This document shows positions 1-64,000 of a DNA stretch of 64,000 nucleotides, in pieces. The DNA lies in IMG/VR virus record IMGVR_UViG_3300021425_000014, positions 1 to 64,000 of that record. One strand, 5' to 3'. Origin of the DNA: a virus. The stretch's first letter is position 1; the number at the start of each line of letters is the position of its first letter. Below the pieces are notes generated by a model, which ran no database searches, was not told the DNA's origin, and saw only the letters and a list, made by a program, of their open reading frames with translations. The position numbers and the translations under genes were made by a program.

Positions 1-11
1 GTGGGGGAGCT

Positions 12-2642
12 ATGGCTGCTGGCGGCGGTGGCGGTGGTGGCGGCGCTGGTGGCTACCTTGAGGACGTGTCAACGGGCCTAAGTCTATCGCCTGGCACGAC
101 CTATACAGTCACTGTTGGCGGCGGCGGCACCGGCTCTACGGGCAATTCAACACCTGGCGGCGATGGCGGCAACAGCGTATTCAGCACGGTTACATCAACG
201 GGCGGCGGCGGTGGTGGAATTTTCGATGGGAACGGCAGGGCGGGTGGCTCTGGCGGTGGCGGTGGTGGTGGCACTGGGACATCAAGCGGCGGCGCTGCAT
301 CGCCATCGGGTCAAGGAAATACTGGGGGCGGCAGCACGACTACGGGCAGCCCATATAGTGCGGGCGGCGGTGGCGGTGCGGGTGCATCTGGTGCAGCAGC
401 AACATCTAACTCAGTCAGCGGGAGCGGTGGAAATGGACTCTCGTCGTCAATTACTGGATCGTCAGTCACAAGAGGCGGTGGTGGCGGCGGTGGTATCGGG
501 TTAGCAGGTACGGCTGGCGCTGGTGGATCTGGTGGCGGCGGCACTGGTTGTGTCAGAAACTCGAGCCAGGCCACGGCTGGGGAAGATAACAAAGGCGGCG
601 GTGGTGGCGGTGGCTGCATCGAGGCCATTTCGCCAAACCCAGCATTTCCAGGCGGCAACGGCGGCAGCGGCGTGGTCATCCTGCGCTACAACAAAAAATA
701 CACTCCTGTTTTCTCAGCCGGTGTATCTGCAACAACCATAGAAATCGGCGAAAATAAAGTCACAACAATTACAGCAGCCGGTACAACGGATACCATGGCG
801 CTCGTTGAATCCACACCTGTATCAAGCTTTGATGTTGAATATCTTGTGGTTGCTGGGGGTGGCGGTGGTGCGTCTAGCGGCGGCGGCGGCGGCGGTGGTG
901 GAGGCTATCGGTCGTCAGTGTCGGGTGAGTCGTCCGGCGGCGGTGCGTCTGCGGAGTCTGCTTTCAGCCTATCGATTGGCACGACGTACAGCGTGACTGT
1001 TGGCGCAGGCGGTGTTGGCACACATGTGACAGGAACTCCGGCCGGCACAAGTGGCGTAAACTCTATATTTGCAACTATAACCAGCACGGGTGGGGGCAAG
1101 GGTGGTAGGGTCACGGCTGCGGCAACGGGTGGATCAGGTGGAGGTGGATATACCTCTCATATCACTGGTGGCTCTGGCACAGCCAACCAGGGATATGCTG
1201 GCGGCGATGGGCTTAGTGGATACGTTAATGGGGGAGGCGGCGGCGGCGCTGACGCAGTTGGATCAAATGCAACATCGACAAGAGGCGGCAATGGCGGCGC
1301 TGGTGTGTCGTCATCAATTACCGGCTCTTCGGTTTGCCGCGCTGGAGGCGGCGGCGGCGGAACCCACGCAACAGGCAGTAGTGGCGCATCAACGGCCACT
1401 TGTGGAGGTGGCGCCGGTGGCACTTATAATTCTTCCGCAGATGCCAGCCCTGGAGGCGTAAATACTGGCGGCGGTGGCGGTGGCGGTGGTGGCCGCCAAG
1501 GTGTGATCGGCTCAGGGGGCGGCGCTGGCGGCTCCGGCGTTGTCATCCTGCGCTATCCCAAGCGCTACAATCCAGTATTCTCTGCCGGTGTAACCGCAAC
1601 CACGGAAATAATCGGCGACAACAAAGTTACAACTGTAACTGCTGCTGGTACATCAGACACTGTTAAATTCACTGATAACCAAATCACGCAAACATTAACA
1701 CCTGAACTAAAAGTCCAATACCTCGTCGTCGCTGGTGGTGGTGGTGGTGGCATTGGTTATACTGCCGCATTCGTTGCCGCAGGCGGCGGCGGCGGCGCTG
1801 GTGGTTATCGCTCAAGTGTTACCGGGGAATCTTCTGGTGGTGGCTCATCGGCAGAGTCTACGTTAAGCCTGACCGCCGGAACAACCTACACTGTAACCGT
1901 CGGTGGAGGTGGGACTGGCGGCGTCAATACAGGCAGTCTGGCCACCGCTGGTGTGGACTCAGTTTTTAGCACGATTACTAGCACTAAGGGTGGCAGAGGT
2001 GGCTCTTATTGGGCACCCACTGGCACAAGGGTTTCGGCTGAGGCAGACGGAGGAACAGGGGGTTCAGGTGGTGGCGGGGCATACGCTAAGCCTACGGCTT
2101 CAGTGGGTGGGGCCGGAACAACAAATCAAGGGTATGCTGGCGGCAACGGAGTTAATACCGGAGGATGTGGGTGCGGCGGCGGCGGCGGCGCTGGCGGCGC
2201 CGGGGCGAATGGACAAGCAGACGCTCTTGGCACAGGCGGCGCCGGAGGAGTTGGTATTGAATCATCAATTACCGGCAGCGCGGTTTATCGCGGTGGCGGG
2301 GGTGGTGGCGGCGCTGGCTGGGGAGCTGCGCCATCATCTGGTGGAAATGGTGGAGGCGGCGACGGCGGCGACGGGGCGACCCGTGGGGACGGTGAAAACG
2401 GAGACAACAATACCGGCGGCGGCGGCGGCGGCGCGGCCAACGATGGCGGCGACAATGGCGGCCAGGTCTCCGGCAACGGCGGCAATGGCGGCTCCGGCGT
2501 CGTCATCCTTCGCTACCCCAAAGAATACTCAGCATTCTTCACGCAAGGCGTTACACAAACAACCTCAATCGTTGATTCAGATAAAGTTACTATTGTGACG
2601 GCTGCTGGGCCTACGGATACCGTAACATTCGATTTATTGTAA
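12..2642 (+). CDS. Glycine-rich virion/tail-fibre protein with three tandem Gly-rich domains (probably 5'-truncated by the window edge)
   Basis: Three repeats of (EYLVVA)GGGGG...Y.VTVG.GG...NTGGGGGG...GGSGVVILRY; frame is open to the window start. Confidence 0.8.
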   Translation: MAAGGGGGGGGAGGYLEDVSTGLSLSPGTTYTVTVGGGGTGSTGNSTPGGDGGNSVFSTVTSTGGGGGGIFDGNGRAGGSGGGGGGGTGTSSGGAASPSGQGNTGGGSTTTGSPYSAGGGGGAGASGAAATSNSVSGSGGNGLSSSITGSSVTRGGGGGGGIGLAGTAGAGGSGGGGTGCVRNSSQATAGEDNKGGGGGGGCIEAISPNPAFPGGNGGSGVVILRYNKKYTPVFSAGVSATTIEIGENKVTTITAAGTTDTMALVESTPVSSFDVEYLVVAGGGGGASSGGGGGGGGGYRSSVSGESSGGGASAESAFSLSIGTTYSVTVGAGGVGTHVTGTPAGTSGVNSIFATITSTGGGKGGRVTAAATGGSGGGGYTSHITGGSGTANQGYAGGDGLSGYVNGGGGGGADAVGSNATSTRGGNGGAGVSSSITGSSVCRAGGGGGGTHATGSSGASTATCGGGAGGTYNSSADASPGGVNTGGGGGGGGGRQGVIGSGGGAGGSGVVILRYPKRYNPVFSAGVTATTEIIGDNKVTTVTAAGTSDTVKFTDNQITQTLTPELKVQYLVVAGGGGGGIGYTAAFVAAGGGGGAGGYRSSVTGESSGGGSSAESTLSLTAGTTYTVTVGGGGTGGVNTGSLATAGVDSVFSTITSTKGGRGGSYWAPTGTRVSAEADGGTGGSGGGGAYAKPTASVGGAGTTNQGYAGGNGVNTGGCGCGGGGGAGGAGANGQADALGTGGAGGVGIESSITGSAVYRGGGGGGGAGWGAAPSSGGNGGGGDGGDGATRGDGENGDNNTGGGGGGAANDGGDNGGQVSGNGGNGGSGVVILRYPKEYSAFFTQGVTQTTSIVDSDKVTIVTAAGPTDTVTFDLL

Positions 2643-2661
2643 TTAACCAAGGAGAACCAAA

Positions 2662-3039
2662 ATGGGTCATTACGCAAAATTAGATGAAAACAATATCGTT
2701 ACAATGGTATTTGTTGGAAAAAATGAAGGTGAGCTTGGCGCAAATGGCGAAGCCCTAGATTGGGAACAGTATTACGGCGCAAAGCAAACCAGTTATAACA
2801 CCCGTGGCGGTGTACACCTCACTGGTGGAACCCCGTTCCGTAAAAACTATGCCGGAATCGGTTATCGCTACGATGAAGCCCTTGACGCCTTCGTGCCGCC
2901 CAAGCCCTTCGAGTCTTGGCTCCTAAACGAAGAGACTTGCCTCTGGGAACCACCTGTTCTTATGCCAGAATCGGGGCCACATACCTGGAACGAAGAAACC
3001 CTATCATGGGAACCTTTACCTCTGCCAACTGAGGAATAA
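2662..3039 (+). CDS. Conserved phage protein that usually accompanies Gly-rich fibre genes
   Basis: MGHYAKLDENNIV...KQTSYNT...PFRKNYAGIGY.YD...DAFVPPKPF.SW motif; AGGAG RBS. Confidence 0.75.
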   Translation: MGHYAKLDENNIVTMVFVGKNEGELGANGEALDWEQYYGAKQTSYNTRGGVHLTGGTPFRKNYAGIGYRYDEALDAFVPPKPFESWLLNEETCLWEPPVLMPESGPHTWNEETLSWEPLPLPTEE

Positions 3040-3041
3040 TA

Positions 3042-5909
3042 ATGCCTTATTACGGAACTAACGGATTTTATTTACCATTCAACGATAACTCTAGTGTAGC
3101 CGCCTTGGGCTTCGACCAATCGGGGGACATTACTCCTAGAGTTAACGCTTCTGTATTTGGTAATACTAAAATATCGACCGCTCAAAGCAAGTTTGGCGGT
3201 AGTTCCGCGTATTTTGATGGAAATGGCGATTATTTAACTGTTGATGGTAAAGATAGCTTAGCTTTTGGAACTAATGATTTTACGATTGAATTTTGGTATT
3301 TTCCACTTGCTGCTTCCACATCTACACCAGCCTTTTTGGACTTTAGACCTTCAGCTACGGATGGGGCTTACATACATCTAGGTTTAAATTCGAGCAATAA
3401 AATTGTTCTGTGGGTTAGCACGGCATATCGTATTACATCGAGTTCGTCAATGTCGAATAATACTTGGAATCATATTGTCTTATCTAGATCGGGTACATCT
3501 ACCAAATTATTCTTAAACGGTGTGCAGGAAGGGTCTACATATACTGATAATACAAATTATATCGTTGGAGCTAGTAGACCTGCGATAGGCGTAAACGGTA
3601 ACGGTGCGCCGACGACACTTAAAGTTATTAATGGCTACATAGACGATCTACGCATCTATAAAGGCGTAGCCAAATATACGGCAAACTTTACGCCACCAAC
3701 TGCTGCTCTACCTTTGGGCCTAGATGATCCTTACTGGCAGTATTGTGTATTAGTAATGCCCATGGATGGCACGGCTGACTCGACGCTATTTCCTGCGTAT
3801 GCGGCCAATTCCTGGACGCCTCTCAATTTGAGCGTCACCGCTGGCGCTGGCAACGATAGCGTGATTGACAGTCCTACTGATTATGACGATGACGGGAATG
3901 GTCGGGGTAACTATGCCACGCTTCAAAATATTATTTATGCACCTGCATTTTCTTTATCAGATGGATTGTTGAGAGTAACAAGTGGAACAACTGGTTTTAC
4001 ATCCGCTGCGTATTCTAGTATTGCCGTGAATTCTGGAAAATGGTTTTTTGAAGCAACGATTCTAAATATTGGCTCAAATAATTTATGGATTGGTGTTAAA
4101 TATGATTTAGTTTATCAGCGAACTAGCTTTTATGGACGGTCTTGGTCTTATAATAAAAATGGGCAAAAAACTACAAATGCCGCCACTGGGCCAGCGTATG
4201 GTGCATCCTATACCACGAATAATGTTATTGGTGTTGCGGTGGACGCAGATAATGGTACAATAACTTTTTATAAAAATGGAGTTAGCCAGGGGGTGGCATT
4301 TTCATCTTTAAATATGTCCGGTGGAGTACTTATGGGTGGAGGTGGAGATAATAATTCATCAATTGCATTTAATTTTGGACAGCAGCCATTCGCCTACACC
4401 CCGCCCGCTGGCTTTAAAGCCTTAAACACGGCAAATCTACCAGAACCTACCATCAAGAAGTCTAACACTCAATTTGATGTAGTCACCTATACGGGCAATG
4501 GCGCTCAGCAAACAATCGCGGGACTAGACTTCACCCCTGACCTCGTATGGATTAAGTCACGTTCTGCTGCTACGGATCATGCGCTTTATGATACCGTTCG
4601 TGGTGCTACAAAGGATCTTGTAAGCAATAGCACTGCGGCTGAAACTACACAGACTGAAGGGCTGAGATTTGGATTCCCTTCTCAGGGTGGATACGCAATT
4701 GGCGTATTTAACGGCTTTATGTATATTGTATCCCCTAAGTCTACTGAAGTTACTAGGGCCTGGAAGACTACTAATACTGCTACTTCAGGTACTGCTTCTA
4801 CTACAGATGGTCTAGCAAACTCTAATGCTATGAATGATGCTAATCATCCGGCTGCTCAATACTGTAGAGGATTAACAACCGGCGGATATACAGATTGGTA
4901 TTTACCAGCTAAAGATGAGCTAAACTTCTTATATCAAAATAAAGCTAATTTACCTTCAGGCGAAGACTTTGTGTCTAACACCTACTGGTCTAGTACTGAG
5001 GCCTCAAGTCTCAATGCTTGGATCCAGTTCTTCGCTAGTGGTACTCAGTTCAGCGGCGCTAAGACTTCCTCCTCGCTCTACGTTCGTGCCGTTAGGAGAG
5101 TTCCGGTAAATGAATACTTATCAAGCCTATCGGGCCAAGCTGGCTTCTCGATCGGTTCACTCGCTAAAATCAATACTAACGCTGCAAGCTACGTAGCCTG
5201 GTGCTGGAATGCGGGGGAAACTACCACAACAAATACAGATGGATCTATTACAAGCACAGTAAGAGCTAATCCAAGCGCTGGGTTTAGTGTGGTGAAATGG
5301 ACACACGGAGTAGGTAGTCAATCTATTGGACACGGACTAAATGCTTTACCTGCTTTTATAATCTTAAAAGGCTCTAATGTGGTAACTAGCTGGTGGGTTT
5401 GGCACAAATCATTAGCCAACCCACAACAAAGCTTTTTAAACCTTAATAGCAATGCCGCCGCAGGAGCAAATACCAATGCTTGGAATAATCAAGCGCCGAC
5501 TTCTAGCGTAATTTATCAAAAAGAATACATACTCGCTTCGGGTAATCAAGGCGTGGCGTACTGTTTTTCAGAAGTTCCAGGATTCTCATCCTTCGGCTCC
5601 TACACTGGCAACGGCAACGCCGATGGCCCATTCATTCACCTTGGATTCAAACCTGCGCTTGTGATTATTAAAATGAGTAGCAGTACGGGCAACTGGGCAA
5701 TGATGGACAATAAGCGCGAAGGCTATAACGTGGACAATGACCCCTTGTGGGCTAATCTAACCACTACCGAAGGTACAACTGATCTAATCGACTTCGCTGC
5801 AAATGGATTTAAAGTTAGAAGTACAGATGCAAGTGTAAATACAAATGCGGGCACGTATGTGTACATGGCTTGGGCTGAGATTCCGTTTAAAAATAGTTTA
5901 GCAGAGTGA
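3042..5909 (+). CDS. Multidomain tail fibre/receptor-binding protein (LamG/concanavalin, SPRY-like, inserted DUF1566 CLec domain)
   Basis: KFGGSSAYFDG/DFTIEFW/GYIDDLRI (LamG); SGKWFFEA/VIGVAVD/NFGQQPF (SPRY); DWYLPAKDEL...YWSSTE...AW...VRAVR (DUF1566). Confidence 0.85.
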   Translation: MPYYGTNGFYLPFNDNSSVAALGFDQSGDITPRVNASVFGNTKISTAQSKFGGSSAYFDGNGDYLTVDGKDSLAFGTNDFTIEFWYFPLAASTSTPAFLDFRPSATDGAYIHLGLNSSNKIVLWVSTAYRITSSSSMSNNTWNHIVLSRSGTSTKLFLNGVQEGSTYTDNTNYIVGASRPAIGVNGNGAPTTLKVINGYIDDLRIYKGVAKYTANFTPPTAALPLGLDDPYWQYCVLVMPMDGTADSTLFPAYAANSWTPLNLSVTAGAGNDSVIDSPTDYDDDGNGRGNYATLQNIIYAPAFSLSDGLLRVTSGTTGFTSAAYSSIAVNSGKWFFEATILNIGSNNLWIGVKYDLVYQRTSFYGRSWSYNKNGQKTTNAATGPAYGASYTTNNVIGVAVDADNGTITFYKNGVSQGVAFSSLNMSGGVLMGGGGDNNSSIAFNFGQQPFAYTPPAGFKALNTANLPEPTIKKSNTQFDVVTYTGNGAQQTIAGLDFTPDLVWIKSRSAATDHALYDTVRGATKDLVSNSTAAETTQTEGLRFGFPSQGGYAIGVFNGFMYIVSPKSTEVTRAWKTTNTATSGTASTTDGLANSNAMNDANHPAAQYCRGLTTGGYTDWYLPAKDELNFLYQNKANLPSGEDFVSNTYWSSTEASSLNAWIQFFASGTQFSGAKTSSSLYVRAVRRVPVNEYLSSLSGQAGFSIGSLAKINTNAASYVAWCWNAGETTTTNTDGSITSTVRANPSAGFSVVKWTHGVGSQSIGHGLNALPAFIILKGSNVVTSWWVWHKSLANPQQSFLNLNSNAAAGANTNAWNNQAPTSSVIYQKEYILASGNQGVAYCFSEVPGFSSFGSYTGNGNADGPFIHLGFKPALVIIKMSSSTGNWAMMDNKREGYNVDNDPLWANLTTTEGTTDLIDFAANGFKVRSTDASVNTNAGTYVYMAWAEIPFKNSLAE
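4971..5099 (+). other. DGR variable-repeat-like segment inside the DUF1566 module
   Basis: YWSSTE-x4-NAW-x3-F-x2-G-x6-K-x5-YVRAVR with nearly all variable codons NNC/NNT. Confidence 0.55.
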
Positions 5910-5925
5910 TACAAAGGAACTAAAA

Positions 5926-6528
5926 ATGGCACTTTTACTTGATGGTCGTAAATTATCTTTAGATGCCCCGTTTACTCACAACGGGTTCTCGTACCCTGCT
6001 AACTGGCTTCGCCTTGCCAGTAAAGCAGATAAAGATGCCCTTGGCATTGTTGAAGTGCCTGATTTGGTCGAGTCTTGGGATCAGCGCTTTTTCTGGGGCG
6101 TTGACCAAGAGGGCATGCTAATTCCCAAGGATCACGAGCAGCTTAAAAAGCAATGGGTGCAGACCGTAAAAGAAACCGCTGGTCAATTGCTCGCTCAAAC
6201 TGACTGGATGGTCATTCGCCAGATGGATACGGGTGTTGAAATGCCTCAAGACGTTAAAGACTTGCGTAGTGCCATCCGAATCGCGGCAAATGAAAAAGAA
6301 CAATCACTATTAGATACCCTAGATACTCTATCTTTGTCAGAAGTAGTAGGAGCATCAGGATTCTTTATGTGGCCCGGAATGCCCAAGGAAGAGCCTGTCG
6401 CTGAAGAATTTGCAGCCGAAGAAGTAATGGTCGAAGAGCCTGCGATTGAGGAAGAACCCCTAGCTGAAGAAGCTGCACTAGAAGAGCCAGTTGTTGAAGA
6501 ATCAGCGCCAGAAGAAGAGCAGCTTTAA
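5926..6528 (+). CDS. Tail fibre assembly/chaperone-like protein with acidic repetitive C-terminus
   Basis: YPANWLRL...WDQRFFW...LLAQTDWMVIR motif; directly after the fibre gene. Confidence 0.65.
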   Translation: MALLLDGRKLSLDAPFTHNGFSYPANWLRLASKADKDALGIVEVPDLVESWDQRFFWGVDQEGMLIPKDHEQLKKQWVQTVKETAGQLLAQTDWMVIRQMDTGVEMPQDVKDLRSAIRIAANEKEQSLLDTLDTLSLSEVVGASGFFMWPGMPKEEPVAEEFAAEEVMVEEPAIEEEPLAEEAALEEPVVEESAPEEEQL

Positions 6529-6564
6529 TTAAAATCATTACTGAACCACAAATAGGGGAATGTA

Positions 6565-7149
6565 ATGAAAAAAGTATTCGTAAGCCCATTACAAGAGATC
6601 TTAGATACTCACGTTACTCAGGTTCAGGACTATCTAGAAGATGCCCTGAAAATGATGTTCAGTGGGTATCTTGAATCATCTTCTGGTGTAATTTATGGCC
6701 TAGAGCCAACTATCGGAACTGGCCTAAATCTTAATATCTCCGTTGGCTCAATCTTAATGGATGGAGTGTATGGCGAAATCGAATCACCAACTGCTGTTGT
6801 TCTAGAAGGAACTTCTGGTGTTGGCGTATTTAGAGATGACTTAATTGTATTAAGCTACGAAGAGATCTTCGATTCTCAATCTTCAGGATATGTGCTACTC
6901 GACGTTGTGTCAAGAGCAGAGCAGATTGTCTCATTACCAACACGCCGATTCGGGGCAATTAAACTCGAACAACTACAAAACACTACATACCTATCAAGAC
7001 CATCTAACAAGATTCCTCTTTGTCAAGTAACAGTATCCAATACTGGAATAACATCGTTAACCGATTATAGAGAATACTCTTTAATAAATAGATTCAAAAA
7101 AGAACTAGAATTAGGATTTAGCGGCTTCTTCTATGGAAGCATGTACTAG
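6565..7149 (+). CDS. Putative tail/baseplate structural protein
   Basis: GVIYGLEP...LNLNISVG...RDDLIVL...IPLCQV pattern typical of fibre-anchoring proteins; context. Confidence 0.5.
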   Translation: MKKVFVSPLQEILDTHVTQVQDYLEDALKMMFSGYLESSSGVIYGLEPTIGTGLNLNISVGSILMDGVYGEIESPTAVVLEGTSGVGVFRDDLIVLSYEEIFDSQSSGYVLLDVVSRAEQIVSLPTRRFGAIKLEQLQNTTYLSRPSNKIPLCQVTVSNTGITSLTDYREYSLINRFKKELELGFSGFFYGSMY

Positions 7150-7159
7150 GAGTAAATAA

Positions 7160-7540
7160 ATGGCCTTCGGACTTTTAGGGCACTGCAAACCGGCAGCAAC
7201 GACTGAAACTTTAATTTATACAGCGCCTGCAAATAAAAAGGCCGTTGGTAGCGTCACAATTATGAACTCAGATTCTTCAGATGCTAGAGCTTCATTAGTT
7301 ATGACCACCACTCCAGCAACTGGCACATTAACTGGTTTATATACCACAGCAAAAGCTGGAACTGACCCCACTAAGGCATTAGCTTTATATAATGCATTAG
7401 TAAAGAATACAGCAACCGATGATGGCATTCCTGTTGTAATTAGTGGCGTAGTATTAGGCCCCGGTCAGTCTCTAGTTGCTTACAGCGAATCTGGATCAGC
7501 TTTGCACTATGTGTTTAACGGAATTGAGGAGGCTGCGTGA
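7160..7540 (+). CDS. Putative virion structural protein
   Basis: beta-rich, TLIYTAPA...GVVLGPGQSL...NGIEE; AGGAG RBS. Confidence 0.55.
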   Translation: MAFGLLGHCKPAATTETLIYTAPANKKAVGSVTIMNSDSSDARASLVMTTTPATGTLTGLYTTAKAGTDPTKALALYNALVKNTATDDGIPVVISGVVLGPGQSLVAYSESGSALHYVFNGIEEAA

Positions 7541-8226
7541 GAATACAGAAAGCAGACAATGGCCTATATCAAGCTAAATTAGCCTTAGCTGGCGTAGGTC
7601 AAAACGAGTTATTAATTGAATCTACCAGTGGCATTTTGCAGGGAAACATCGAATCTACCAGTGGCATTTTGCAGGGAAACATCGAATCTACTAGTGGTAT
7701 TTTGCAGGGAAACATCGAATCTACTAGTGGAACTTTGGACGGAAATATTAATACAGTATCTGGCGATTTAAACACCGTAAGTAGTAATGTTGATAAACTT
7801 CTTAATTTTTCTAGATTTGAAACTTCTGGATACAGAAGTTTGGGTTCAACAACAAGTCCATTTCAATTTATAACTACTCAAAATGTTTATGTTGTATCAA
7901 GCGATAATTTACCTCTTAATACAATACAGGGTAGAAATACTATTTATATTTTAAATTTTTGTTATTCAAGTGTGTATACTGGAGCAGCACCCTCCTGTTC
8001 CGTTGAGTATTCAGTATCGACTCCAGATTCATGGATTGGACTATCTTCACTGCCGGTACAAGCTTCTGGTGAAACATATTCATGTTTGCAGAGATTTAAT
8101 GAAAATAGGGAAAATTCTGGCATTAAGCTAAGATTTAGAGTTACTGGGGCATCTACATTAACTAGTTTTTCTATAAATCTTATTCAGGGCTTCGCGATTA
8201 CTGGGCCACCTGAAAGTGGATATTAA
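7537..8226 (+). CDS. Putative tail fibre protein with 11-aa repeats
   Basis: IESTSGILQGN x3.5; followed by a chaperone gene. Confidence 0.55.
   Translation: MRIQKADNGLYQAKLALAGVGQNELLIESTSGILQGNIESTSGILQGNIESTSGILQGNIESTSGTLDGNINTVSGDLNTVSSNVDKLLNFSRFETSGYRSLGSTTSPFQFITTQNVYVVSSDNLPLNTIQGRNTIYILNFCYSSVYTGAAPSCSVEYSVSTPDSWIGLSSLPVQASGETYSCLQRFNENRENSGIKLRFRVTGASTLTSFSINLIQGFAITGPPESGY
7615..7731 (+). repeat. 33-bp coding tandem repeat (~3.5 copies)
   Basis: gaatctacYagtggYattttgcagggaaacatc repeated. Confidence 0.9.
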
Positions 8227-8227
8227 T

Positions 8228-8617
8228 ATGCATAAAAAATATAATTTAAATCAAGAATATGACTTCGAATCACTTAACGAGCATATTATAAATTTAAAAA
8301 TTAATGGCTTTCTTGGTATAGCAGCGGAGCCTACTTGCGTTACTGTATATTTTGAAGAATCAAAAACAAAGTTAACTGCATCTGAGCAAAAAAAGCTAGA
8401 TGGATTATTGCTCAACTATAAAGATCTACCAGGCTTAGTGAGAGTCAGAAAAGACCGCGAGCCATTGCTTCTTGAAGCGGACTGGAGGTTATTAAAAGCC
8501 CAAGACGACCAAGACGTGGAGCTAGAGTCAAAAATAAGAGAATATAGAAAGCAATTAAGAGATATTACGCTTCAAAAACCTGTGGAGTTAGTTTGGCCTG
8601 AAAAGCCTTGGGGGTGA
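8228..8617 (+). CDS. Phage tail assembly chaperone
   Basis: R..R..LL.EADW...YRKQLRDIT.Q....WPEKP motif. Confidence 0.75.
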   Translation: MHKKYNLNQEYDFESLNEHIINLKINGFLGIAAEPTCVTVYFEESKTKLTASEQKKLDGLLLNYKDLPGLVRVRKDREPLLLEADWRLLKAQDDQDVELESKIREYRKQLRDITLQKPVELVWPEKPWG

Positions 8618-8620
8618 GAA

Positions 8621-9142
8621 ATGGTACAACTCTGGAATATTCTAAAGGCGGTATGGTCAACTATTATATCGCTGATAGATTATCCAGAGCGAGAACCTAT
8701 CAAGCAATTTAATTCACCAGAAGAAGTTGCAGAATATTTATCTGAACATTTCATTTACACCGGAGATCCATTAAATGGGGCCGGTGATTTTTATACTCAC
8801 CCAGAAATTATGCAGGCCGCTTTTACTGCTGGCAGAGTAGCAACATCAAATCTGTGGCTCGATTGCGATGACTGCGCTGTATATGCTTACGTTGCATTGA
8901 AAACGATACCAGGCTGTAGACCTCTGCTTTACACAATTTATGATAGCAGTGGTGGATGGGGGCATCACGTAATATGCGGCTTCAAAATCGGGGACAGATA
9001 CGGCGTCATAGATGTAAATGGATTAAACGAGCTTCCATCTTTGAACCCTAAAATAATATGTGAATTATTCACCAATATATATAAACCAAGGGGGTATGTT
9101 TACACTTCGTGTATCCATACACCTTTTCCTTTTAGGATGTGA
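8621..9142 (+). CDS. Transglutaminase-like cysteine peptidase
   Basis: DCDDCA...GHHV...VID putative Cys-His-Asp triad. Confidence 0.55.
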   Translation: MVQLWNILKAVWSTIISLIDYPEREPIKQFNSPEEVAEYLSEHFIYTGDPLNGAGDFYTHPEIMQAAFTAGRVATSNLWLDCDDCAVYAYVALKTIPGCRPLLYTIYDSSGGWGHHVICGFKIGDRYGVIDVNGLNELPSLNPKIICELFTNIYKPRGYVYTSCIHTPFPFRM

Positions 9143-9537
9143 GAATGTTTGTACAAATTGAAGATCTAACTAGGCATGACTGGACATTGGTAAGACACTT
9201 CGTCGATCTTACTGATGAATTATTTATTCCGCCAGCGTCTTCATTCATCACGCTAGATTATCAAGATAAGCTACCAAAGAGAATTGAATTTGCATTTGAA
9301 AATTTAACCAATAATCATAACGCAACACAAGTATCTTTTTTCTTCTGGAGACTACAAAGCGGAAAAGTCCACAAGATCGGGAAAGTTACTTATCAGAAGG
9401 GTACTGAGTGCGACTGCCCGATTCCCGTCATTCTTGAAGTTAATGGGGCCTCCGTTTGGGTTACTCATAACGATGGCGACACAAATCAAAATCACCAAAT
9501 AAATGGTTCAGTTTACTGTAGAATTGTAGAACAATAA
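9139..9537 (+). CDS. Hypothetical protein
   Basis: ORF overlapping both neighbours in the operon. Confidence 0.6.
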   Translation: MRMFVQIEDLTRHDWTLVRHFVDLTDELFIPPASSFITLDYQDKLPKRIEFAFENLTNNHNATQVSFFFWRLQSGKVHKIGKVTYQKGTECDCPIPVILEVNGASVWVTHNDGDTNQNHQINGSVYCRIVEQ

Positions 9538-10067
9538 TGTCAGATCCATTAACTAATAAACAGATCGAAAGTCTTAAGCAAGTCATCTCCGGCGTTGTGC
9601 TTCACTGGACTGCCGGAACGCATACTGCCACATTTAAGCATTATCATTTTAATATTCAATTAATTGATGGCAAACCAAGGGTAGTTCAAACATTATCAAT
9701 TAGAGAAAGAGCAGCGCATACTTGGAGAAGGAATACTGGCAGAATAGGAATCTCATTATGTGGCGCAGCGAGAGGATTCCCAATTCACAAGGTTCAAATA
9801 GAAGCAATGTCAAAACTTGTTGCCGAACTATGTTTCTTGCTTGATATTGATCCAAAGGGCAATCATGTTGCGATGGATTTATATGATACCACGAAGTTTC
9901 ATCAGATCCCAAACGTAACTGACCACGTTTTTTATGGCAAACTTGATAAATACGGAAAGCCTGATATTGGCGAACTATTGCCAGTAGTTCTAAATAAAAT
10001 GAATTGGTACTACTCTAAATTGAAATCCGGCGAGCATAAACTGGAATACGTTTCCAACATCTTTTGA
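9537..10067 (+). CDS. Endolysin, N-acetylmuramoyl-L-alanine amidase (Amidase_2)
   Basis: VLHWTAG...YHF...AHTWRRNTG.IGISLCG...TDH zinc amidase motifs. Confidence 0.85.
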   Translation: MSDPLTNKQIESLKQVISGVVLHWTAGTHTATFKHYHFNIQLIDGKPRVVQTLSIRERAAHTWRRNTGRIGISLCGAARGFPIHKVQIEAMSKLVAELCFLLDIDPKGNHVAMDLYDTTKFHQIPNVTDHVFYGKLDKYGKPDIGELLPVVLNKMNWYYSKLKSGEHKLEYVSNIF

Positions 10068-10078
10068 TTGGCGTCAAA

Positions 10079-10624
10079 ATGAATAACATCGAAGAATGGC
10101 TTCGTGCAGCTAATTTGGACATTCCAGCTGTCCTTAAGATAGCAACTGTAATCCTAGCTCCGGTATTTAACTTCTTTAATGTAAATATTTTATTAGGTCT
10201 AATGGTATTTTTACTAGTAGACCTATTAACTGGTCTTTACAAAGCAAAGTTGCTTAAGAAGTTAGCTTCCGCGAAATTTGGCAAGGCTCTAGATCGCGCA
10301 CTTTACTACCTCTTTGTATATGTAATCCTTCATATTCTAACACTAGTTCTGCCATTCGGATCCTTCTCTTCATTCTTCGAGACAGCAATCTTAACGGGGT
10401 ATCTGCTAAAAGAAGCACTATCTGTTCTTGAAAACCTAAGAGTGATCAGAAAAGTGCAAGGACATGAAACGGCTTTTATTGATGCGGTAATCCAAAGATT
10501 AGGAATGGACTTAGAAAGAATCACGCAAGAAATTGAATCAGGAAAAACGCCCACAATTACAGAAGCAGTAACTAACAAGGGGGAGATGAATGAAGAACCT
10601 AAAGGAATGGGCGAACCAGAATAA
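10079..10624 (+). CDS. Holin (Phage_holin_4_1-like)
   Basis: TM segments; DLLTGLYKA...EALSVLENL motif; next to the endolysin. Confidence 0.75.
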   Translation: MNNIEEWLRAANLDIPAVLKIATVILAPVFNFFNVNILLGLMVFLLVDLLTGLYKAKLLKKLASAKFGKALDRALYYLFVYVILHILTLVLPFGSFSSFFETAILTGYLLKEALSVLENLRVIRKVQGHETAFIDAVIQRLGMDLERITQEIESGKTPTITEAVTNKGEMNEEPKGMGEPE

Positions 10625-11258
10625 ACTACTACTCTTCTTTCTTTGCATTTTGTCGGTAGTTGCGATTAACTACCTACACTTTCTGCAACCGCATCCAGCT
10701 ACTCCACCAATTCAAAAAGAAGAAACAAAGATAGAAGTAAAAAAAGAGCAAGCTAAGCAAGTAAAGAAGCAACAGGCTCTTAAGGTTAATAAATCAAATA
10801 ATACTAAAACAACTACAAGAACTTACGACAAGAATACCGGAAAGATTGTCAAAGAAGTTGTCAAGGAATCGGCGACCAAGACTGAGTTAGTTAAAGATAC
10901 AGAAGTAGAAAAAGCAAAAGAACAAAAAGTTGAACAAAAACAAGATACCAAGGTAAGTTACAAAAAACCATATACTGGTCTAACCACTGGGATTATAGTC
11001 ACACCATCTGGTGCTGGTGGAGTTGCTGGTGTTACCTTAGCAGAGATAGCGCCTATAACGGCCAGCGCTCAAGTTGGCTTACTAATAGAGCCACAGAAGT
11101 CAATAGTTGTAGGTCTAAGCGTAAATGGTGAAGTGGCGACTAATCTTGAAGCTGGAATAGGTGTCTACCTTGGCCCGCAAACTTCATTCGGGTATACGCC
11201 AATTTCTGGACTTCCTATATCAGTTCAGCCGGGCGTAAGTCTACAGTATCGCTTTTAA
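10590..11258 (+). CDS. Membrane-anchored lysis accessory/spanin-like protein
   Basis: N-terminal TM, charged stalk, beta-rich C-terminus ending YRF; last gene of lysis module. Confidence 0.45.
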   Translation: MKNLKEWANQNKLLLFFLCILSVVAINYLHFLQPHPATPPIQKEETKIEVKKEQAKQVKKQQALKVNKSNNTKTTTRTYDKNTGKIVKEVVKESATKTELVKDTEVEKAKEQKVEQKQDTKVSYKKPYTGLTTGIIVTPSGAGGVAGVTLAEIAPITASAQVGLLIEPQKSIVVGLSVNGEVATNLEAGIGVYLGPQTSFGYTPISGLPISVQPGVSLQYRF

Positions 11259-11292
11259 TATCCTTAATTCTTGCTTCTAAAAGTGATTACAG

Positions 11293-11326
11293 AAAGGCCC
11301 GAGGGTGATTATACCTTCGGGCCTTT
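11293..11326. terminator. Bidirectional intrinsic terminator between convergent blocks
   Basis: aaaggcccgagggt-gattat-accttcgggccttt hairpin. Confidence 0.75.
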
Positions 11327-11355
11327 ATTATGCCTTAAAATCAATCAAATTATAT

Positions 11356-12129
11356 TCATAGCTCTCTAAAAACGGGGCCATTAACATCTTGAGCCATAAT
11401 TGAGCGATTATCTGAAATACTATCGTTGGTCTCTTTTTGATCAATTGATCTTGTAAAAATATTACAATAATTAGAATTTATATATATATTATGATTTACG
11501 TTTGAGGAAAAATGAGCATAATCAAACGCGAATAAGTAATCCTGAAGATCACCGATCGTTAAATTAATTCCGTGATTATTATGAAGTCCAGACTTGTATA
11601 CCCTATAAGTATATGTTGCGTGCTCAAATCCGTATACGCCATAATCCTTGTTAAATGCTCCAACTTTTTCAATAACTTCTTTAGTTAAGAACATGAATAC
11701 GCCGCCAACGTTTCTGCATTCTTCGACAGAAAAATTATCGTACTTTTTAGTTGATATATGTTCATGTAGTGCTTTATCTAGTAGATTAAAGTGATGAACT
11801 CCGCTTTCTTTATGGCACTTAATAACATATTCAGCCCATCCAGCCTTAAGTGGATAGCAATCATCATCAAATAAGAAAATATAATCACAATCTCTAAGAG
11901 AACTAAGGCATAAGTTCTTGTTCTTGGCTACACCTTTTCTGGTTCCATCGTGCTTATATTCAAAGCCAAATTTTTCGGCCACCATTTTATTGGCGACCTT
12001 AATCTCTTCATCTTCGGTATCATCACAAACAACAACTAGGCAATTCGCGGGAAGAAACTTAGAAATATTCTCAAGAGTAATACTTAAGATATTTGTTCTA
12101 TTCCTAGTAGTAACGCCAATTCCAATCAT
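11356..12129 (-). CDS. GT2-family glycosyltransferase
   Basis: IGVTTRNR...VVCDD...GVAKNKN...YIFLFDDD...YGFEH. Confidence 0.85.
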   Translation of the reverse strand: MIGIGVTTRNRTNILSITLENISKFLPANCLVVVCDDTEDEEIKVANKMVAEKFGFEYKHDGTRKGVAKNKNLCLSSLRDCDYIFLFDDDCYPLKAGWAEYVIKCHKESGVHHFNLLDKALHEHISTKKYDNFSVEECRNVGGVFMFLTKEVIEKVGAFNKDYGVYGFEHATYTYRVYKSGLHNNHGINLTIGDLQDYLFAFDYAHFSSNVNHNIYINSNYCNIFTRSIDQKETNDSISDNRSIMAQDVNGPVFREL

Positions 12130-12293
12130 TCTTCTTTAACCTTATTTATTAAAGCCTCTATTACTTCAAAGTATTTGAATAGTTTTGAGCCTTCTGGGAA
12201 TCTAGCCATTGTATCACAAACAGGGCAAGCGCGGAACTCAAACCGTTCGGGAATTATTGGCTGTGCCTGCTCACTTTCATTTTGCTCTTGCAT
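12126..12293 (-). CDS. Small hypothetical protein (55 aa, CPVC)
   Basis: Translated by hand; fills the gap with overlapping start/stop junctions. Confidence 0.5.
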   Translation of the reverse strand: MQEQNESEQAQPIIPERFEFRACPVCDTMARFPEGSKLFKYFEVIEALINKVKEE

Positions 12294-13239
12294 CCAACCA
12301 CTCCTTATTTTCTTTAGACCATTCTATAAGTTCTCTAATGCCTTCATCAAAATTGCGGAAGGGAACAAATCCAAACTCTTTTTTAGCTAACCAAAAATCA
12401 ATTGAATACCTTAGGTCATGTCCGAGCCTATCGGTAACATATTCTACATTGTCTTCATAGTCACCACCGACTGTATTGTCAACAATGTACTGAATTACGC
12501 CAACATTTGATAGCTCACAATCACCACCAAAGTTGTAAACCTCTCCGTATTCTCCAAACCTTAGAGCAAGAAAAATTCCATGGCAATGATCAGCAACATG
12601 AATCCAATCTCGAACATTCTCACCCTTGCCATATACTGGAACTTTTTCACCATTTAGAATCTTTCCAATAGCCTTTGGAATAAACTTTTCTGGATGTTGC
12701 CAAGGGCCGTAATTATTAGAACAACGAGTAATTACTACTGGAAACTTATATGTTTCAAAGTAAGCGCGACACATTAAGTCTTGTGCCGCTTTTGATGCCG
12801 AATATGGACTATTCGGCTGAATCTTATGTTCTTCAGTAAATGGGCGATCACATTCCTCCAAAGTTCCATACACTTCATCTGTGCCGACTTGTACAAAGCA
12901 TTCGATGTCACCATATTGCCTACAGGCTTCCAGTAGGGAATGAGTTGCATATGTATTAGAAACCGTAAAACTTAGAGGCGATTCAATAGAATTGTCAACG
13001 TGAGATTCTGATGCAAAGTTAATTACTTGCTTAATTCTACGCTCTTTGAGCCATTCCTTAGTAATGCCAGAAATGCAACCTCGAAATGTATCTTCCTGAG
13101 GAAGTGAATTAAAGAATTCAATATCAGAACAAGTTGATAGCTTATCGGCGTAATAAACTTTGTCGAATGTTTTGCCGTAAATATCAATAAAATTGCGGGC
13201 AATAAAACCAGCAGCACCAGTAATTAAAACATTATACAT
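12277..13239 (-). CDS. rmlB: dTDP-glucose 4,6-dehydratase
   Basis: GAAGFI, FASESHVDNSI, TDEVYG, PYSASK, RCSNNYGP, DRLGHDLRY. Confidence 0.95.
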   Translation of the reverse strand: MYNVLITGAAGFIARNFIDIYGKTFDKVYYADKLSTCSDIEFFNSLPQEDTFRGCISGITKEWLKERRIKQVINFASESHVDNSIESPLSFTVSNTYATHSLLEACRQYGDIECFVQVGTDEVYGTLEECDRPFTEEHKIQPNSPYSASKAAQDLMCRAYFETYKFPVVITRCSNNYGPWQHPEKFIPKAIGKILNGEKVPVYGKGENVRDWIHVADHCHGIFLALRFGEYGEVYNFGGDCELSNVGVIQYIVDNTVGGDYEDNVEYVTDRLGHDLRYSIDFWLAKKEFGFVPFRNFDEGIRELIEWSKENKEWLDARAK

Positions 13240-13246
13240 TTTTAAT

Positions 13247-13426
13247 TCACTTTCCACTCAAGATCCTACTGCCAATTAAGTCAACAGTAGAAGAGGTAAT
13301 TGCGCCAAAAATAAAAGCCACAACAAATACAGTATCTTTGTGCAGATTGTCGGTTAAATTTTGACCCGTCATAATAGCTAGCACGATTATAGCTACCGAT
13401 ACAAGTGCAAACAAAAACTCTTTCAT
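13247..13426 (-). CDS. Small membrane protein (59 aa)
   Basis: Two hydrophobic segments; translated by hand. Confidence 0.5.
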   Translation of the reverse strand: MKEFLFALVSVAIIVLAIMTGQNLTDNLHKDTVFVVAFIFGAITSSTVDLIGSRILSGK

Positions 13427-13920
13427 AAAAACTTCTCCTTAAAAAGCTCTTCGCCAACAACGTAAAATCTTTTACCGTCTTTATTTTCTATACACAGTAT
13501 ACCATAGCGTTTGCCAGCACGCAAGCAATCAGTGTTAACTTTTTCAAATTCGTCAACACTAATTACTGGATCTTTTCTTGTTGATTGGAGTTTAACGTCA
13601 ATAACGAGATCTTCTGTCTTGAGATCTCCGTCATTGTGGATTCTGCCGGAATTGAGTGTTGATTTAACCTTCTCCTCAATCTTAGCTGCCTTTTTAATGA
13701 GTGCAGATCTTTCGCGGTTTTTCGCCTGCTTTTCAATCTGCTTCTCCTTTTTCTTTTCAGCCTTACGATTAGCTTTGTTTTCTTCTATGATTGGGTGCTT
13801 AATTGATTTATTTATTGGGTTATATAGATTATCTCCACTGCCGCTACAGCGATCACCGTCAAAACGACAATAGAAACATCTAGAATTGTTAAGGCAATTG
13901 CTCGAAACACTACAACTCAT
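13423..13920 (-). CDS. PD-(D/E)xK nuclease, Holliday-junction-resolvase-like, Cys-rich N-terminus
   Basis: NSG...GDL....VIDVK motif. Confidence 0.55.
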   Translation of the reverse strand: MSCSVSSNCLNNSRCFYCRFDGDRCSGSGDNLYNPINKSIKHPIIEENKANRKAEKKKEKQIEKQAKNRERSALIKKAAKIEEKVKSTLNSGRIHNDGDLKTEDLVIDVKLQSTRKDPVISVDEFEKVNTDCLRAGKRYGILCIENKDGKRFYVVGEELFKEKFL

Positions 13921-14051
13921 CCTTCAAGTAGCCCGCCAAAGAATGCGCCAAAGAATGCAGCAATTAAGAAAATAGGCAAAAATGACATGATCACAATAGC
14001 CGCAAGACACCAAAATAAAATTTCACTAGTAATTCTCAATGCTTTACTCAT
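13917..14051 (-). CDS. Small membrane protein (44 aa)
   Basis: Hydrophobic ORF overlapping both neighbours. Confidence 0.45.
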   Translation of the reverse strand: MSKALRITSEILFWCLAAIVIMSFLPIFLIAAFFGAFFGGLLEG

Positions 14052-14421
14052 CTAATCCAACATCTTTCATCTCTTGTATCAAAGAAGCTAGAATGCTTTT
14101 TTGAGCACTAATTTTATTTATTAAGCCTCTATGGAGGGTATCGAGAACATCTCTTTGATACCTCAAGCCGCTTGTTTCACCCTCAATCCAAACTCTTCTT
14201 GCATCGCCTTTGAAATCTCCAGGAACACGCTTGACTACTTCCATTTTAAGAAGTCTATATTCGCGTTCAGCCTTAGAGGCCAAAGTAGCCATGTCTGGAA
14301 TACAAGAAAAAGTTCTCTGAATCTGGAGCCTAAGTATTGCGATGTTTTCAATCTCAATACTTTCTCGCCAAACTTTGTTGGCTTCATTGATCTTATCCTT
14401 GAATTGGTCTAAGTAATCCAT
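14044..14421 (-). CDS. Helical hypothetical protein (possibly UvsY-like recombination mediator)
   Basis: All-helical 125 aa with its own promoter; similarity judged by eye only. Confidence 0.4.
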   Translation of the reverse strand: MDYLDQFKDKINEANKVWRESIEIENIAILRLQIQRTFSCIPDMATLASKAEREYRLLKMEVVKRVPGDFKGDARRVWIEGETSGLRYQRDVLDTLHRGLINKISAQKSILASLIQEMKDVGLDE

Positions 14422-14427
14422 ACATCA

Positions 14428-14455
14428 ATTATACCAACCCCATAAAAAAAGTCAA
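14428..14455 (-). promoter_or_regulatory. sigma70-type promoter
   Basis: TTGACT-16-TATAAT on minus strand. Confidence 0.7.
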
Positions 14456-14486
14456 GGCCCCCATTTAGGGGCCAAGACTATCTGGT

Positions 14487-15998
14487 CTACCCTTCAACCA
14501 TATCCTTTAAATCACCCCCAAGGCCAGTTGATCCTGCCGTTAGGGCAGATGCTTTATCTCCAGCAGCATCCGCGCTCTCGCCGGAAACCTTCTGTTGTTG
14601 CATATTCATAGACTTGTCAATAAGTGTTGGAACTTCTTCGCCGGTCTGGGGATCTAGGCCAATAATATCTTCGAACCTAACTAGGCCATTATTGGTTCTA
14701 ATTACCATAACTTTATTGATTTCATCAATCTCAAGTGAACGCATTCCAAGAAGCTCTCTTGCTTCAGCAACCGTGATTCCAATTTCACCAAGAGCCCTTA
14801 CTGCGTCGATCGAATCCTTAATTGCAAACTTTGATAAAGTGCCAGGCTGAATCTCAAGATCTCTATCATCAAGAAATTCGCGAATTAACTTGTGCTGAAT
14901 CTTATCAAAGACCAACTTATGCAATCTATCGACAGTGTTACGCTTGAATGCTTTTTCTTCAGAAGCTACGATTTCAGCGTTACCAAGACCCTGATCTGAG
15001 CGAACGCCAGCCATAGAAACGGGCACACCAAAACAAGAAAGGATTACATCTCTTCCGATAGCAGCCATTTCATCGAACTTGATATTTCCAATATATTTAT
15101 TGCCATCAGATACTAATTCGGTACTACCTTCTAGTAATAGAATTCGTCCATAGTTCTTTGCGCCAGAATAGTGATCGCGTAAGAACTCGCGATTGCGTTG
15201 AGCAACAAGCTCGTCAGCATCCATTTTAAAGATGGCGCCACCAGCAAATCCTTCTTCAAACCAATTGTTAATTGCCTGAAGTGACTGTGCATTAGCTGTA
15301 ATATGCCCCATCATTGAGTACATTCGGGGTTTGCCGTACAGGAATGACTTCTCATTAGTATCTTTAAAGTGAATAATTTCATGCTCTAAGAAGATGTCGC
15401 CGTTACGCATATCTACAACATCTTTTTGGTAATAAGCGCAATGAAGGATGCCAAACTTGTCAATAAAAGGAATTACTCTAATCGTTTCTGGGGGCAGTGT
15501 GTAAATTGAATGAATCTCGCCAGACTTTGTGCGAATAATTTGCCAATAAGCATTTGCATATGTAGCGAGGTTTTCATATGTAGTGAGAAACAATTCATAC
15601 CCAGTTTGATGAGGATTTGGGTAAGTTAGTTTATCCATTAACATTTCAACACGTTTATTCGCCGCCTTAGATTTATTTCGACCATTGGCTTTACTAAATA
15701 CCTGAAAAAGCGGCGTAGTTGACGCACAAGATGCTCCAATAGTTTTTACAGCTAAATCAGCCCAAGAGTTTTCATTGACAATAAGAGTCATTAACTCAAG
15801 TGGATGAGCCAATGGAACACCTGTCTTGGCAGAATATTCCCTATTGTATACATCTTTTACATTTGGAATCTTAGTGGTCTTGGTTTCTTCAATTGAGGTA
15901 ATACTAGGCTTCGAGGGAACTTCACCAACACTTTTTGGAAAGTTATGAAGCTCGGTAGCTAATTCACGCTTTACTTGTTCATCATCAAATGGTTGCAT
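14487..15998 (-). CDS. Portal protein
   Basis: NPHQTG.E....YANAYW.I.R...IYTLPP...EIIHFK...YGKP...FGVP; adjacent to terminase. Confidence 0.9.
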   Translation of the reverse strand: MQPFDDEQVKRELATELHNFPKSVGEVPSKPSITSIEETKTTKIPNVKDVYNREYSAKTGVPLAHPLELMTLIVNENSWADLAVKTIGASCASTTPLFQVFSKANGRNKSKAANKRVEMLMDKLTYPNPHQTGYELFLTTYENLATYANAYWQIIRTKSGEIHSIYTLPPETIRVIPFIDKFGILHCAYYQKDVVDMRNGDIFLEHEIIHFKDTNEKSFLYGKPRMYSMMGHITANAQSLQAINNWFEEGFAGGAIFKMDADELVAQRNREFLRDHYSGAKNYGRILLLEGSTELVSDGNKYIGNIKFDEMAAIGRDVILSCFGVPVSMAGVRSDQGLGNAEIVASEEKAFKRNTVDRLHKLVFDKIQHKLIREFLDDRDLEIQPGTLSKFAIKDSIDAVRALGEIGITVAEARELLGMRSLEIDEINKVMVIRTNNGLVRFEDIIGLDPQTGEEVPTLIDKSMNMQQQKVSGESADAAGDKASALTAGSTGLGGDLKDMVEG

Positions 15999-16007
15999 TT
16001 AATTACC

Positions 16008-17438
16008 TCAAATGAAAGAGAATCCGCTATTGTTACGCCTAGTCCTACAGGCATGGGCACAAATGATAGCAGAGGGTATGTCGTCGTGATTGGTTCTCCA
16101 GGAACCCATTGCTGCAATTCTACCCGTTACCGGATTGAATCCCAAATTCTTAAACTGTTTAATCATCTCATGATGTTCTGGAGATTTCATTTTATGACTC
16201 TCCATCCTGTGCTTAATCTCCGTGTATTCCTGAGTCTTGAAGTTTGTCGAGAACGTAACAGGATATAGTAGATGATTAATTTTCGTCTCTTTTAGTCTAG
16301 ACTCGAAAGCTACGCCCATGCCGCCAGTTTTATCGAAACCAACTTTTGTTGCCCTGAAGTGTAAAGCTATTCTACTAACATAATCGCATTGTGGCCCAAC
16401 CTCCATACCCTTCGGCAAAGTCCTTATGAATATATGTTCCCATTCTTCACCATTGACGCCCCATACGGTTATAACAGAGCCGTCGATCGTAATAGCTGGG
16501 TCGAATCCGACGTATATCTTGTCATATTTTTTTCTTAATTCATTATTTACAAGACTATCTGGACAATCGTCACCATTTAATCTTTCAACTTCATCTAATA
16601 CTACGAAACTTGATGTTTTGTCAATGAACTTTCCATGAATTAGCTCAGAATCGAATAGTACGCTATCTTCATCGTCAACAAACTCGCAGCAGTATTCCTG
16701 AAGAAATAATTTATGCGGCATCTTGCTCGTAAGATCCATTTCTTCAACTGCTTTTTTTACGTGAGGAACTTCTGACCAGTGGATCTTAATTAGCTTATCT
16801 GGCCTAACGCCGATCTGCGTTCCGTCGTCATCATACTTTGGATTGCATAAATCAAAGAAGAGGTTATTCTTGCCGCGAGGTGTTGAGACTACCGTCATAT
16901 TCCAGCCTTTAGTTAAGGATGGTAATAGGGCGGCCCACATTTCCTCAGAATCTTTGCGCGACAAGACGCCAAACTCGTCCAAGAATACTTCAGCCGAATA
17001 ACCACGAACCGTAGAGGGGTTAGATGGTAGGGAAATAATCTTGGTGCCAGATGCGAAGTGAACTTCGGTTTCAGTTTCCTTAACAAGTTCTGGGCGCATA
17101 AACTCAGGCATTGAATTAATCACTTCTTTAACTTCTCGAAGCAATTTAACAGACTGAAGGTGTGAAGCGGAGCAAATAAGAATGTTTGGAACAATTCCAA
17201 AATATGCTTTATGAATCGCTCTGCCTTTGATCGCAGTAGAGAAGCCACTCTGGCGACTCTTGACCACAACCGAGACCTTTTCATTAGGTTTCGCTAGATT
17301 CATGAACTCTACTTGCTTTGGGTATAAATCCTGCTTTGCGCCATCAGCGTCATAGAACATTTTTGTAAACGCAACACAAAACCCAGCAGGATCTTTTAAG
17401 AATCTATTGTAAATCTTTTCCGCTATATCACTATGCAT
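16008..17438 (-). CDS. terL: Terminase large subunit
   Basis: KSRQSGFST Walker A, VRG...FLDEF Walker B, STPRG, FLQEYCCEF, GFDPA, HDD nuclease motifs. Confidence 0.93.
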   Translation of the reverse strand: MHSDIAEKIYNRFLKDPAGFCVAFTKMFYDADGAKQDLYPKQVEFMNLAKPNEKVSVVVKSRQSGFSTAIKGRAIHKAYFGIVPNILICSASHLQSVKLLREVKEVINSMPEFMRPELVKETETEVHFASGTKIISLPSNPSTVRGYSAEVFLDEFGVLSRKDSEEMWAALLPSLTKGWNMTVVSTPRGKNNLFFDLCNPKYDDDGTQIGVRPDKLIKIHWSEVPHVKKAVEEMDLTSKMPHKLFLQEYCCEFVDDEDSVLFDSELIHGKFIDKTSSFVVLDEVERLNGDDCPDSLVNNELRKKYDKIYVGFDPAITIDGSVITVWGVNGEEWEHIFIRTLPKGMEVGPQCDYVSRIALHFRATKVGFDKTGGMGVAFESRLKETKINHLLYPVTFSTNFKTQEYTEIKHRMESHKMKSPEHHEMIKQFKNLGFNPVTGRIAAMGSWRTNHDDIPSAIICAHACRTRRNNSGFSFI

Positions 17439-18117
17439 CTTCTGCCTCTATGTCAATAACGGGAAATTTAAATTCGGGGTCATTTAATAAGTCATCAATT
17501 TCATTATATTGCTTACCCTGATTCTTGTAATGATTAACAATAAGAATAGAGATGTCTTGCTTATTATCGCCATCCTCTTTCTTGTCAACCAATTCAGACA
17601 ATTCTCTATTATGCTCAATAATCATTTTCGAGATTGTTGTAACACTTAATTGATCAATATCATCAAGTTTATCAAAAAAGGCGTCGTTTAATTTCTGTAG
17701 TCTACGCTTGGCAGCCCTAACCCTTTCTGATTTATTAACAAGACCATCACTATAAATATATTCATTGATTTGTTTAGAGAAAGCCGGAATCTTAAGCCAC
17801 TGTTCAAAAGTTGTGTTCATTATGTGAACTTTATCGCTAACTTCAGCAATACTATATCCGCTTGCATATAGCAAGGCAGCTTCTTTCTGAATATCAGATA
17901 ATTCTTGCGTAATCTCCAAGTCCATTCTTGCTGCCATTTCCTTAGCAATTTTCTCAGCAGTAACGGACATCTCTTCCTTTTTTTCTTCAATTATTTTTTT
18001 GCGAACATTTTCTTCGACATTTTTAGCTTTTTGCTCAGTGCTTAGCTGGCGACCGGGCCTTCTTTTAATTGCAGGCTTTATCGGCTCTCCATTGGCATCA
18101 ACTTTTCTTCGAGGCAT
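17431..18117 (-). CDS. Probable terminase small subunit (HTH)
   Basis: HTH-like QKEAALLYASGYSIAEVSDKV...W; immediately upstream of terL. Confidence 0.6.
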   Translation of the reverse strand: MPRRKVDANGEPIKPAIKRRPGRQLSTEQKAKNVEENVRKKIIEEKKEEMSVTAEKIAKEMAARMDLEITQELSDIQKEAALLYASGYSIAEVSDKVHIMNTTFEQWLKIPAFSKQINEYIYSDGLVNKSERVRAAKRRLQKLNDAFFDKLDDIDQLSVTTISKMIIEHNRELSELVDKKEDGDNKQDISILIVNHYKNQGKQYNEIDDLLNDPEFKFPVIDIEAEDA

Positions 18118-19172
18118 TAGAATAACTCCTCTCTAAAGAAATCAACACGTTTTTTGTTAATTTCCCTGAGATTATAAATGCTTTCAATAGTATTTTTAGT
18201 TTTTAACACCATTTCTTGTCTTTTTTCTGAGTCATCTAAAAGTGTACTAATCTTACGAACCCATTCATTTACATCGTTTTTGTAAACTAGCAGGTTGCCG
18301 CCTTCGGATAGCTCATTAAAGCGCTTATATGGTGCTTCGAGAGTACATACGCTTGGGACACCCCAAACGCCAGCCTCAAGAACCTTTAATTCTGACTTAC
18401 AGGAGTTAAAAATACCAGGAACAATCGGGGCAAGAGAAACATCAAACATAGACATGACGGGAGGCCATTCCTCGAAAGGCTTATGCTGAACATATAGCTT
18501 CCTATCTTTAGGAATATCAAATAATTGAAGAAACTCTGGATTAGAGCAAAGCGCGAATGAGACATCATCTCTTTGCGAGATAAGCTTCTTAATAGGCTTT
18601 GTGATCTCTCTGAGTGATTCAAGATGGCTACTGGAACCAGCCCAACCTATAACCTTCCTATTGCGCGGCATGTCGTTATATCTATTACGCTCTGGAAGAT
18701 AAATAGGATCCTGAAGATTCAAGCCATTAAAAAAAACGGCACAGTTATCAATTGCATATACTTCAGAAAGCTGCGGAGTAGAGAAAAATATTTTGTCGCA
18801 AAGCTTAAGTGCCTCTTTAAGCGTAGTCCAAGCATCTGAGTTTGGATTCCATACCCTATATGCCGGATTACTCTTGCTAACATGCAACAATGCATCATCA
18901 ATATCCATATAGATCTTCTTCCCCATTTTCTTGACTTCCTTCATGATGCCAAGAATTTTGGGGGAAGCTACTCTTTGAAACACTACTGCATCGTAATCTT
19001 TGAGTACAGAAATAAGAGTTCCGAAGTTAGTGTTATTAGATACTTTATCGTGAACTAATTCAAATTCAAGATCTTCAACGTTCATTTTCTTAAGATCTTT
19101 CGCGGGTTGAATCATTCTAAATTGGCCGCAACCTGCGAAATCTGCCGGGAGATAAATAATTTTCTTCTTCAT
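18117..19172 (-). CDS. GT-B (GT4-like) glycosyltransferase
   Basis: GCGQFRM..P, VVFQR, MDIDD, IGWAGS.SH, FNSCKSELKVLEAG. Confidence 0.85.
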   Translation of the reverse strand: MKKKIIYLPADFAGCGQFRMIQPAKDLKKMNVEDLEFELVHDKVSNNTNFGTLISVLKDYDAVVFQRVASPKILGIMKEVKKMGKKIYMDIDDALLHVSKSNPAYRVWNPNSDAWTTLKEALKLCDKIFFSTPQLSEVYAIDNCAVFFNGLNLQDPIYLPERNRYNDMPRNRKVIGWAGSSSHLESLREITKPIKKLISQRDDVSFALCSNPEFLQLFDIPKDRKLYVQHKPFEEWPPVMSMFDVSLAPIVPGIFNSCKSELKVLEAGVWGVPSVCTLEAPYKRFNELSEGGNLLVYKNDVNEWVRKISTLLDDSEKRQEMVLKTKNTIESIYNLREINKKRVDFFREELF

Positions 19173-19447
19173 TGTACACCATCGCGACTAACATCTAATG
19201 TGGTTTTATAAAGGTCAATTAGTTTGGCATGCTGATTAAGAAAATCTATATATAATTGATCTTCTATGAGTTCTGCGATTTCGCGCAAAATAATTGGTTC
19301 TGGCATTGAATCAATAGTTTGCTGAATAAAGCTATCACAGAACTTTAAAGCAGTTGAATAAATATCATTAGACAACTTAAGTTCGGCAATTTCGTTTTGC
19401 TGCCTAATTAACCTTGCTGTTAATAAGTCTTCTGGGCCATCACTCAT
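19169..19447 (-). CDS. Hypothetical protein
   Basis: ORF coupled to neighbours. Confidence 0.55.
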   Translation of the reverse strand: MSDGPEDLLTARLIRQQNEIAELKLSNDIYSTALKFCDSFIQQTIDSMPEPIILREIAELIEDQLYIDFLNQHAKLIDLYKTTLDVSRDGVQ

Positions 19448-19883
19448 TAGAAAATTCCCCGAAAATAGAGTTATATTCATCAATGTTTTCAATCATTTCC
19501 CAAGGATCATCTGAGCGAACATTAACTGGAGTTCGCTCATCTGAAAACAATATGTCTCCACATTTTTCCTCATAAACCTTAGAGTACATTTCAAGATACT
19601 CTGTAAGTATACCATGTTTGTTATAAATTTCAAGAAGTTGCTCTCTAGAATTTAAATCCTCAACATGACCTAATTCGTTTTTATTGTCTTCTATCCATTT
19701 CAGCGCTTCTGAATTATCCGAATAGTCATTCAATAGCTCTTGATAAAACGAAGTCCTTTTCTTGCTCTGTGATACATTGCGAGGCTGAGTAGTCCTAGCT
19801 CTTCTCCTTTCACTGATTAGGGCCTTCGTTTCAGCGGTATGCTTTCTTCCAGTTCTTCTAGTTTGCTTCTTCTTGTTTTCCAT
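19440..19883 (-). CDS. NUMOD3-motif DNA-binding protein
   Basis: GRKHTAETKALISE motif. Confidence 0.55.
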   Translation of the reverse strand: MENKKKQTRRTGRKHTAETKALISERRRARTTQPRNVSQSKKRTSFYQELLNDYSDNSEALKWIEDNKNELGHVEDLNSREQLLEIYNKHGILTEYLEMYSKVYEEKCGDILFSDERTPVNVRSDDPWEMIENIDEYNSIFGEFSNE

Positions 19884-20907
19884 TTTCCAATCTCCGCATA
19901 AGTTCATTCTTTAGTTGCTCATTTGAATTTATTTCCTTGAGTAAAGCATCTTCCCCTTGTATCTTATTGCCGTCTGGTAATGTGAACCAGCCAGCACCAC
20001 CTTTATGAATAATTCCACTAGATACGCAAAGCTCTAATATGCCGTGAGCCTTATTTACTCCAATTCCCCAATCTATTCTAAAGAAAGCAACCTGCTGAGG
20101 GGAGGAAGACTTGTTTTTTCTTGTGATTACTTTTACAAGTTGACCAACTTTTTCTCCATTGAATGTTAGTTCTTCATCTCTGCGAATCTCTACGCGGGAA
20201 CTAGAATAGTAAAGCAATCCGTTTCCGCCATTAACCGTTTCGGGGTTTCCATATCCGCCAATCTTGTGACGGATCTGTGATACGATCAAAAGAGTGCAAT
20301 CATTTTCCCTTAAGATTGTTGGAATCTTGGCTAGGAACCTGTTGTTAACTCTAGCTCCAAGGCCCATAAATTGATCATCTGCGCTTGCCTCAACAATAGA
20401 TCGCGGAACTAAACCATCGAGAGAATCAATAACGATCATTCTTACTATTCCACTTTTAGCAAGAGTCTCAATGGTATCATATGCTTCTTCAGCGCAAGTT
20501 GGGTTCATAACTAAAAGAGAATCAATATCAATACCAATCGAAGCAGCATAAGAGGGATCGTATGTACATTCACTATCAATCAGAACAGCAATGCCTTCTT
20601 TTTGAGCCTCAGCTAAACTAGTTAAAACAAGCGTACTTTTACCGGCACTAGAAGGGCCATGAATACCATGAAAACGGCCACGAGCCCATCCCCAACCATT
20701 AGGGCCTTTTCCAAGAATCCTATCAAGCGTAGGGATGCCGGAACTAATCCTTGAAATGCCAAGAGCCTCTGGGGTATCAGAGGCGTATTGCTGTAATATA
20801 ACTCTCTTCATTTGAGAGTTGATTTGATCCCTTAGTAGTTTAGCCTTTTCGGGCATTGACATATCTTCTGAGAAATTAACTTCCTCTACTCTTTTAGCTC
20901 TTGCCAT
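19858..20907 (-). CDS. recA: RecA recombinase
   Basis: GPSSAGKST, IDSE, IVIDS, SQIR.KIG, GGNGLLYYSS.R. Confidence 0.95.
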   Translation of the reverse strand: MARAKRVEEVNFSEDMSMPEKAKLLRDQINSQMKRVILQQYASDTPEALGISRISSGIPTLDRILGKGPNGWGWARGRFHGIHGPSSAGKSTLVLTSLAEAQKEGIAVLIDSECTYDPSYAASIGIDIDSLLVMNPTCAEEAYDTIETLAKSGIVRMIVIDSLDGLVPRSIVEASADDQFMGLGARVNNRFLAKIPTILRENDCTLLIVSQIRHKIGGYGNPETVNGGNGLLYYSSSRVEIRRDEELTFNGEKVGQLVKVITRKNKSSSPQQVAFFRIDWGIGVNKAHGILELCVSSGIIHKGGAGWFTLPDGNKIQGEDALLKEINSNEQLKNELMRRLENGKQEEAN

Positions 20908-20936
20908 TTCAAATACCTCATATTCGATATATCAAT

Positions 20937-20965
20937 ATTATAAACATCTTGCAAGCAAAAGTCAA
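20937..20965 (-). promoter_or_regulatory. sigma70-type promoter of the recA-terminase-portal operon, abutting a hairpin terminator at ~20964-20985
   Basis: TTGACT-17-TATAAT on minus strand; gcccccTTTCgggggc hairpin. Confidence 0.75.
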
Positions 20966-20987
20966 GCCCCCTTTCGGGGGCTTTTAA

Positions 20988-21842
20988 TTAATCTGCTTTA
21001 ATTAGAAATGAATTACCAATCTTTTCTTTTAATTCCCTAATTCGAGAATCACTCAATCCTTCCTTCTTGCATAGATTATCAAATAATAATTCAGCATTGT
21101 TGCCACTAAGTAGCCATTTCTTCAATACTTGCATCTCTGTCTTGCTAAAGGTTTCTGAACCAAGTGTGTGTTCCTCGAATACATCACAACAAAGAGGGAA
21201 CAAATCCTTAAGTATAGAATAAATAGCCTCAGATAGGTCACGTATTTCACGCTGTGCTCCTTGTGCTAGCCGCTTCTGGAGAAAGAATAGCCAATCCCTT
21301 AAATTAGCAGTTGCCATAATTCGAGTATAAGCACTAACTGGCTGAAAGTCCCTAACGCGCTCTTTTGCAATTCCGCGATTCCTATGCTTTTCATATCTAG
21401 CCTGATTCAAAATTGCATCACATTCTGCATCATTAATAAATTCACTAATATGTTTTTCAGATGCCTGTTCGCCGCTTGATTGTTTATTATGCTTATTGTC
21501 TAATGCAATATAATCTGGCTCTGGAACATAATAGAGGTGTAATGGCTCAGAATAGCGCATACTGAACTCATTAACGTGCAAACTTTTATGGCGCATAAAC
21601 TGACGGGCGATAAAAATCGGAACCTGAATCTCAACAGTTAGTCCGGCCTGCTCAAAAGGAGAAACATGTCCATGCCTCCACAAGAATGAGCGAAGTGCAT
21701 CGTCTTTTTTCTTATCTAGCCCTGTTGGATTTAAAGTGGACATCCGGGCTGTGATGAGTGGCGTATTATCATCACCATAGTGATTAAAATAGCGGACATA
21801 ACCAGCATTCCAAAGATAAATTTCTTTCGAATAATTATTCAT
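20988..21842 (-). CDS. thyX: Flavin-dependent thymidylate synthase
   Basis: H.SPFE, PIFIARQFMRH, NEFSMRY, NLRDW, AQREIR. Confidence 0.95.
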   Translation of the reverse strand: MNNYSKEIYLWNAGYVRYFNHYGDDNTPLITARMSTLNPTGLDKKKDDALRSFLWRHGHVSPFEQAGLTVEIQVPIFIARQFMRHKSLHVNEFSMRYSEPLHLYYVPEPDYIALDNKHNKQSSGEQASEKHISEFINDAECDAILNQARYEKHRNRGIAKERVRDFQPVSAYTRIMATANLRDWLFFLQKRLAQGAQREIRDLSEAIYSILKDLFPLCCDVFEEHTLGSETFSKTEMQVLKKWLLSGNNAELLFDNLCKKEGLSDSRIRELKEKIGNSFLIKAD

Positions 21843-22092
21843 TCTCTCCACCATTAACAACTGATTGAAAATTTTCTGATACATCAATGTTCAGGGATTC
21901 GACGGCATCATTAAAAATTTCTTTTAACTTAACTGCCGTCTCAAATAAACCAATAGAAATAAAAGCCATTACCTCGTTCGATACCTGCTCCTTAAAGGTA
22001 AAATCGGCAAACGTACCATTTTCTTCAAGAACCATTGCAATAAGTTCTTTAACGGTTAATTCCATTACATCCTTCGAATTAATATTTGTCAC
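21835..22092 (-). CDS. Hypothetical protein
   Basis: GAGG RBS; first gene of the minus block. Confidence 0.6.
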   Translation of the reverse strand: MTNINSKDVMELTVKELIAMVLEENGTFADFTFKEQVSNEVMAFISIGLFETAVKLKEIFNDAVESLNIDVSENFQSVVNGGENE

Positions 22093-22120
22093 GTTATTCT
22101 CCTCTCGTGGATATGATTAA

Positions 22121-22194
22121 ATATTAGCACCGCAAAGAGTAGGAGTCAATAAGAAAATAGGGGGGTTGACGAAAGTTTTTTTACGTGCTAAACT
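22121..22194. promoter_or_regulatory. Back-to-back divergent sigma70 promoters
   Basis: minus: TTGACT-17-TAATAT (22149-22121); plus: TTGACG-17-TAAACT (22166-22194). Confidence 0.7.
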
Positions 22195-22214
22195 AATGCT
22201 CGGACGTGAGGACG

Positions 22215-22342
22215 AGTATTTACATGATCTATATAAATATAAATATATTAAGATCTTTAATTACCATGATCTTTTATTTACATGATCTATTTACCATGAT
22301 CTATTTAAAAGATCTTATTTACCATGATCTAATTACCCATGA
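22215..22342. repeat. AT-rich iteron-like array TTAC(C)ATGATCT with 7 GATC sites; origin candidate
   Basis: ~13-16-bp period repeats at the strand-switch point. Confidence 0.75.
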
Positions 22343-22360
22343 CTTCCGGTAGGTGTACTA

Positions 22361-22864
22361 ATGAAAGAAATTGTGGTATTAAATACTTCCTTTTTGCCGA
22401 TCGCTAGAGTTAGCGTAGAAAAGGCTATAATTTTATTAGTATTAAATAAAGCCTTCTCTTTGAAAGACAGAAAAGAAGTTATTAGATCACAATATTTGAC
22501 AATTAACATCCCAGATGTTATAGTGTTAAAAGATGTTAATTATGTGCACAGAATACCTGTAGCTTATAGCAAAAGAGCGGTATTTAGACGTGATAATTAT
22601 ACATGTCAAATGTGTGGTTGCAAAGAAAGAAATAAATTGACATTGGAACATTTGATACCAAAATCTAGATGGGAAGAGGTGTCAAAAAATCGGCAACTTA
22701 CCTATAAACTAAATAGTTGGCTAAATACTTGTTGTCTTTGTGCAGAATGCAACCGAAAGAAATCAGATAAATTACCAGAAGAAATAAATTGGGATTATTC
22801 GCCAAAAGAGCCAGTCACTGATTTTATTATTGATTGGGAAGAGATATTCGGAGGATTAGAATGA
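22361..22864 (+). CDS. HNH endonuclease
   Basis: VLN.SF.P, RRDNYTCQMCG, TLEHLIPKSR, C..CNRKK. Confidence 0.9.
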   Translation: MKEIVVLNTSFLPIARVSVEKAIILLVLNKAFSLKDRKEVIRSQYLTINIPDVIVLKDVNYVHRIPVAYSKRAVFRRDNYTCQMCGCKERNKLTLEHLIPKSRWEEVSKNRQLTYKLNSWLNTCCLCAECNRKKSDKLPEEINWDYSPKEPVTDFIIDWEEIFGGLE

Positions 22865-23595
22865 AGGGCGTAATACTCGCAGGCGGACACGGAACCCGCC
22901 TCTCCCCATTTACAAGGGTTAACAACAAAGGGATGGCGCCAATTTACACCAAAGAAGGTGCAGTGCCTCAAATTCTTTTCCCTTTGCGAACCTTAATTGA
23001 TAGCGGGATTAATGAAATTTTAATTACATCCTCAAGAGAGCATTGTGGTGATATTATCGAGTTTCTTGGCGATGGAGAAGAGTACGGTTGTCACTTAACT
23101 TATCGTGTCCAAGAAATGCATAGGCCAATTACCGGAATTGCTCAAGCGCTAAAACTGGCAGAACCATTTGTTAACGAGCAAAAGTTTGCCGTAGTTCTTG
23201 GTGATAATTATTATCAACAATCATTTGATCATGAAGTTGCCGACTTTGAAAATGATGAAGGCAACTTATGTTATTTATTCCTCAAAGAAGTAAATGACCC
23301 CAAAAGATTCGGTGTAGCAACAGTGAACGAAAAAGGCGCTATTCTTGAGATCGAAGAAAAGCCGATGCGTCCAAAGAGCAAACTAGCAGTAACTGGCTTG
23401 TATTTTTATACCCCAGATGTATTTGAGATTATTAAAGATCTTAAGCCAAGCGGGCGAAACGAACTCGAAATCACAGATGTAAACAACCACTATGTTGACA
23501 ATCAATGCGCTAGAGGTATAATTCTAGAGTCACATTGGCAGGATATGGGAGTTCCAAAGTCCGCAATGAATTTGTCGAGGTATTTATCAAAGTGA
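22861..23595 (+). CDS. rmlA: Glucose-1-phosphate thymidylyltransferase
   Basis: MKGVILAGGHGTRL.P, GIAQA, LGDN, EEKP, AVTGLYFY, PSGRNELEITD. Confidence 0.93.
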   Translation: MKGVILAGGHGTRLSPFTRVNNKGMAPIYTKEGAVPQILFPLRTLIDSGINEILITSSREHCGDIIEFLGDGEEYGCHLTYRVQEMHRPITGIAQALKLAEPFVNEQKFAVVLGDNYYQQSFDHEVADFENDEGNLCYLFLKEVNDPKRFGVATVNEKGAILEIEEKPMRPKSKLAVTGLYFYTPDVFEIIKDLKPSGRNELEITDVNNHYVDNQCARGIILESHWQDMGVPKSAMNLSRYLSK

Positions 23596-24605
23596 ACATT
23601 TACAATCATACTGCTTTTACGTATGACGATATTCTTCTAGAGCCAAGAAAGTTTTCTGGAACATCGCGTAGGGAAATTGACTTATCTACGGAAATTTGCG
23701 GGGCAAAACTAGATACACCAATTATCGCAGCACCAATGGATACAGTTGTAGACAAAAAGACTGTAATGAAATTAGAAAATCTTGGCGCACTTGGGATCAT
23801 TCACCGTTTTTGCGACTATCAAGAAATTATTAAAGACTTAATACGGGATTCATATTATGCAGTTCTTCCGATTGGATCAATTACACGCGAAGAGGCAAAA
23901 AAGCAGATAGATAATACAAATCCAAATTGTGTTCTAATTGAAGTTGCACATGCTCATCAATCAAATGTTTTGAAATTAGCGGAGTTTATTAAAAATAATT
24001 ATGAACATATCCCACTTATGGTTGGAAATATTGCAACAAGAGCAGCGGCACTTGATTTCGCAAAAATCGGAGTTGATGCAATTAAAGTCGGAATTGGGCC
24101 TTCACCAGTCTGTTCTACTAGAAGTGTATCAGGATGTGGTGTACCTCAAGCAACTGCTGTCAAAAATGTTTATGAGGCTTTATATGGTTATTCTCAAAAA
24201 ATGCCCACTATTATTGCAGATGGTGGAATTAAGAATTCGGGAGATATTGTCAAAGCATTAGCGCTTGGTGCAGATGCCGTAATGATTGGTTCATTGTTGG
24301 CTCAGGCCACGGATGGCCCCGGAGAAGTATTTCACGTTGATGGCGTTGCTTATAAAGCATACAGAGGCATGGCATCAGAGGATGTTATGAAAGAGCGCGG
24401 AATCAAACGTGCAGCAGAAGGGATAACCGCAAAAATTCGCACAACAAAACCACTAGACGAAATCCTACAAGATCTAACAGATGGAATACAATCAGGATTA
24501 AGCTATCTAGGCTTTAATTCATTAAAAGAATTAAAAGAAAACAGGGATTCTATCTTTGCCCATCTAATTACAAATGCTTCTAGGGCAGAAACTTCAACAA
24601 TGTAA
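23592..24605 (+). CDS. guaB: IMP dehydrogenase/GMP reductase family
   Basis: PMDTV, GIIHRF, KVGIGP...CSTR, IIADGGI, YRGMAS; GuaC activity not excluded. Confidence 0.8.
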   Translation: MNIYNHTAFTYDDILLEPRKFSGTSRREIDLSTEICGAKLDTPIIAAPMDTVVDKKTVMKLENLGALGIIHRFCDYQEIIKDLIRDSYYAVLPIGSITREEAKKQIDNTNPNCVLIEVAHAHQSNVLKLAEFIKNNYEHIPLMVGNIATRAAALDFAKIGVDAIKVGIGPSPVCSTRSVSGCGVPQATAVKNVYEALYGYSQKMPTIIADGGIKNSGDIVKALALGADAVMIGSLLAQATDGPGEVFHVDGVAYKAYRGMASEDVMKERGIKRAAEGITAKIRTTKPLDEILQDLTDGIQSGLSYLGFNSLKELKENRDSIFAHLITNASRAETSTM

Positions 24606-24633
24606 TTGACACTCAATATGGTCATGCTATAAT
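24606..24633 (+). promoter_or_regulatory. sigma70 promoter upstream of tRNA cluster
   Basis: TTGACA-16-TATAAT with extended -10 TG. Confidence 0.8.
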
Positions 24634-24675
24634 AGTATTGTCGGTAGAGAGTTTTGGACGACTTGGCCGACAAAT

Positions 24676-24748
24676 GGAAGCTTAGCTCAGTGGTTAGAGC
24701 AAGCTACTCATAATAGCTGGGTCGTGGGTTCGAACCCCACAGCTTCCA
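24676..24748 (+). tRNA. tRNA with CAT anticodon (elongator Met or Ile2)
   Basis: GGAAGCT/AGCTTCC acceptor stem, AGCTA-CTCATAA-TAGCT anticodon arm, TTCGAAC T-loop. Confidence 0.92.
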
Positions 24749-24760
24749 CTGGAGGATGAT

Positions 24761-25030
24761 ATGAGAGAAGAATTTGTATCTGAAATTACAACATCATTAG
24801 TCGAAGGTATCTGGCGCGTTGAACTAGAACACAGGCCAATTGATTCAATTTTCAATATTATTTATGGCTCAAGGTTTGCTTGGTCAAATCATTGCGAAGA
24901 ATCTCTAGCACTAGAAGAGTTTAGAAGTCTTTTCAAGCTATTTAAAGAATTAGATAGAATTATAGAAGAGAAGGAAAAATCTCACAATGTTAGTGTACAG
25001 CAAAAGGAATTTCAAACCGATGCCACTTAA
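24761..25030 (+). CDS. Hypothetical protein
   Basis: GGAGG RBS. Confidence 0.6.
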   Translation: MREEFVSEITTSLVEGIWRVELEHRPIDSIFNIIYGSRFAWSNHCEESLALEEFRSLFKLFKELDRIIEEKEKSHNVSVQQKEFQTDAT

Positions 25031-25160
25031 AAAGGGATACTCACAGAAAAGTATTTCAGAAAACATTAAAACTTTAATTGGTGAAGGATACGATCAAAAG
25101 CAAGCTCAGGCAATTGCATTAGATCTAGCCAAGAAGGCAAAAGCCGCAAAGAAAAAATAA
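25020..25160 (+). CDS. Small basic phage protein (46 aa, MPLKKG.SQK.ISENI family)
   Basis: Translated by hand: MPLKKGYSQKSISENIKTLIGEGYDQKQAQAIALDLAKKAKAAKKK. Confidence 0.7.
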   Translation: MPLKKGYSQKSISENIKTLIGEGYDQKQAQAIALDLAKKAKAAKKK

Positions 25161-25167
25161 AAGTTTT

Positions 25168-25239
25168 CCGCCTATAGTGTAGTGGACAGCACAAGAATCT
25201 TCTAAATTCTTCGGCCAGGTTCGAGTCCTGGTAGGCGGG
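25168..25239 (+). tRNA. tRNA-Arg(TCT)
   Basis: CCGCCTA/TAGGCGG acceptor stem, AGAAT-CTTCTAA-ATTCT anticodon arm, CCAGG-TTCGAGT-CCTGG. Confidence 0.9.
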
Positions 25240-25243
25240 CCTG

Positions 25244-25317
25244 TTCTGGTTGATCTAATTGGAGAAGATGCCCATCATAAAATAGGGGCAATGCGGGTTC
25301 GAGTCCCGTACCAGGAC
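25244..25317 (+). tRNA. tRNA-like element/pseudo-tRNA with aberrant anticodon arm
   Basis: Acceptor, D and T arms pair well; anticodon arm CCCAT-CATAAAA-TAGGG mispaired and lacks U33. Confidence 0.55.
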
Positions 25318-25476
25318 ATAATCGAGGAAATAAAATGCTGCAAGATGCTTTAATTTACTTACTAGGAAAAGATTTATTGGCGTTTACCGGACTAATGCTT
25401 TACACATTCTTCTTGTTTGGAATAGTAAATGCCGCATCTAGCTATTCGCAATATAGTGAATAAATTTGGTGCTACA

Positions 25477-25668
25477 ATGCATAGGAAAATACGTGCTCAA
25501 CTAATTAACGACTTTAAAGGCGATGTAATTAGGGAGCACTTTTTTGATGAAAAAAACGAAACCCTTGAAAGCGTATTGCAAAGAATAGAAAGATATGTTA
25601 CGCTAGAGAATCTAAATAAAGATTTTCCTATAAGAATTAAAGTGGATTATTCTGGAAGGAGTCAATAA
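25477..25668 (+). CDS. Hypothetical protein
   Basis: ORF coupled to the downstream gene. Confidence 0.5.
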   Translation: MHRKIRAQLINDFKGDVIREHFFDEKNETLESVLQRIERYVTLENLNKDFPIRIKVDYSGRSQ

Positions 25669-26120
25669 TGGGTAGACCAAGGAAGAATAATTTTAAAAAA
25701 GAAATTGATATTGAAGATCTTCTTGCAACCGAATTAGTAGTCGAAGAAAATGGAACACAAGAAGAGGATAAAGAAAGTGATATCATTTCTATTGATACTC
25801 AAGGCTTATATGGTTTAAGAGCTTATAAATATGGATATGAACTCCATTGCAGGCACAAGTTTACAAAAGATACTGCTTATGAAATTAAGCCGCCAAAGGG
25901 CGACCCATATATTGTTTCCTATAAAGCTGGAGAATTTAGCCCCTGGAAGTTGGCAGACAAACCATTTCATGGTAGACTAGATTCGTTATTTGTTGCGGCT
26001 TCTCAACTAATGATCAAGGATAAAATCATTGAGAGCAGTAGTATCGCAAATCTATCTAAGATTATCAGGGAATCAGAAGAGCGGTTAATTAAAACCGCAA
26101 ATGGAGGCCAGCATGACTGA
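25668..26120 (+). CDS. Hypothetical protein
   Basis: AGGAG RBS; MGRPRK N-terminus. Confidence 0.65.
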   Translation: MGRPRKNNFKKEIDIEDLLATELVVEENGTQEEDKESDIISIDTQGLYGLRAYKYGYELHCRHKFTKDTAYEIKPPKGDPYIVSYKAGEFSPWKLADKPFHGRLDSLFVAASQLMIKDKIIESSSIANLSKIIRESEERLIKTANGGQHD

Positions 26121-26295
26121 AGAAGAAAATCGGCAACAGCACCTAGCTCGTTTTGTCCATAATACATTATTTTTAGATAAACTACACAAAGTCCCAACAG
26201 CCTTATCTTTGCCAATTTCCGTAGATGTACCCAATCAAAGTTTAGCGAGAACATACATCTTAAATCGTAAGCCAACCCAGATTGAGGGTTACTAA
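26113..26295 (+). CDS. Hypothetical protein
   Basis: GGAGG RBS. Confidence 0.5.
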   Translation: MTEEENRQQHLARFVHNTLFLDKLHKVPTALSLPISVDVPNQSLARTYILNRKPTQIEGY

Positions 26296-27332
26296 TGTTT
26301 AACAAAGACTTTTATGAAGCCGTACTTGAGCTACGCAAAGACGGCGAAACGTGGCAGAACATTCACAAGTATCTGCTAAAAACAAAGTCAATTGCTACGA
26401 CTACTAGCATTCAGGATATTAAAGATAGATTCTTTGGTCTTGCTGCTAAGATTATAGCTGGCGAGATTGATCTCGAAGAATCAGATATATTTAATAAATA
26501 TGTCGAAAAAATTGATCAATTAATCTCTAGAAAACCAACCAAACAAAAGAAGAAACCTATTCAGCCTACAAATTTAGACAAGATTCTAGTCCTAAGCGAT
26601 GTTCACGTTCCGAACTATGATGCAGGGTGCTTTGAGCGTGCAGTAAATATTGGCCTAGATAATCATTGTAGTATTGTAGTAATCAACGGCGATTTCCTTA
26701 ACGGTGATCGCCTATCCACGCATGCAAAGTTCAAACATGAAAACTTCAAAGAAGAAATTGCCGAAGGTCGTGCAATGCTGGAAATGCTTGCAGATAAATT
26801 TGAATGTGTTTTTATGCTTGATGATAACCACGTTCACGATCGTTGGCGCAGGTTCCTTGGCAATAATATCGCCCCAGACTTGCACTTCCTTCTAACTCAT
26901 CCTTATGACTATATGTGCCACGGACTAGATAATGTAATTCGTTCACGCGAGACTCTGCCAAGTGATTGCAAGGGCTTCGAAGAGGAATTAAGCCACTGTA
27001 TGTTCTTAGGTGATGCAATGTTCTCTCACGGGTTTGTGAGTGGTAAGGATGGTGCTTCAGTGAGGACAGTGCGTGCCTGGTATGAGAAGTGGAAGCCAGC
27101 ATTCAATCTGCCTGATGCTAAAGTATTCCTACACGGCCATACTCACAAACTTGGCATTCAATATGACTACGATAGTGCGATTATTCAAACCGGAACACTT
27201 GCCAATTTAGAAGGTTTGAAGTATTCTATGGAAGGCCATTTGAAGGGTAGTCCTCCAATTCACGGTTGTGTTATACTTGAACAAATTAACGGAATAACAC
27301 AACTAGACACTATTAAGGTAATTAAGCTTTGA
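26295..27332 (+). CDS. Calcineurin-like metallophosphoesterase
   Basis: SDVH, NGD, DNH, SHG, GHTH motifs. Confidence 0.85.
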   Translation: MFNKDFYEAVLELRKDGETWQNIHKYLLKTKSIATTTSIQDIKDRFFGLAAKIIAGEIDLEESDIFNKYVEKIDQLISRKPTKQKKKPIQPTNLDKILVLSDVHVPNYDAGCFERAVNIGLDNHCSIVVINGDFLNGDRLSTHAKFKHENFKEEIAEGRAMLEMLADKFECVFMLDDNHVHDRWRRFLGNNIAPDLHFLLTHPYDYMCHGLDNVIRSRETLPSDCKGFEEELSHCMFLGDAMFSHGFVSGKDGASVRTVRAWYEKWKPAFNLPDAKVFLHGHTHKLGIQYDYDSAIIQTGTLANLEGLKYSMEGHLKGSPPIHGCVILEQINGITQLDTIKVIKL

Positions 27333-28126
27333 ATTTAAATGACATTTTTGCAGGGGTTAACAACTACGCCCCTGCAATTAAAAGAAAATTGCTTCCAGTT
27401 CTTATAGAGCAAATGGAGTTGGAAAGCAAGAAAACCTATCCACCAAAAGAAGAGGCGCAATTTAGAGCATCTGGCATAGGTGGATGTAAGCGAAAGATGA
27501 TGTATAAGTTGCTTGGATATGAAGAGCAGCTTGATCATATCAGCGTGTTTACTCTTGAGCAAGGAACACTGATTCACGAAATGATTCAAGGGTATTTGCA
27601 AAGGGCGGGCATTATTGAATCTCTTGAAGAGGAGCTAAAGATACTTCCTAATTTAAATGGACACTATGACGGCGTAGTAGTCCTAAACGGGGAAAGATAC
27701 CTTCTTGAGATTAAGACAATAAACGGCGAAGCATACGAAAGACTTTTAAAATACAACTCTGTATATAAAAAGTATATCCTTCAGGCACATTGCTATATGC
27801 ATGCACTTGGACTTGATAAAACATTATTCCTATTTGTTAATAAGAATCATATGCTATCAGATTCTTGCAAAGATGAAGTGCCTGGCGCAGATCCATTGTT
27901 TCACGAAGTTGAAGTCAGATTTGATCATAGCGTATGGAAAGAAGTTAAAGATAAGGTAAGTGAATTAACGAATGATTTTAAGAATGGCATTATGCCAGCA
28001 TTTAAGAGAGTTTCCGAATGCTCATATTGCAACTTCAAGACGCAGTGCGAATCAGATTGGAAAATAGAGAAAGAAAATAAGAAAAAAGCTAAAAAAATAA
28101 AAGCGTCAGAAGCTAAGAAAGATTAG
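27329..28126 (+). CDS. Cas4-like PD-(D/E)xK exonuclease (stand-alone)
   Basis: C..R, GT.IH, GHYDG...EIKT, Q...Y, C..C.....C. Confidence 0.85.
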   Translation: MNLNDIFAGVNNYAPAIKRKLLPVLIEQMELESKKTYPPKEEAQFRASGIGGCKRKMMYKLLGYEEQLDHISVFTLEQGTLIHEMIQGYLQRAGIIESLEEELKILPNLNGHYDGVVVLNGERYLLEIKTINGEAYERLLKYNSVYKKYILQAHCYMHALGLDKTLFLFVNKNHMLSDSCKDEVPGADPLFHEVEVRFDHSVWKEVKDKVSELTNDFKNGIMPAFKRVSECSYCNFKTQCESDWKIEKENKKKAKKIKASEAKKD

Positions 28127-28231
28127 TTAAAAACGGCCACAATACAGCAATAAAGCCAAAAATAGCTCAAGGCTGTAGTAAAAATAATATGTGGAGGCTG
28201 TTTCCCACCCTTTGTATCGAAAGAGTATTAA

Positions 28232-28969
28232 ATGGGCAGACGACGCAGACGCTCAGACGAGGACTATCAATTTGAAGAACAACTACCTTATGAGAAAACT
28301 CAATACGCAAGAGTAAAGCCATTTAAACCAAAAACCGAGTCACAAGCGAAGGCGCACGCCATTGTAAAGGAAAATACACTAACATTCCTTGGTGGGCCAG
28401 CAGGGACGGGCAAGACCTTAATCCCTTGCCAACTAGCCCTTGATGAGTTAGCAAATAATAAAATCAAAAAGATTATCATTACCAGACCAAATGTAGAAGC
28501 CGGTAAATCACTTGGATATTTACCAGGCTCTGCCGAAGAGAAACTGTTTCACTATCTGGTTCCAATCTATGATAATCTAGAAATCTTTATCGGCAAAGAA
28601 AAATTGGCACAATTACTCGAAGAAGAAGTAATTCAATGTGTGCCAATTGGATTTATGCGCGGTAGAACACTTAATGACGCATTCGTAATTATTGATGAAG
28701 CTCAAAATATGACACGTGAGCAGCTTAGGATGGTGCTTACACGCATTGGTTTTGGCAGCAGAGCGGTCGTAACCTATGATACTGAGCAGATTGATATTCG
28801 CAAATCTGATAGCTGCGTACTTGACATTCCCTTATTTGAAGGCCATAATAGTATAGGATATTTCAAATTCGGGCCAAACGATGTAGTCAGGTCTGAAATT
28901 GTTAAGACCGTACTACAGGTTTATATGGAGGCACAAAATGAAGAAGAAGTACGTGGGACTATCATATGA
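28232..28969 (+). CDS. phoH: PhoH-family ATPase
   Basis: GPAGTGKT, ITRP.VEAG..LGYLPG, FMRGRT, IDEAQN, LTRIG. Confidence 0.95.
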   Translation: MGRRRRRSDEDYQFEEQLPYEKTQYARVKPFKPKTESQAKAHAIVKENTLTFLGGPAGTGKTLIPCQLALDELANNKIKKIIITRPNVEAGKSLGYLPGSAEEKLFHYLVPIYDNLEIFIGKEKLAQLLEEEVIQCVPIGFMRGRTLNDAFVIIDEAQNMTREQLRMVLTRIGFGSRAVVTYDTEQIDIRKSDSCVLDIPLFEGHNSIGYFKFGPNDVVRSEIVKTVLQVYMEAQNEEEVRGTII

Positions 28970-29222
28970 GAGTGATGATTCAAACTGGAGATTGGAGCCT
29001 GTCTTAGATGAATATGATCTCATTTTTAGAGATGATGTAAGTCTAACTGCAAATGTAGCTCAGCTTATTTCCCTAAGAGATCTAATTACCGATGTACTAA
29101 GGGAGGTTGGTGCTGAGGAGCCAGTTCAGATCTCGAATATGGGAACATCATTCGTACCGACAGCGGTAGCCAAAATGGATCCAAGATTCCACCCAGACCC
29201 AGATGGGGTCATGGGCCTTTGA
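28938..29222 (+). CDS. Hypothetical protein
   Basis: GGAGG RBS. Confidence 0.6.
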   Translation: MKKKYVGLSYESDDSNWRLEPVLDEYDLIFRDDVSLTANVAQLISLRDLITDVLREVGAEEPVQISNMGTSFVPTAVAKMDPRFHPDPDGVMGL

Positions 29223-29716
29223 TTCTAACTATAGATCCTGGCATTAGATTTGCAGCAGTTACAATATTTACAGAAGATGGCGATGTTAAATATAGTGAAA
29301 CAATAAAATTCAACGGAAAGCATTCTCAAGAAAAAAGAATGTATGAATTTTATGAAATACTATGTAACTTGTCAAAAGAATATGATGTCAAGGTCGTTGT
29401 CGCCGAATCCCAGTTCGTCCAAATAATGGGAAACATCGTTGGAATGATAATGACTTACGCCGGATTCGCGGAGGCAAAACTAGTAAGAATGAATCCCAGC
29501 CAATGGAAGAAGCTATCCACTGGAAAAGGTAATATTAGCGAGGCAGAATTAAGAGAAAAAATAATTAATATATTCCCTTTTGCTGATGCATACTCTGAGC
29601 ACCAAATAGATACTCTTGGAATGTATTTAGCATACAAGAATCAGGAGACAGGTGATGCTACGCCCGCTAAAAAACCTAGTAAAAGAAAAAACACTCGCAA
29701 GAATAAACTTCCTTGA
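29219..29716 (+). CDS. ruvC: RuvC-like Holliday junction resolvase
   Basis: ILTIDPG, VAESQF, P.QWKK..TGKGN, H.ID. Confidence 0.85.
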   Translation: MILTIDPGIRFAAVTIFTEDGDVKYSETIKFNGKHSQEKRMYEFYEILCNLSKEYDVKVVVAESQFVQIMGNIVGMIMTYAGFAEAKLVRMNPSQWKKLSTGKGNISEAELREKIINIFPFADAYSEHQIDTLGMYLAYKNQETGDATPAKKPSKRKNTRKNKLP

Positions 29717-30065
29717 TGGATATAGTGTTCACGGATTCGTCACACATGTTGACGAAGAAACCATGGAAGTGTATACTATAGATAACGTATACAACCAACT
29801 AATCATAGAAGAGAGCGAAGAGGGAATAGCCCTAGAGAGCGAAGAAGATGCCGAATCTATTGACTTCCTATTCGTAAAAACAATCTTTAGAACAGACTCT
29901 GTATCCTCTATTATCTGCGACATAAGCCATAAGTTCCCTATAGAAAAGACTACATATATTGACCAAATGAAGATTGCCATATATAATAAACCTGGGTCAA
30001 AAAGGAGAGCAAAAGATGCAAAGCCTAATCAACCAGAATGTAGTAATCAGGGAGACATTCTATAA
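29655..30065 (+). CDS. Hypothetical protein (possible Sm/LSM-like beta barrel)
   Basis: ARINFLDGYSVHGFVTHVD pattern; weak. Confidence 0.45.
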   Translation: MLRPLKNLVKEKTLARINFLDGYSVHGFVTHVDEETMEVYTIDNVYNQLIIEESEEGIALESEEDAESIDFLFVKTIFRTDSVSSIICDISHKFPIEKTTYIDQMKIAIYNKPGSKRRAKDAKPNQPECSNQGDIL

Positions 30066-30204
30066 TTGCAAGGGCTGCAATAAGAAAGTCAGCCGCTATG
30101 TTGATAATACACCCGGCGCAATTGTAGCAAAATACATCTGCGGATGTGGTTTCAGGGGGCCATATTTCCCCCTATTCAAGGAGACAAATGATGAAACTGC
30201 TTAA
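30016..30204 (+). CDS. Small zinc-finger protein
   Basis: CKGC...CGC; AGGAG RBS. Confidence 0.55.
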   Translation: MQSLINQNVVIRETFYNCKGCNKKVSRYVDNTPGAIVAKYICGCGFRGPYFPLFKETNDETA

Positions 30205-30577
30205 CGAAGAGTTGCTTGAAAAGTATGCTGATGCTAATAGGCAAACATTTTACACTTCAGTTGTTGGAACAACATTCAGAGATCAGGAACACATCAAAAA
30301 GGTAAACGACGGCGACTTCGCTGTCCTTATCCCAGAGCTTGATAACAAGTATGATACAACGGCTGTTTCAGTTGTTCATAATGATACTGGAAATTGTATT
30401 GGCTACATCAAGCGCGATTTAAACTCTGACATCTGGCAAAACATTGTAAAAAGCGGGGATCTTTACGTCTGTAAGATCACAAAGACTGGCGGAACTGAAG
30501 ATAAGCCAAATATTGGCTTCAATCTTACTGTCGTAAGGATGTATCATGAAAGACAATCAGTTAATACCACTGTTTAG
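30188..30577 (+). CDS. HIRAN-domain protein
   Basis: VVGTTFR...PE.DNKYD..AV.V...IGYI. Confidence 0.85.
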   Translation: MMKLLNEELLEKYADANRQTFYTSVVGTTFRDQEHIKKVNDGDFAVLIPELDNKYDTTAVSVVHNDTGNCIGYIKRDLNSDIWQNIVKSGDLYVCKITKTGGTEDKPNIGFNLTVVRMYHERQSVNTTV

Positions 30578-30866
30578 AATCATCGGAATAGAATCAGAAC
30601 GCAAGCAGCTATACCTTGAATTCCAAGATTTATTTGATACATATGATGAATTTCTAGAGTTCATCAATATGCAATCTAGATTCTACCCAAATGGAATTAT
30701 ACGAAAGACCCTTCAGGAAAACGCGGCAAATTACGCCGTAAATGCTACGATAAATAAGTTGCGCCAGAAGCTTGGATCTGATAACATAGAAGAGCATACG
30801 CTAGACGACGGCTCTACATTTTACAGATTGAAGGGCGAAAGATTCGGTGAGCAAAGTGGAAAATGA
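30546..30866 (+). CDS. Hypothetical protein (paralogue of next gene)
   Basis: LFDTYDEF...YPNG motif. Confidence 0.6.
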   Translation: MKDNQLIPLFRIIGIESERKQLYLEFQDLFDTYDEFLEFINMQSRFYPNGIIRKTLQENAANYAVNATINKLRQKLGSDNIEEHTLDDGSTFYRLKGERFGEQSGK

Positions 30867-31161
30867 ACAGACATTTATCATCATAAACAAATTCGAATAC
30901 GGTAAAGATCTTCATCTCTTTGAAGAAAATGAATATTTCATGGAACTATTCGAAACATATGATGAGTTCTTTAGCTTCTGGAATACATTAGCTGATACAT
31001 ATCCAGAAGGTGTCCCAGAAGAATATATACACCAAAAATTAAATCAATACGCCACATTCAAACTTCTCGACGCACTAGATGAATTGGTAGAAGATGGACT
31101 AGTAGTTAAAAGCCAAAACGAAGATGGCGAAGATGTTTGGAGAATTGCAGGTACGGTCTAA
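30847..31161 (+). CDS. Hypothetical protein (paralogue of previous gene)
   Basis: LFETYDEF...YPEG motif. Confidence 0.6.
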   Translation: MSKVENEQTFIIINKFEYGKDLHLFEENEYFMELFETYDEFFSFWNTLADTYPEGVPEEYIHQKLNQYATFKLLDALDELVEDGLVVKSQNEDGEDVWRIAGTV

Positions 31162-31242
31162 AATTATACTCACAAGGAGAGCAGCATCCCTTTATAAAAC
31201 CCCTCTTAATCGGGGGGTTTTACTGTCCACAGGTTAAATAAA

Positions 31243-33315
31243 ATGGTATTCCTAACGAAAGATTTTCTTAAGAAGTACGAAGGCATTAGCCCATTCAGGA
31301 ATGCAATGTCAGAGTTCGTATACCTACGAACCTATTCGCGCTGGTTAGAAAAGCGCAGAGAGACTTGGCTTGAAACCTGCGAGCGAGTTGTAAACTACTC
31401 ATTCAGGCTATATAGCGGCCCCAAGGGCCATCAAGAACTAGCGCAAGAAGCAGAAAAGATGTTTGACGATGTTTTCAATCTTCGTTACCTTCCCGCTGGT
31501 CGAACTCTATGGGTTGGCGGAACAGAAATTATTGATCACGTAAGTGAGGCAAACTTCAACTGTTCATTTACTGCTATTGAAAAAATCGAGGACATTAAAG
31601 ACCTATTCTTCCTTTTGATGGTAGGAACAGGCGTAGGATTCTCTGTTCAAAAGCAGCATATTGAGAAACTTCCTAAGTTTAATAATAAGATTTCATTAGA
31701 AATTCAAGAGTATCAATCTAGACAGCCACATCTGCGAAACGAAGATACTTGGTCTTCTTGCAGCGCAGACGGTATTGGTGTTCTTACTATTGGCGATTCT
31801 CGCGAAGCATGGGCGAACGGATTAGAAGTTTTCCTAAACTTAATGAGGAATGATAAGCTCAACAAGATCATTCTTAATCTAGACAATGTTCGCCCGAAAG
31901 GTGAGAGGTTAAAGCGTTTCGGAGGCAAAGCATCTGGCCCAGAGCCATACGCTCAAATGATTAAAAAGATGCATGAAATAATCGCGGCAACTGATGGTAC
32001 GCTTAAACCTGTAGATGTATTAGATATCTGTAATATCGCAGCAGAGAATGTAGTTGCCGGGGGTGTTAGACGCTCCGCCGAGTTAGCTATGGTTGACGCA
32101 GATGAAGAAGAAGCCATTTACGCCAAGAAGGGCTATTGGCTGACTGGCAAGTATCATCGTGCAATGTCAAACAACTCCATTGCTTTCTGGGAAAAGCCAA
32201 CGAAAGAATATCTTGGCACGCTTATTGAATCAATCAAAGAGTCATATGAGCCTGGATTTATTAACGCCGAAGCCGCAAACCGGCGCAGGCCGTGGTTTTC
32301 CGGTTTCAATCCATGCGTTGAAATCATTTTGGCTAACAAGGGATTTTGTAATCTTTCAACCGTATTCGTTCCTGCATTTATTAATGATAAAAATGAATTG
32401 CAGCTATACGAGTTAGAAAAAGCGGTACGAAACTCCGCTCGTCACTGCTTAAGAATCACTAATGTAGATATTTCATTAAAAGAATGGGATAAAAACCAAA
32501 AGCGAGATAGATTGCTTGGCGTAAATCTAACTGGCGTAGAAGATGCATTCGACAAGTGCGGTATCTCAGATGATAAAAGAGGTTATATCTTTAACCTATT
32601 AAAGAGTGCTGCAAATGATGAAGCTGCTAAATATGCAAAAGAGATGAGAGTTCCTACCCCACTTTTGGTGACTACCATTCAGCCCGGCGGAACACTTAGC
32701 CAACTCAATGCTTCCGGGCCTTGTTCGCCAGGTTTTCACAAGTCCTTTGCTCCATTTATCAAGCGCACTGTCCGCATTTCTAGTCAAGATGCTCTAGCTA
32801 AGACGGTTCTCAAGCAAGGTTACAAAGTATATCCAGATCCCATGTCAGGCATCTCTTCTGCGGAATTCGACGCCATGACGCCAGAGAATCAGAAGAAGTG
32901 CTTGTCAACCGTACCAACTTGGGTCGTAGTCTTTGGCATTGATACAGGTGCCAAAATGAAGGCATCGGACGAATCTGCCATTTCACAGCTAGAAAGATAT
33001 AAGCAATATTTACAAGACTACTCCGATCACAATGTATCATCCACAATTCAAGTTGCTGATGATGAATGGGATCAAGTAATTGACTGGATCTATGATAATT
33101 GGGATAGCTACATTGGTGTGTCCTTCCAGAATAAATCTAATGATAAATATGATCTTCCGCCATACGAGGCAGTCACGGAAGAAGAGTATCATGAGATTAT
33201 GAAGAACTGCCCGCCGATCGACCATGATCTGCTTAATAAGATTGAGAATGGTCATTCAAGCGCGGACGATGATCTTGGCAATGATTGCGCGGGAGGGGCT
33301 TGTCCAATCCGCTAG
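31243..33315 (+). CDS. nrdJ: Class II (B12-dependent, monomeric type) ribonucleotide reductase
   Basis: RTYSR, P.GRTLW, FNC, GTGVGF, GGVRRSA, NPCVEI, C-terminal CAGGACPIR. Confidence 0.92.
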   Translation: MVFLTKDFLKKYEGISPFRNAMSEFVYLRTYSRWLEKRRETWLETCERVVNYSFRLYSGPKGHQELAQEAEKMFDDVFNLRYLPAGRTLWVGGTEIIDHVSEANFNCSFTAIEKIEDIKDLFFLLMVGTGVGFSVQKQHIEKLPKFNNKISLEIQEYQSRQPHLRNEDTWSSCSADGIGVLTIGDSREAWANGLEVFLNLMRNDKLNKIILNLDNVRPKGERLKRFGGKASGPEPYAQMIKKMHEIIAATDGTLKPVDVLDICNIAAENVVAGGVRRSAELAMVDADEEEAIYAKKGYWLTGKYHRAMSNNSIAFWEKPTKEYLGTLIESIKESYEPGFINAEAANRRRPWFSGFNPCVEIILANKGFCNLSTVFVPAFINDKNELQLYELEKAVRNSARHCLRITNVDISLKEWDKNQKRDRLLGVNLTGVEDAFDKCGISDDKRGYIFNLLKSAANDEAAKYAKEMRVPTPLLVTTIQPGGTLSQLNASGPCSPGFHKSFAPFIKRTVRISSQDALAKTVLKQGYKVYPDPMSGISSAEFDAMTPENQKKCLSTVPTWVVVFGIDTGAKMKASDESAISQLERYKQYLQDYSDHNVSSTIQVADDEWDQVIDWIYDNWDSYIGVSFQNKSNDKYDLPPYEAVTEEEYHEIMKNCPPIDHDLLNKIENGHSSADDDLGNDCAGGACPIR

Positions 33316-33379
33316 GAAACAAAGAAACCCCTTGCTTCGGCAGGGGGTTTTTGCTATAATGGTATTCAAGGAGGGCCAT

Positions 33380-33850
33380 ATGAGCCAAAATATTATGGTA
33401 TATCAAACTATTCCTGTTATTACTTTTCAAAAGACAGAAAGCTGTCCAGATGTAGTTCAGTTGCCCGATTATAAGACAGATCTCGCGGCGGCATTTGATC
33501 TACAGGCCGCTGAAACTGTCACGATCCCTGCTCGCTCTAAGGCGATTATTGGAACTGGCTTGCGGGCCTTGATTCCTGAGAACTTCTACGTTAGAATTGA
33601 ATCACGTTCTGGCCTTAGTGCTAAATTTAGTATTGAAAAAGGCGCAGGTATAATTGACGCTGATTACTGTGACGAATGGCGTGTAATCCTTTATAATCAC
33701 TCAAACGAGGCAATCCATATTGTTGCAGGCGATCGCGTTGCGCAGGCCATTGTAGCACCCTGTATTCAGGCTTATTTAGAATGGGGCGAAGTACCAAACA
33801 AGCACCCTCAATCGAACCGCAAGGGCGGATTTGGCTCAACTGGAGTTTGA
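33380..33850 (+). CDS. dut: Trimeric dUTPase
   Basis: AAFDL, RSGL, GIIDADY, GDRVAQ, RKGGFGSTG. Confidence 0.95.
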   Translation: MSQNIMVYQTIPVITFQKTESCPDVVQLPDYKTDLAAAFDLQAAETVTIPARSKAIIGTGLRALIPENFYVRIESRSGLSAKFSIEKGAGIIDADYCDEWRVILYNHSNEAIHIVAGDRVAQAIVAPCIQAYLEWGEVPNKHPQSNRKGGFGSTGV

Positions 33851-33851
33851 A

Positions 33852-34400
33852 ATGAAAATTGCTTTAATGGGAGCAAACAACACGGGTAAGACTACCCTAG
33901 CTATTGAGCTACATAAGATCGTTGGAAACACTCATGGCCTAATCGCATATAGTAGGCCAACCGCTGCCGCAAGGCGACTGGGGTATCAAAGCGCAAGAGA
34001 TGTTCCAGAAGATGTAGAAAAACAATTCGAGTTTCAATATGAATGTTTATTGGAACAAATTCGGGCACAAAAACAAATGGGAAAAAACTACATAGCAGAT
34101 AGATCAACGCTTGATCCGCTCGCATTTTTAAACGCTAAGTTACCATTTTTAAATCTAACAATACAGCATCAAATGTATGAGAAGTTGGCTTTCGAATTCT
34201 GCGAATATGACTTTCTGTTCTTTGTGCCAGCATTTGGTGGCAAGATGGAAGATAATGGCGTCAGATTATTAACACCACAGGAGCCAGTAGAATTAGAAAT
34301 AAAAAAACTACTTGCAAAGAGTAAGAAGCCGGCGTATACTCTCAAAACAACTTCGCTAACTAATCGCGTTCAGGAAGTTTGCCAGATTTTGAGGATCTAA
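33852..34400 (+). CDS. P-loop nucleotide kinase (AAA_28/dNMP kinase-like)
   Basis: GANNTGKTT, IADRS..D, EDNGVR. Confidence 0.75.
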   Translation: MKIALMGANNTGKTTLAIELHKIVGNTHGLIAYSRPTAAARRLGYQSARDVPEDVEKQFEFQYECLLEQIRAQKQMGKNYIADRSTLDPLAFLNAKLPFLNLTIQHQMYEKLAFEFCEYDFLFFVPAFGGKMEDNGVRLLTPQEPVELEIKKLLAKSKKPAYTLKTTSLTNRVQEVCQILRI

Positions 34401-35623
34401 TGAATTACGACAAAGACACAAAGGATTATCTTCTTCGCGCACTTATTACAAAAATGTGCGAGGAAAAAGAGTACATCGATCTTCGTTATGATAAAGACTT
34501 CTTCGAGGATCACTGGTTAATATTTAAAAAGATCAATGATCGCAAGAATGATATGCCTTCATTGACCTACATTAAAGAAACGTACAAATTTAAACCGCAC
34601 TCAACGGATTACACCATTACCGATCTAGTAGAGAAACTTAATCAGTTCTATTACTACGAAAAAACAAACATCGTGCTTAGAGACGTTATCACCGCTCGTA
34701 AAAATGGAACCGATACGAATGATGCTATTACTGCCCTAGACAATCTGAACAAAGAGTTCTCTAAGATTCGTAGTGCAATCACTAACACTCAAGTTGTTGA
34801 CATTGCAAATGAACCAGAAAAGGTTGCCGAAGAATACCGTAAGGTAAAAGAAAACCTAACACTTATTCCAACTGGACTTGGAAGGCTTGACGACATCTGC
34901 TGCCCAAGGCTTGGTAACTTCCTGTTACTATGCGCTGCAACTGGTGGCGGCAAGTCGCTTATTATGACTCATATGCAAAAAGCGGCGAACGAAAACAACA
35001 TTCCCTCTTTGTACATCTCTCTAGAAATGACTCTAGTGGAGCAAACAAACCGCTTATTGGCACTCAAGGGCATCAAATCGTTTACAGATCTGCACAATAA
35101 CAATGTAGACCCCAAAGAGTATCAAGACCTGGTTAAACAGCTAAATAGCTCAAATACTCATATTCTTACAAGGACAACGGAAACAAAGATCAATCTTCAA
35201 ACTATTGAGAAATATGTGCAAGAATTAAAGCCGCGCGTTGTTTTCCTAGATTATATGACACTGCTGCAAGATGCTGACTTCTCTTGGAATTCGGAAGTAT
35301 CAATCAGTGCAGAATTAAAGCGTATCGCGCTACAGAATAATCTACTGATGATCTCAGCAGTTCAAGCAGACTCAGCCTCTATGACGAGTGGCGAGGTTCC
35401 AGATCTTCATAATGTTCGCGGTAATAAATCGTTCTCTTTTGACACAGATATGTTCGTTGGCCTAGCTTCAGAACGCTACTTAACTGAGCCCGATAAGTTT
35501 AAGTTTAAGTTTGCTGTTCGTAAGAATCGCAATGGCATCCTTACCGAGTTTGCCTATCGCGTTAAGCCCGAAACTGGAATATTCGAAGACATTACCGATG
35601 ATGTTGCGAATGGTTTAGCATAA
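34400..35623 (+). CDS. dnaB: DnaB-like replicative helicase
   Basis: AATGGGKS, SLEM, FLDY, ELKRIA, KNRNG. Confidence 0.9.
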   Translation: MNYDKDTKDYLLRALITKMCEEKEYIDLRYDKDFFEDHWLIFKKINDRKNDMPSLTYIKETYKFKPHSTDYTITDLVEKLNQFYYYEKTNIVLRDVITARKNGTDTNDAITALDNLNKEFSKIRSAITNTQVVDIANEPEKVAEEYRKVKENLTLIPTGLGRLDDICCPRLGNFLLLCAATGGGKSLIMTHMQKAANENNIPSLYISLEMTLVEQTNRLLALKGIKSFTDLHNNNVDPKEYQDLVKQLNSSNTHILTRTTETKINLQTIEKYVQELKPRVVFLDYMTLLQDADFSWNSEVSISAELKRIALQNNLLMISAVQADSASMTSGEVPDLHNVRGNKSFSFDTDMFVGLASERYLTEPDKFKFKFAVRKNRNGILTEFAYRVKPETGIFEDITDDVANGLA

Positions 35624-36429
35624 TGTCAAATAATTTTCATATCAAACCAATAATCAAGCAAGTTGGCAACAAAAGCTGGCTCAAGGAAGATGTATGGAGA
35701 TTTTATCTAAGGTCTTCGGTTAATGCTGGGAAAAGCCTTAGATTCGTTGATCCCTTTTGCGGAAGCTTAGCGGTTCCATTTTTTATTATCCCAGATCGGG
35801 CTTGGGTTAACGATGCAAATCATTATATAATTAATTTATACAAACAACTTATTATTAACCCAACTATGCCACCACAAGAAAGAAGCAAGGAGCTATATCT
35901 ATCAAAGCGAAATGAGTTTAATAATCTAATTGAAAATGGCGTAACTGATGGTAGAGAATTAGCGGAATTATTTTACTACTTAAATAGATTTGGATATAAT
36001 GGGGTGATTAGATTCAATAAAAGTGGTAAATTTAATACACCATTTGGCATGTCGAAAATATATAATACAGATTTTGAGACTGAAGCTAGTGTTCTAAAAG
36101 ATTGGAAGATAACAAATCTAGACTTCAGGGAAGTGATTCATAATTGCGATGAATCCGATTTTATATTTGCAGATCCACCATACGATGAGCAATTTAATCA
36201 CTATGTAAAAGCTTCATTTCCTTGGGAGAATCAAGTAGACTTAGCACAATTACTAGCAAAGCACCCTGGGCCAGTAGTGACAACAAATAATCCTAGTGAT
36301 AGAATCGTTGAATTATATACTTCACTTGGCTTCTCAAGAATTAACAGGCGTAGGTTTAATCATTTAAAAAATGCTAAACTTCAAACTGGATTGGTATTCA
36401 AGGAAGTTATTTTTACGAGGAACATCTAA
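35623..36429 (+). CDS. dam: Dam-family DNA adenine methyltransferase
   Basis: GNK, DPFCGS, YYLNRFGYNG..RFN..G.FNTPFG, DPPY; target sequence inferred, not shown. Confidence 0.85.
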   Translation: MSNNFHIKPIIKQVGNKSWLKEDVWRFYLRSSVNAGKSLRFVDPFCGSLAVPFFIIPDRAWVNDANHYIINLYKQLIINPTMPPQERSKELYLSKRNEFNNLIENGVTDGRELAELFYYLNRFGYNGVIRFNKSGKFNTPFGMSKIYNTDFETEASVLKDWKITNLDFREVIHNCDESDFIFADPPYDEQFNHYVKASFPWENQVDLAQLLAKHPGPVVTTNNPSDRIVELYTSLGFSRINRRRFNHLKNAKLQTGLVFKEVIFTRNI

Positions 36430-36761
36430 TGAATATGCCAGCAGAAAAGCGGTGCGAAAAGCTTCTTTCCGTAATTAATGCAAAGGAGTATTATCATTCT
36501 GGAATAACTGATAGATTTGCGGCAAGCCATCTTGGTTGGGAAATTAGCTCAGTTAGATCAACCGCTAGTCAACTACAAAACAAGGGCTATGTCTACGTGG
36601 TAAAAGATGATGATGATTATTGGAAACTTTTTTCCGATACAACATTAGATGAAGATGACACTCAGGAAATCCAAGAAGAACTAGATGACGCAATTTACGA
36701 GCTAGGACAAGATATCGCAAATGCTATTGCAAAATATGTCAAATCAACTAAACGTAACTGA
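36429..36761 (+). CDS. Winged-HTH-like protein
   Basis: ITD..AA..LGW.ISSVR....QL..KGYV. Confidence 0.5.
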   Translation: MNMPAEKRCEKLLSVINAKEYYHSGITDRFAASHLGWEISSVRSTASQLQNKGYVYVVKDDDDYWKLFSDTTLDEDDTQEIQEELDDAIYELGQDIANAIAKYVKSTKRN

Positions 36762-37620
36762 ATCCAAGCTACAGAAAGCAGGATTCTTGATCTCGTATCG
36801 CTCAAAAGGTGAGCTTAAACTACAAAACTGTCCACTCCATCGCGATAAAACGCCAAGCCTAAGTATTAACACAATTGATAAAACTTATAATTGTTTCTCA
36901 TGCGGAGACAAAGGTACTATCAATAAGCTTCTTTCGTATTTTGGGATTGATAGTTATAATGCCCCAAAATTGGATGAACTTGAAGATTTACTTTTGGAAC
37001 AAGAAGAGCAGCAAATTGAGGAAAATCAATACACTGCCGACGAAAGAGAACTAATTAAATTCAGATACTTTCATCCGTATCTAGTAAAACGCGGCCTATC
37101 AAAAGACTTCATTCTTGCAAATAAAATAGGTTTTGATCCAGAAAGAGCAAGAGTGACGATCCCTATTTACTTTGATGATAAATATTATGGCTGTGCAGCA
37201 AGAACGGTTATTGACGAGATCCCGAAAATAACTTATAATAAGGGTATGCCAAAGGACAAGATACTCTATATGCCGGTTGTTCGGCACGATTCAGAGTTTA
37301 TTGTCGTAGTAGAAGGCCCGATTGATGCCCTAAAAGCATCTTACTTTGGTCAAGATTCAGTCTGCATTATGGGATGCAATCCTTCGCTGGTTCAGATCAA
37401 TTTGATCAAGCGTATTGCCAACGGTCGCAAGGTTGTGTTAGCATTAGATAATGACGATCCAGGAAAGAGAGGTATTGAAAAATGGTTCAAGCTAACTTCG
37501 GATATTGAGACAAGTGTATTTGCTTATCCTCAAGGCGTCAAAGATATTGGCGATATGAATAAGCAGCAATTCGAAAATGGTTTGCAGCAATCAGTTTTGT
37601 TTTGGGAGTCTATAGCTTGA
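36736..37620 (+). CDS. dnaG: DNA primase (CHC2 zinc finger + TOPRIM)
   Basis: CPLH.DKTPS...CFSC, VEGPIDA, ALDNDDPG, KDIGD. Confidence 0.92.
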   Translation: MSNQLNVTESKLQKAGFLISYRSKGELKLQNCPLHRDKTPSLSINTIDKTYNCFSCGDKGTINKLLSYFGIDSYNAPKLDELEDLLLEQEEQQIEENQYTADERELIKFRYFHPYLVKRGLSKDFILANKIGFDPERARVTIPIYFDDKYYGCAARTVIDEIPKITYNKGMPKDKILYMPVVRHDSEFIVVVEGPIDALKASYFGQDSVCIMGCNPSLVQINLIKRIANGRKVVLALDNDDPGKRGIEKWFKLTSDIETSVFAYPQGVKDIGDMNKQQFENGLQQSVLFWESIA

Positions 37621-37779
37621 GCCTGAATGATAGCAAATGGTTTGATACTGAGAGTAACTTCAAGGATGTTGTCAAGAGAAAGCGGGGAAATAAAGCCCGA
37701 GAAGCGTATGACACATTAGATGAAGAACTCGAAGCCCTTAAAGAGATTGACACTGACTTTTTTGGAGATTAATTAACAA

Positions 37780-38544
37780 ATGAACTTGAATGATATTTTT
37801 AATGCACCGGCCACCAGCAGCGAATCAACCGAAAGCGTGTATGTCAAATATGACTACAAGACGCAATTCATCCGCTTTCGATTCCTAGAAGAGCTAGAAG
37901 TCCTTAAGGCAAATACCCAAGTATCACACTGGGTAAAGGGCGTTGGTATGGTTCAGTGCAACCTTAAACCCCTATACGACAAGAACAAAGGAACAATCTT
38001 TCTTTGGGATGGCTGGGGAAAGGATAAGACCACTGGTGTTAGGATCAACAAGAGCCCTGAATTCAACTGCGTATTCTGCGCCGAAACGCGCAAAGCGAAG
38101 GACGAAGCAGGCAATGATCTACAGGCACAAATCACGGCAGGTAACCTGCATCGCCGCTCACAATCTTTCGTAGCAAATGTAGTATATGAAATCCTTGAAC
38201 GCAAAGCTGGCCAAAAGAAGCCAGAAGTTGTTAAGCAAGCATCTCAAGCGCTGCTTCGTATTCGCATTAATGATCTATTCTCCGATAAAGGTAAGGGTGA
38301 ATACAAGACTCTTAATAACTTCAACGACATCAAGGGAACTATCACGGAACATTGGTTTGTTATGAATGGCGAAGGCCGCATCACGCCAGACGATCCTCTT
38401 ACCACTGCCGAAAAAGAGGAAGTCTTCGAATGGATTGAGCGCAAGGCACCGATGCCCTATCAGGACGGCAAGGAGCGTTACGCCAAGAAGTCGCAGGCGG
38501 TATCCGAAGCTGAACCGTTCAAAGAAGAAGACATCGCCTTCTAA
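37780..38544 (+). CDS. Probable single-stranded DNA-binding protein
   Basis: Replication context, H/C zinc motif, acidic EEDIAF tail. Confidence 0.6.
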   Translation: MNLNDIFNAPATSSESTESVYVKYDYKTQFIRFRFLEELEVLKANTQVSHWVKGVGMVQCNLKPLYDKNKGTIFLWDGWGKDKTTGVRINKSPEFNCVFCAETRKAKDEAGNDLQAQITAGNLHRRSQSFVANVVYEILERKAGQKKPEVVKQASQALLRIRINDLFSDKGKGEYKTLNNFNDIKGTITEHWFVMNGEGRITPDDPLTTAEKEEVFEWIERKAPMPYQDGKERYAKKSQAVSEAEPFKEEDIAF

Positions 38545-38711
38545 TCTAAGTAAGCCCTGCCCTCGATCTGAAAAGATCGGGGGTATTGCTTTATGGGTGT
38601 AATTGGGTTACAATATGGTAACAGAAAGGACATTGAAATGCAGTTATTTCCATTATTCTTTGAACTACCGCGCTTCTCATTAAATTATTCCGACTTCTGG
38701 GAGGAACGACT

Positions 38712-39137
38712 GTGATTCCACAGAGAAGTTACGACATAGAAGATCCTTTGATAGAAGAGGCTAGGCATTATCGTTGGCTTAGCTGCGCTGCTAAATTAGC
38801 GCACAAATCAACTTATAAGAAGTATAAAATGGCCGCAGTATGCGTCAAGGGCGGAAGAGTTGTTGGAGTTGGCTTCAATAAAGACAAAAACGGCGTAATT
38901 AAAAATAAAAACTATTTACTCAAAGGGCATCACGCGGAGCTTGATCTGATTCTTTCCATGCCAAGAGAAGTTTTAAAAGGCTCTATAATATATGTAGCTG
39001 GAATCACACGCGGTGGTTCGCTCTGTTGGTCGTCTAAACCCTGCTCAGCCTGCCAGGCCACGCTGCGCTCATATGGCATTAAAGCTGCGATATACCACGA
39101 TCAGTACGGGAGGGCATACGAATGGCGAACCAAGTGA
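38712..39137 (+). CDS. Cytidine/dCMP deaminase-family protein
   Basis: HAE...SKPCSAC. Confidence 0.85.
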   Translation: MIPQRSYDIEDPLIEEARHYRWLSCAAKLAHKSTYKKYKMAAVCVKGGRVVGVGFNKDKNGVIKNKNYLLKGHHAELDLILSMPREVLKGSIIYVAGITRGGSLCWSSKPCSACQATLRSYGIKAAIYHDQYGRAYEWRTK

Positions 39138-39316
39138 TGACAGAAGTAGCAATCGGCGTTACTATGTTATACGCTATATCCTCAACTTTAATTCTTAGTC
39201 TAAAAATCAGGGAACTAAACAGAAGAATATTAAGACTAGAATTTCAATACAGAGGGCGCGCGTTTAGAGAGCTTGTGGGCCTGAGTGAAAAAATGGGCCT
39301 ATACGAAGACAAATAA
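39122..39316 (+). CDS. Small membrane protein
   Basis: One TM segment. Confidence 0.5.
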   Translation: MANQVMTEVAIGVTMLYAISSTLILSLKIRELNRRILRLEFQYRGRAFRELVGLSEKMGLYEDK

Positions 39317-39363
39317 GTGTCATTCGTGCTAAACTTGATTGTCCCACTTTTTGGAGAACGACA

Positions 39364-39834
39364 TTGAATATCTTTGTTCTTGACCGCAACCCTGTTACCG
39401 CTGCTAAATATCATTGCGACAAACATGCCGTCAAAATGGTTTGCGAGGCAACTCAGATGCTATCGGCAGCGATGCATTTAACTGGTGCTATCGGCCCATA
39501 CAAGTTAGCATATAAGAATCACCCCTGCACTATCTGGGTTCGCGAGACTCGCAGTAATTATCTCTGGATGTGTGAACACTTCGAGGCGTTGTTACAGGAA
39601 TATACAGAGCGCTATGGTAAGATCCATTCTTGCGCTAGGCTTTTAGATCTATTCTTAGAGCATGCAGATAATATCCCAGAAGGCCCATTAACTGAGCATC
39701 CACAGTGCATGCCAGATTACTGCAAGTCCGAAGACACTGTCGCGGCTTATCGCAACTACTACATTAACGAGAAGTCATACTTCGCAAAATGGAAGAATGG
39801 CAATGTGCCCGAATGGTGGACAGCCAATGTGTAA
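39364..39834 (+). CDS. Pyrimidine-dimer DNA glycosylase-like protein
   Basis: MNIFVLD..P..AA..HCDKH.VKM..E..QML, NHPC.IW, AYR.YY. Confidence 0.8.
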   Translation: MNIFVLDRNPVTAAKYHCDKHAVKMVCEATQMLSAAMHLTGAIGPYKLAYKNHPCTIWVRETRSNYLWMCEHFEALLQEYTERYGKIHSCARLLDLFLEHADNIPEGPLTEHPQCMPDYCKSEDTVAAYRNYYINEKSYFAKWKNGNVPEWWTANV

Positions 39835-42800
39835 ACATTCAATGGTTAACTTTCATGGTCATACTAATCGTTCGTTTCAGGACGCGATTATTAGGCCAGA
39901 AGACTATGTAGAGCTTGCTGGTATGCTCAACTCCAAGAGCATCGCAATGTCCGATCACGGTAATATTTGTTCCTGGATTGAGTTCGAATCGGCAATGAAA
40001 AAAGCCGGTATCAAACCAATACTCGCTGTTGAATTTTATTTCTACTTTGCAGATGATGCAAAAGCTAAAAGTTCTCATCACTTGTTGGTGATCGCTAAGA
40101 ACGATGTTGGTTATAGAAATATATTGAAACTATTATATATGAGCAATATTCCACTTGAGCAGGGCGGTGGATTCTTTTATCGTCCGCGAATCTCAGATGA
40201 AATGTTGTTTGCAAATAAAGAAGGACTACTAGTTGGCTCAGCATGTCTTTCATCTCCAATCACTTCGAGACTCATCAATGGCGACGAAACCAATGCTCGT
40301 ATTGTTGCCGAAAAGTTTAAACAGGAGTTTGGCGATAACTTCTTTATGGAAATATTCCCGCATAAACTAGCAATTCAAGCCGAAGCCAATCGCAAGATTG
40401 AGCAGATGGCTAAGGATATGGATATTCCAATTTGCGTGACGCTTGATTCGCATTTTAAGAATAATGAATACGAAGAAGCCTATTTGGTTAATGGCAGAAA
40501 TCGGCGCAACATCAAAGAAAAAGATGTTGATAGCAATCCAGATTGCCTAAAGGAAGCAGACTTCCATCTTAAGACCTCAGACGAAGTATATGAAACGCTT
40601 GTAAACAAACACGGTCTTCAATCCTCTACCGTCTTAGCGGCGATGGATCACACTGTTCAGCTAGATAAACTAATTACTTTTGAATATAAGGACAAGTTCG
40701 AGCTTCCGAAGTTCTGCGAAGATTCTGATAAATACTTAGAAAAACTATTAAGCGAAAAGTTAATCAAGCATTTTGGCGGAAGGGAAAACATTCCACAAGA
40801 ATATAAAGAAAGACTTCGTTATGAGTTTACTGTAGTCAAAGAAAAGAAGTTTAGTGATTACTTTAATATTCTGTATGACACCGTAGAGTTCTGCCGAAAC
40901 GACGGCATTAGGCTTGGTGGCCGTGGCTCTGTTGGTGGCTCGCTAATGGCCTTCCTGCTTGGCTTTAATCCTATGGATCCTATCAAGTACGCGCTGCCGT
41001 TTGAGCGCTTCCTGAACCCATTCCGCTCCAGCATGCCTGACGTTGATCTGGATTGCCCAGGCTCAAAGCGCGAATACATCATTGAATACCTGAAGTCAAA
41101 GTGGGGATCAAAACGAGTAGTACAGGTAATCACATTCGGTGAAGTAAAAGCTAAAGTAGCAATTAAAGAAGTTGCCAAATATCTCGACATCCCGTTCCAA
41201 GAGGTAAACGCACTAACATCGCACATCCCTTCCTTCGAGAAGGAAGATGGCGCTCTTCACGATCTTCCACTTAGCAGGGCTTTGGAGATCCCAGAGGTTG
41301 CTGTATATAATAAAAAGAATCCAAAACTATTTGACCTAGCGCTCAAGCTAGAAGGCACATATAAGAGTTATGGCGTACACGCTGGTGGCGTTGTAATCCT
41401 TCCAGATAATGCTGAGAACATCATTCCAGTTATGCATAAGAAGGGTGAGTCTGGCGCAGATGTCCAGATTTCAGCTTGGGAGAAAAAGGACATTGAAAAA
41501 ATCGGGCTAGTTAAATACGACTTCCTTGGTCTAAACACTCTTGAGATACTTGGAGAATGCGAAAGATTAACAGGTATTAAGCTAGAAGATATTCCATTAG
41601 ATGATCCTAAGACTTGGCGCTTTATTCAAGAAGCTAAGTATATGAACTCTATCTTCCAGCTATCAGAGCCAAAGACGCGTAAATATCTAAGAGATGCAAA
41701 GCCAGAGAACCTATTCGATCTGGCGGCTGTGAATACAGGCATTCGCCCCGGCGCTGACTGGGATACTTTCATCGAAGGCAAGAAAAAGCGGCAATACAAT
41801 GGCAAGTTCAATCTCCCAGAATTTAAAGAAACACTAAAGAATACATACGGTGCTATTCTATTCCAAGATGATATTCTATTCCTCTTTGCTAGACTATCAG
41901 AGCTAACCCTTGGGGAAAGTGATCTACTAAGGCGTGCTCTAGAGAAGGGCGACAGAAACGGCGCAAAACAATACGAAGATAAATTCATTTCCACTTGCAA
42001 ATATCCAGAACTGGCATCAGAAATATTTGAGTATATATGCGGCTCCATGGGCTACGTCTTTAATTCCTCGCATTGTTTAGTTTATAGCCTAAATGGGTAT
42101 TGGACAGCGTATTTTAAATCTAATTATCCCAATGAGTTTCTTGTTGCAAATATTAAGTTTGCGCGATCTTCTGGCAAGATGACTGAAACTGAATCTATTG
42201 CTGAACTTATCAAAGAAGCGAGAGAGATGGGTATAAACGTAAAGATTCCCGCTTTCTCTAGGGCTAGAATTGAACCCTGGCACGATCGCTCAGAAGGTTG
42301 CGTTTACCTTGGTATAAGCAATCTAAAGGGCGTTGGCGAAGTTGCTGCTGGCGTTATCACTGAGGCAGCAAATAAAACAAATACTTTTAAAGAGTTTAGT
42401 GATTACTGCATTAATACAAAGGTTGAAACTGGCAGGATGCGTAAAGATGGGACTCCTATTATGCGTCCTCTGGTAAATAAATCACATATTCATACTTTAG
42501 TATGCATCGGATTTTTCGGCGAAATAGAATCAGTAGCACAAGAATATGAGCAATTATTTAAAGAACAAGTTGAGATCAAGGCTGAGTCTGAGATGATAAA
42601 CGAAGCTCTTGGTTTCGATTATTATTCACCGTTTGAAGGCTATAGGGCTAAGTTGCCAGATTATCTTCAAGACCAAGATAGGTATCTAATCATAAAAATT
42701 ATTGAAACAAAATCGGGGCAAAAGAACGGAAGAAAATGGCATATGTTAAAAGCTAACTCAGAGATCGGCCAGATCACAGCTTTCGCAGACTCCGTTGCTG

Positions 42801-42886
42801 GCATTGACAAGGGAGATACTCTTTTGGTAGAATACTCTAGAGGCAGAGGTGACGCACTAAGCATTAAGAGTCACAAGCTTCTTTAG
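39827..42886 (+). CDS. dnaE: DNA polymerase III alpha subunit (family C)
   Basis: PHP H.H/SDHG, GRGS.GGS, FERFLNP.R.SMPDVDLD, HAGG, KYDFLGL, FNSSH. Confidence 0.95.
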   Translation: MCKHSMVNFHGHTNRSFQDAIIRPEDYVELAGMLNSKSIAMSDHGNICSWIEFESAMKKAGIKPILAVEFYFYFADDAKAKSSHHLLVIAKNDVGYRNILKLLYMSNIPLEQGGGFFYRPRISDEMLFANKEGLLVGSACLSSPITSRLINGDETNARIVAEKFKQEFGDNFFMEIFPHKLAIQAEANRKIEQMAKDMDIPICVTLDSHFKNNEYEEAYLVNGRNRRNIKEKDVDSNPDCLKEADFHLKTSDEVYETLVNKHGLQSSTVLAAMDHTVQLDKLITFEYKDKFELPKFCEDSDKYLEKLLSEKLIKHFGGRENIPQEYKERLRYEFTVVKEKKFSDYFNILYDTVEFCRNDGIRLGGRGSVGGSLMAFLLGFNPMDPIKYALPFERFLNPFRSSMPDVDLDCPGSKREYIIEYLKSKWGSKRVVQVITFGEVKAKVAIKEVAKYLDIPFQEVNALTSHIPSFEKEDGALHDLPLSRALEIPEVAVYNKKNPKLFDLALKLEGTYKSYGVHAGGVVILPDNAENIIPVMHKKGESGADVQISAWEKKDIEKIGLVKYDFLGLNTLEILGECERLTGIKLEDIPLDDPKTWRFIQEAKYMNSIFQLSEPKTRKYLRDAKPENLFDLAAVNTGIRPGADWDTFIEGKKKRQYNGKFNLPEFKETLKNTYGAILFQDDILFLFARLSELTLGESDLLRRALEKGDRNGAKQYEDKFISTCKYPELASEIFEYICGSMGYVFNSSHCLVYSLNGYWTAYFKSNYPNEFLVANIKFARSSGKMTETESIAELIKEAREMGINVKIPAFSRARIEPWHDRSEGCVYLGISNLKGVGEVAAGVITEAANKTNTFKEFSDYCINTKVETGRMRKDGTPIMRPLVNKSHIHTLVCIGFFGEIESVAQEYEQLFKEQVEIKAESEMINEALGFDYYSPFEGYRAKLPDYLQDQDRYLIIKIIETKSGQKNGRKWHMLKANSEIGQITAFADSVAGIDKGDTLLVEYSRGRGDALSIKSHKLL

Positions 42887-42895
42887 GAGAGAATA

Positions 42896-43171
42896 ATGCG
42901 TATAGATCTAGAGCCAATCAAGGCGCGGCTAAACATAGAAATAAGTCCTTCTTGGGACGTGCATTTATATGTCAATGGCTCGACTTACGTGAAAACCTGC
43001 AAGGGTGACTTAGTGTGCAATGTTTACGGCAATCGCGTGGACATTGCCAAGTTTATCGCCAATGCCCCGACAGATATCACCAACCTAATCGCGGAAGTAG
43101 AACGACTCCAAGAAGTTGTAGAACATCAAAAAGAAACCATTGACTTTATGCTTGAAAAGGTAAATAGCTAA
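42896..43171 (+). CDS. Ea22-like small protein, array member 1
   Basis: DLEPIKARL...FIANAPTDI..LI.EVERL. Confidence 0.7.
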   Translation: MRIDLEPIKARLNIEISPSWDVHLYVNGSTYVKTCKGDLVCNVYGNRVDIAKFIANAPTDITNLIAEVERLQEVVEHQKETIDFMLEKVNS

Positions 43172-43246
43172 TTCGCTAGAAAAATAGTTATAAAAATATA
43201 CAAACCATACTGAGGATTAGCTCGATATGGTATAAGGAGATATATA

Positions 43247-43498
43247 ATGTATCAATCAGAAAGAGCTATTGACCCACCTCCGCATTGGACTGACAACCTG
43301 CTTGGTCACTATGTGTTTTTAAATGGCGAAGTAGTAGCATGTGAGTCTGAACGCGAGATTGACATTATCGCAAGATTTGTACACGATCTAGCCGACGATA
43401 ACATTCCCAGCGTTGATGTGTTCGATAGGCGTGGTATTAAACGTGGCGAGATCGACCACAGTGGTTTCAGTGCGATGCCTTATGATGAGGACGCGTAA
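43247..43498 (+). CDS. Hypothetical protein
   Basis: AAGGAG RBS. Confidence 0.6.
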   Translation: MYQSERAIDPPPHWTDNLLGHYVFLNGEVVACESEREIDIIARFVHDLADDNIPSVDVFDRRGIKRGEIDHSGFSAMPYDEDA

Positions 43499-43827
43499 TG
43501 TTAAATCTTGAGCCAATAAAAGCCCGCTTGGCGGCGGCAACACCCGGCTTGAGCCATCCCTTTAGGGACTGGCCGCTGAAGCCAGATGATGCGGCCCTGA
43601 TCGCCAATGCCGCCACTGACCTAACTGCCCTAGTAGAGGAGGTCGAGCGGCTGCGAGTAAGGTTAGAGCAGCTAGAAGCAACGGAAGCGCTAGAGAGAGC
43701 AATATGGAGAAAATGTATTCTTGACGATGAAGATCGTGTTAATGGATTGCATAAAGAGGCAACAAAGAATCTGGATTTGATGCCCGGAAAGCCTATTGAT
43801 TGGAGTAGATATAATGCTGAATCTTGA
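43498..43827 (+). CDS. Ea22-like small protein, member 2
   Basis: MLNLEPIKARLAAATPG...ANAATDLTALVEEVERLR. Confidence 0.75.
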   Translation: MLNLEPIKARLAAATPGLSHPFRDWPLKPDDAALIANAATDLTALVEEVERLRVRLEQLEATEALERAIWRKCILDDEDRVNGLHKEATKNLDLMPGKPIDWSRYNAES

Positions 43828-44185
43828 GCCCATTAAAGCCCGGTTGGCAGAAGCCCCGCCAGGCCCTTGGACAGCCGAATATGATGATTTGGTCGAAGAA
43901 ACCTATTTAGTAGACGCGAAAGGCGAGTTTGGCATCGCAACTATTCATAATCCAAACAAGACGCTAGATCCTTTAGTTAACTACCCCACTGATGTGTCGG
44001 CTCTTATTGAAGAGGTTGAACGACTTCGAGCGGAATGTAAACGATACAGAGATGTTTTTGTTGAGTTAGGTATAACCCTCGGAAGGCTTGAGAATACCGT
44101 AATGGATACTATCGTCCATGATGGATATATCGGCTCAAAGGTGGACATAAACGAAATAATCACATCGGAAAAAGATGAGAATTAA
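43814..44185 (+). CDS. Ea22-like small protein, member 3
   Basis: MLNLEPIKARLAEAPPGPW...PTDVSALIEEVERLR. Confidence 0.75.
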   Translation: MLNLEPIKARLAEAPPGPWTAEYDDLVEETYLVDAKGEFGIATIHNPNKTLDPLVNYPTDVSALIEEVERLRAECKRYRDVFVELGITLGRLENTVMDTIVHDGYIGSKVDINEIITSEKDEN

Positions 44186-44217
44186 ATATTCTAACAGTAA
44201 GAAAAGAGCCTGTATAA

Positions 44218-44556
44218 ATGCTTGACTTAACTTACTTAAAAAGTCGCCTTGAGTGGCTAAAAAATAAACCAGTCGAGTACGAATACGAATACACCACAGA
44301 CCCCGCCACTGGATACCACATAGGCCCAGATTGCATACGTTGCGGCACTAAAGATTGTCATCCTTATTTCAAAGGATATTGCAGCGAGCAATGTGCAGAT
44401 ATTGCTTACGACGAAGAAGATATGCTAGAGTTAGTTAACGAAGTGGAACGACTTCGAGCGGCTATCCAAAAACATAAGGATAGTACCTTAGCGAATTATA
44501 AGTTTCAAAAACTAAGGGATCTAGAATTATGGAGTACAATAAATGCTGAATCTTGA
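44218..44556 (+). CDS. Ea22-like small protein, member 4 (Cys-rich insert)
   Basis: MLDL..LKSRL...CIRC...CSEQC...LVNEVERLR. Confidence 0.7.
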   Translation: MLDLTYLKSRLEWLKNKPVEYEYEYTTDPATGYHIGPDCIRCGTKDCHPYFKGYCSEQCADIAYDEEDMLELVNEVERLRAAIQKHKDSTLANYKFQKLRDLELWSTINAES

Positions 44557-44782
44557 GCCTATTAGAGATAGATTGGCAGCTACAACGCGCGGCGAATGGT
44601 GGGTTGATTCAGATCTAATTAGAGCATCTGGATTAAACCAAATTTTATTTCGTAGCGAAGAAGCATCTGAGGCAGATAAAAAGTTTATTTCTTATGCGCA
44701 TAGTGACATTTCCAAGCTATTGGCAGAAGTTGAGCGATTGCGTGATGAATTAGAAAAGAGAAAATATAAATGCCTAACTTAG
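44543..44782 (+). CDS. Ea22-like small protein, member 5
   Basis: MLNLEPIRDRLAATTRGEW...DISKLLAEVERLR. Confidence 0.75.
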   Translation: MLNLEPIRDRLAATTRGEWWVDSDLIRASGLNQILFRSEEASEADKKFISYAHSDISKLLAEVERLRDELEKRKYKCLT

Positions 44783-45033
44783 ACTTAATTATCGAAGACC
44801 TGGACAACAGATTCGCTCTAGAGATGGCTGGAGAGAAAGATCAAGATCTAGATGATAGAATCTTTACTCACGCTTTTGGTCTATTTTTAACAGTCAGTTG
44901 CCTTAGAAAAGCATTGGAAGATTTGATTAAAGCCTGTCGCGATGGCGAGGATCAAGAGGGCATGGAGATTGTATTATCAGACGCTGAAGATACCTTAAAG
45001 GGGGCATTTAGTGCTAAATCTAAAGACGATTAA
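44770..45033 (+). CDS. Hypothetical protein (possible divergent array member)
   Basis: MPNLDLI start; coupled to neighbours. Confidence 0.55.
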   Translation: MPNLDLIIEDLDNRFALEMAGEKDQDLDDRIFTHAFGLFLTVSCLRKALEDLIKACRDGEDQEGMEIVLSDAEDTLKGAFSAKSKDD

Positions 45034-45307
45034 ACAAAGAATAAATAATGCTTATAAACAAGATTGGCACTATTGTGCATATGGAATAGAGTCAACCGGC
45101 AAGAGAGACGGAATAATCTCAGACCTTGGCTATACATTTAGAGTTATAGAGAGTGAGGATACGGAAAACATTGATCCACACGAAAGGCTTATTGCTTGGT
45201 CTTTTTATGACTTAGTTAGACTTGTTCACGAACTTGAATCACAAAGAGAAGAATGCAGAAAGTTAACTTCTAAGTTAGAAGGTATTCTGGAGGCTAAAAA
45301 TGAGTGA
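45011..45307 (+). CDS. Ea22-like small protein, divergent member
   Basis: MLNLKTIKQRI...W...DLVRLVHELE. Confidence 0.6.
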   Translation: MLNLKTIKQRINNAYKQDWHYCAYGIESTGKRDGIISDLGYTFRVIESEDTENIDPHERLIAWSFYDLVRLVHELESQREECRKLTSKLEGILEAKNE

Positions 45308-45638
45308 AAATGAAATTGAAGCAAAAAGCTATGTTGTTCCAAAGAACAAAAAGCAACTAATCGAGTACATCAACGAGGTTGGTATTGAAGACATTTTCTG
45401 TACAACTATCCTTCAGGATGGGCCGCATTTTGGGGTAGAAATACTAACTAAAGATAAAAAGTGCTTCAGCATTACACAAGATGTTAATGTAACCTTTGGC
45501 GAGATGGTGGTTGAAGATTTCAGTACAGGAAATGGATACTCCGTTTTGAGTCTTGGTAAGCATTTTAATCCAAAAAAATATAGTTATAATCTAGATTCCC
45601 CTTGGGTTATTGAAAGCGAATTCACAGAAGAGGATTAG
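45300..45638 (+). CDS. Hypothetical protein
   Basis: GGAGG RBS. Confidence 0.6.
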   Translation: MSENEIEAKSYVVPKNKKQLIEYINEVGIEDIFCTTILQDGPHFGVEILTKDKKCFSITQDVNVTFGEMVVEDFSTGNGYSVLSLGKHFNPKKYSYNLDSPWVIESEFTEED

Positions 45639-45714
45639 TGTTCCGCGAATCGTGGAACATCAATAAATATGAAATATAGCTGAAATAACATGTGTACTAT
45701 ATGGAGGTATTATC

Positions 45715-46212
45715 ATGAAGAGAATTATTTCAGCTTTTTTATTAGCTACATTAAGCCTTCTTTTAATTGGCGCAGATGGTGATTATTGTCCGCGATTTCG
45801 CCCTGAGATCGTCTCAGTTCGTGGCGTATCGAAAGAACACAGGAGTGAAGTAATTGAAGCTGTAAAGGGTTGGAATAAAGCTCTTGGATATAACTACTTC
45901 CAACTAGGCGATTATACCTTCACGCTATCTATCTTTACGCATAGAATACCAGAGGAGTTTGGCGCTGCTGGACTATACTATGATGATATAATTATGCTAG
46001 ATGAGTCAGTGCCAGACTTCGCTGTTAGAATCGTGGCATATCACGAATTAGGCCACGCTATCGGCCTACCGCACCATACAGATGCATTTAGCATAATGTT
46101 TCCAAGTGTGCAAGGTTTGAGAGTTTTCTCGCCACAAAAGGTTGATGTACTATTGGCCCATCATTATATTGAACAAAGAATAAATGGAAAAGTTAGATCC
46201 CAGATCAATTAA
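45715..46212 (+). CDS. Secreted matrixin-like (M10) zinc metallopeptidase
   Basis: Signal peptide; HELGHAIGLPH...SIMFP Met-turn. Confidence 0.85.
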   Translation: MKRIISAFLLATLSLLLIGADGDYCPRFRPEIVSVRGVSKEHRSEVIEAVKGWNKALGYNYFQLGDYTFTLSIFTHRIPEEFGAAGLYYDDIIMLDESVPDFAVRIVAYHELGHAIGLPHHTDAFSIMFPSVQGLRVFSPQKVDVLLAHHYIEQRINGKVRSQIN

Positions 46213-46453
46213 GGAGGTTAAAGTGTCTACTATTTACTCAGATAAAGATGACGAGCACACTAAAAAGTTAATTCAACTTTTTTTAGCTAAGCGTCTTGGA
46301 AAAAAAGTGGCACTTTCACTCTTCGCAGATGTATACGGTAAAGAAGTAACAACAGAGCCAATTAATGTAGTTGTTGCTGGCGTAAACAATGGTAAAGCAT
46401 GGTTCTGCGTTGATACTGACGAGATCTCTTCCGTAGACGATACTGTATACTAA
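46184..46453 (+). CDS. Hypothetical protein
   Basis: ORF; true start may be the GTG after AAGGAGG. Confidence 0.55.
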   Translation: MEKLDPRSIKEVKVSTIYSDKDDEHTKKLIQLFLAKRLGKKVALSLFADVYGKEVTTEPINVVVAGVNNGKAWFCVDTDEISSVDDTVY

Positions 46454-46530
46454 TCCTGATCTAGCTCTTTACTTCATAGCCCCCCAGTGCTATACTTAAT
46501 TTGTAAGGCAACGAGATTGAGGTTACTGAA

Positions 46531-46743
46531 GTGAACTGCAAGAAGTGCGACGACACGGGAAGTTGCTTCGAAACTCGCTGGTATGTTGATGAGTTTCGTG
46601 GCTATGGCCTTATTGAAGATGTTTATGATTACTGGTGCAATTGCAGCATTGGTAGGCATCTTCGCGCCAAAGACGAAGAACGCTTAGCTAAAGAAGAAGA
46701 AGAGTTCAAGCAAAAGTGCGGACTTGACTACGTTGGATTTTAA
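46531..46743 (+). CDS. Small zinc-binding protein
   Basis: CKKCDDTG...CNC..G. Confidence 0.6.
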   Translation: MNCKKCDDTGSCFETRWYVDEFRGYGLIEDVYDYWCNCSIGRHLRAKDEERLAKEEEEFKQKCGLDYVGF

Positions 46744-46757
46744 AGGAGTTTATTAAA

Positions 46758-47126
46758 GTGAAAGAAAATAAATTTGATCCAGAAGTGATCTCAACGGGAT
46801 TCCAGAATAATTTCTTGTCAAAGTCTACGCCTAGAATTTCTTCAATGACAGAAGGCATACTAAGTATTCATAAGGTTAACAATCACTACTATTTTAACGT
46901 ATCATTCTTCCCGCCATTTGAAACAAAAAGATTAGAATTGGAGTGGCAGGATCGCGAAACCGGAAACCTTATCGGTGGAACATTTTTTGCGGCAAAAAAT
47001 GATAGTTATGAGTGGACTATCATGGCACACATCTATGACTACGAAAAACAGAAACTAACTAAATATGAAAAGATTGACAATAAATTCGTAGAAGTAGAAC
47101 CAACTTACCAGAAGATTCTTTATTAA
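46758..47126 (+). CDS. Hypothetical protein
   Basis: AAGGAG RBS. Confidence 0.6.
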   Translation: MKENKFDPEVISTGFQNNFLSKSTPRISSMTEGILSIHKVNNHYYFNVSFFPPFETKRLELEWQDRETGNLIGGTFFAAKNDSYEWTIMAHIYDYEKQKLTKYEKIDNKFVEVEPTYQKILY

Positions 47127-47189
47127 TGAGTAAGTTTGGCGATTATAAATTTCTTCTACCGTAGTCCTGAAATAGAAAGAGTATTAATT

Positions 47190-47813
47190 ATGCCCTTAGT
47201 TCCTATGGTAATCGAGCGTTCTAGCAATGGCGAAAGGTCTATGGATCTCTGGAGTCGCCTAATGGATGAGCGTATTGTAATGGTCACTGAGCCAGTAGAT
47301 GACGCTATGGCAAGCATTATTATCGGCCAACTTCTATTCTTAGACTACAAAGATCCTAGCAAGGACATTACTCTTTACGTGAATTCGCCTGGCGGTTCCG
47401 TGACCGCAGGATTAGGAATCTTCGATACAATGAATCTTGTTACCTGCGATATTGCGACCGTATGCGTTGGACAAGCCTGTTCTATGGGCTGCTTTCTTTT
47501 GGCAGCAGGGACTAAAGGTAAGCGCTACGCAACACCAAGCGCTACGATTATGGCCCATCAGCCTTTGGGTGGGGCTAGAGGTCAAGCAACGGATATTCTT
47601 ATTCAGAACGCCGAAATGCAGCGATTGAAGAAATATCTGACTGAAACAATGGCTGATAATTGCGGCATGGAGCACTCTAAGATGTATGAACTCTGTGAGC
47701 GCGATTACTTCATGAGTGCAGATCATGCCAAGGAACTTGGCTTTATTGATGAAATTATTGGCAAGAAACCAGAAAGTTCAATGGATCAATTCAAGGGCGC
47801 GGTGAATCACTGA
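47190..47813 (+). CDS. clpP: ATP-dependent Clp protease proteolytic subunit
   Basis: MPLVPMVIE, SRL..ERI, NSPGGSV, ACSMG, HQPLGG, ERDYFMSA. Confidence 0.95.
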   Translation: MPLVPMVIERSSNGERSMDLWSRLMDERIVMVTEPVDDAMASIIIGQLLFLDYKDPSKDITLYVNSPGGSVTAGLGIFDTMNLVTCDIATVCVGQACSMGCFLLAAGTKGKRYATPSATIMAHQPLGGARGQATDILIQNAEMQRLKKYLTETMADNCGMEHSKMYELCERDYFMSADHAKELGFIDEIIGKKPESSMDQFKGAVNH

Positions 47814-48037
47814 TGACTGAAGCAGAGAATATCAAAAAGCGGTACAGAAAAATAATCGAAGAATGTGATAAAATGGAAGAGAACATTCTATCTGCTCTCG
47901 TTCTAGTATATAATGAAAGACTTAAAGAGTTAGAACAAGAGTGTGAAGAATTAACGGGCCACGATTGGTACGATGCCTACTTCGGTAGTCAATCTATTTG
48001 CAGAAACTGTGACGCAAGAAAGCAGAATAATGCCTGA
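47813..48037 (+). CDS. Hypothetical protein
   Basis: C...GH.W...C..C. Confidence 0.55.
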   Translation: MTEAENIKKRYRKIIEECDKMEENILSALVLVYNERLKELEQECEELTGHDWYDAYFGSQSICRNCDARKQNNA

Positions 48038-48668
48038 ATATACTTATGAAATTAAATTGAATAGCGAACAAACGCTGCTCGTTGCAAGAGCCTTGGACTT
48101 CTGGGCTCGTTGTAGTGCAGGTCAATTATCAGAATTGAGTTTTGAGTTCAAAAACGAGGAAGCTCACTATGTAGAAGTTGATTATCATATTCTTCAACTT
48201 AAAAAGTTATTGTTCCCAAATTTTGATAAGTATCAATGTAACTTTGATCAACCTAAAACAAAAGAGGCTCTAAACATTGTAAGAGCAATTGAATCATGTT
48301 ATTATAATACGGAGCACCCAATCAAGAAAAGGGATCCAATGGACGGCAGCTTCGTTGGAAGCAGATACGAAGGCCCATACGAAGACTGGTGGATTGACAA
48401 GCCAGCAGAAGTTAGTGCCTGGGCTAGTGCCAGCGGTGAAGAGCCTGAAGACTACTCAATCTTCTCAGTTGGCCAAGAGTCAGACGAAGAAGAGAAAGTA
48501 TGGTGGAGTTTTGACAAGGGAAGAATGGAGTGGATGTGCGAGCATGGCGTAGGGCATCCTGACCCCGCTCTTAATGAAAACTCAGTCCATGGCTGCGATG
48601 GCTGTTGTGGTAGAGAAGACTTTCCCGGTAATCATGCAAATAATCTAGGTAAAGATGGAAAGTGGTGA
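48030..48668 (+). CDS. Hypothetical protein with C-terminal CEHGVGHPDP...HGCDGCC metal-binding motif
   Basis: Motif visible in translation. Confidence 0.6.
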   Translation: MPEYTYEIKLNSEQTLLVARALDFWARCSAGQLSELSFEFKNEEAHYVEVDYHILQLKKLLFPNFDKYQCNFDQPKTKEALNIVRAIESCYYNTEHPIKKRDPMDGSFVGSRYEGPYEDWWIDKPAEVSAWASASGEEPEDYSIFSVGQESDEEEKVWWSFDKGRMEWMCEHGVGHPDPALNENSVHGCDGCCGREDFPGNHANNLGKDGKW

Positions 48669-48939
48669 AATAATGCCAGCTTATATTGATACTGGACTTA
48701 TGGCTAAGTATGGCCTACCCTCACCAAAAAGAATTGAAACCCTTGAAATGTTGATGTTGGCTGAAGAAGCTGACGCTATTGATAAGATCGTTGAAAAAAT
48801 GAGGGGTAAAAACCGCGCCCCATTGAATGAAAAAACGCGGGAACTTCACAGACAAGCATCCATCCTTTGGAGTAAATATTATCAAATTGATTCAGAAGTA
48901 AATAAAGAGTATCATGCTTTCTGGTCAACCGAATCATAA
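48655..48939 (+). CDS. Hypothetical protein
   Basis: ORF coupled to the upstream gene. Confidence 0.55.
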   Translation: MESGEIMPAYIDTGLMAKYGLPSPKRIETLEMLMLAEEADAIDKIVEKMRGKNRAPLNEKTRELHRQASILWSKYYQIDSEVNKEYHAFWSTES

Positions 48940-49000
48940 CCCCCCAAGTTACCCCCTAAGTACCCCCCATGTACCCCCTAAGTTCCAAATATACCCCCTG
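48939..49000. repeat. ~11-bp phased (aag)tacccccc repeats
   Basis: About five C-tracts upstream of TTGCAA-17-TAAAAT (49014-49042). Confidence 0.65.
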
Positions 49001-49066
49001 TCTGACAGAAATCTTGCAAATGCGCGCGATGCATGTTAAAATCTATTCAGCAAGATTGGAGGAGTA

Positions 49067-49318
49067 ATGAGCACAAAAGAAACAATAGATGCACTATATA
49101 AGCTAAATAAAAAACTAACATCTAACAACAGGAAGTTCAGCAACCAATCATCAGCAATGCTGGACGCTATCAAGCAATCTTTGATCATGATTCACGATCA
49201 TAAATGTACAACAAGGAATGAATTTGAAGAGCTTCTTGGTAAAATATCGGGCGCACTAACTCTATCAGTCACTAAATCTATTAACTACAGTAAGGACTAC
49301 TCAGTAGAGGATCGTTAA
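49067..49318 (+). CDS. Hypothetical protein
   Basis: GGAGG RBS, own promoter. Confidence 0.6.
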   Translation: MSTKETIDALYKLNKKLTSNNRKFSNQSSAMLDAIKQSLIMIHDHKCTTRNEFEELLGKISGALTLSVTKSINYSKDYSVEDR

Positions 49319-49731
49319 ATATCATCAAAAGAAATGCACAAACTAGTCAGTCAAAAAATTTGGGAGGCGGATTAAGTTTCGCCTCCTTATATACATGTAT
49401 ATATAAAAACTTTTTGGCCCCATGGGGGGGATCTCCAAACTAAAAAAAGCAGCTAATATATGTTTTGAATTTTAATTCCTTAATTTTTTAACAGAAAATT
49501 TTTTCTCGCGCGAGCGAGCCCTCATTGTATTGCATCGTATTGAATTGTATTGTATTGCTTGGTATTGTATTAAGTTGTATTGTATTGTATTGCCGACACC
49601 CCAGCGCCCGAACCCCAATACAATGTAATGCAATCAAACGCGGAACCCCAATACAATGCAATGTGATAAGCTAGATCACATTCCTTATACATGCGAGAAA
49701 AAAGTTTTTTTAGTTTTTTTCAAAAAAGGGC

Positions 49732-49760
49732 TTGCAATCGATCGCGCATTGCCCTATGAT
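49732..49760 (+). promoter_or_regulatory. Early promoter (identical to 50935-50963)
   Basis: TTGCAA-17-TATGAT. Confidence 0.8.
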
Positions 49761-49799
49761 GTTTTTGTTCCCCACACAACAGAGGAGATTAAAACCATC

Positions 49800-50618
49800 A
49801 TGGCTTGCACACTCATTAAGCCGGAAGCCCCCAAGTATCGCACTCCCAAGCGCGATGAATACAAGTCTATGGCGTTCTTTCATGCTCTTATGGATGACGC
49901 CAAGCGGGCATTAGAGCGGGCCCCGATGCCCGAGATCGGGAAAAATGGCAACAGCAAGATCGGCGCGCGTGGCGTCAAGGCATACACTCTGGTATATTCC
50001 GGCGTGGCGTGGCACGATTGCACGCCTACGATCGGCTGTAATTCCTGCTATGCGATGGGCTTTAGATACATGCATGCCATCGCACACCGCAAGGGTAAAT
50101 CGTGGCTTTATTCCTACATGGCGCGGGAAGCGATCGAACCATTAGAATTTATCATCCGCCATGAGATCATGGAAGCGCTGATCAAGTCTAAGCGATTGGG
50201 CTTAACTCTGGCCGTCAGGATTCACGAAGCGGGCGATTTTATATCACCTGAACACGTCGCGATGTGGGATCGCATTGCAAAAGAATTTAAAACGGCTGTT
50301 TTTTGGTGCTACACTCGCTCAGATCTGGCAAGCGATGCCATGCGCGATGCCTTAGTATCTTTCGCGGAAAATGAAAATGTGCATTGTCGCGCATCATTTG
50401 ATCCTGTTAATGATGGGGAAGAAATCAAGCTTACCCGTAATGGTTTACCCGGCGCGATCATCGTTGGCACTAAGCATAAGGGCAAGCGCAAGGGCCCCGA
50501 ACACGTTAAGGGGGCTGTTAATTGCCCCGAACAGCTTACAAATGGTGAGATCGGCTGTTCCGATTGTGGGCTATGCTGGAATAAATCCAAGCCTGTGATC
50601 CGATTCTGGAAGCACTAG
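49800..50618 (+). CDS. GP88-family (radical-SAM-like) phage protein
   Basis: GNSKIG, C....GC..CYA, RIHEAGDF, FWCYTRS, CP.Q...C..CGLCW. Confidence 0.8.
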   Translation: MACTLIKPEAPKYRTPKRDEYKSMAFFHALMDDAKRALERAPMPEIGKNGNSKIGARGVKAYTLVYSGVAWHDCTPTIGCNSCYAMGFRYMHAIAHRKGKSWLYSYMAREAIEPLEFIIRHEIMEALIKSKRLGLTLAVRIHEAGDFISPEHVAMWDRIAKEFKTAVFWCYTRSDLASDAMRDALVSFAENENVHCRASFDPVNDGEEIKLTRNGLPGAIIVGTKHKGKRKGPEHVKGAVNCPEQLTNGEIGCSDCGLCWNKSKPVIRFWKH

Positions 50619-50934
50619 CTTGTATTGTATTGCCCCCCGCAAGGGGGGCTTTTTTCTGCGTGCCCATATATTGCATTGTATTGTATTGCCGTTCGCTCTC
50701 GCCTGAGATTGTATTGCATTGTATTGTATTGGCAGGCCCCCCGGCTTCGCCGGGCTCCGAGCCCCGATCGCGGCACAATACAATATCATACAGTATAAAT
50801 AAAATCCCCAATACAATACAATTACATACATCGTTACACCAGCCGCTGGCCCCAATACAATGCAATCTAACATAGGGCCAGATCTGAGCCAGATCGAGCG
50901 AAAAAAGAAAATCAAAAAAAGATCGTTTTGGGGC

Positions 50935-50963
50935 TTGCAATCGATCGCGCATTGCCCTATGAT
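50935..50963 (+). promoter_or_regulatory. Early promoter
   Basis: TTGCAA-17-TATGAT. Confidence 0.8.
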
Positions 50964-51023
50964 GGGTTTGTTAAGGCAACGGGGGGCACGGAAAACCCCC
51001 CCTGAATAAGGAGAGTGGCCGCC

Positions 51024-52013
51024 ATGGCACACGAAATGAAAAACAACGATCACATGGTTTCGGGTATGGGCATCAAGCCCTGGCACGGTCTGGGAACCGT
51101 CGTAGACGGGCTGTTGACGGCCCGCGAGACTCTGGAAGCCGCCAGGCTTGATTGGGAAGTTATCAAACACCCGATCACGCTGCAAGGTTCCGATCAAATC
51201 GTACCCGATTCGTTCGCAACCATCCGCACAGATGATCGCTCTGTGCTTGGCATCGTCGGCAATCAATACACGATTCTTCAGAATGTCGATGCTTTCAACT
51301 TTTTCGATAGCATCGCAGAACGCGGCGATGCGATCTATGAAACAGCGGGATCGCTGTTTGGTGGGCGTAAAATCTACGTCACCGCAAAAATCCCAGGCTT
51401 GATCCGCGTTGGTGATGCGGGCAACGAAGATGTAAGCGAAAAATACGTATTACTCACAAACAGCCATGACGGCACTGGGGCTGTTACAGTCAAGCTGATC
51501 ACAACCAGGGTGGTCTGCAACAACACGTTAACGGCAGCATTACGCGAAGGCGGGCGCGGTGTGTCGATCCGGCACTCCCAACTAATGCATGATAAATTGG
51601 CGCTTGCATCGAACATGCTAGGGATCGCTAATCAGCGCTTCCAGCAAATGGAAGAAACATTTAACCAGTTTGCCAACGTGCAACTAAAAGAAATCGAGGT
51701 ACGCGATTTCTTGCGGAAATGTTTTGAGCTTCCATCTGATGCAGATAAAGCAACCGATAAAGACAAACGCGCCATTGCCCAGGTAATGGAACTGCATGAG
51801 TCTGGCCGTGGCTCAGAGTTTACCCGTGGCACTCTCTGGGGGGCATTTAATGCCGTCACAGAGTGGACAAACCATTACCGCACATATAAAGAGCAGGCAA
51901 ACGGTAACACGCGGGCAGATAACAAGCTTGGATCTATCTTTTACGGTCAATCTGCTACACTCACCGATCGAGCGTATGACCTTGCGCGGGATCTTGTGTT
52001 AGCTAAGCGCTAA
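51024..52013 (+). CDS. DUF932-family phage/plasmid protein
   Basis: PWHGLG, LG.VG..Y..LQN, YETAGSL.GG, NSHDG, RVVCNNTL, GTLWGAFNAVTE. Confidence 0.9.
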   Translation: MAHEMKNNDHMVSGMGIKPWHGLGTVVDGLLTARETLEAARLDWEVIKHPITLQGSDQIVPDSFATIRTDDRSVLGIVGNQYTILQNVDAFNFFDSIAERGDAIYETAGSLFGGRKIYVTAKIPGLIRVGDAGNEDVSEKYVLLTNSHDGTGAVTVKLITTRVVCNNTLTAALREGGRGVSIRHSQLMHDKLALASNMLGIANQRFQQMEETFNQFANVQLKEIEVRDFLRKCFELPSDADKATDKDKRAIAQVMELHESGRGSEFTRGTLWGAFNAVTEWTNHYRTYKEQANGNTRADNKLGSIFYGQSATLTDRAYDLARDLVLAKR

Positions 52014-52288
52014 CGCGGGGCAATGGGGGCCCCAAATCGGGGCCCCTTACCCGACACGTGGTATACTTACCATACCAGTTATACGATCGGCCCTTATGGG
52101 GCTTGTGTGAGGGCTTATGCACCTTTTATTTTTACCGCTTGTTTTAGTTTTTTGTTTCGCCGTTTTACTTATTCAATTTATAGGCATGGCGATCATTCAC
52201 GGGATCTCTGGCCGTCGCAGATGGTATAGTTAATCTGTCGGAATCATCGGGGCCCCAAATCGGGGCCCCACACAGAAAGGATCATAAA

Positions 52289-52672
52289 ATGACAACTTCT
52301 CTAGACATGTTCAAGGTTCGCTGGGATAAGCAAGATACAGAATGGAACAGCAGCAACATAAACCCTATGGCTTGCCATGATTTCTTCGATAAATTCATTA
52401 ATGATGTGGAGTTTCAAACTAGCATTAACTTGAATAACAACATTCAAATTTACAAAGATTATTACGTAAGGGGCAAATATAACTTTGTAAAAGTATTTCA
52501 ATCGTTAATGCGGATCCTGAATACGTACCGCAAAAAAACGGGGGACACGACGATCACAACAATTGATGAAATTAAATTTATTGCCGATATGGTAGAAAAT
52601 AACATATGGAACAAACACCTAGTACCGTTAACCATTCAACGGGAATACATTAAGTCTATCTACTCCGAATAA
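52289..52672 (+). CDS. Hypothetical early protein (AT-rich)
   Basis: AAGGA RBS; flanked by ggggccccaaatcggggcccc hairpins. Confidence 0.65.
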   Translation: MTTSLDMFKVRWDKQDTEWNSSNINPMACHDFFDKFINDVEFQTSINLNNNIQIYKDYYVRGKYNFVKVFQSLMRILNTYRKKTGDTTITTIDEIKFIADMVENNIWNKHLVPLTIQREYIKSIYSE

Positions 52673-53711
52673 TCACAGAGCGCAGAGCAGAGAAACAAGC
52701 AAAGGGGCCCCCCAAAATCGGGGGCCCTTACTGCATGAATAATATATATATTATAGATAATACCATAAGCTTATAAGGTATAAAGAATAACACGAAGGTA
52801 CAAACACTCAAGGAAAGAAAATCAAGCCCCTTCTAGGGCATTCTAGGCCCCTCTATTGAGGCCCTTACCGATCCAGTTTTCAAGCCCCCATGAAAAACCC
52901 TGTATAAACCTTTTTATTTGTCTGCTAGGGGCCCTTGAATCAATACAAAATACCCCCTTTGGGGCATCCCCAGCCTAAAAATAGCACTATAAGCCCCTTT
53001 CGGGCAGATTCTTTAAAAAATCCAGCGCCGCATAAGAGGCTGTACCATATTAAATTGTATTGTTAAGCTCTATGTTTAGTTCTTTTACTCCTCTATATAT
53101 AGTATGATATTGTATTGATACTATATATATATTATAAGTTATTATATTGTATTGGGGTTATTAGGCCCCGTTTTGTGTTGTATTGTATTGTAGACTCAGT
53201 TCGACACCTTTAGTACTTTCGCACAGCCGAGTGGAATACAATTCAATACTCTACAATGCTTATTTTAGTTCAAAGATATATATATATTATATTGTATTGT
53301 ATGGGCCCCCGTTTTCTGTGGGGTAGTTTAGACTAAAAGTTTAGGCCAACTTTTCGGGGCCCCTTACTTTGTAGTTATTAAACATGTATATATATAATAA
53401 ATAAAAACTTCGAGCCCTATATATAGGATCCCCCACTTTCTTTTAACAGCTTTATATATATAATACAATACAATACATTAGGTGCCCCGCTTTTTCACCC
53501 AACCGCGAGCGCCCTGTATTGTATCGCATCACATTGTATTACATTGTATTGTATTGCCTTGTATTGTATTGTATGACATTGTATTGTATTGGTGATGGGT
53601 GGCGGTGTGTCCTCAATACAATATAATGCAATGCGAGAGCGAGGGGCCCCGGCAATACAATGCAATCTAATGCGAGCCTGATCTGGCCTGATCTGACACA
53701 AAAGATTTTTC

Positions 53712-53740
53712 TTGCAATCTTTCGCCAGATATGTTGTAAT
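53712..53740 (+). promoter_or_regulatory. Early promoter
   Basis: TTGCAA-17-TGTAAT; GATC at 53680 and 53690. Confidence 0.7.
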
Positions 53741-53787
53741 TAGATTGTCGCACAAACGAGATGCCCAAACGGGCGGGAGACAAGACC

Positions 53788-54219
53788 TTGCATACAGAAT
53801 TGACCAAAGACCAAATCGCTTTCTTGCGTAAGGCACGCCACATTTACTTCAGCGCACGTCGCAATGATGACGGTGTGTTTGTTGGCCACATCGAAGCAAT
53901 CCAAGAAGATAAGGATAACCATTCCGTGGCGCGGATGGAAATCACAACACGCGCCATGATTAGTGGTGGGAACCGTGCTAACTGTTCGATCGCAATCGCT
54001 GGATTCTGTGAAGTCTGGCAAACTGTGTTAGCTTTCATCAAGTCTGGCGATTCGCTTGGCCTACGCTTTGAGGCCAACGGATTCCGCCCGTTGGATGAAA
54101 AGTACAATGACGTTAATCTTGATGTCTTGTATGTCAGTGTAGAACGGAATAATAAATTCTATAAATTCTTACTGGATGTTCACTTGACCAAGGAGGGTCA
54201 TTACCGGATCATCCAGTAA
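53788..54219 (+). CDS. Hypothetical early protein
   Basis: TTG start after hairpin-GGGAG; terminator 54225-54247. Confidence 0.7.
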   Translation: MHTELTKDQIAFLRKARHIYFSARRNDDGVFVGHIEAIQEDKDNHSVARMEITTRAMISGGNRANCSIAIAGFCEVWQTVLAFIKSGDSLGLRFEANGFRPLDEKYNDVNLDVLYVSVERNNKFYKFLLDVHLTKEGHYRIIQ

Positions 54220-54489
54220 ACCACGGGGCCCCGCAAGGGGCCCTTTTAACTAAAGTTAATTATATTGTATTGTATTGCATTAGTTCTTTTAATTGTATTG
54301 TATTGGCGTACTGGCCTCCGAGAAATCGGGGGCCTTTACGTTTCAATACAATTCAATACTATATATTAAAAACATTGTATTGTATTGTATGTGTAATTGG
54401 TTGGCCCCGAAATCGCGGCCCTCAACCTACCAATACAATACTATAATATATATACCAAATATTAAATAAAAATAGTTTCAAAAAAGGGC

Positions 54490-54518
54490 TTGCAATGATT
54501 CTCAGGATATGCTTTAAT
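54490..54518 (+). promoter_or_regulatory. Early promoter
   Basis: TTGCAA-17-TTTAAT. Confidence 0.65.
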
Positions 54519-54569
54519 GGTATTGTCAGGTTATGGCCCCACCTTTGAGCGGGCCCGGAGATCGGAACC

Positions 54570-54761
54570 TTGCCTAACACAAAACTTATCAGCAAGCACG
54601 GAACCAAAGATCGCGTTTTCTGCCCCCGGTGTTTGAGAGAGTTGCAGAGTGATATCAAAAGCGATATAAGTTTTTGGTTTCATTGGGCAGATAATTATCA
54701 CGCGGCTGGACACCAAACGGAAGAGCCATGCCAGCGGTATGCAGATACTTGCGGAGATTAA
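54570..54761 (+). CDS. Small Cys-containing early protein
   Basis: CPRC...C...C; terminator 54766-54789. Confidence 0.55.
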   Translation: MPNTKLISKHGTKDRVFCPRCLRELQSDIKSDISFWFHWADNYHAAGHQTEEPCQRYADTCGD

Positions 54762-55000
54762 GCCCTGCCCCCTTCGGGGGGCTTTTTTATTATGCCTATA
54801 TATATTGGATTGTATTGTATTGGCGATCGCCATCCGCCAAATCGCGAACACTCACTCTTTGAATACAATATAATATATTAATCTTATTGCATTGTATTGT
54901 ATTAAGGCACCCCGATTCGCGGGCCCTTAAAACTTACCAATACAATACACTATAATAATAAAACCAAAGATCTGGCTCAGATCAACATGACCTTGATCAC

Positions 55001-55029
55001 TTGCGCCATGCCCCCCATCGTGCTACACT
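55001..55029 (+). promoter_or_regulatory. Early promoter
   Basis: TTGCGC-17-TACACT with extended -10 TG. Confidence 0.65.
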
Positions 55030-55079
55030 AAGGTTGTTCGGTTAAGCGATGGCGCTGGACGCGCCGGGAGGTAAACGCA

Positions 55080-55271
55080 ATGGGTGATTTAAACTGGCCT
55101 TTCTGGCACACGCAAGAAGAGTGTGACGAGATGAACAAAACGCTTGTGGATGATATGAAAAACAACATGAGCAAGATTCTGTGGAACAACGATCATGATA
55201 CAGTTCAAGAAATTCTTTCGAGATGGGAAGAAAACACAGGCATCGATCTTCGCCTTGAGCGCGATTGGTAA
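55080..55271 (+). CDS. Hypothetical early protein
   Basis: Leader hairpin-GGGAGG. Confidence 0.7.
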   Translation: MGDLNWPFWHTQEECDEMNKTLVDDMKNNMSKILWNNDHDTVQEILSRWEENTGIDLRLERDW

Positions 55272-55286
55272 AAAGGGAGGTAAGCA

Positions 55287-55571
55287 ATGCAGACCACGCA
55301 AGTTTATAACAACGTCATCGAGGCTGTTGTGTGCAACAGCATGGCGTATGACTTTCAATTACCCATCGGCAAGTTCGATGGCGAAAGTTTACTCAAAAAG
55401 ATCTGGTTCAAGATTCAAAAGAAAGGGAATAGTAAAAGCCCTGACATCCAAATGCAGCGCGCCATGTGGCTAAGCCCTTGCAGGTTCGATGGAAGCGCTT
55501 TAAGGTCAATGGATATGAAAGGGCAATGGTGGGACACAGGCATGGAGCTTGTAGCCAAGCGAGACATTTAA
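55287..55571 (+). CDS. Hypothetical early protein
   Basis: GGGAGG RBS; terminator ~55584-55604. Confidence 0.65.
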   Translation: MQTTQVYNNVIEAVVCNSMAYDFQLPIGKFDGESLLKKIWFKIQKKGNSKSPDIQMQRAMWLSPCRFDGSALRSMDMKGQWWDTGMELVAKRDI

Positions 55572-55795
55572 TAGTATTGTATTGCCCCCCGAGAGGGGGG
55601 CTTTCTCGTATGCCCCTGTGTATTGTATTGTATGGGCGGATACCCCTGCTTAATCAAAATTCAAAAAAACGCGCCGCCGCATATTCGATACAATTCAATT
55701 CAATGCGATGAATGTATGGTATTGTATTGTATAAAAACGCGGGCACTCACTCTTTGCCAATACAATACAAACAGATCTGACTCTGATCTAAACAC

Positions 55796-55824
55796 TTGCG
55801 TCATTAATATATATCTGCTAGAAT
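55796..55824 (+). promoter_or_regulatory. Early promoter
   Basis: TTGCGT-17-TAGAAT. Confidence 0.7.
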
Positions 55825-55860
55825 TAAAGAGTAAAGGCAAGGGCTCAAGCGAGCCGGAAA

Positions 55861-56100
55861 GTGAAGGTTATGATCCCTTTTGCTGAGATTGAATTGTGGG
55901 ATGACTACGGCCACAAGAAGTGGATTGAATATGACAATATTGATGATGTCATATGGGGCCATAAATGGGATGACTCGGACGATCATGAGTGTGAGAGATC
56001 GGGTAACGTAGAAATCCACAAGCTGGGGCCCAAGGATCATTATTATTGTATTATCATGGTTAAGAAATACGGGATGCCCAAACTCGAACTCCAACTCTAA
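55861..56100 (+). CDS. Hypothetical early protein (acidic)
   Basis: Cassette context. Confidence 0.6.
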   Translation: MKVMIPFAEIELWDDYGHKKWIEYDNIDDVIWGHKWDDSDDHECERSGNVEIHKLGPKDHYYCIIMVKKYGMPKLELQL

Positions 56101-56337
56101 CTTAACAGCTTTATATTGTATTGCCCCTCTGGCTCTGGCTGGCGGGGCACTTTTGCGCTCAGGCCCGCCTCGCTGTATTGCATTGTATTGTATGCCCCCG
56201 TCGTATTGCATTGTATTGTATTGGTGGCCATCGACCCACGGCAATACAATTCAATTCAATGTAAAGGTTGTATGGTATTGTATTGTATTGGTCGGATCCG
56301 GGGCCCGATCTGGCCTGAAAAATGTTTTCAAAAACTA

Positions 56338-56367
56338 TTGACTTGGCCATGGACGGCATGTTACTCT
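56338..56367 (+). promoter_or_regulatory. Early promoter
   Basis: TTGACT-18-TACTCT. Confidence 0.6.
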
Positions 56368-56413
56368 TGAGGAGTCAACACAAGCGATGGCGCTGACGCG
56401 CCGGGAGGCTCAA

Positions 56414-56782
56414 ATGCTCAAGAACATGATCGCCACGGATGCCCTGGGTGGGTTGCAGGTCAAGGTGTACCGCAACCTTCACAAGAAGTGCCTCAGCGTG
56501 TGGCATGCGGGCTATGTCGTGGCCCATGTTGACTCCATCACGCTGGATGGCGTGCTTTTCAAGGTGAACGAAGCTGGACGCCAACGCGTGTTGCGTGAGA
56601 AGAAAAAGAACGTCCACGCTTTCGTGACGGGCACAGTCACAGGCGTTAACGCGCCCCCACGGGGGGCTGTTCCCGTGTCCTACAACCCTTATAAGGGGGC
56701 TTCTTTCACCCTGCCTGATGGCCAGGCCATTATGGCGGCCGGAACGGTCACGGTGACGACCAGGGGGGCCTTCGTAGACTGA
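56414..56782 (+). CDS. Conserved phage early protein (VYRNLHK...GRQRVLREKKKNVHAFV family)
   Basis: Motif recognisable as a widespread phage hypothetical family; GC-rich. Confidence 0.75.
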   Translation: MLKNMIATDALGGLQVKVYRNLHKKCLSVWHAGYVVAHVDSITLDGVLFKVNEAGRQRVLREKKKNVHAFVTGTVTGVNAPPRGAVPVSYNPYKGASFTLPDGQAIMAAGTVTVTTRGAFVD

Positions 56783-56940
56783 GGGCCCCGGCTCTCTTTC
56801 CCCATAGGGATCAATACAATGCAATGCAGTCCAATACAATGCAATTCAATGCAACGGTTATATTGTATTGTATTGTATGGCCCCCATCCGGGGGGGCTGA
56901 TCTGGGGCTGATCTGGGCTGAAAAATCTTTTTTGAAATCG

Positions 56941-56969
56941 TTGACATCTCGCTTGAAACTTGCTACTAT
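56941..56969 (+). promoter_or_regulatory. Early promoter
   Basis: TTGACA-17-TACTAT. Confidence 0.8.
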
Positions 56970-57010
56970 TAAAGAGTAGTCGTTATGGCGCTGAGCGCCG
57001 GGAGGTCAAA

Positions 57011-57244
57011 GTGAAGGGCATCGACATCATTCGGGAATCGGACAACGGCGGAGAAATCATCGGATTTCGCATCAGCGCCAAGCACGGCGGATTCGGGTTT
57101 GACGTACCGCTTGTAGACTTAGTCAACGCTGAGGTGTTCACGGAAGAGAAGCGCGAGGCGCTGCTCAAGCGATACCAGGCCTACTTGGCCGATATCGTCA
57201 AAACCTGGGAGCAGCCGGGCACGGCTAATCGCTGGGATGTTTAG
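57011..57244 (+). CDS. Hypothetical early protein (DLVN family)
   Basis: GTG start after hairpin-GGGAGG; terminator 57250-57274. Confidence 0.7.
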   Translation: MKGIDIIRESDNGGEIIGFRISAKHGGFGFDVPLVDLVNAEVFTEEKREALLKRYQAYLADIVKTWEQPGTANRWDV

Positions 57245-57400
57245 CCCAGGGCCCCCCGAAAGGGGGGCTTTTTTCGTGTGGCTTATCAATACAATACAAT
57301 TCAATACAACGCGGGGGGAATATATTGCATTGTATTGTATGGGCGGGATCGCCGTGCGCCATTCGGCCTCATCGGGCCAGCAATGCGGTGCGCAACGCAG

Positions 57401-57505
57401 CATCGCATTTAAGGGCCCTGTGAGGGCCATGAAGGGGCTTATAGGTATCCGGGAGGGTGATTGTACCCTGAACGCCATCAGGGGCCTTTACGGGCCTTGT
57501 GGTGG
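57401..57505 (+). other. Phased element A, core AGGGTGATTGTACCCT (57454)
   Basis: Near-ungapped similarity to elements B-D. Confidence 0.75.
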
Positions 57506-57530
57506 CTTGATCTGGAATAAAAAGTTTTTC

Positions 57531-57559
57531 TTGACATCCAATGATGGGGTTGATATGAT
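57531..57559 (+). promoter_or_regulatory. Early promoter
   Basis: TTGACA-17-TATGAT. Confidence 0.85.
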
Positions 57560-57606
57560 GAAAGAGTCAGGCAAACGAGATGGCGCTGACGCGCCGGGAG
57601 GTCGAA

Positions 57607-57768
57607 ATGATGGTAAGCTTTCAGGAAGAAGAAAAGGGATTCTTGGTAGCGGTGACTGAAGACGATTTCGTCTTCATTCCCGTTCAGAACGGGAACCGCG
57701 TAGCCGCCTTCGAAGAGGCGATCGAGCAGCTTAACGAATGGTTCTATGCATCACTTAAATACAAGTGA
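57607..57768 (+). CDS. Small acidic early protein
   Basis: Hairpin-GGGAGG; terminator 57774-57796. Confidence 0.65.
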   Translation: MMVSFQEEEKGFLVAVTEDDFVFIPVQNGNRVAAFEEAIEQLNEWFYASLKYK

Positions 57769-57968
57769 TGCGAGGCCCCCGAAAGGGGGCTTTTTTCGTG
57801 CCAATCATCAATACAATACAATTCTATACAATCACTGCATCGCATTGTATTGTATGGGGAAGAATCGGGGGGCCATACCTACTTCCCTTTGAATCACCAA
57901 TACAATACAGTTTAATATATGACCTGATCTGGCCTCAAAATATTTTTAAAATAGTTTCTGAAAAGGGG

Positions 57969-57997
57969 TTTACATTCCCAGGTGAAACGGGTATGAT
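57969..57997 (+). promoter_or_regulatory. Early promoter
   Basis: TTTACA-17-TATGAT. Confidence 0.75.
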
Positions 57998-58047
57998 ATT
58001 AATGTAAGGGTTAAGCGACACCCCTGAGTCGCGGAGAACAGACCACC

Positions 58048-58284
58048 ATGGCTATCTTCAATGTTGTAATGGTTAAGGATCCGATGATGGCCCCCGTGCT
58101 CGTTGAGCAGCACAAAGTCGAGAGCCTGAAAGAGGCTCGTAAGATCCTCAGCCAGTGGGCTGAAGATGGGGACAAAATAGTAGCCCTCAAGAAGGCGCCG
58201 CTTCCCTCAGGGCGCCACGTGACGCCACTGGTTATACAGACGATGGAAGAGGATTCCGATATCTTCGGACAATACATAGATTAA
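58048..58284 (+). CDS. Hypothetical early protein
   Basis: Hairpin-GGAG; terminator 58290-58315. Confidence 0.7.
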   Translation: MAIFNVVMVKDPMMAPVLVEQHKVESLKEARKILSQWAEDGDKIVALKKAPLPSGRHVTPLVIQTMEEDSDIFGQYID

Positions 58285-58518
58285 GCGAGGGGCCCCGCGA
58301 GGGGCCCTTTTTTTTATGCCCCTGTGTATATTGCATTGTATTGCCAGGGCGATCGCCCATCGGGACTTATCAATACAATTCAATGCAACCAATGTATTGC
58401 ATTGTATTGGACGGGGGCCCCGGCGAGCTTGCGCCAAATCGCGCGCCCTTACTCTTTGCAATACAATACAATCTAATTCATACCTGATCTGACCTTGATC
58501 TGACACAAGTTGATTTAT

Positions 58519-58547
58519 TTGACATCCTTCCCGATAGTTGTTATTAT
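58519..58547 (+). promoter_or_regulatory. Early promoter
   Basis: TTGACA-17-TATTAT. Confidence 0.85.
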
Positions 58548-58611
58548 AAAAGAGTCAAGGCAAGCGGGCCCGACGCCCGCCAGATGAACCCCAGGGGTTC
58601 GGGAGGTAAAC

Positions 58612-58833
58612 ATGACCATCACCATTGCCGTTGTTATCGCTGTGCTTACATTTGCGCTGGGCATGTCGCTCGGCGTGAGCCTTCAGCAATCATACGGTAA
58701 TCGTACCGAAAGAATTTTATATGAGGCGTACCGCCAGGCGCGGGATGAGGCCCTTCACCTTGAAAGGAAAATCGCCACGGGCGAAAGTTTTAGGAGAAAC
58801 GTCATCCGCTCAATAAAGAAAATCTCAGACTAA
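58612..58833 (+). CDS. Small membrane-anchored early protein
   Basis: N-terminal TM; terminator 58838-58864. Confidence 0.7.
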   Translation: MTITIAVVIAVLTFALGMSLGVSLQQSYGNRTERILYEAYRQARDEALHLERKIATGESFRRNVIRSIKKISD

Positions 58834-58934
58834 CACAGGGCCCCCGAAAGGGGGCTCTTTTTTTATGCCTGTTAATATATTGCATTGCATTGTATTGTTA
58901 GCCCCCCTTTTCTTCGTGCGTTCGAAACATCCGA

Positions 58935-59055
58935 TAAGCCCCACAGCGTAGCACCCTTTTAAAGCGTGCTGTGAGCCCGTTAAACGCGTTTCAGGGGGGT
59001 GGGTAGGGTGATTGTACCTTAGAACAATTTAAACGCCTTTAAAGCCCGTATGTTT
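58935..59055 (+). other. Phased element B, core AGGGTGATTGTACCTT (59005)
   Basis: As element A. Confidence 0.7.
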
Positions 59056-59221
59056 AATCAATGCGATCGCCCATAGAAGATCAATACAATTCAATTCAAT
59101 GCAGCCGTGGTATCGCATTGTATTGTATGGACACAGGGCAGGGGCAAAAGCGGGGCCCGTCACTTTTTGCAATACAATATAATTATATATAAAAGGGTTG
59201 ATCTGGGTTGATCTGGTTTAG

Positions 59222-59250
59222 TTGACATCATAAGCCTGGTTTGATATGAT
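59222..59250 (+). promoter_or_regulatory. Early promoter
   Basis: TTGACA-17-TATGAT. Confidence 0.85.
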
Positions 59251-59290
59251 TAAAGAGTAAAGGTTATGGCCTGATGGCCGGGAGGTTCTA

Positions 59291-59545
59291 ATGCGCGAGT
59301 ACGTGGGCAATGTCGAGGATCTGTGGGAAAACCCTTTCGATGGCTATTGCCGTGCGCTTGACCGTTATGACCGCTTTGCGGTCTATGAACGGGACACGGA
59401 CGGGTATGGATTCCCGATCTATCATTGCTGGTCAAGCAAGGAGCAGGAAACCATATGGTTCACAAGAGAGGACGCCGCCATGCGCTGGTGTCAAAACATG
59501 ATGGTTGCCCTACGACTTGAGGGGCATTATATCTGGATGGTTTAA
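59291..59545 (+). CDS. Hypothetical early protein
   Basis: Hairpin-GGGAGG; terminator 59548-59575. Confidence 0.7.
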   Translation: MREYVGNVEDLWENPFDGYCRALDRYDRFAVYERDTDGYGFPIYHCWSSKEQETIWFTREDAAMRWCQNMMVALRLEGHYIWMV

Positions 59546-59683
59546 CAGGGGGCCCCGCAAGGGGCCTCTTTTTTTATTGCCATAAGTCCATACAATACAA
59601 TTCAATAACTTGATTAGATTGCATTGCATTGTATTGCCCCGATACCGGGCTGATCTGGTCTGATTTGACAAGAAAAGTTTTTC

Positions 59684-59712
59684 TTGACATCCCGCTTGCG
59701 ATTTGCTATTAT
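59684..59712 (+). promoter_or_regulatory. Early promoter
   Basis: TTGACA-17-TATTAT. Confidence 0.85.
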
Positions 59713-59760
59713 TAAATTAGTCAAGCAAACGAGATGGCGCTGAGCGCCGGGAGGTTGAAA

Positions 59761-60084
59761 ATGGCAAAGCAACTTTGGTACGACATCAACAAGTTTCACG
59801 AAGGAAAGAATGTAGCCGATTGCCTTATCGGCACTGCAAGCCGCGAGGATCTGCACCATTATTTCTTGGTGCTGAATCGCTACAATGACACCAAAACGGG
59901 ATACCTCCCTGGGGCATATCTTGAAAACCCAGAAAAAGATTATGTACTTGTGTCGGGAACGGAAACTACTGAAGAAATCGAAAGTTTCATGAAAAAAATT
60001 GTCCAGTGGTCACTGGAGGATAAGGATTTTTCGGAAGAATTCAACGAAAGAACAAGACAGCTTGAAAAGGAATTCCAAGCTTAA
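59761..60084 (+). CDS. Hypothetical early protein
   Basis: Hairpin-GGGAGG; terminator 60090-60112. Confidence 0.7.
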   Translation: MAKQLWYDINKFHEGKNVADCLIGTASREDLHHYFLVLNRYNDTKTGYLPGAYLENPEKDYVLVSGTETTEEIESFMKKIVQWSLEDKDFSEEFNERTRQLEKEFQA

Positions 60085-60268
60085 AGCCAAGCCCCCGCAA
60101 GGGGGCTTTTTTCTTGGCTTACCTTCCATACAATACAATGCAATTTAATGATTGTATGGGATTGTATTGTATTGATTAGTGGCAGGGCGCTAAAGGGCGA
60201 TCGCCCATCGCGGCACAGCAATACAATGCAATGAGATACATCACCTGATCTGGCTTGATCTTAAAATG

Positions 60269-60297
60269 TTGACATCAGGTGTGCCAGATGTTATTAT
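60269..60297 (+). promoter_or_regulatory. Early promoter
   Basis: TTGACA-17-TATTAT. Confidence 0.85.
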
Positions 60298-60356
60298 TAA
60301 ATAGTCAAGGCGACGGGGCGCTGCCCCAAGATGGCCCCAGTGGCCGGGAGGTTCTA

Positions 60357-60563
60357 ATGTTGGTTGACGCGATCAAGCTCAAGGGCAAAGGTTCTGACGC
60401 GGCTGATCCCGCTTATGGGATCGCTTTCACCGATAAGGATGGGGTCATCCTCGACATCACCGTCGAGGATCTGGTGAACGCTGCGGCGTTGCACAACCCA
60501 TACCTTGACAAGGTGTCGTACCAAAAACATATCGAGCGTTGCATCGAAAGGATTTTCGAATAA
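60357..60563 (+). CDS. Hypothetical early protein (DLVN family)
   Basis: Hairpin-GGGAGG; terminator 60569-60591. Confidence 0.7.
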   Translation: MLVDAIKLKGKGSDAADPAYGIAFTDKDGVILDITVEDLVNAAALHNPYLDKVSYQKHIERCIERIFE

Positions 60564-60701
60564 AGCCAAGCCCCCGCAAGGGGGCTTTTTTCTTGGCACA
60601 TGTTCAATACAATACAATTCAATGCGTTTAAGTTATTACATTGCATTGTATTGGCGATAAACCGTGCCCCCGGCGATCGCCCGTGGCGTCGTACACCACG
60701 A

Positions 60702-60808
60702 CATCGCGTTTAAGGGGCCTGTGAGGGCCGTAAAGGGGCCTCTCGGTGTCTGGCAGGGTGATTGTACCCTAGCAGGGTTCAAGGGCCTTTACGGGGCTCC
60801 TGTGGCCT
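60702..60808 (+). other. Phased element C, core AGGGTGATTGTACCCT (60755)
   Basis: As element A. Confidence 0.75.
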
Positions 60809-60842
60809 GATCTGATGGTTGATCTGGAGTGAAAGATTTTTG

Positions 60843-60871
60843 TTGACATCCTGTGACCGGCTTGCTATGAT
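60843..60871 (+). promoter_or_regulatory. Early promoter
   Basis: TTGACA-17-TATGAT. Confidence 0.85.
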
Positions 60872-60935
60872 GAAATAGTCAAGGCGACGGGGCCCGATGC
60901 CCCGGTTATGGCCCCCAGGGGGCCGGGAGGTAAAC

Positions 60936-61190
60936 ATGACCATGATCGTTAACAAAGAGTACACCGTAAAGCTGGCTATAAACGGTAGCCAAGATCCGGT
61001 GGATCCAGTGGGAACCTTGAGGTTCCACGGTTTCACCGTTATCGGTGAAAACGGCGAAGAATTCTTCGTCGACTTTCAGGACTTGGCCAACGGTCGCCAG
61101 GTCGATGAAAAGTTCGACGTGACGATCTTGTGGCGGCTCAGTGAGTTCTACAAGTCACAGTTTCTCAAGGTTATCGGCGAGAAACTGTAA
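60936..61190 (+). CDS. Hypothetical early protein (DLAN variant)
   Basis: Hairpin-GGGAGG; terminator 61196-61222. Confidence 0.7.
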   Translation: MTMIVNKEYTVKLAINGSQDPVDPVGTLRFHGFTVIGENGEEFFVDFQDLANGRQVDEKFDVTILWRLSEFYKSQFLKVIGEKL

Positions 61191-61494
61191 CCCAAGGGCC
61201 CCCCGCAAGGGGGGCTTTTTTTATTGCCCCCTATTATATGGCATTGTATTGTATTGCCCCCGGCATATAGCCCCTCCCCATCAATGCCCCTGTTAATCAG
61301 AAAAATAAATGTTTCACGCGCCGTATATTATAAAAATAATCGTTCGGTGGCCCCGAATGGCGGCCAATACAATTCAACACAATTCAATTCAATTCTAAAA
61401 CATTTTATTGCATTGTATTGAAAAAAGTTTCTGGGGGTGCGCAAAAAGCGGGAAGATTAATTCCCCACATTTTTCACTCAACCCTTAAAACTTA

Positions 61495-61610
61495 ACACCC
61501 TTTTCTTTGCGTACAGAATGGCGTTAAACACGTTTCAGATACCACGGCAGGGTGATTGTACCTTGAACGATTTTCAGGCACCTTTACGGGGCTTGCGTAG
61601 GCTGTTTTAA
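61495..61610 (+). other. Phased element D, core AGGGTGATTGTACCTT (61549)
   Basis: As element A. Confidence 0.7.
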
Positions 61611-61879
61611 ATTTAACTCACATCAGGCTTGTTCAACTTGACGTTGAATTGACACAGCCTGAAAAATCCCATACAATACAATTCAACACATGGGGCCATG
61701 ATCATGAGTTTTCCCCATGTATAGGATCCCCAACTTTCGACCAATAGCTTTAAAAACCCTTTCCCGCTTTCGATCGCCAGCCCCGGCGCACAGGGCGAAA
61801 AAAGTCGATTTTTGCTGTATTGTATTGTATTGTATTGTTAACCTAACCTTACCCTCATCTTAACCTGTTCTTAACCTTC

Positions 61880-62320
61880 GATGTCAACTAAGAGATCTTT
61901 AAGAGATCGTTAAATTTAGGTTAAATTTTGGTGTAAAATATTTTACCATATTTCGTCGAAAATGTCAATTAAAAGATCTTTAAAAGATCTTAAAATTTAG
62001 GTTAAATTTTGCTACCACGAAAATCCAGATCTGTCAACTAAATTTAGGTTAAAGATCTTTAAATTATGGTTAAATTTTACGATCACAGATCTCGTCGAAA
62101 GTCAATTAAATTTGAGTTAAAGATCTTTAAGTTTAGGTTAAGTTTTACGATCAGATTTTTCGTCGAAAGTCAATTAAAAATAAGTTAAAGATCTTAAAGG
62201 TTTGGTTAAATTTTACAGGCACATTTTTCACCGAAAGTCAATTAAATTCAGGTTAAAGATCTTTAAGATTTGATTAAACTTTTTTCGTCGAAAAAAATCA
62301 GATGAATCGGATTTTGTCAA
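61880..62320. repeat. Six ~69-bp AT-rich iterons (gtcaaYtaa...aagatcttt...ggttaaatttt...cgaaa)
   Basis: Units start near 61883, 61962, 62032, 62101, 62169, 62237. Confidence 0.85.
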
Positions 62321-63036
62321 TACTTTTTTACAATTTGTAATATTCCTGATCAGTAATATTTGTTGTCAGATCCGCAACGTGACAACAAAAAAAAATCATG
62401 GAAAATCTAATATGTCAATGGTTCAGATCAAGCTCAGATCATGTGAGTCTCATGCACTCAACATGTTGCCACGGCGGAAAAATCATGCGAATCGGATTTT
62501 GTCAAGCTTTACATTGCTTCACATTATCGTATGACATAAAAACGATCCCCGAAACCGGCTCCCAGTGCGGGCCCGTTTACAGGATGCCCGTAAAGGCCCT
62601 TGATCTACCCTTGCCCTTATGTCCGGACGTTGGACGCCTCAAGGGGCCCGGACGGGCATCCAGGGGCCCTAGGATGGCCTGTGAGGGGCCCGCCATCGGG
62701 CACGATTTGCCGATCACGTCGAACATACAATCGAACAGTCATGCGCGCGCCATGCGTGTCGCGCGGGTACGCTGTGCGCTTGACGCCGTGATCTGACGTC
62801 AAACCCTGATGTGGCGCGGGTTTCCGGGTTTCCAGATCTAGCACGGTCAAACTGGATTGAATTGTATTGAAAGACGGGAAACGTAGACGCCGTGCCGGTT
62901 TCCGGGTTTTCATGCTTGGATAGGCTCAAAATCGAGTCGATTTTGGGCTGTACATCAGGGGCCCGATGTGAGACTATATTCATGGCCAAGGGGCCACGGG
63001 GCAAAGCGGGGCCCGATACCCGCGGGGAGATACCAC

Positions 63037-63558
63037 ATGTCCGATATCACCACATTGCAAGCCGCCCTCGCACGTATCGCTGAGCTTGAGGCCGCTCAAT
63101 CGGCACAAGCAGCCCCCTCGATTGCGGTAGAAGTCACAATCGAGGATCTCGATGTGGAGGGGGTGCAAACGGATGTACGTGCTGCTAACTTTGAACCCGC
63201 CGTTCGCGGCTCGCGGCTCGCGAAAAATCCAAGCGTGACGGGCAAGGGTATGAAGTCTTGTCATCACGCCGTTGACCTTGAACATGCCGTAAAAACGTTA
63301 AATAAGCTGGTCGCAGAATTCGGGCCCGTGTTCAAGCGGCCTCAAGCCCGCCGCTGGTTTTTCAATGCAGCCCGTACGGGTTTCGGGGAATATCAGCGCT
63401 ACACGAACGAGGGTAGCGTAAACGGCCACTTCAGTGGCCTTAAGGCGCGCGTTGACGACGAAGCACCGGGTCTGCTCACCACGAGGAGCAAACCCGAAAC
63501 TTGGACGGTTGACCTATTCAAACTTGCACAGCTTAACAAACTCTTTAACATCTCTTAA
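63037..63558 (+). CDS. Hypothetical protein in a further cassette
   Basis: Hairpin-GGGGAG leader; hairpin terminator ~63568-63593. Confidence 0.7.
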   Translation: MSDITTLQAALARIAELEAAQSAQAAPSIAVEVTIEDLDVEGVQTDVRAANFEPAVRGSRLAKNPSVTGKGMKSCHHAVDLEHAVKTLNKLVAEFGPVFKRPQARRWFFNAARTGFGEYQRYTNEGSVNGHFSGLKARVDDEAPGLLTTRSKPETWTVDLFKLAQLNKLFNIS

Positions 63559-64000
63559 CCTTGGGTGGGGGGCCCGTCCAGCGGGCCCCCTTTAAGTTCT
63601 GGTTAAGGTTTTCCCCTGTGGAAGACCCCCTCCTTAACAAAAATTTAACCTTCCCTTAAGAAAGGGCGTTATAACAATCTAGTGCGTGACCTTGTTACCA
63701 TAGACAGGAATGGCATAAAACGCCACTACAACCTCACCCGGCGCTATGGCTTTACCATAGACAGGATTCATTAAAGCATACTTGTGTATAGGGGGATACT
63801 CATATTTAGTTCTGATTGTAGTTTATTATTTGATAAGGGTATTGATAATACTCTATTAGGGGTTAGTATTCTTTTATGGTTTTGTTGTCCCAATATTTTG
63901 GCTAGTTGATATATTGTTATTGGGGTTCCTGAGTTTACTGCGTTGTATATTCCTTTTTGTATGATGCCGCCTTTTATTAGCATATGTGAGAATACGAAGA

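Follow-up and report, generated by a model that had tools for sequence, protein, structure and literature searches.

The locus analysed here raises the question of why a phage genome should hold a run of small, largely unrelated genes that are each set within a copy of the same elaborate intergenic scaffold, and whether such a scaffold serves gene exchange, gene control or both. The source record (95,012 bp, linear, without end repeats and 94% complete) belongs to an uncultured tailed phage, whose structural module spans the record's ends. The window comprises its first 64,000 nucleotides, within which the cassette island occupies 49524-61838 on the plus strand, being about 12 kb long (13% of the genome), with a forward (ATTGT)n array as its boundary at either end (49524-49592, 61816-61838).

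Layout of the cassette island

A preliminary description had proposed an array of about 14 cassettes with one ORF each and a single shared layout. The array and its repeated spacer scaffold are real, with motifs nearly restricted to the island, but the count is 15 promoter-bearing units with 17-18 ORFs between 49.5 and 61.9 kb, on the plus strand throughout. Most units indeed carry one ORF; unit 5 is bicistronic and one unit is probably a two-gene operon. The single layout does not hold, as the spacers display at least two tract orders and one to three dyads, and an X element is present in four of them. The confinement is evident from motif counts over the whole 95,012-bp record: 71 of 74 matches to ATTG[TC]ATTG and 40 of 42 to its reverse form fall within the island, as do all nine occurrences of CCGGGAGG, and GATCTG is found there in 23 of 44 cases versus 5 of 41 for its complement. 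Though coding sequence makes up 48% of the island, its pentamer 9-mers all lie outside cargo ORFs (111/111). The layers of a unit are a GC-rich terminator with a tetraloop, (ATTGT)n and (ACAAT)n tracts in alternation, paired GATCTG boxes, a UP stretch rich in A/T, a promoter of the sigma70 type and a conserved leader with a hairpin abutting GGGAGG, the spacers being 215-460 bp long.

Unit 1 (49732-50655; promoter 49732-49760, TTGCAA-17-TATGAT; terminator 50632-50655) encodes a 272-aa protein matching Pfam GP88 (49800-50618). Unit 2 (50935-52727), whose promoter (50935-50963) shares 34 identical nt with unit 1, has a first ORF of 329 aa (51024-52013, DUF932/TIGR03299) and a second of 127 aa without its own promoter (52289-52672), along with a 21-nt GC hairpin present in two identical copies (52026, 52249). 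There follows an ORF-free AT-rich stretch of 1.0 kb (52673-53711), in which pentamer tracts are scattered and then dense (53515-53591). In unit 3 (53712-54247; promoter 53712-53740; leader hairpin with GGGAGA; terminator 54225-54247) the gene start had been placed at 53761; the true start is the TTG at 53788, and the resulting ORF, ending at 54219, has 143 aa in all relatives. Unit 4 (54490-54788; promoter 54490-54518; terminator 54767-54788) holds a doubtful 63-aa ORF (54570-54761) with a TTG start, absent from the protein collection, and the bicistronic unit 5 (55001-55604; weak promoter at about 55001-55029; leader hairpin with GGGAGG; terminator 55584-55604) holds ORFs of 63 aa (55080-55271) and 94 aa (55287-55571). 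Unit 6 (55796-56152; promoter 55796-55824, TTGCGT-17-TAGAAT), with a 76-aa ORF (55870-56100), ends in a weak terminator-like hairpin at about 56124-56152, and unit 7 (56338-56789; promoter 56338-56367 with an 18-bp spacer; leader hairpin with GGGAGG; hairpin 56765-56789) encodes a 122-aa protein matching Pfam Phage_L5_gp82 (56414-56782, GC 0.59).

The remaining units are compact. Unit 8 (56941-57274; promoter 56941-56969; terminator 57249-57274) has a 77-aa ORF with a GTG start (57011-57244), unit 9 (57531-57796; promoter 57531-57559; terminator 57774-57796) one of 53 aa (57607-57768), unit 12 (59222-59577; promoter 59222-59250; terminator 59547-59577) one of 84 aa (59291-59545) and unit 13 (59684-60112; promoter 59684-59712; terminator 60089-60112) one of 107 aa (59761-60084, GC 0.42), each behind a leader hairpin. 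Two leader hairpins precede the ORFs of unit 11 (58519-58864; promoter 58519-58547; terminator 58837-58864; 73 aa, 58612-58833), unit 14 (60269-60591; promoter 60269-60297; 68 aa, 60357-60563) and unit 15 (60843-61222; promoter 60843-60871; terminator 61194-61222; 84 aa, 60936-61190), the terminator of unit 14 (60568-60591) sharing 37 identical nt with that of unit 13. Unit 10 (57969-58315; promoter 57969-57997; terminator 58289-58315) encodes 78 aa (58048-58284). The island closes with an ORF-free plus-strand spacer (61223-61838) containing pentamer tracts, an X element (core at 61551) and the last (ATTGT)4 array, as well as a promoter-like site (61649-61677, plus strand) followed by no convincing ORF.

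Signals and repeats in the spacers

Perfect GC-hairpin terminators with a T run number 15 on the plus strand of the whole genome, of which 12 lie in the island and three in the other 82 kb, and the tetraloop is GNRA or UUCG in all. Terminator-like sites amount to 56, versus 18.1 expected from shuffled sequence, and the predicted terminator sits 130-360 bp upstream of the -35. Nine promoters between 56941 and 60843 match 10-11 of 12 consensus positions with a 17-bp spacer, and eight of these nine have an extended -10 TG. The left third of the island has weaker -35 hexamers (TTGCAA, TTGCGT/TTGCGC), and an A/T-rich stretch is found 5' of the -35 in most units. The leader hairpin joined to GGGAGG, already pointed out in the preliminary description, recurs in 10 or more units, with five distinct sequences among the stems, and it covaries.

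After the terminator, the order of the tracts is of at least two kinds, reverse then forward or forward first, with one to three dyads per spacer; the imperfect dyad 3' of each cassette could fold as a 12-17-bp hairpin. In 54220-54950 modules of about 70 bp, made of a forward tract, a GC hairpin and a reverse tract, stand in tandem. The X element, of about 110 bp, replaces the last reverse tract in four spacers and is found with both post-terminator layouts. Its first copy (57395-57510, no strand assigned) has the invariant core AGGGTGATTGTAC, an imperfect palindrome; the others in the window are at 58946-59061, 60696-60811 and 61490-61605, and a fifth lies outside it at genome positions 68053-68168. 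Paired GATCTG boxes, 10-12 bp apart and exemplified by 56899-56915 (plus strand), are also found at 50881/50892, 53680/53690, 54969/54980, 55774/55785, 58486/58497, 59200/59210, 60247/60257 and 60809/60821, the second box being sometimes degenerate, and single boxes are at 56307, 57509, 57926 and 59652. Measured to the -35, the boxes group at distances of 11-12 bp, 22 bp (in seven promoters), 31-34 bp and 42-43 bp, which corresponds to helical phase with the -35, although the statistic counts homologous copies as independent and is thus overstated. In five of eight spacers the last reverse tract and the GATC boxes are 14-15 bp apart and linked by a conserved block.

Cargo variation and mosaic spacers

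As had been proposed, the cargo is largely unrelated and variable in composition: a comparison within the island found no significant similarity between any two cargo proteins, and their genes range in GC from 0.35 to 0.59. Among related metagenome contigs (13.4, 11.9, 8.8 and 5.3 kb, plus others) most cargo proteins are 86-98% identical, that of unit 12 being 90-98% identical in nine relatives. The exceptions are unit 8, with relatives at 66-76% only, and unit 10, with just two homologues at about 60-64%. The 63-aa product of unit 5 and those of units 9, 14 and 15 are singletons, a count possibly inflated because gene callers may miss small ORFs in relatives. The cargo of unit 13 has zero homologues among 1.84 billion representatives, and a 35.5-kb relative contig carries a homologue of its left neighbour, unit 12 (90%), as well as the downstream RmlD, RmlC and 100-aa genes. 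These comparisons support, at the protein level, an apparent cassette-wise variation among close relatives; the uneven identity could also reflect fast-evolving genes instead of replacement.

The spacers share exact patches of 18-37 nt and 60-90% similarity over 40-90 nt. The exact patches are short, the longest (37 nt) beginning at the stop codon (60082/60561), another of 34 nt running across the promoter (49728/50931) and others of 19-23 nt across leaders. Since non-functional positions are common to the copies, the scaffolds are homologous and not convergent. Within one spacer, terminator, promoter and leader have their best matches in three different spacers, so that the relationships are reticulate. 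The phage's recombination genes comprise RecA (19858-20907), an Mre11/SbcD-like protein (26295-27332) and a PD-(D/E)XK protein (27329-28126). The 94%-complete, 95-kb record encodes no integrase, resolvase, Y1 transposase or GIY-YIG nuclease; PF00589 (tyrosine recombinase) has no match in it, whereas control genomes all match, nor does PF01797 (Y1/RAYT transposase), and the sole HNH of the genome is 27 kb from the island. Shuffling thus finds backing in the cassette variation, the mosaic spacers and the RecA-type genes, but the earlier term gene capture platform is overstated, because none of these dedicated enzymes is encoded.

Known systems and possible roles of the island

The closest known system is the PeSL (promoter-early stem-loop) cassette of the hyperplastic regions of T4-type phages RB49 and phi1, a compact element of about 100 bp whose stem-loop lies inside, overlapping or beside the promoter (five subclasses) and whose recombination yields deletions, insertions and minicircles (Arbiol et al. 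2010, PMC2839356). The earlier comparison with PeSLs is sustained by the autonomous promoter-leader-ORF-terminator cassettes, the homologous scaffold and the unrelated cargo of mixed composition. Both systems place between small ORFan genes (in PeSL phages, in a variable region) a composite intergenic unit that combines an AT-rich stretch and a strong sigma70-type promoter with a Shine-Dalgarno sequence, a start and a G-run/C-run (GGGG...CCCC) stem-loop as terminator, which in the island is predicted from sequence. Both lack a dedicated recombinase and are proposed substrates of the phage's own homologous recombination. However, the island's spacers are not compact, having at 215-460 bp 2-4 times the length of a PeSL and a terminator well separated from the promoter, and only the leader hairpin 3' of the -10 resembles one subclass. 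The claim of more layers than in PeSLs also stands: pentamer dyads and phased paired GATCTG boxes are peculiar to the island, as are the covarying leader hairpin abutting the Shine-Dalgarno sequence and the optional 110-bp X element. Moreover, the phage is not T4-type: its polymerase, of the DnaE type, reaches 29-31% in its best match to a GenBank phage, and its terminase is less than 28% identical to that of any GenBank phage.

Other systems share fewer features. The host-takeover module of Bacillus phage SPO1 and relatives clusters about 26 small early genes (PMC6873191). As in the island, many small genes of obscure function stand there behind strong host-type promoters; the SPO1 module lies in a terminal repeat, takeover regions of the SPO1/T5 type being located in the terminal redundancy or at the genome end injected first, and no pentamer or GATC scaffold is described for it. 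SPO1 takeover genes are mostly in short operons, not one gene per unit. Bacillus phage phiNIT1 has a homologue of the unit 7 cargo (L5 gp82 family) within its annotated terminal redundancy. Enterobacterial BIMEs are extragenic mosaics, 3' of transcription units, in which short inverted repeats alternate in orientation, and REPs are GC-rich palindromes of 35-40 bp that occur throughout the genome and are associated with RAYT transposases. The island likewise has alternating short inverted repeats after gene 3' ends with other motifs interspersed, but its arrays are AT-rich, of 5 bp, restricted to one 12-kb island and not accompanied by a RAYT (PF01797). In halovirus HF2, intergenic repeat classes carry promoters of downstream genes (PMC8707807), a likeness to the island; the virus and its promoters are archaeal, the repeats are of 58 and 29 bp, and no terminator, leader or pentamer layers are described for them.

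The reading that we favour, and consider reasonably probable, is that the island is a hyperplastic region in which a lytic myovirus carries accessory and probably early genes, PeSL-like in build. Host sigma70 RNA polymerase would read each of about 15 self-contained cassettes from a -35 and an extended -10 that are 17 bp apart and preceded by an UP-like A/T stretch; a leader hairpin would lie just 5' of the strong GGGAGG ribosome site, and an intrinsic terminator with a GNRA or UUCG tetraloop would end each transcript. Having its own promoter and terminator, each small gene would therefore be expressed and insulated separately. Because the spacers share exact patches and similarity, they would double as homology for phage RecA-type recombination, by which related phages may swap, lose or gain entire cassettes with expression intact. 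What we infer is that the genes are early, that the spacers recombine and that any protein binds them; the first of these does not single out the island, since the replication module also has near-consensus sigma70 promoters.

A purely regulatory regulon, in which selection would keep the shared operator, promoter and leader design and the repeats would have no role in gene mobility, is possible but appears rather doubtful. A single regulator on the pentamer arrays and/or GATC boxes would switch all genes together, and relatives would differ through ordinary divergence and illegitimate recombination. The GATC boxes with their fixed order and their helical phasing to the -35, the conserved block preceding them, the exclusion of pentamer tracts from ORFs, the leader covariation and the want of a dedicated recombinase agree with this; the mosaic spacers, whose exact patches extend over non-signal positions, the homologue-less unit 13 between conserved neighbours and the precedent of such repeats recombining in T4-type phages (PMC2839356) do not. 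The regulon and the recombining cassettes are compatible with each other. We find it quite improbable that the 70-bp modules and X elements are selfish MITE- or REP/BIME-like repeats that have spread into permissive intergenic DNA and are functionless for the phage. Their build recalls terminal inverted repeats, with one to three copies per spacer and the tandem at 54220-54950, their sub-elements combine independently of one another and a single copy of X occurs beyond the island; yet Y1, tyrosine and serine class transposases are all absent from the genome, tract position is fixed between terminator and GATC boxes, and the other 80 kb or so, intergenic DNA included, lack the tracts. Furthermore, when IMG/VR and 185,579 species genomes were scanned for the pattern, singletons only and nothing similar came back, and a metagenome scan gave at least 119 stretches, mostly single matches among those listed. 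An integron-like system with the dyads as attC-type sites of a site-specific recombinase would account for a foldable dyad 3' of every cassette and for unrelated cargo, but is very hard to credit: the 94%-complete genome has no tyrosine or serine recombinase, hence no adjacent IntI, each unit has its own promoter and terminator in place of promoterless cassettes behind a common promoter, and dyads differ in number and order among spacers.

Returning to the PeSL-like accessory region, the (ATTGT)n/(ACAAT)n dyads between terminator and promoter would be untranscribed if the terminators function, and are most likely candidate binding-site arrays for a DNA-binding protein; a domain search for such binders found no HU/IHF, RHH or sigma domains. 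A second candidate site is most likely formed by the directly repeated GATCTG boxes in phase with the -35, which would serve a transcription factor or, as the phage has a D12 Dam-class methylase (35623-36429), act as a methylation-sensitive switch. That the two jointly form a control layer beyond PeSLs, with protein-coated pentamer arrays and GATCTG pairs sensing phage methylation, is a tentative proposal that we hold to be unlikely as a whole. If true, a phage or host protein on the (ATTGT)n/(ACAAT)n arrays would insulate or silence each cassette, and early promoters would switch off on replicated, hemimethylated genomes through the GATC pairs.

The phage and the setting of the cassette island

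The phage record is linear, with 95,012 bp and an estimated completeness of 94%, and its gene content, which includes a tail sheath, major head protein, portal and large terminase, therefore indicates a contractile-tailed phage. Genes for a DnaE-type polymerase, DnaB helicase, primase, ribonucleotide reductase, ThyX and dUTPase are also present, as are those for PhoH and ClpP. The best identity of the polymerase among deposited GenBank phages is 29–31%, and the terminase is <28% identical to every one of them. The island of cassettes (window 49524–61838, plus strand) stands at the end of a rightward replication and nucleotide-metabolism block (22–49 kb), being followed immediately by an array of 68-bp tandem repeats and then by a block of leftward-running rhamnose and methylase genes.

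The 68-bp array (window 61881–62283) comprises ~3.7 units and degenerate flanking copies, each unit holding a AAGATCTT-type palindrome, found 14 times in the genome (5.6-fold above expectation), and TTAA-N7-TTAA-like boxes. It is a candidate replication origin or packaging/terminus site, and contains a near-consensus minus-strand promoter (61968–61940) pointing to the island. Elsewhere, window 1–3000 has a GC content of 57–62%, versus 36–45% over most of the genome, and encodes an 876-aa protein of PHROG 2295 (unknown function) which adjoins the tail-fibre genes. At 24606–25318 a promoter matching consensus at 12/12 positions, with a 16-bp spacer, lies directly 5′ of three tRNA genes, called as Met-CAT, Arg-TCT and, oddly, Phe with anticodon AAA. 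The word GCGATCGC, known as the HIP1 word of cyanobacteria, occurs seven times in the genome, 10-fold above the expectation from base composition; five of these copies (54822, 58347, 59062, 60197 and 60673) are in island spacers, inside one repeated sub-element. This excess is no evidence for a cyanobacterial host, as the independent copies are too few to name one.

Cassette signals and spacer anatomy

The preliminary description proposed a repeated layout of about 14 cassettes, and the layout is real: pentamer tracts, terminators, promoters and leader hairpins were all recovered in the island. The array thus stands, the number being corrected to 15 promoter-bearing units, which hold 17–18 ORFs. 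Perfect GC hairpins followed by a T-run number 15 on the plus strand of the whole genome, 12 of them inside the island, where every tetraloop is GNRA or UUCG. The nine promoters at 56941–60843 match consensus at 10–11 of 12 positions with a 17-bp spacer, eight having an extended −10; the −35 hexamers are weaker in the left third of the island, and an A/T-rich, UP-like stretch is found 5′ of most promoters. From these host-type promoters we infer that the island genes are probably early; promoters of the same kind are also present in the replication block. The proposed fusion of a leader hairpin to GGGAGG was found in at least 10 units: a hairpin forms the end of the 5′ UTR, its 3′ arm continuing directly into that motif, and the pairing is kept across five different stem sequences. 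The ATG at 53761 belongs to a leader; in nine of nine relatives the protein begins at TTG 53788, nine codons further on.

The spacers are built from motifs that are largely confined to this region. Within 49.5–61.9 kb fall 71 of the 74 genome matches to the two-unit forward tract of ATTGT pentamers, 40 of 42 to the reverse tract (ACAAT), all nine to CCGGGAGG, and 23 of 44 to GATCTG, the complement of the latter giving 5 of 41. All 111 tract 9-mers of the island are outside ORFs, in a region whose coding fraction is 48%, and the single pentamer shows neither avoidance nor enrichment outside the island. Each spacer proceeds from stop codon to terminator and then to 1–3 dyads, these being paired forward and reverse tracts. 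Six spacers open with a reverse and then a forward tract, and six others with a forward tract; the reverse-then-forward arrangement forms a 62-nt module, of which there are nine copies with 63–100% identity. A GC-rich insert usually comes next, in one of three forms: a hairpin whose loop is of AAATCG type, a short GGCGATCGCC-containing sub-element, or an element of ~110 bp, here called X. In five of eight cases, 14–15 bp separate the last reverse tract from the GATCTG boxes that follow it. The GATC boxes are direct repeats 10–12 bp apart, whose distances to the −35 cluster at 11–12, 22 (seven promoters), 31–34 and 42–43 bp (nominal Rayleigh p ~1e-5, overstated because the copies are homologous).

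Element X has five copies, four in the window (57395–57510, 58946–59061, 60696–60811 and 61490–61605) and one further along the genome (68053–68168). It contains an invariant 13-nt core within an imperfect 16-bp palindrome that includes the pentamer, and a conserved CCTTTA ~20 nt downstream of the core; in two spacers (57245 and 60564) it takes the place of the last reverse tract. No conserved RNA fold was found for it, and Rfam gave no family match, X included. A further 1.0 kb of the island (window 52673–53711) is AT-rich and has no convincing ORF, with TATATA runs, several GC hairpins lacking T-runs, and pentamer tracts in degenerate form. This stretch may consist of decayed cassettes or be a regulatory or small-RNA region.

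The dyad arms are able to pair as 12–17-bp hairpins, and since the tracts sit between terminator and promoter a role on DNA is more likely than one on RNA. Judged by how they are placed, oriented and phased, the dyads and phased GATC pairs are putative protein-binding sites; as for candidate binders, no HU/IHF, RHH or sigma70 region 2 protein was found in the genome. The GATC pairs may form a methylation-sensitive switch, as the phage encodes a D12 (Dam-class) adenine methylase in the replication block (window 35623–36429) and a second, N6_N4 adenine methylase on the minus strand beside the rhamnose genes (genome 64700–65818). The genome shows no avoidance of GATC, with 455 sites against the 349 that base composition predicts.

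Origin and probable turnover of the cassettes

The cargo had been described as largely unrelated and varied in GC content, and indeed the proteins show no significant similarity among themselves and their GC content spans 0.35–0.59. The array did not arise by plain tandem duplication of whole cassettes. A short motif common to units 8, 14 and 15, seen by eye, was rejected as a sign of paralogy, not being significant. Ribosome site and first codons of units 11 and 15 are identical over 20 nt. In the spacers, the longest exact repeat (37 nt) is shared by units 13 and 14, where it starts at the stop codon and takes in the terminator; a 34-nt repeat crosses the promoters of units 1 and 2, and others of 19–23 nt span leaders. 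Because these repeats include positions without obvious signal function, the sequences argue for common descent or gene conversion of the scaffolds rather than convergence. The terminator, promoter and leader of one spacer usually have their nearest matches in three different spacers, and X is found with both post-terminator layouts, a reticulate pattern that would fit exchange among spacers. The phage encodes RecA (window 19858–20907, minus strand) and, at 26295–28126 on the plus strand, an Mre11/SbcD-like phosphoesterase and a PD-(D/E)XK nuclease, which is a full homologous-recombination set; no tyrosine or serine recombinase (integrase, resolvase), Y1 transposase or GIY-YIG nuclease is encoded in the record, and its single HNH is at 22.6 kb.

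Searches for related islands at the nucleotide level gave little. Among GenBank phages, megablast and blastn found nothing beyond a 60-nt coding match between the gp82-like gene and mycobacteriophages, and a scan of IMG/VR with the GATC/promoter pattern returned chance singletons only. Two pentamer-dyad patterns run against IMG/VR, species genomes and metagenome contigs gave single or palindromic (both-strand) matches; the two richest of the loci that were read look like eukaryotic microsatellites, and none of the loci, for metagenomes among the matches listed, has other scaffold motifs. Protein searches of IMG/VR with a flank protein, DUF932 (the unit 2 cargo, alone and as a profile), an 84-aa cargo protein and RmlD found no close relative, and terminase relatives there (66–85% identity) are on 5–6-kb contigs only.

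The protein collection contains at least nine related metagenome contigs, which were compared as proteins and told apart by size alone. Shared cargo is 98% identical for DUF932 and 86–98% for units 2b (52289–52672), 3, 5b (55287–55571), 6, 7, 11 and 12, whereas unit 8 is 66–76% identical on the same contig set (11.9, 8.8, 5.3 and 4.5 kb), and unit 10 is 64% identical on a 2,177-bp contig, a size at which unit 7 is also found at 89%; fast evolution is an alternative source of this unevenness. Clustering at 90% gave no mates for units 5a (55080–55271), 9, 13, 14 and 15; short genes may escape gene callers. Several cargo genes are ORFans and one is unique to this genome: when 1.84 billion representatives were searched exhaustively with a profile of the unit 13 protein (59761–60084), only that protein came back. 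Its left neighbour, unit 12, is present at 90% on a contig of 35,536 bp, together with the RmlD, RmlC and 100-aa genes from downstream; since unit 13 has no homologue, it appears to be absent or replaced in that relative.

As to cargo function, Atlas searches were uninformative, the AlphaFold model of the DUF932 protein (pLDDT 48) was too poor for searching, and a literature search on DUF932 yielded nothing of use. The unit 7 cargo (56414–56782, Pfam Phage_L5_gp82) has homologues of 50% identity in SPO1-like Bacillus phages, that of phiNIT1 sitting within the annotated terminal redundancy; there is also a homologue in Myxococcus phage Mx1. The 73-aa unit 11 cargo (58612–58833) has a hydrophobic N-terminal stretch resembling a single membrane helix.

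Comparison with PeSL regions and significance

Phages store and trade host-takeover and counter-defence genes in arrays of self-expressed small genes, and the cargo genes described here are candidates for such functions. The best supported reading of the island is a hyperplastic region of the type formed by the promoter-early stem-loop (PeSL) cassettes of T4-type phages. The cassettes would be autonomous and insulated, and the spacers that they share would carry the signals for expression and also serve as homologous stretches at which recombination by the phage itself exchanges cassettes. This kind of array is already known; what is new is its occurrence in a lineage that is not T4-type and the length and layering of its spacers, together with pentamer dyads and phased GATC pairs that have no counterpart in PeSL (PMC2839356).

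The island offers an unusually rich and regular scaffold. Should proteins bind its pentamer arrays and phased GATC pairs, it would be a source of portable, insulated expression parts, as well as a defined system in which to study the timing and insulation of an early-gene block. Because the PeSL design is present here in a non-T4 myovirus lineage, it is either old or has arisen repeatedly.
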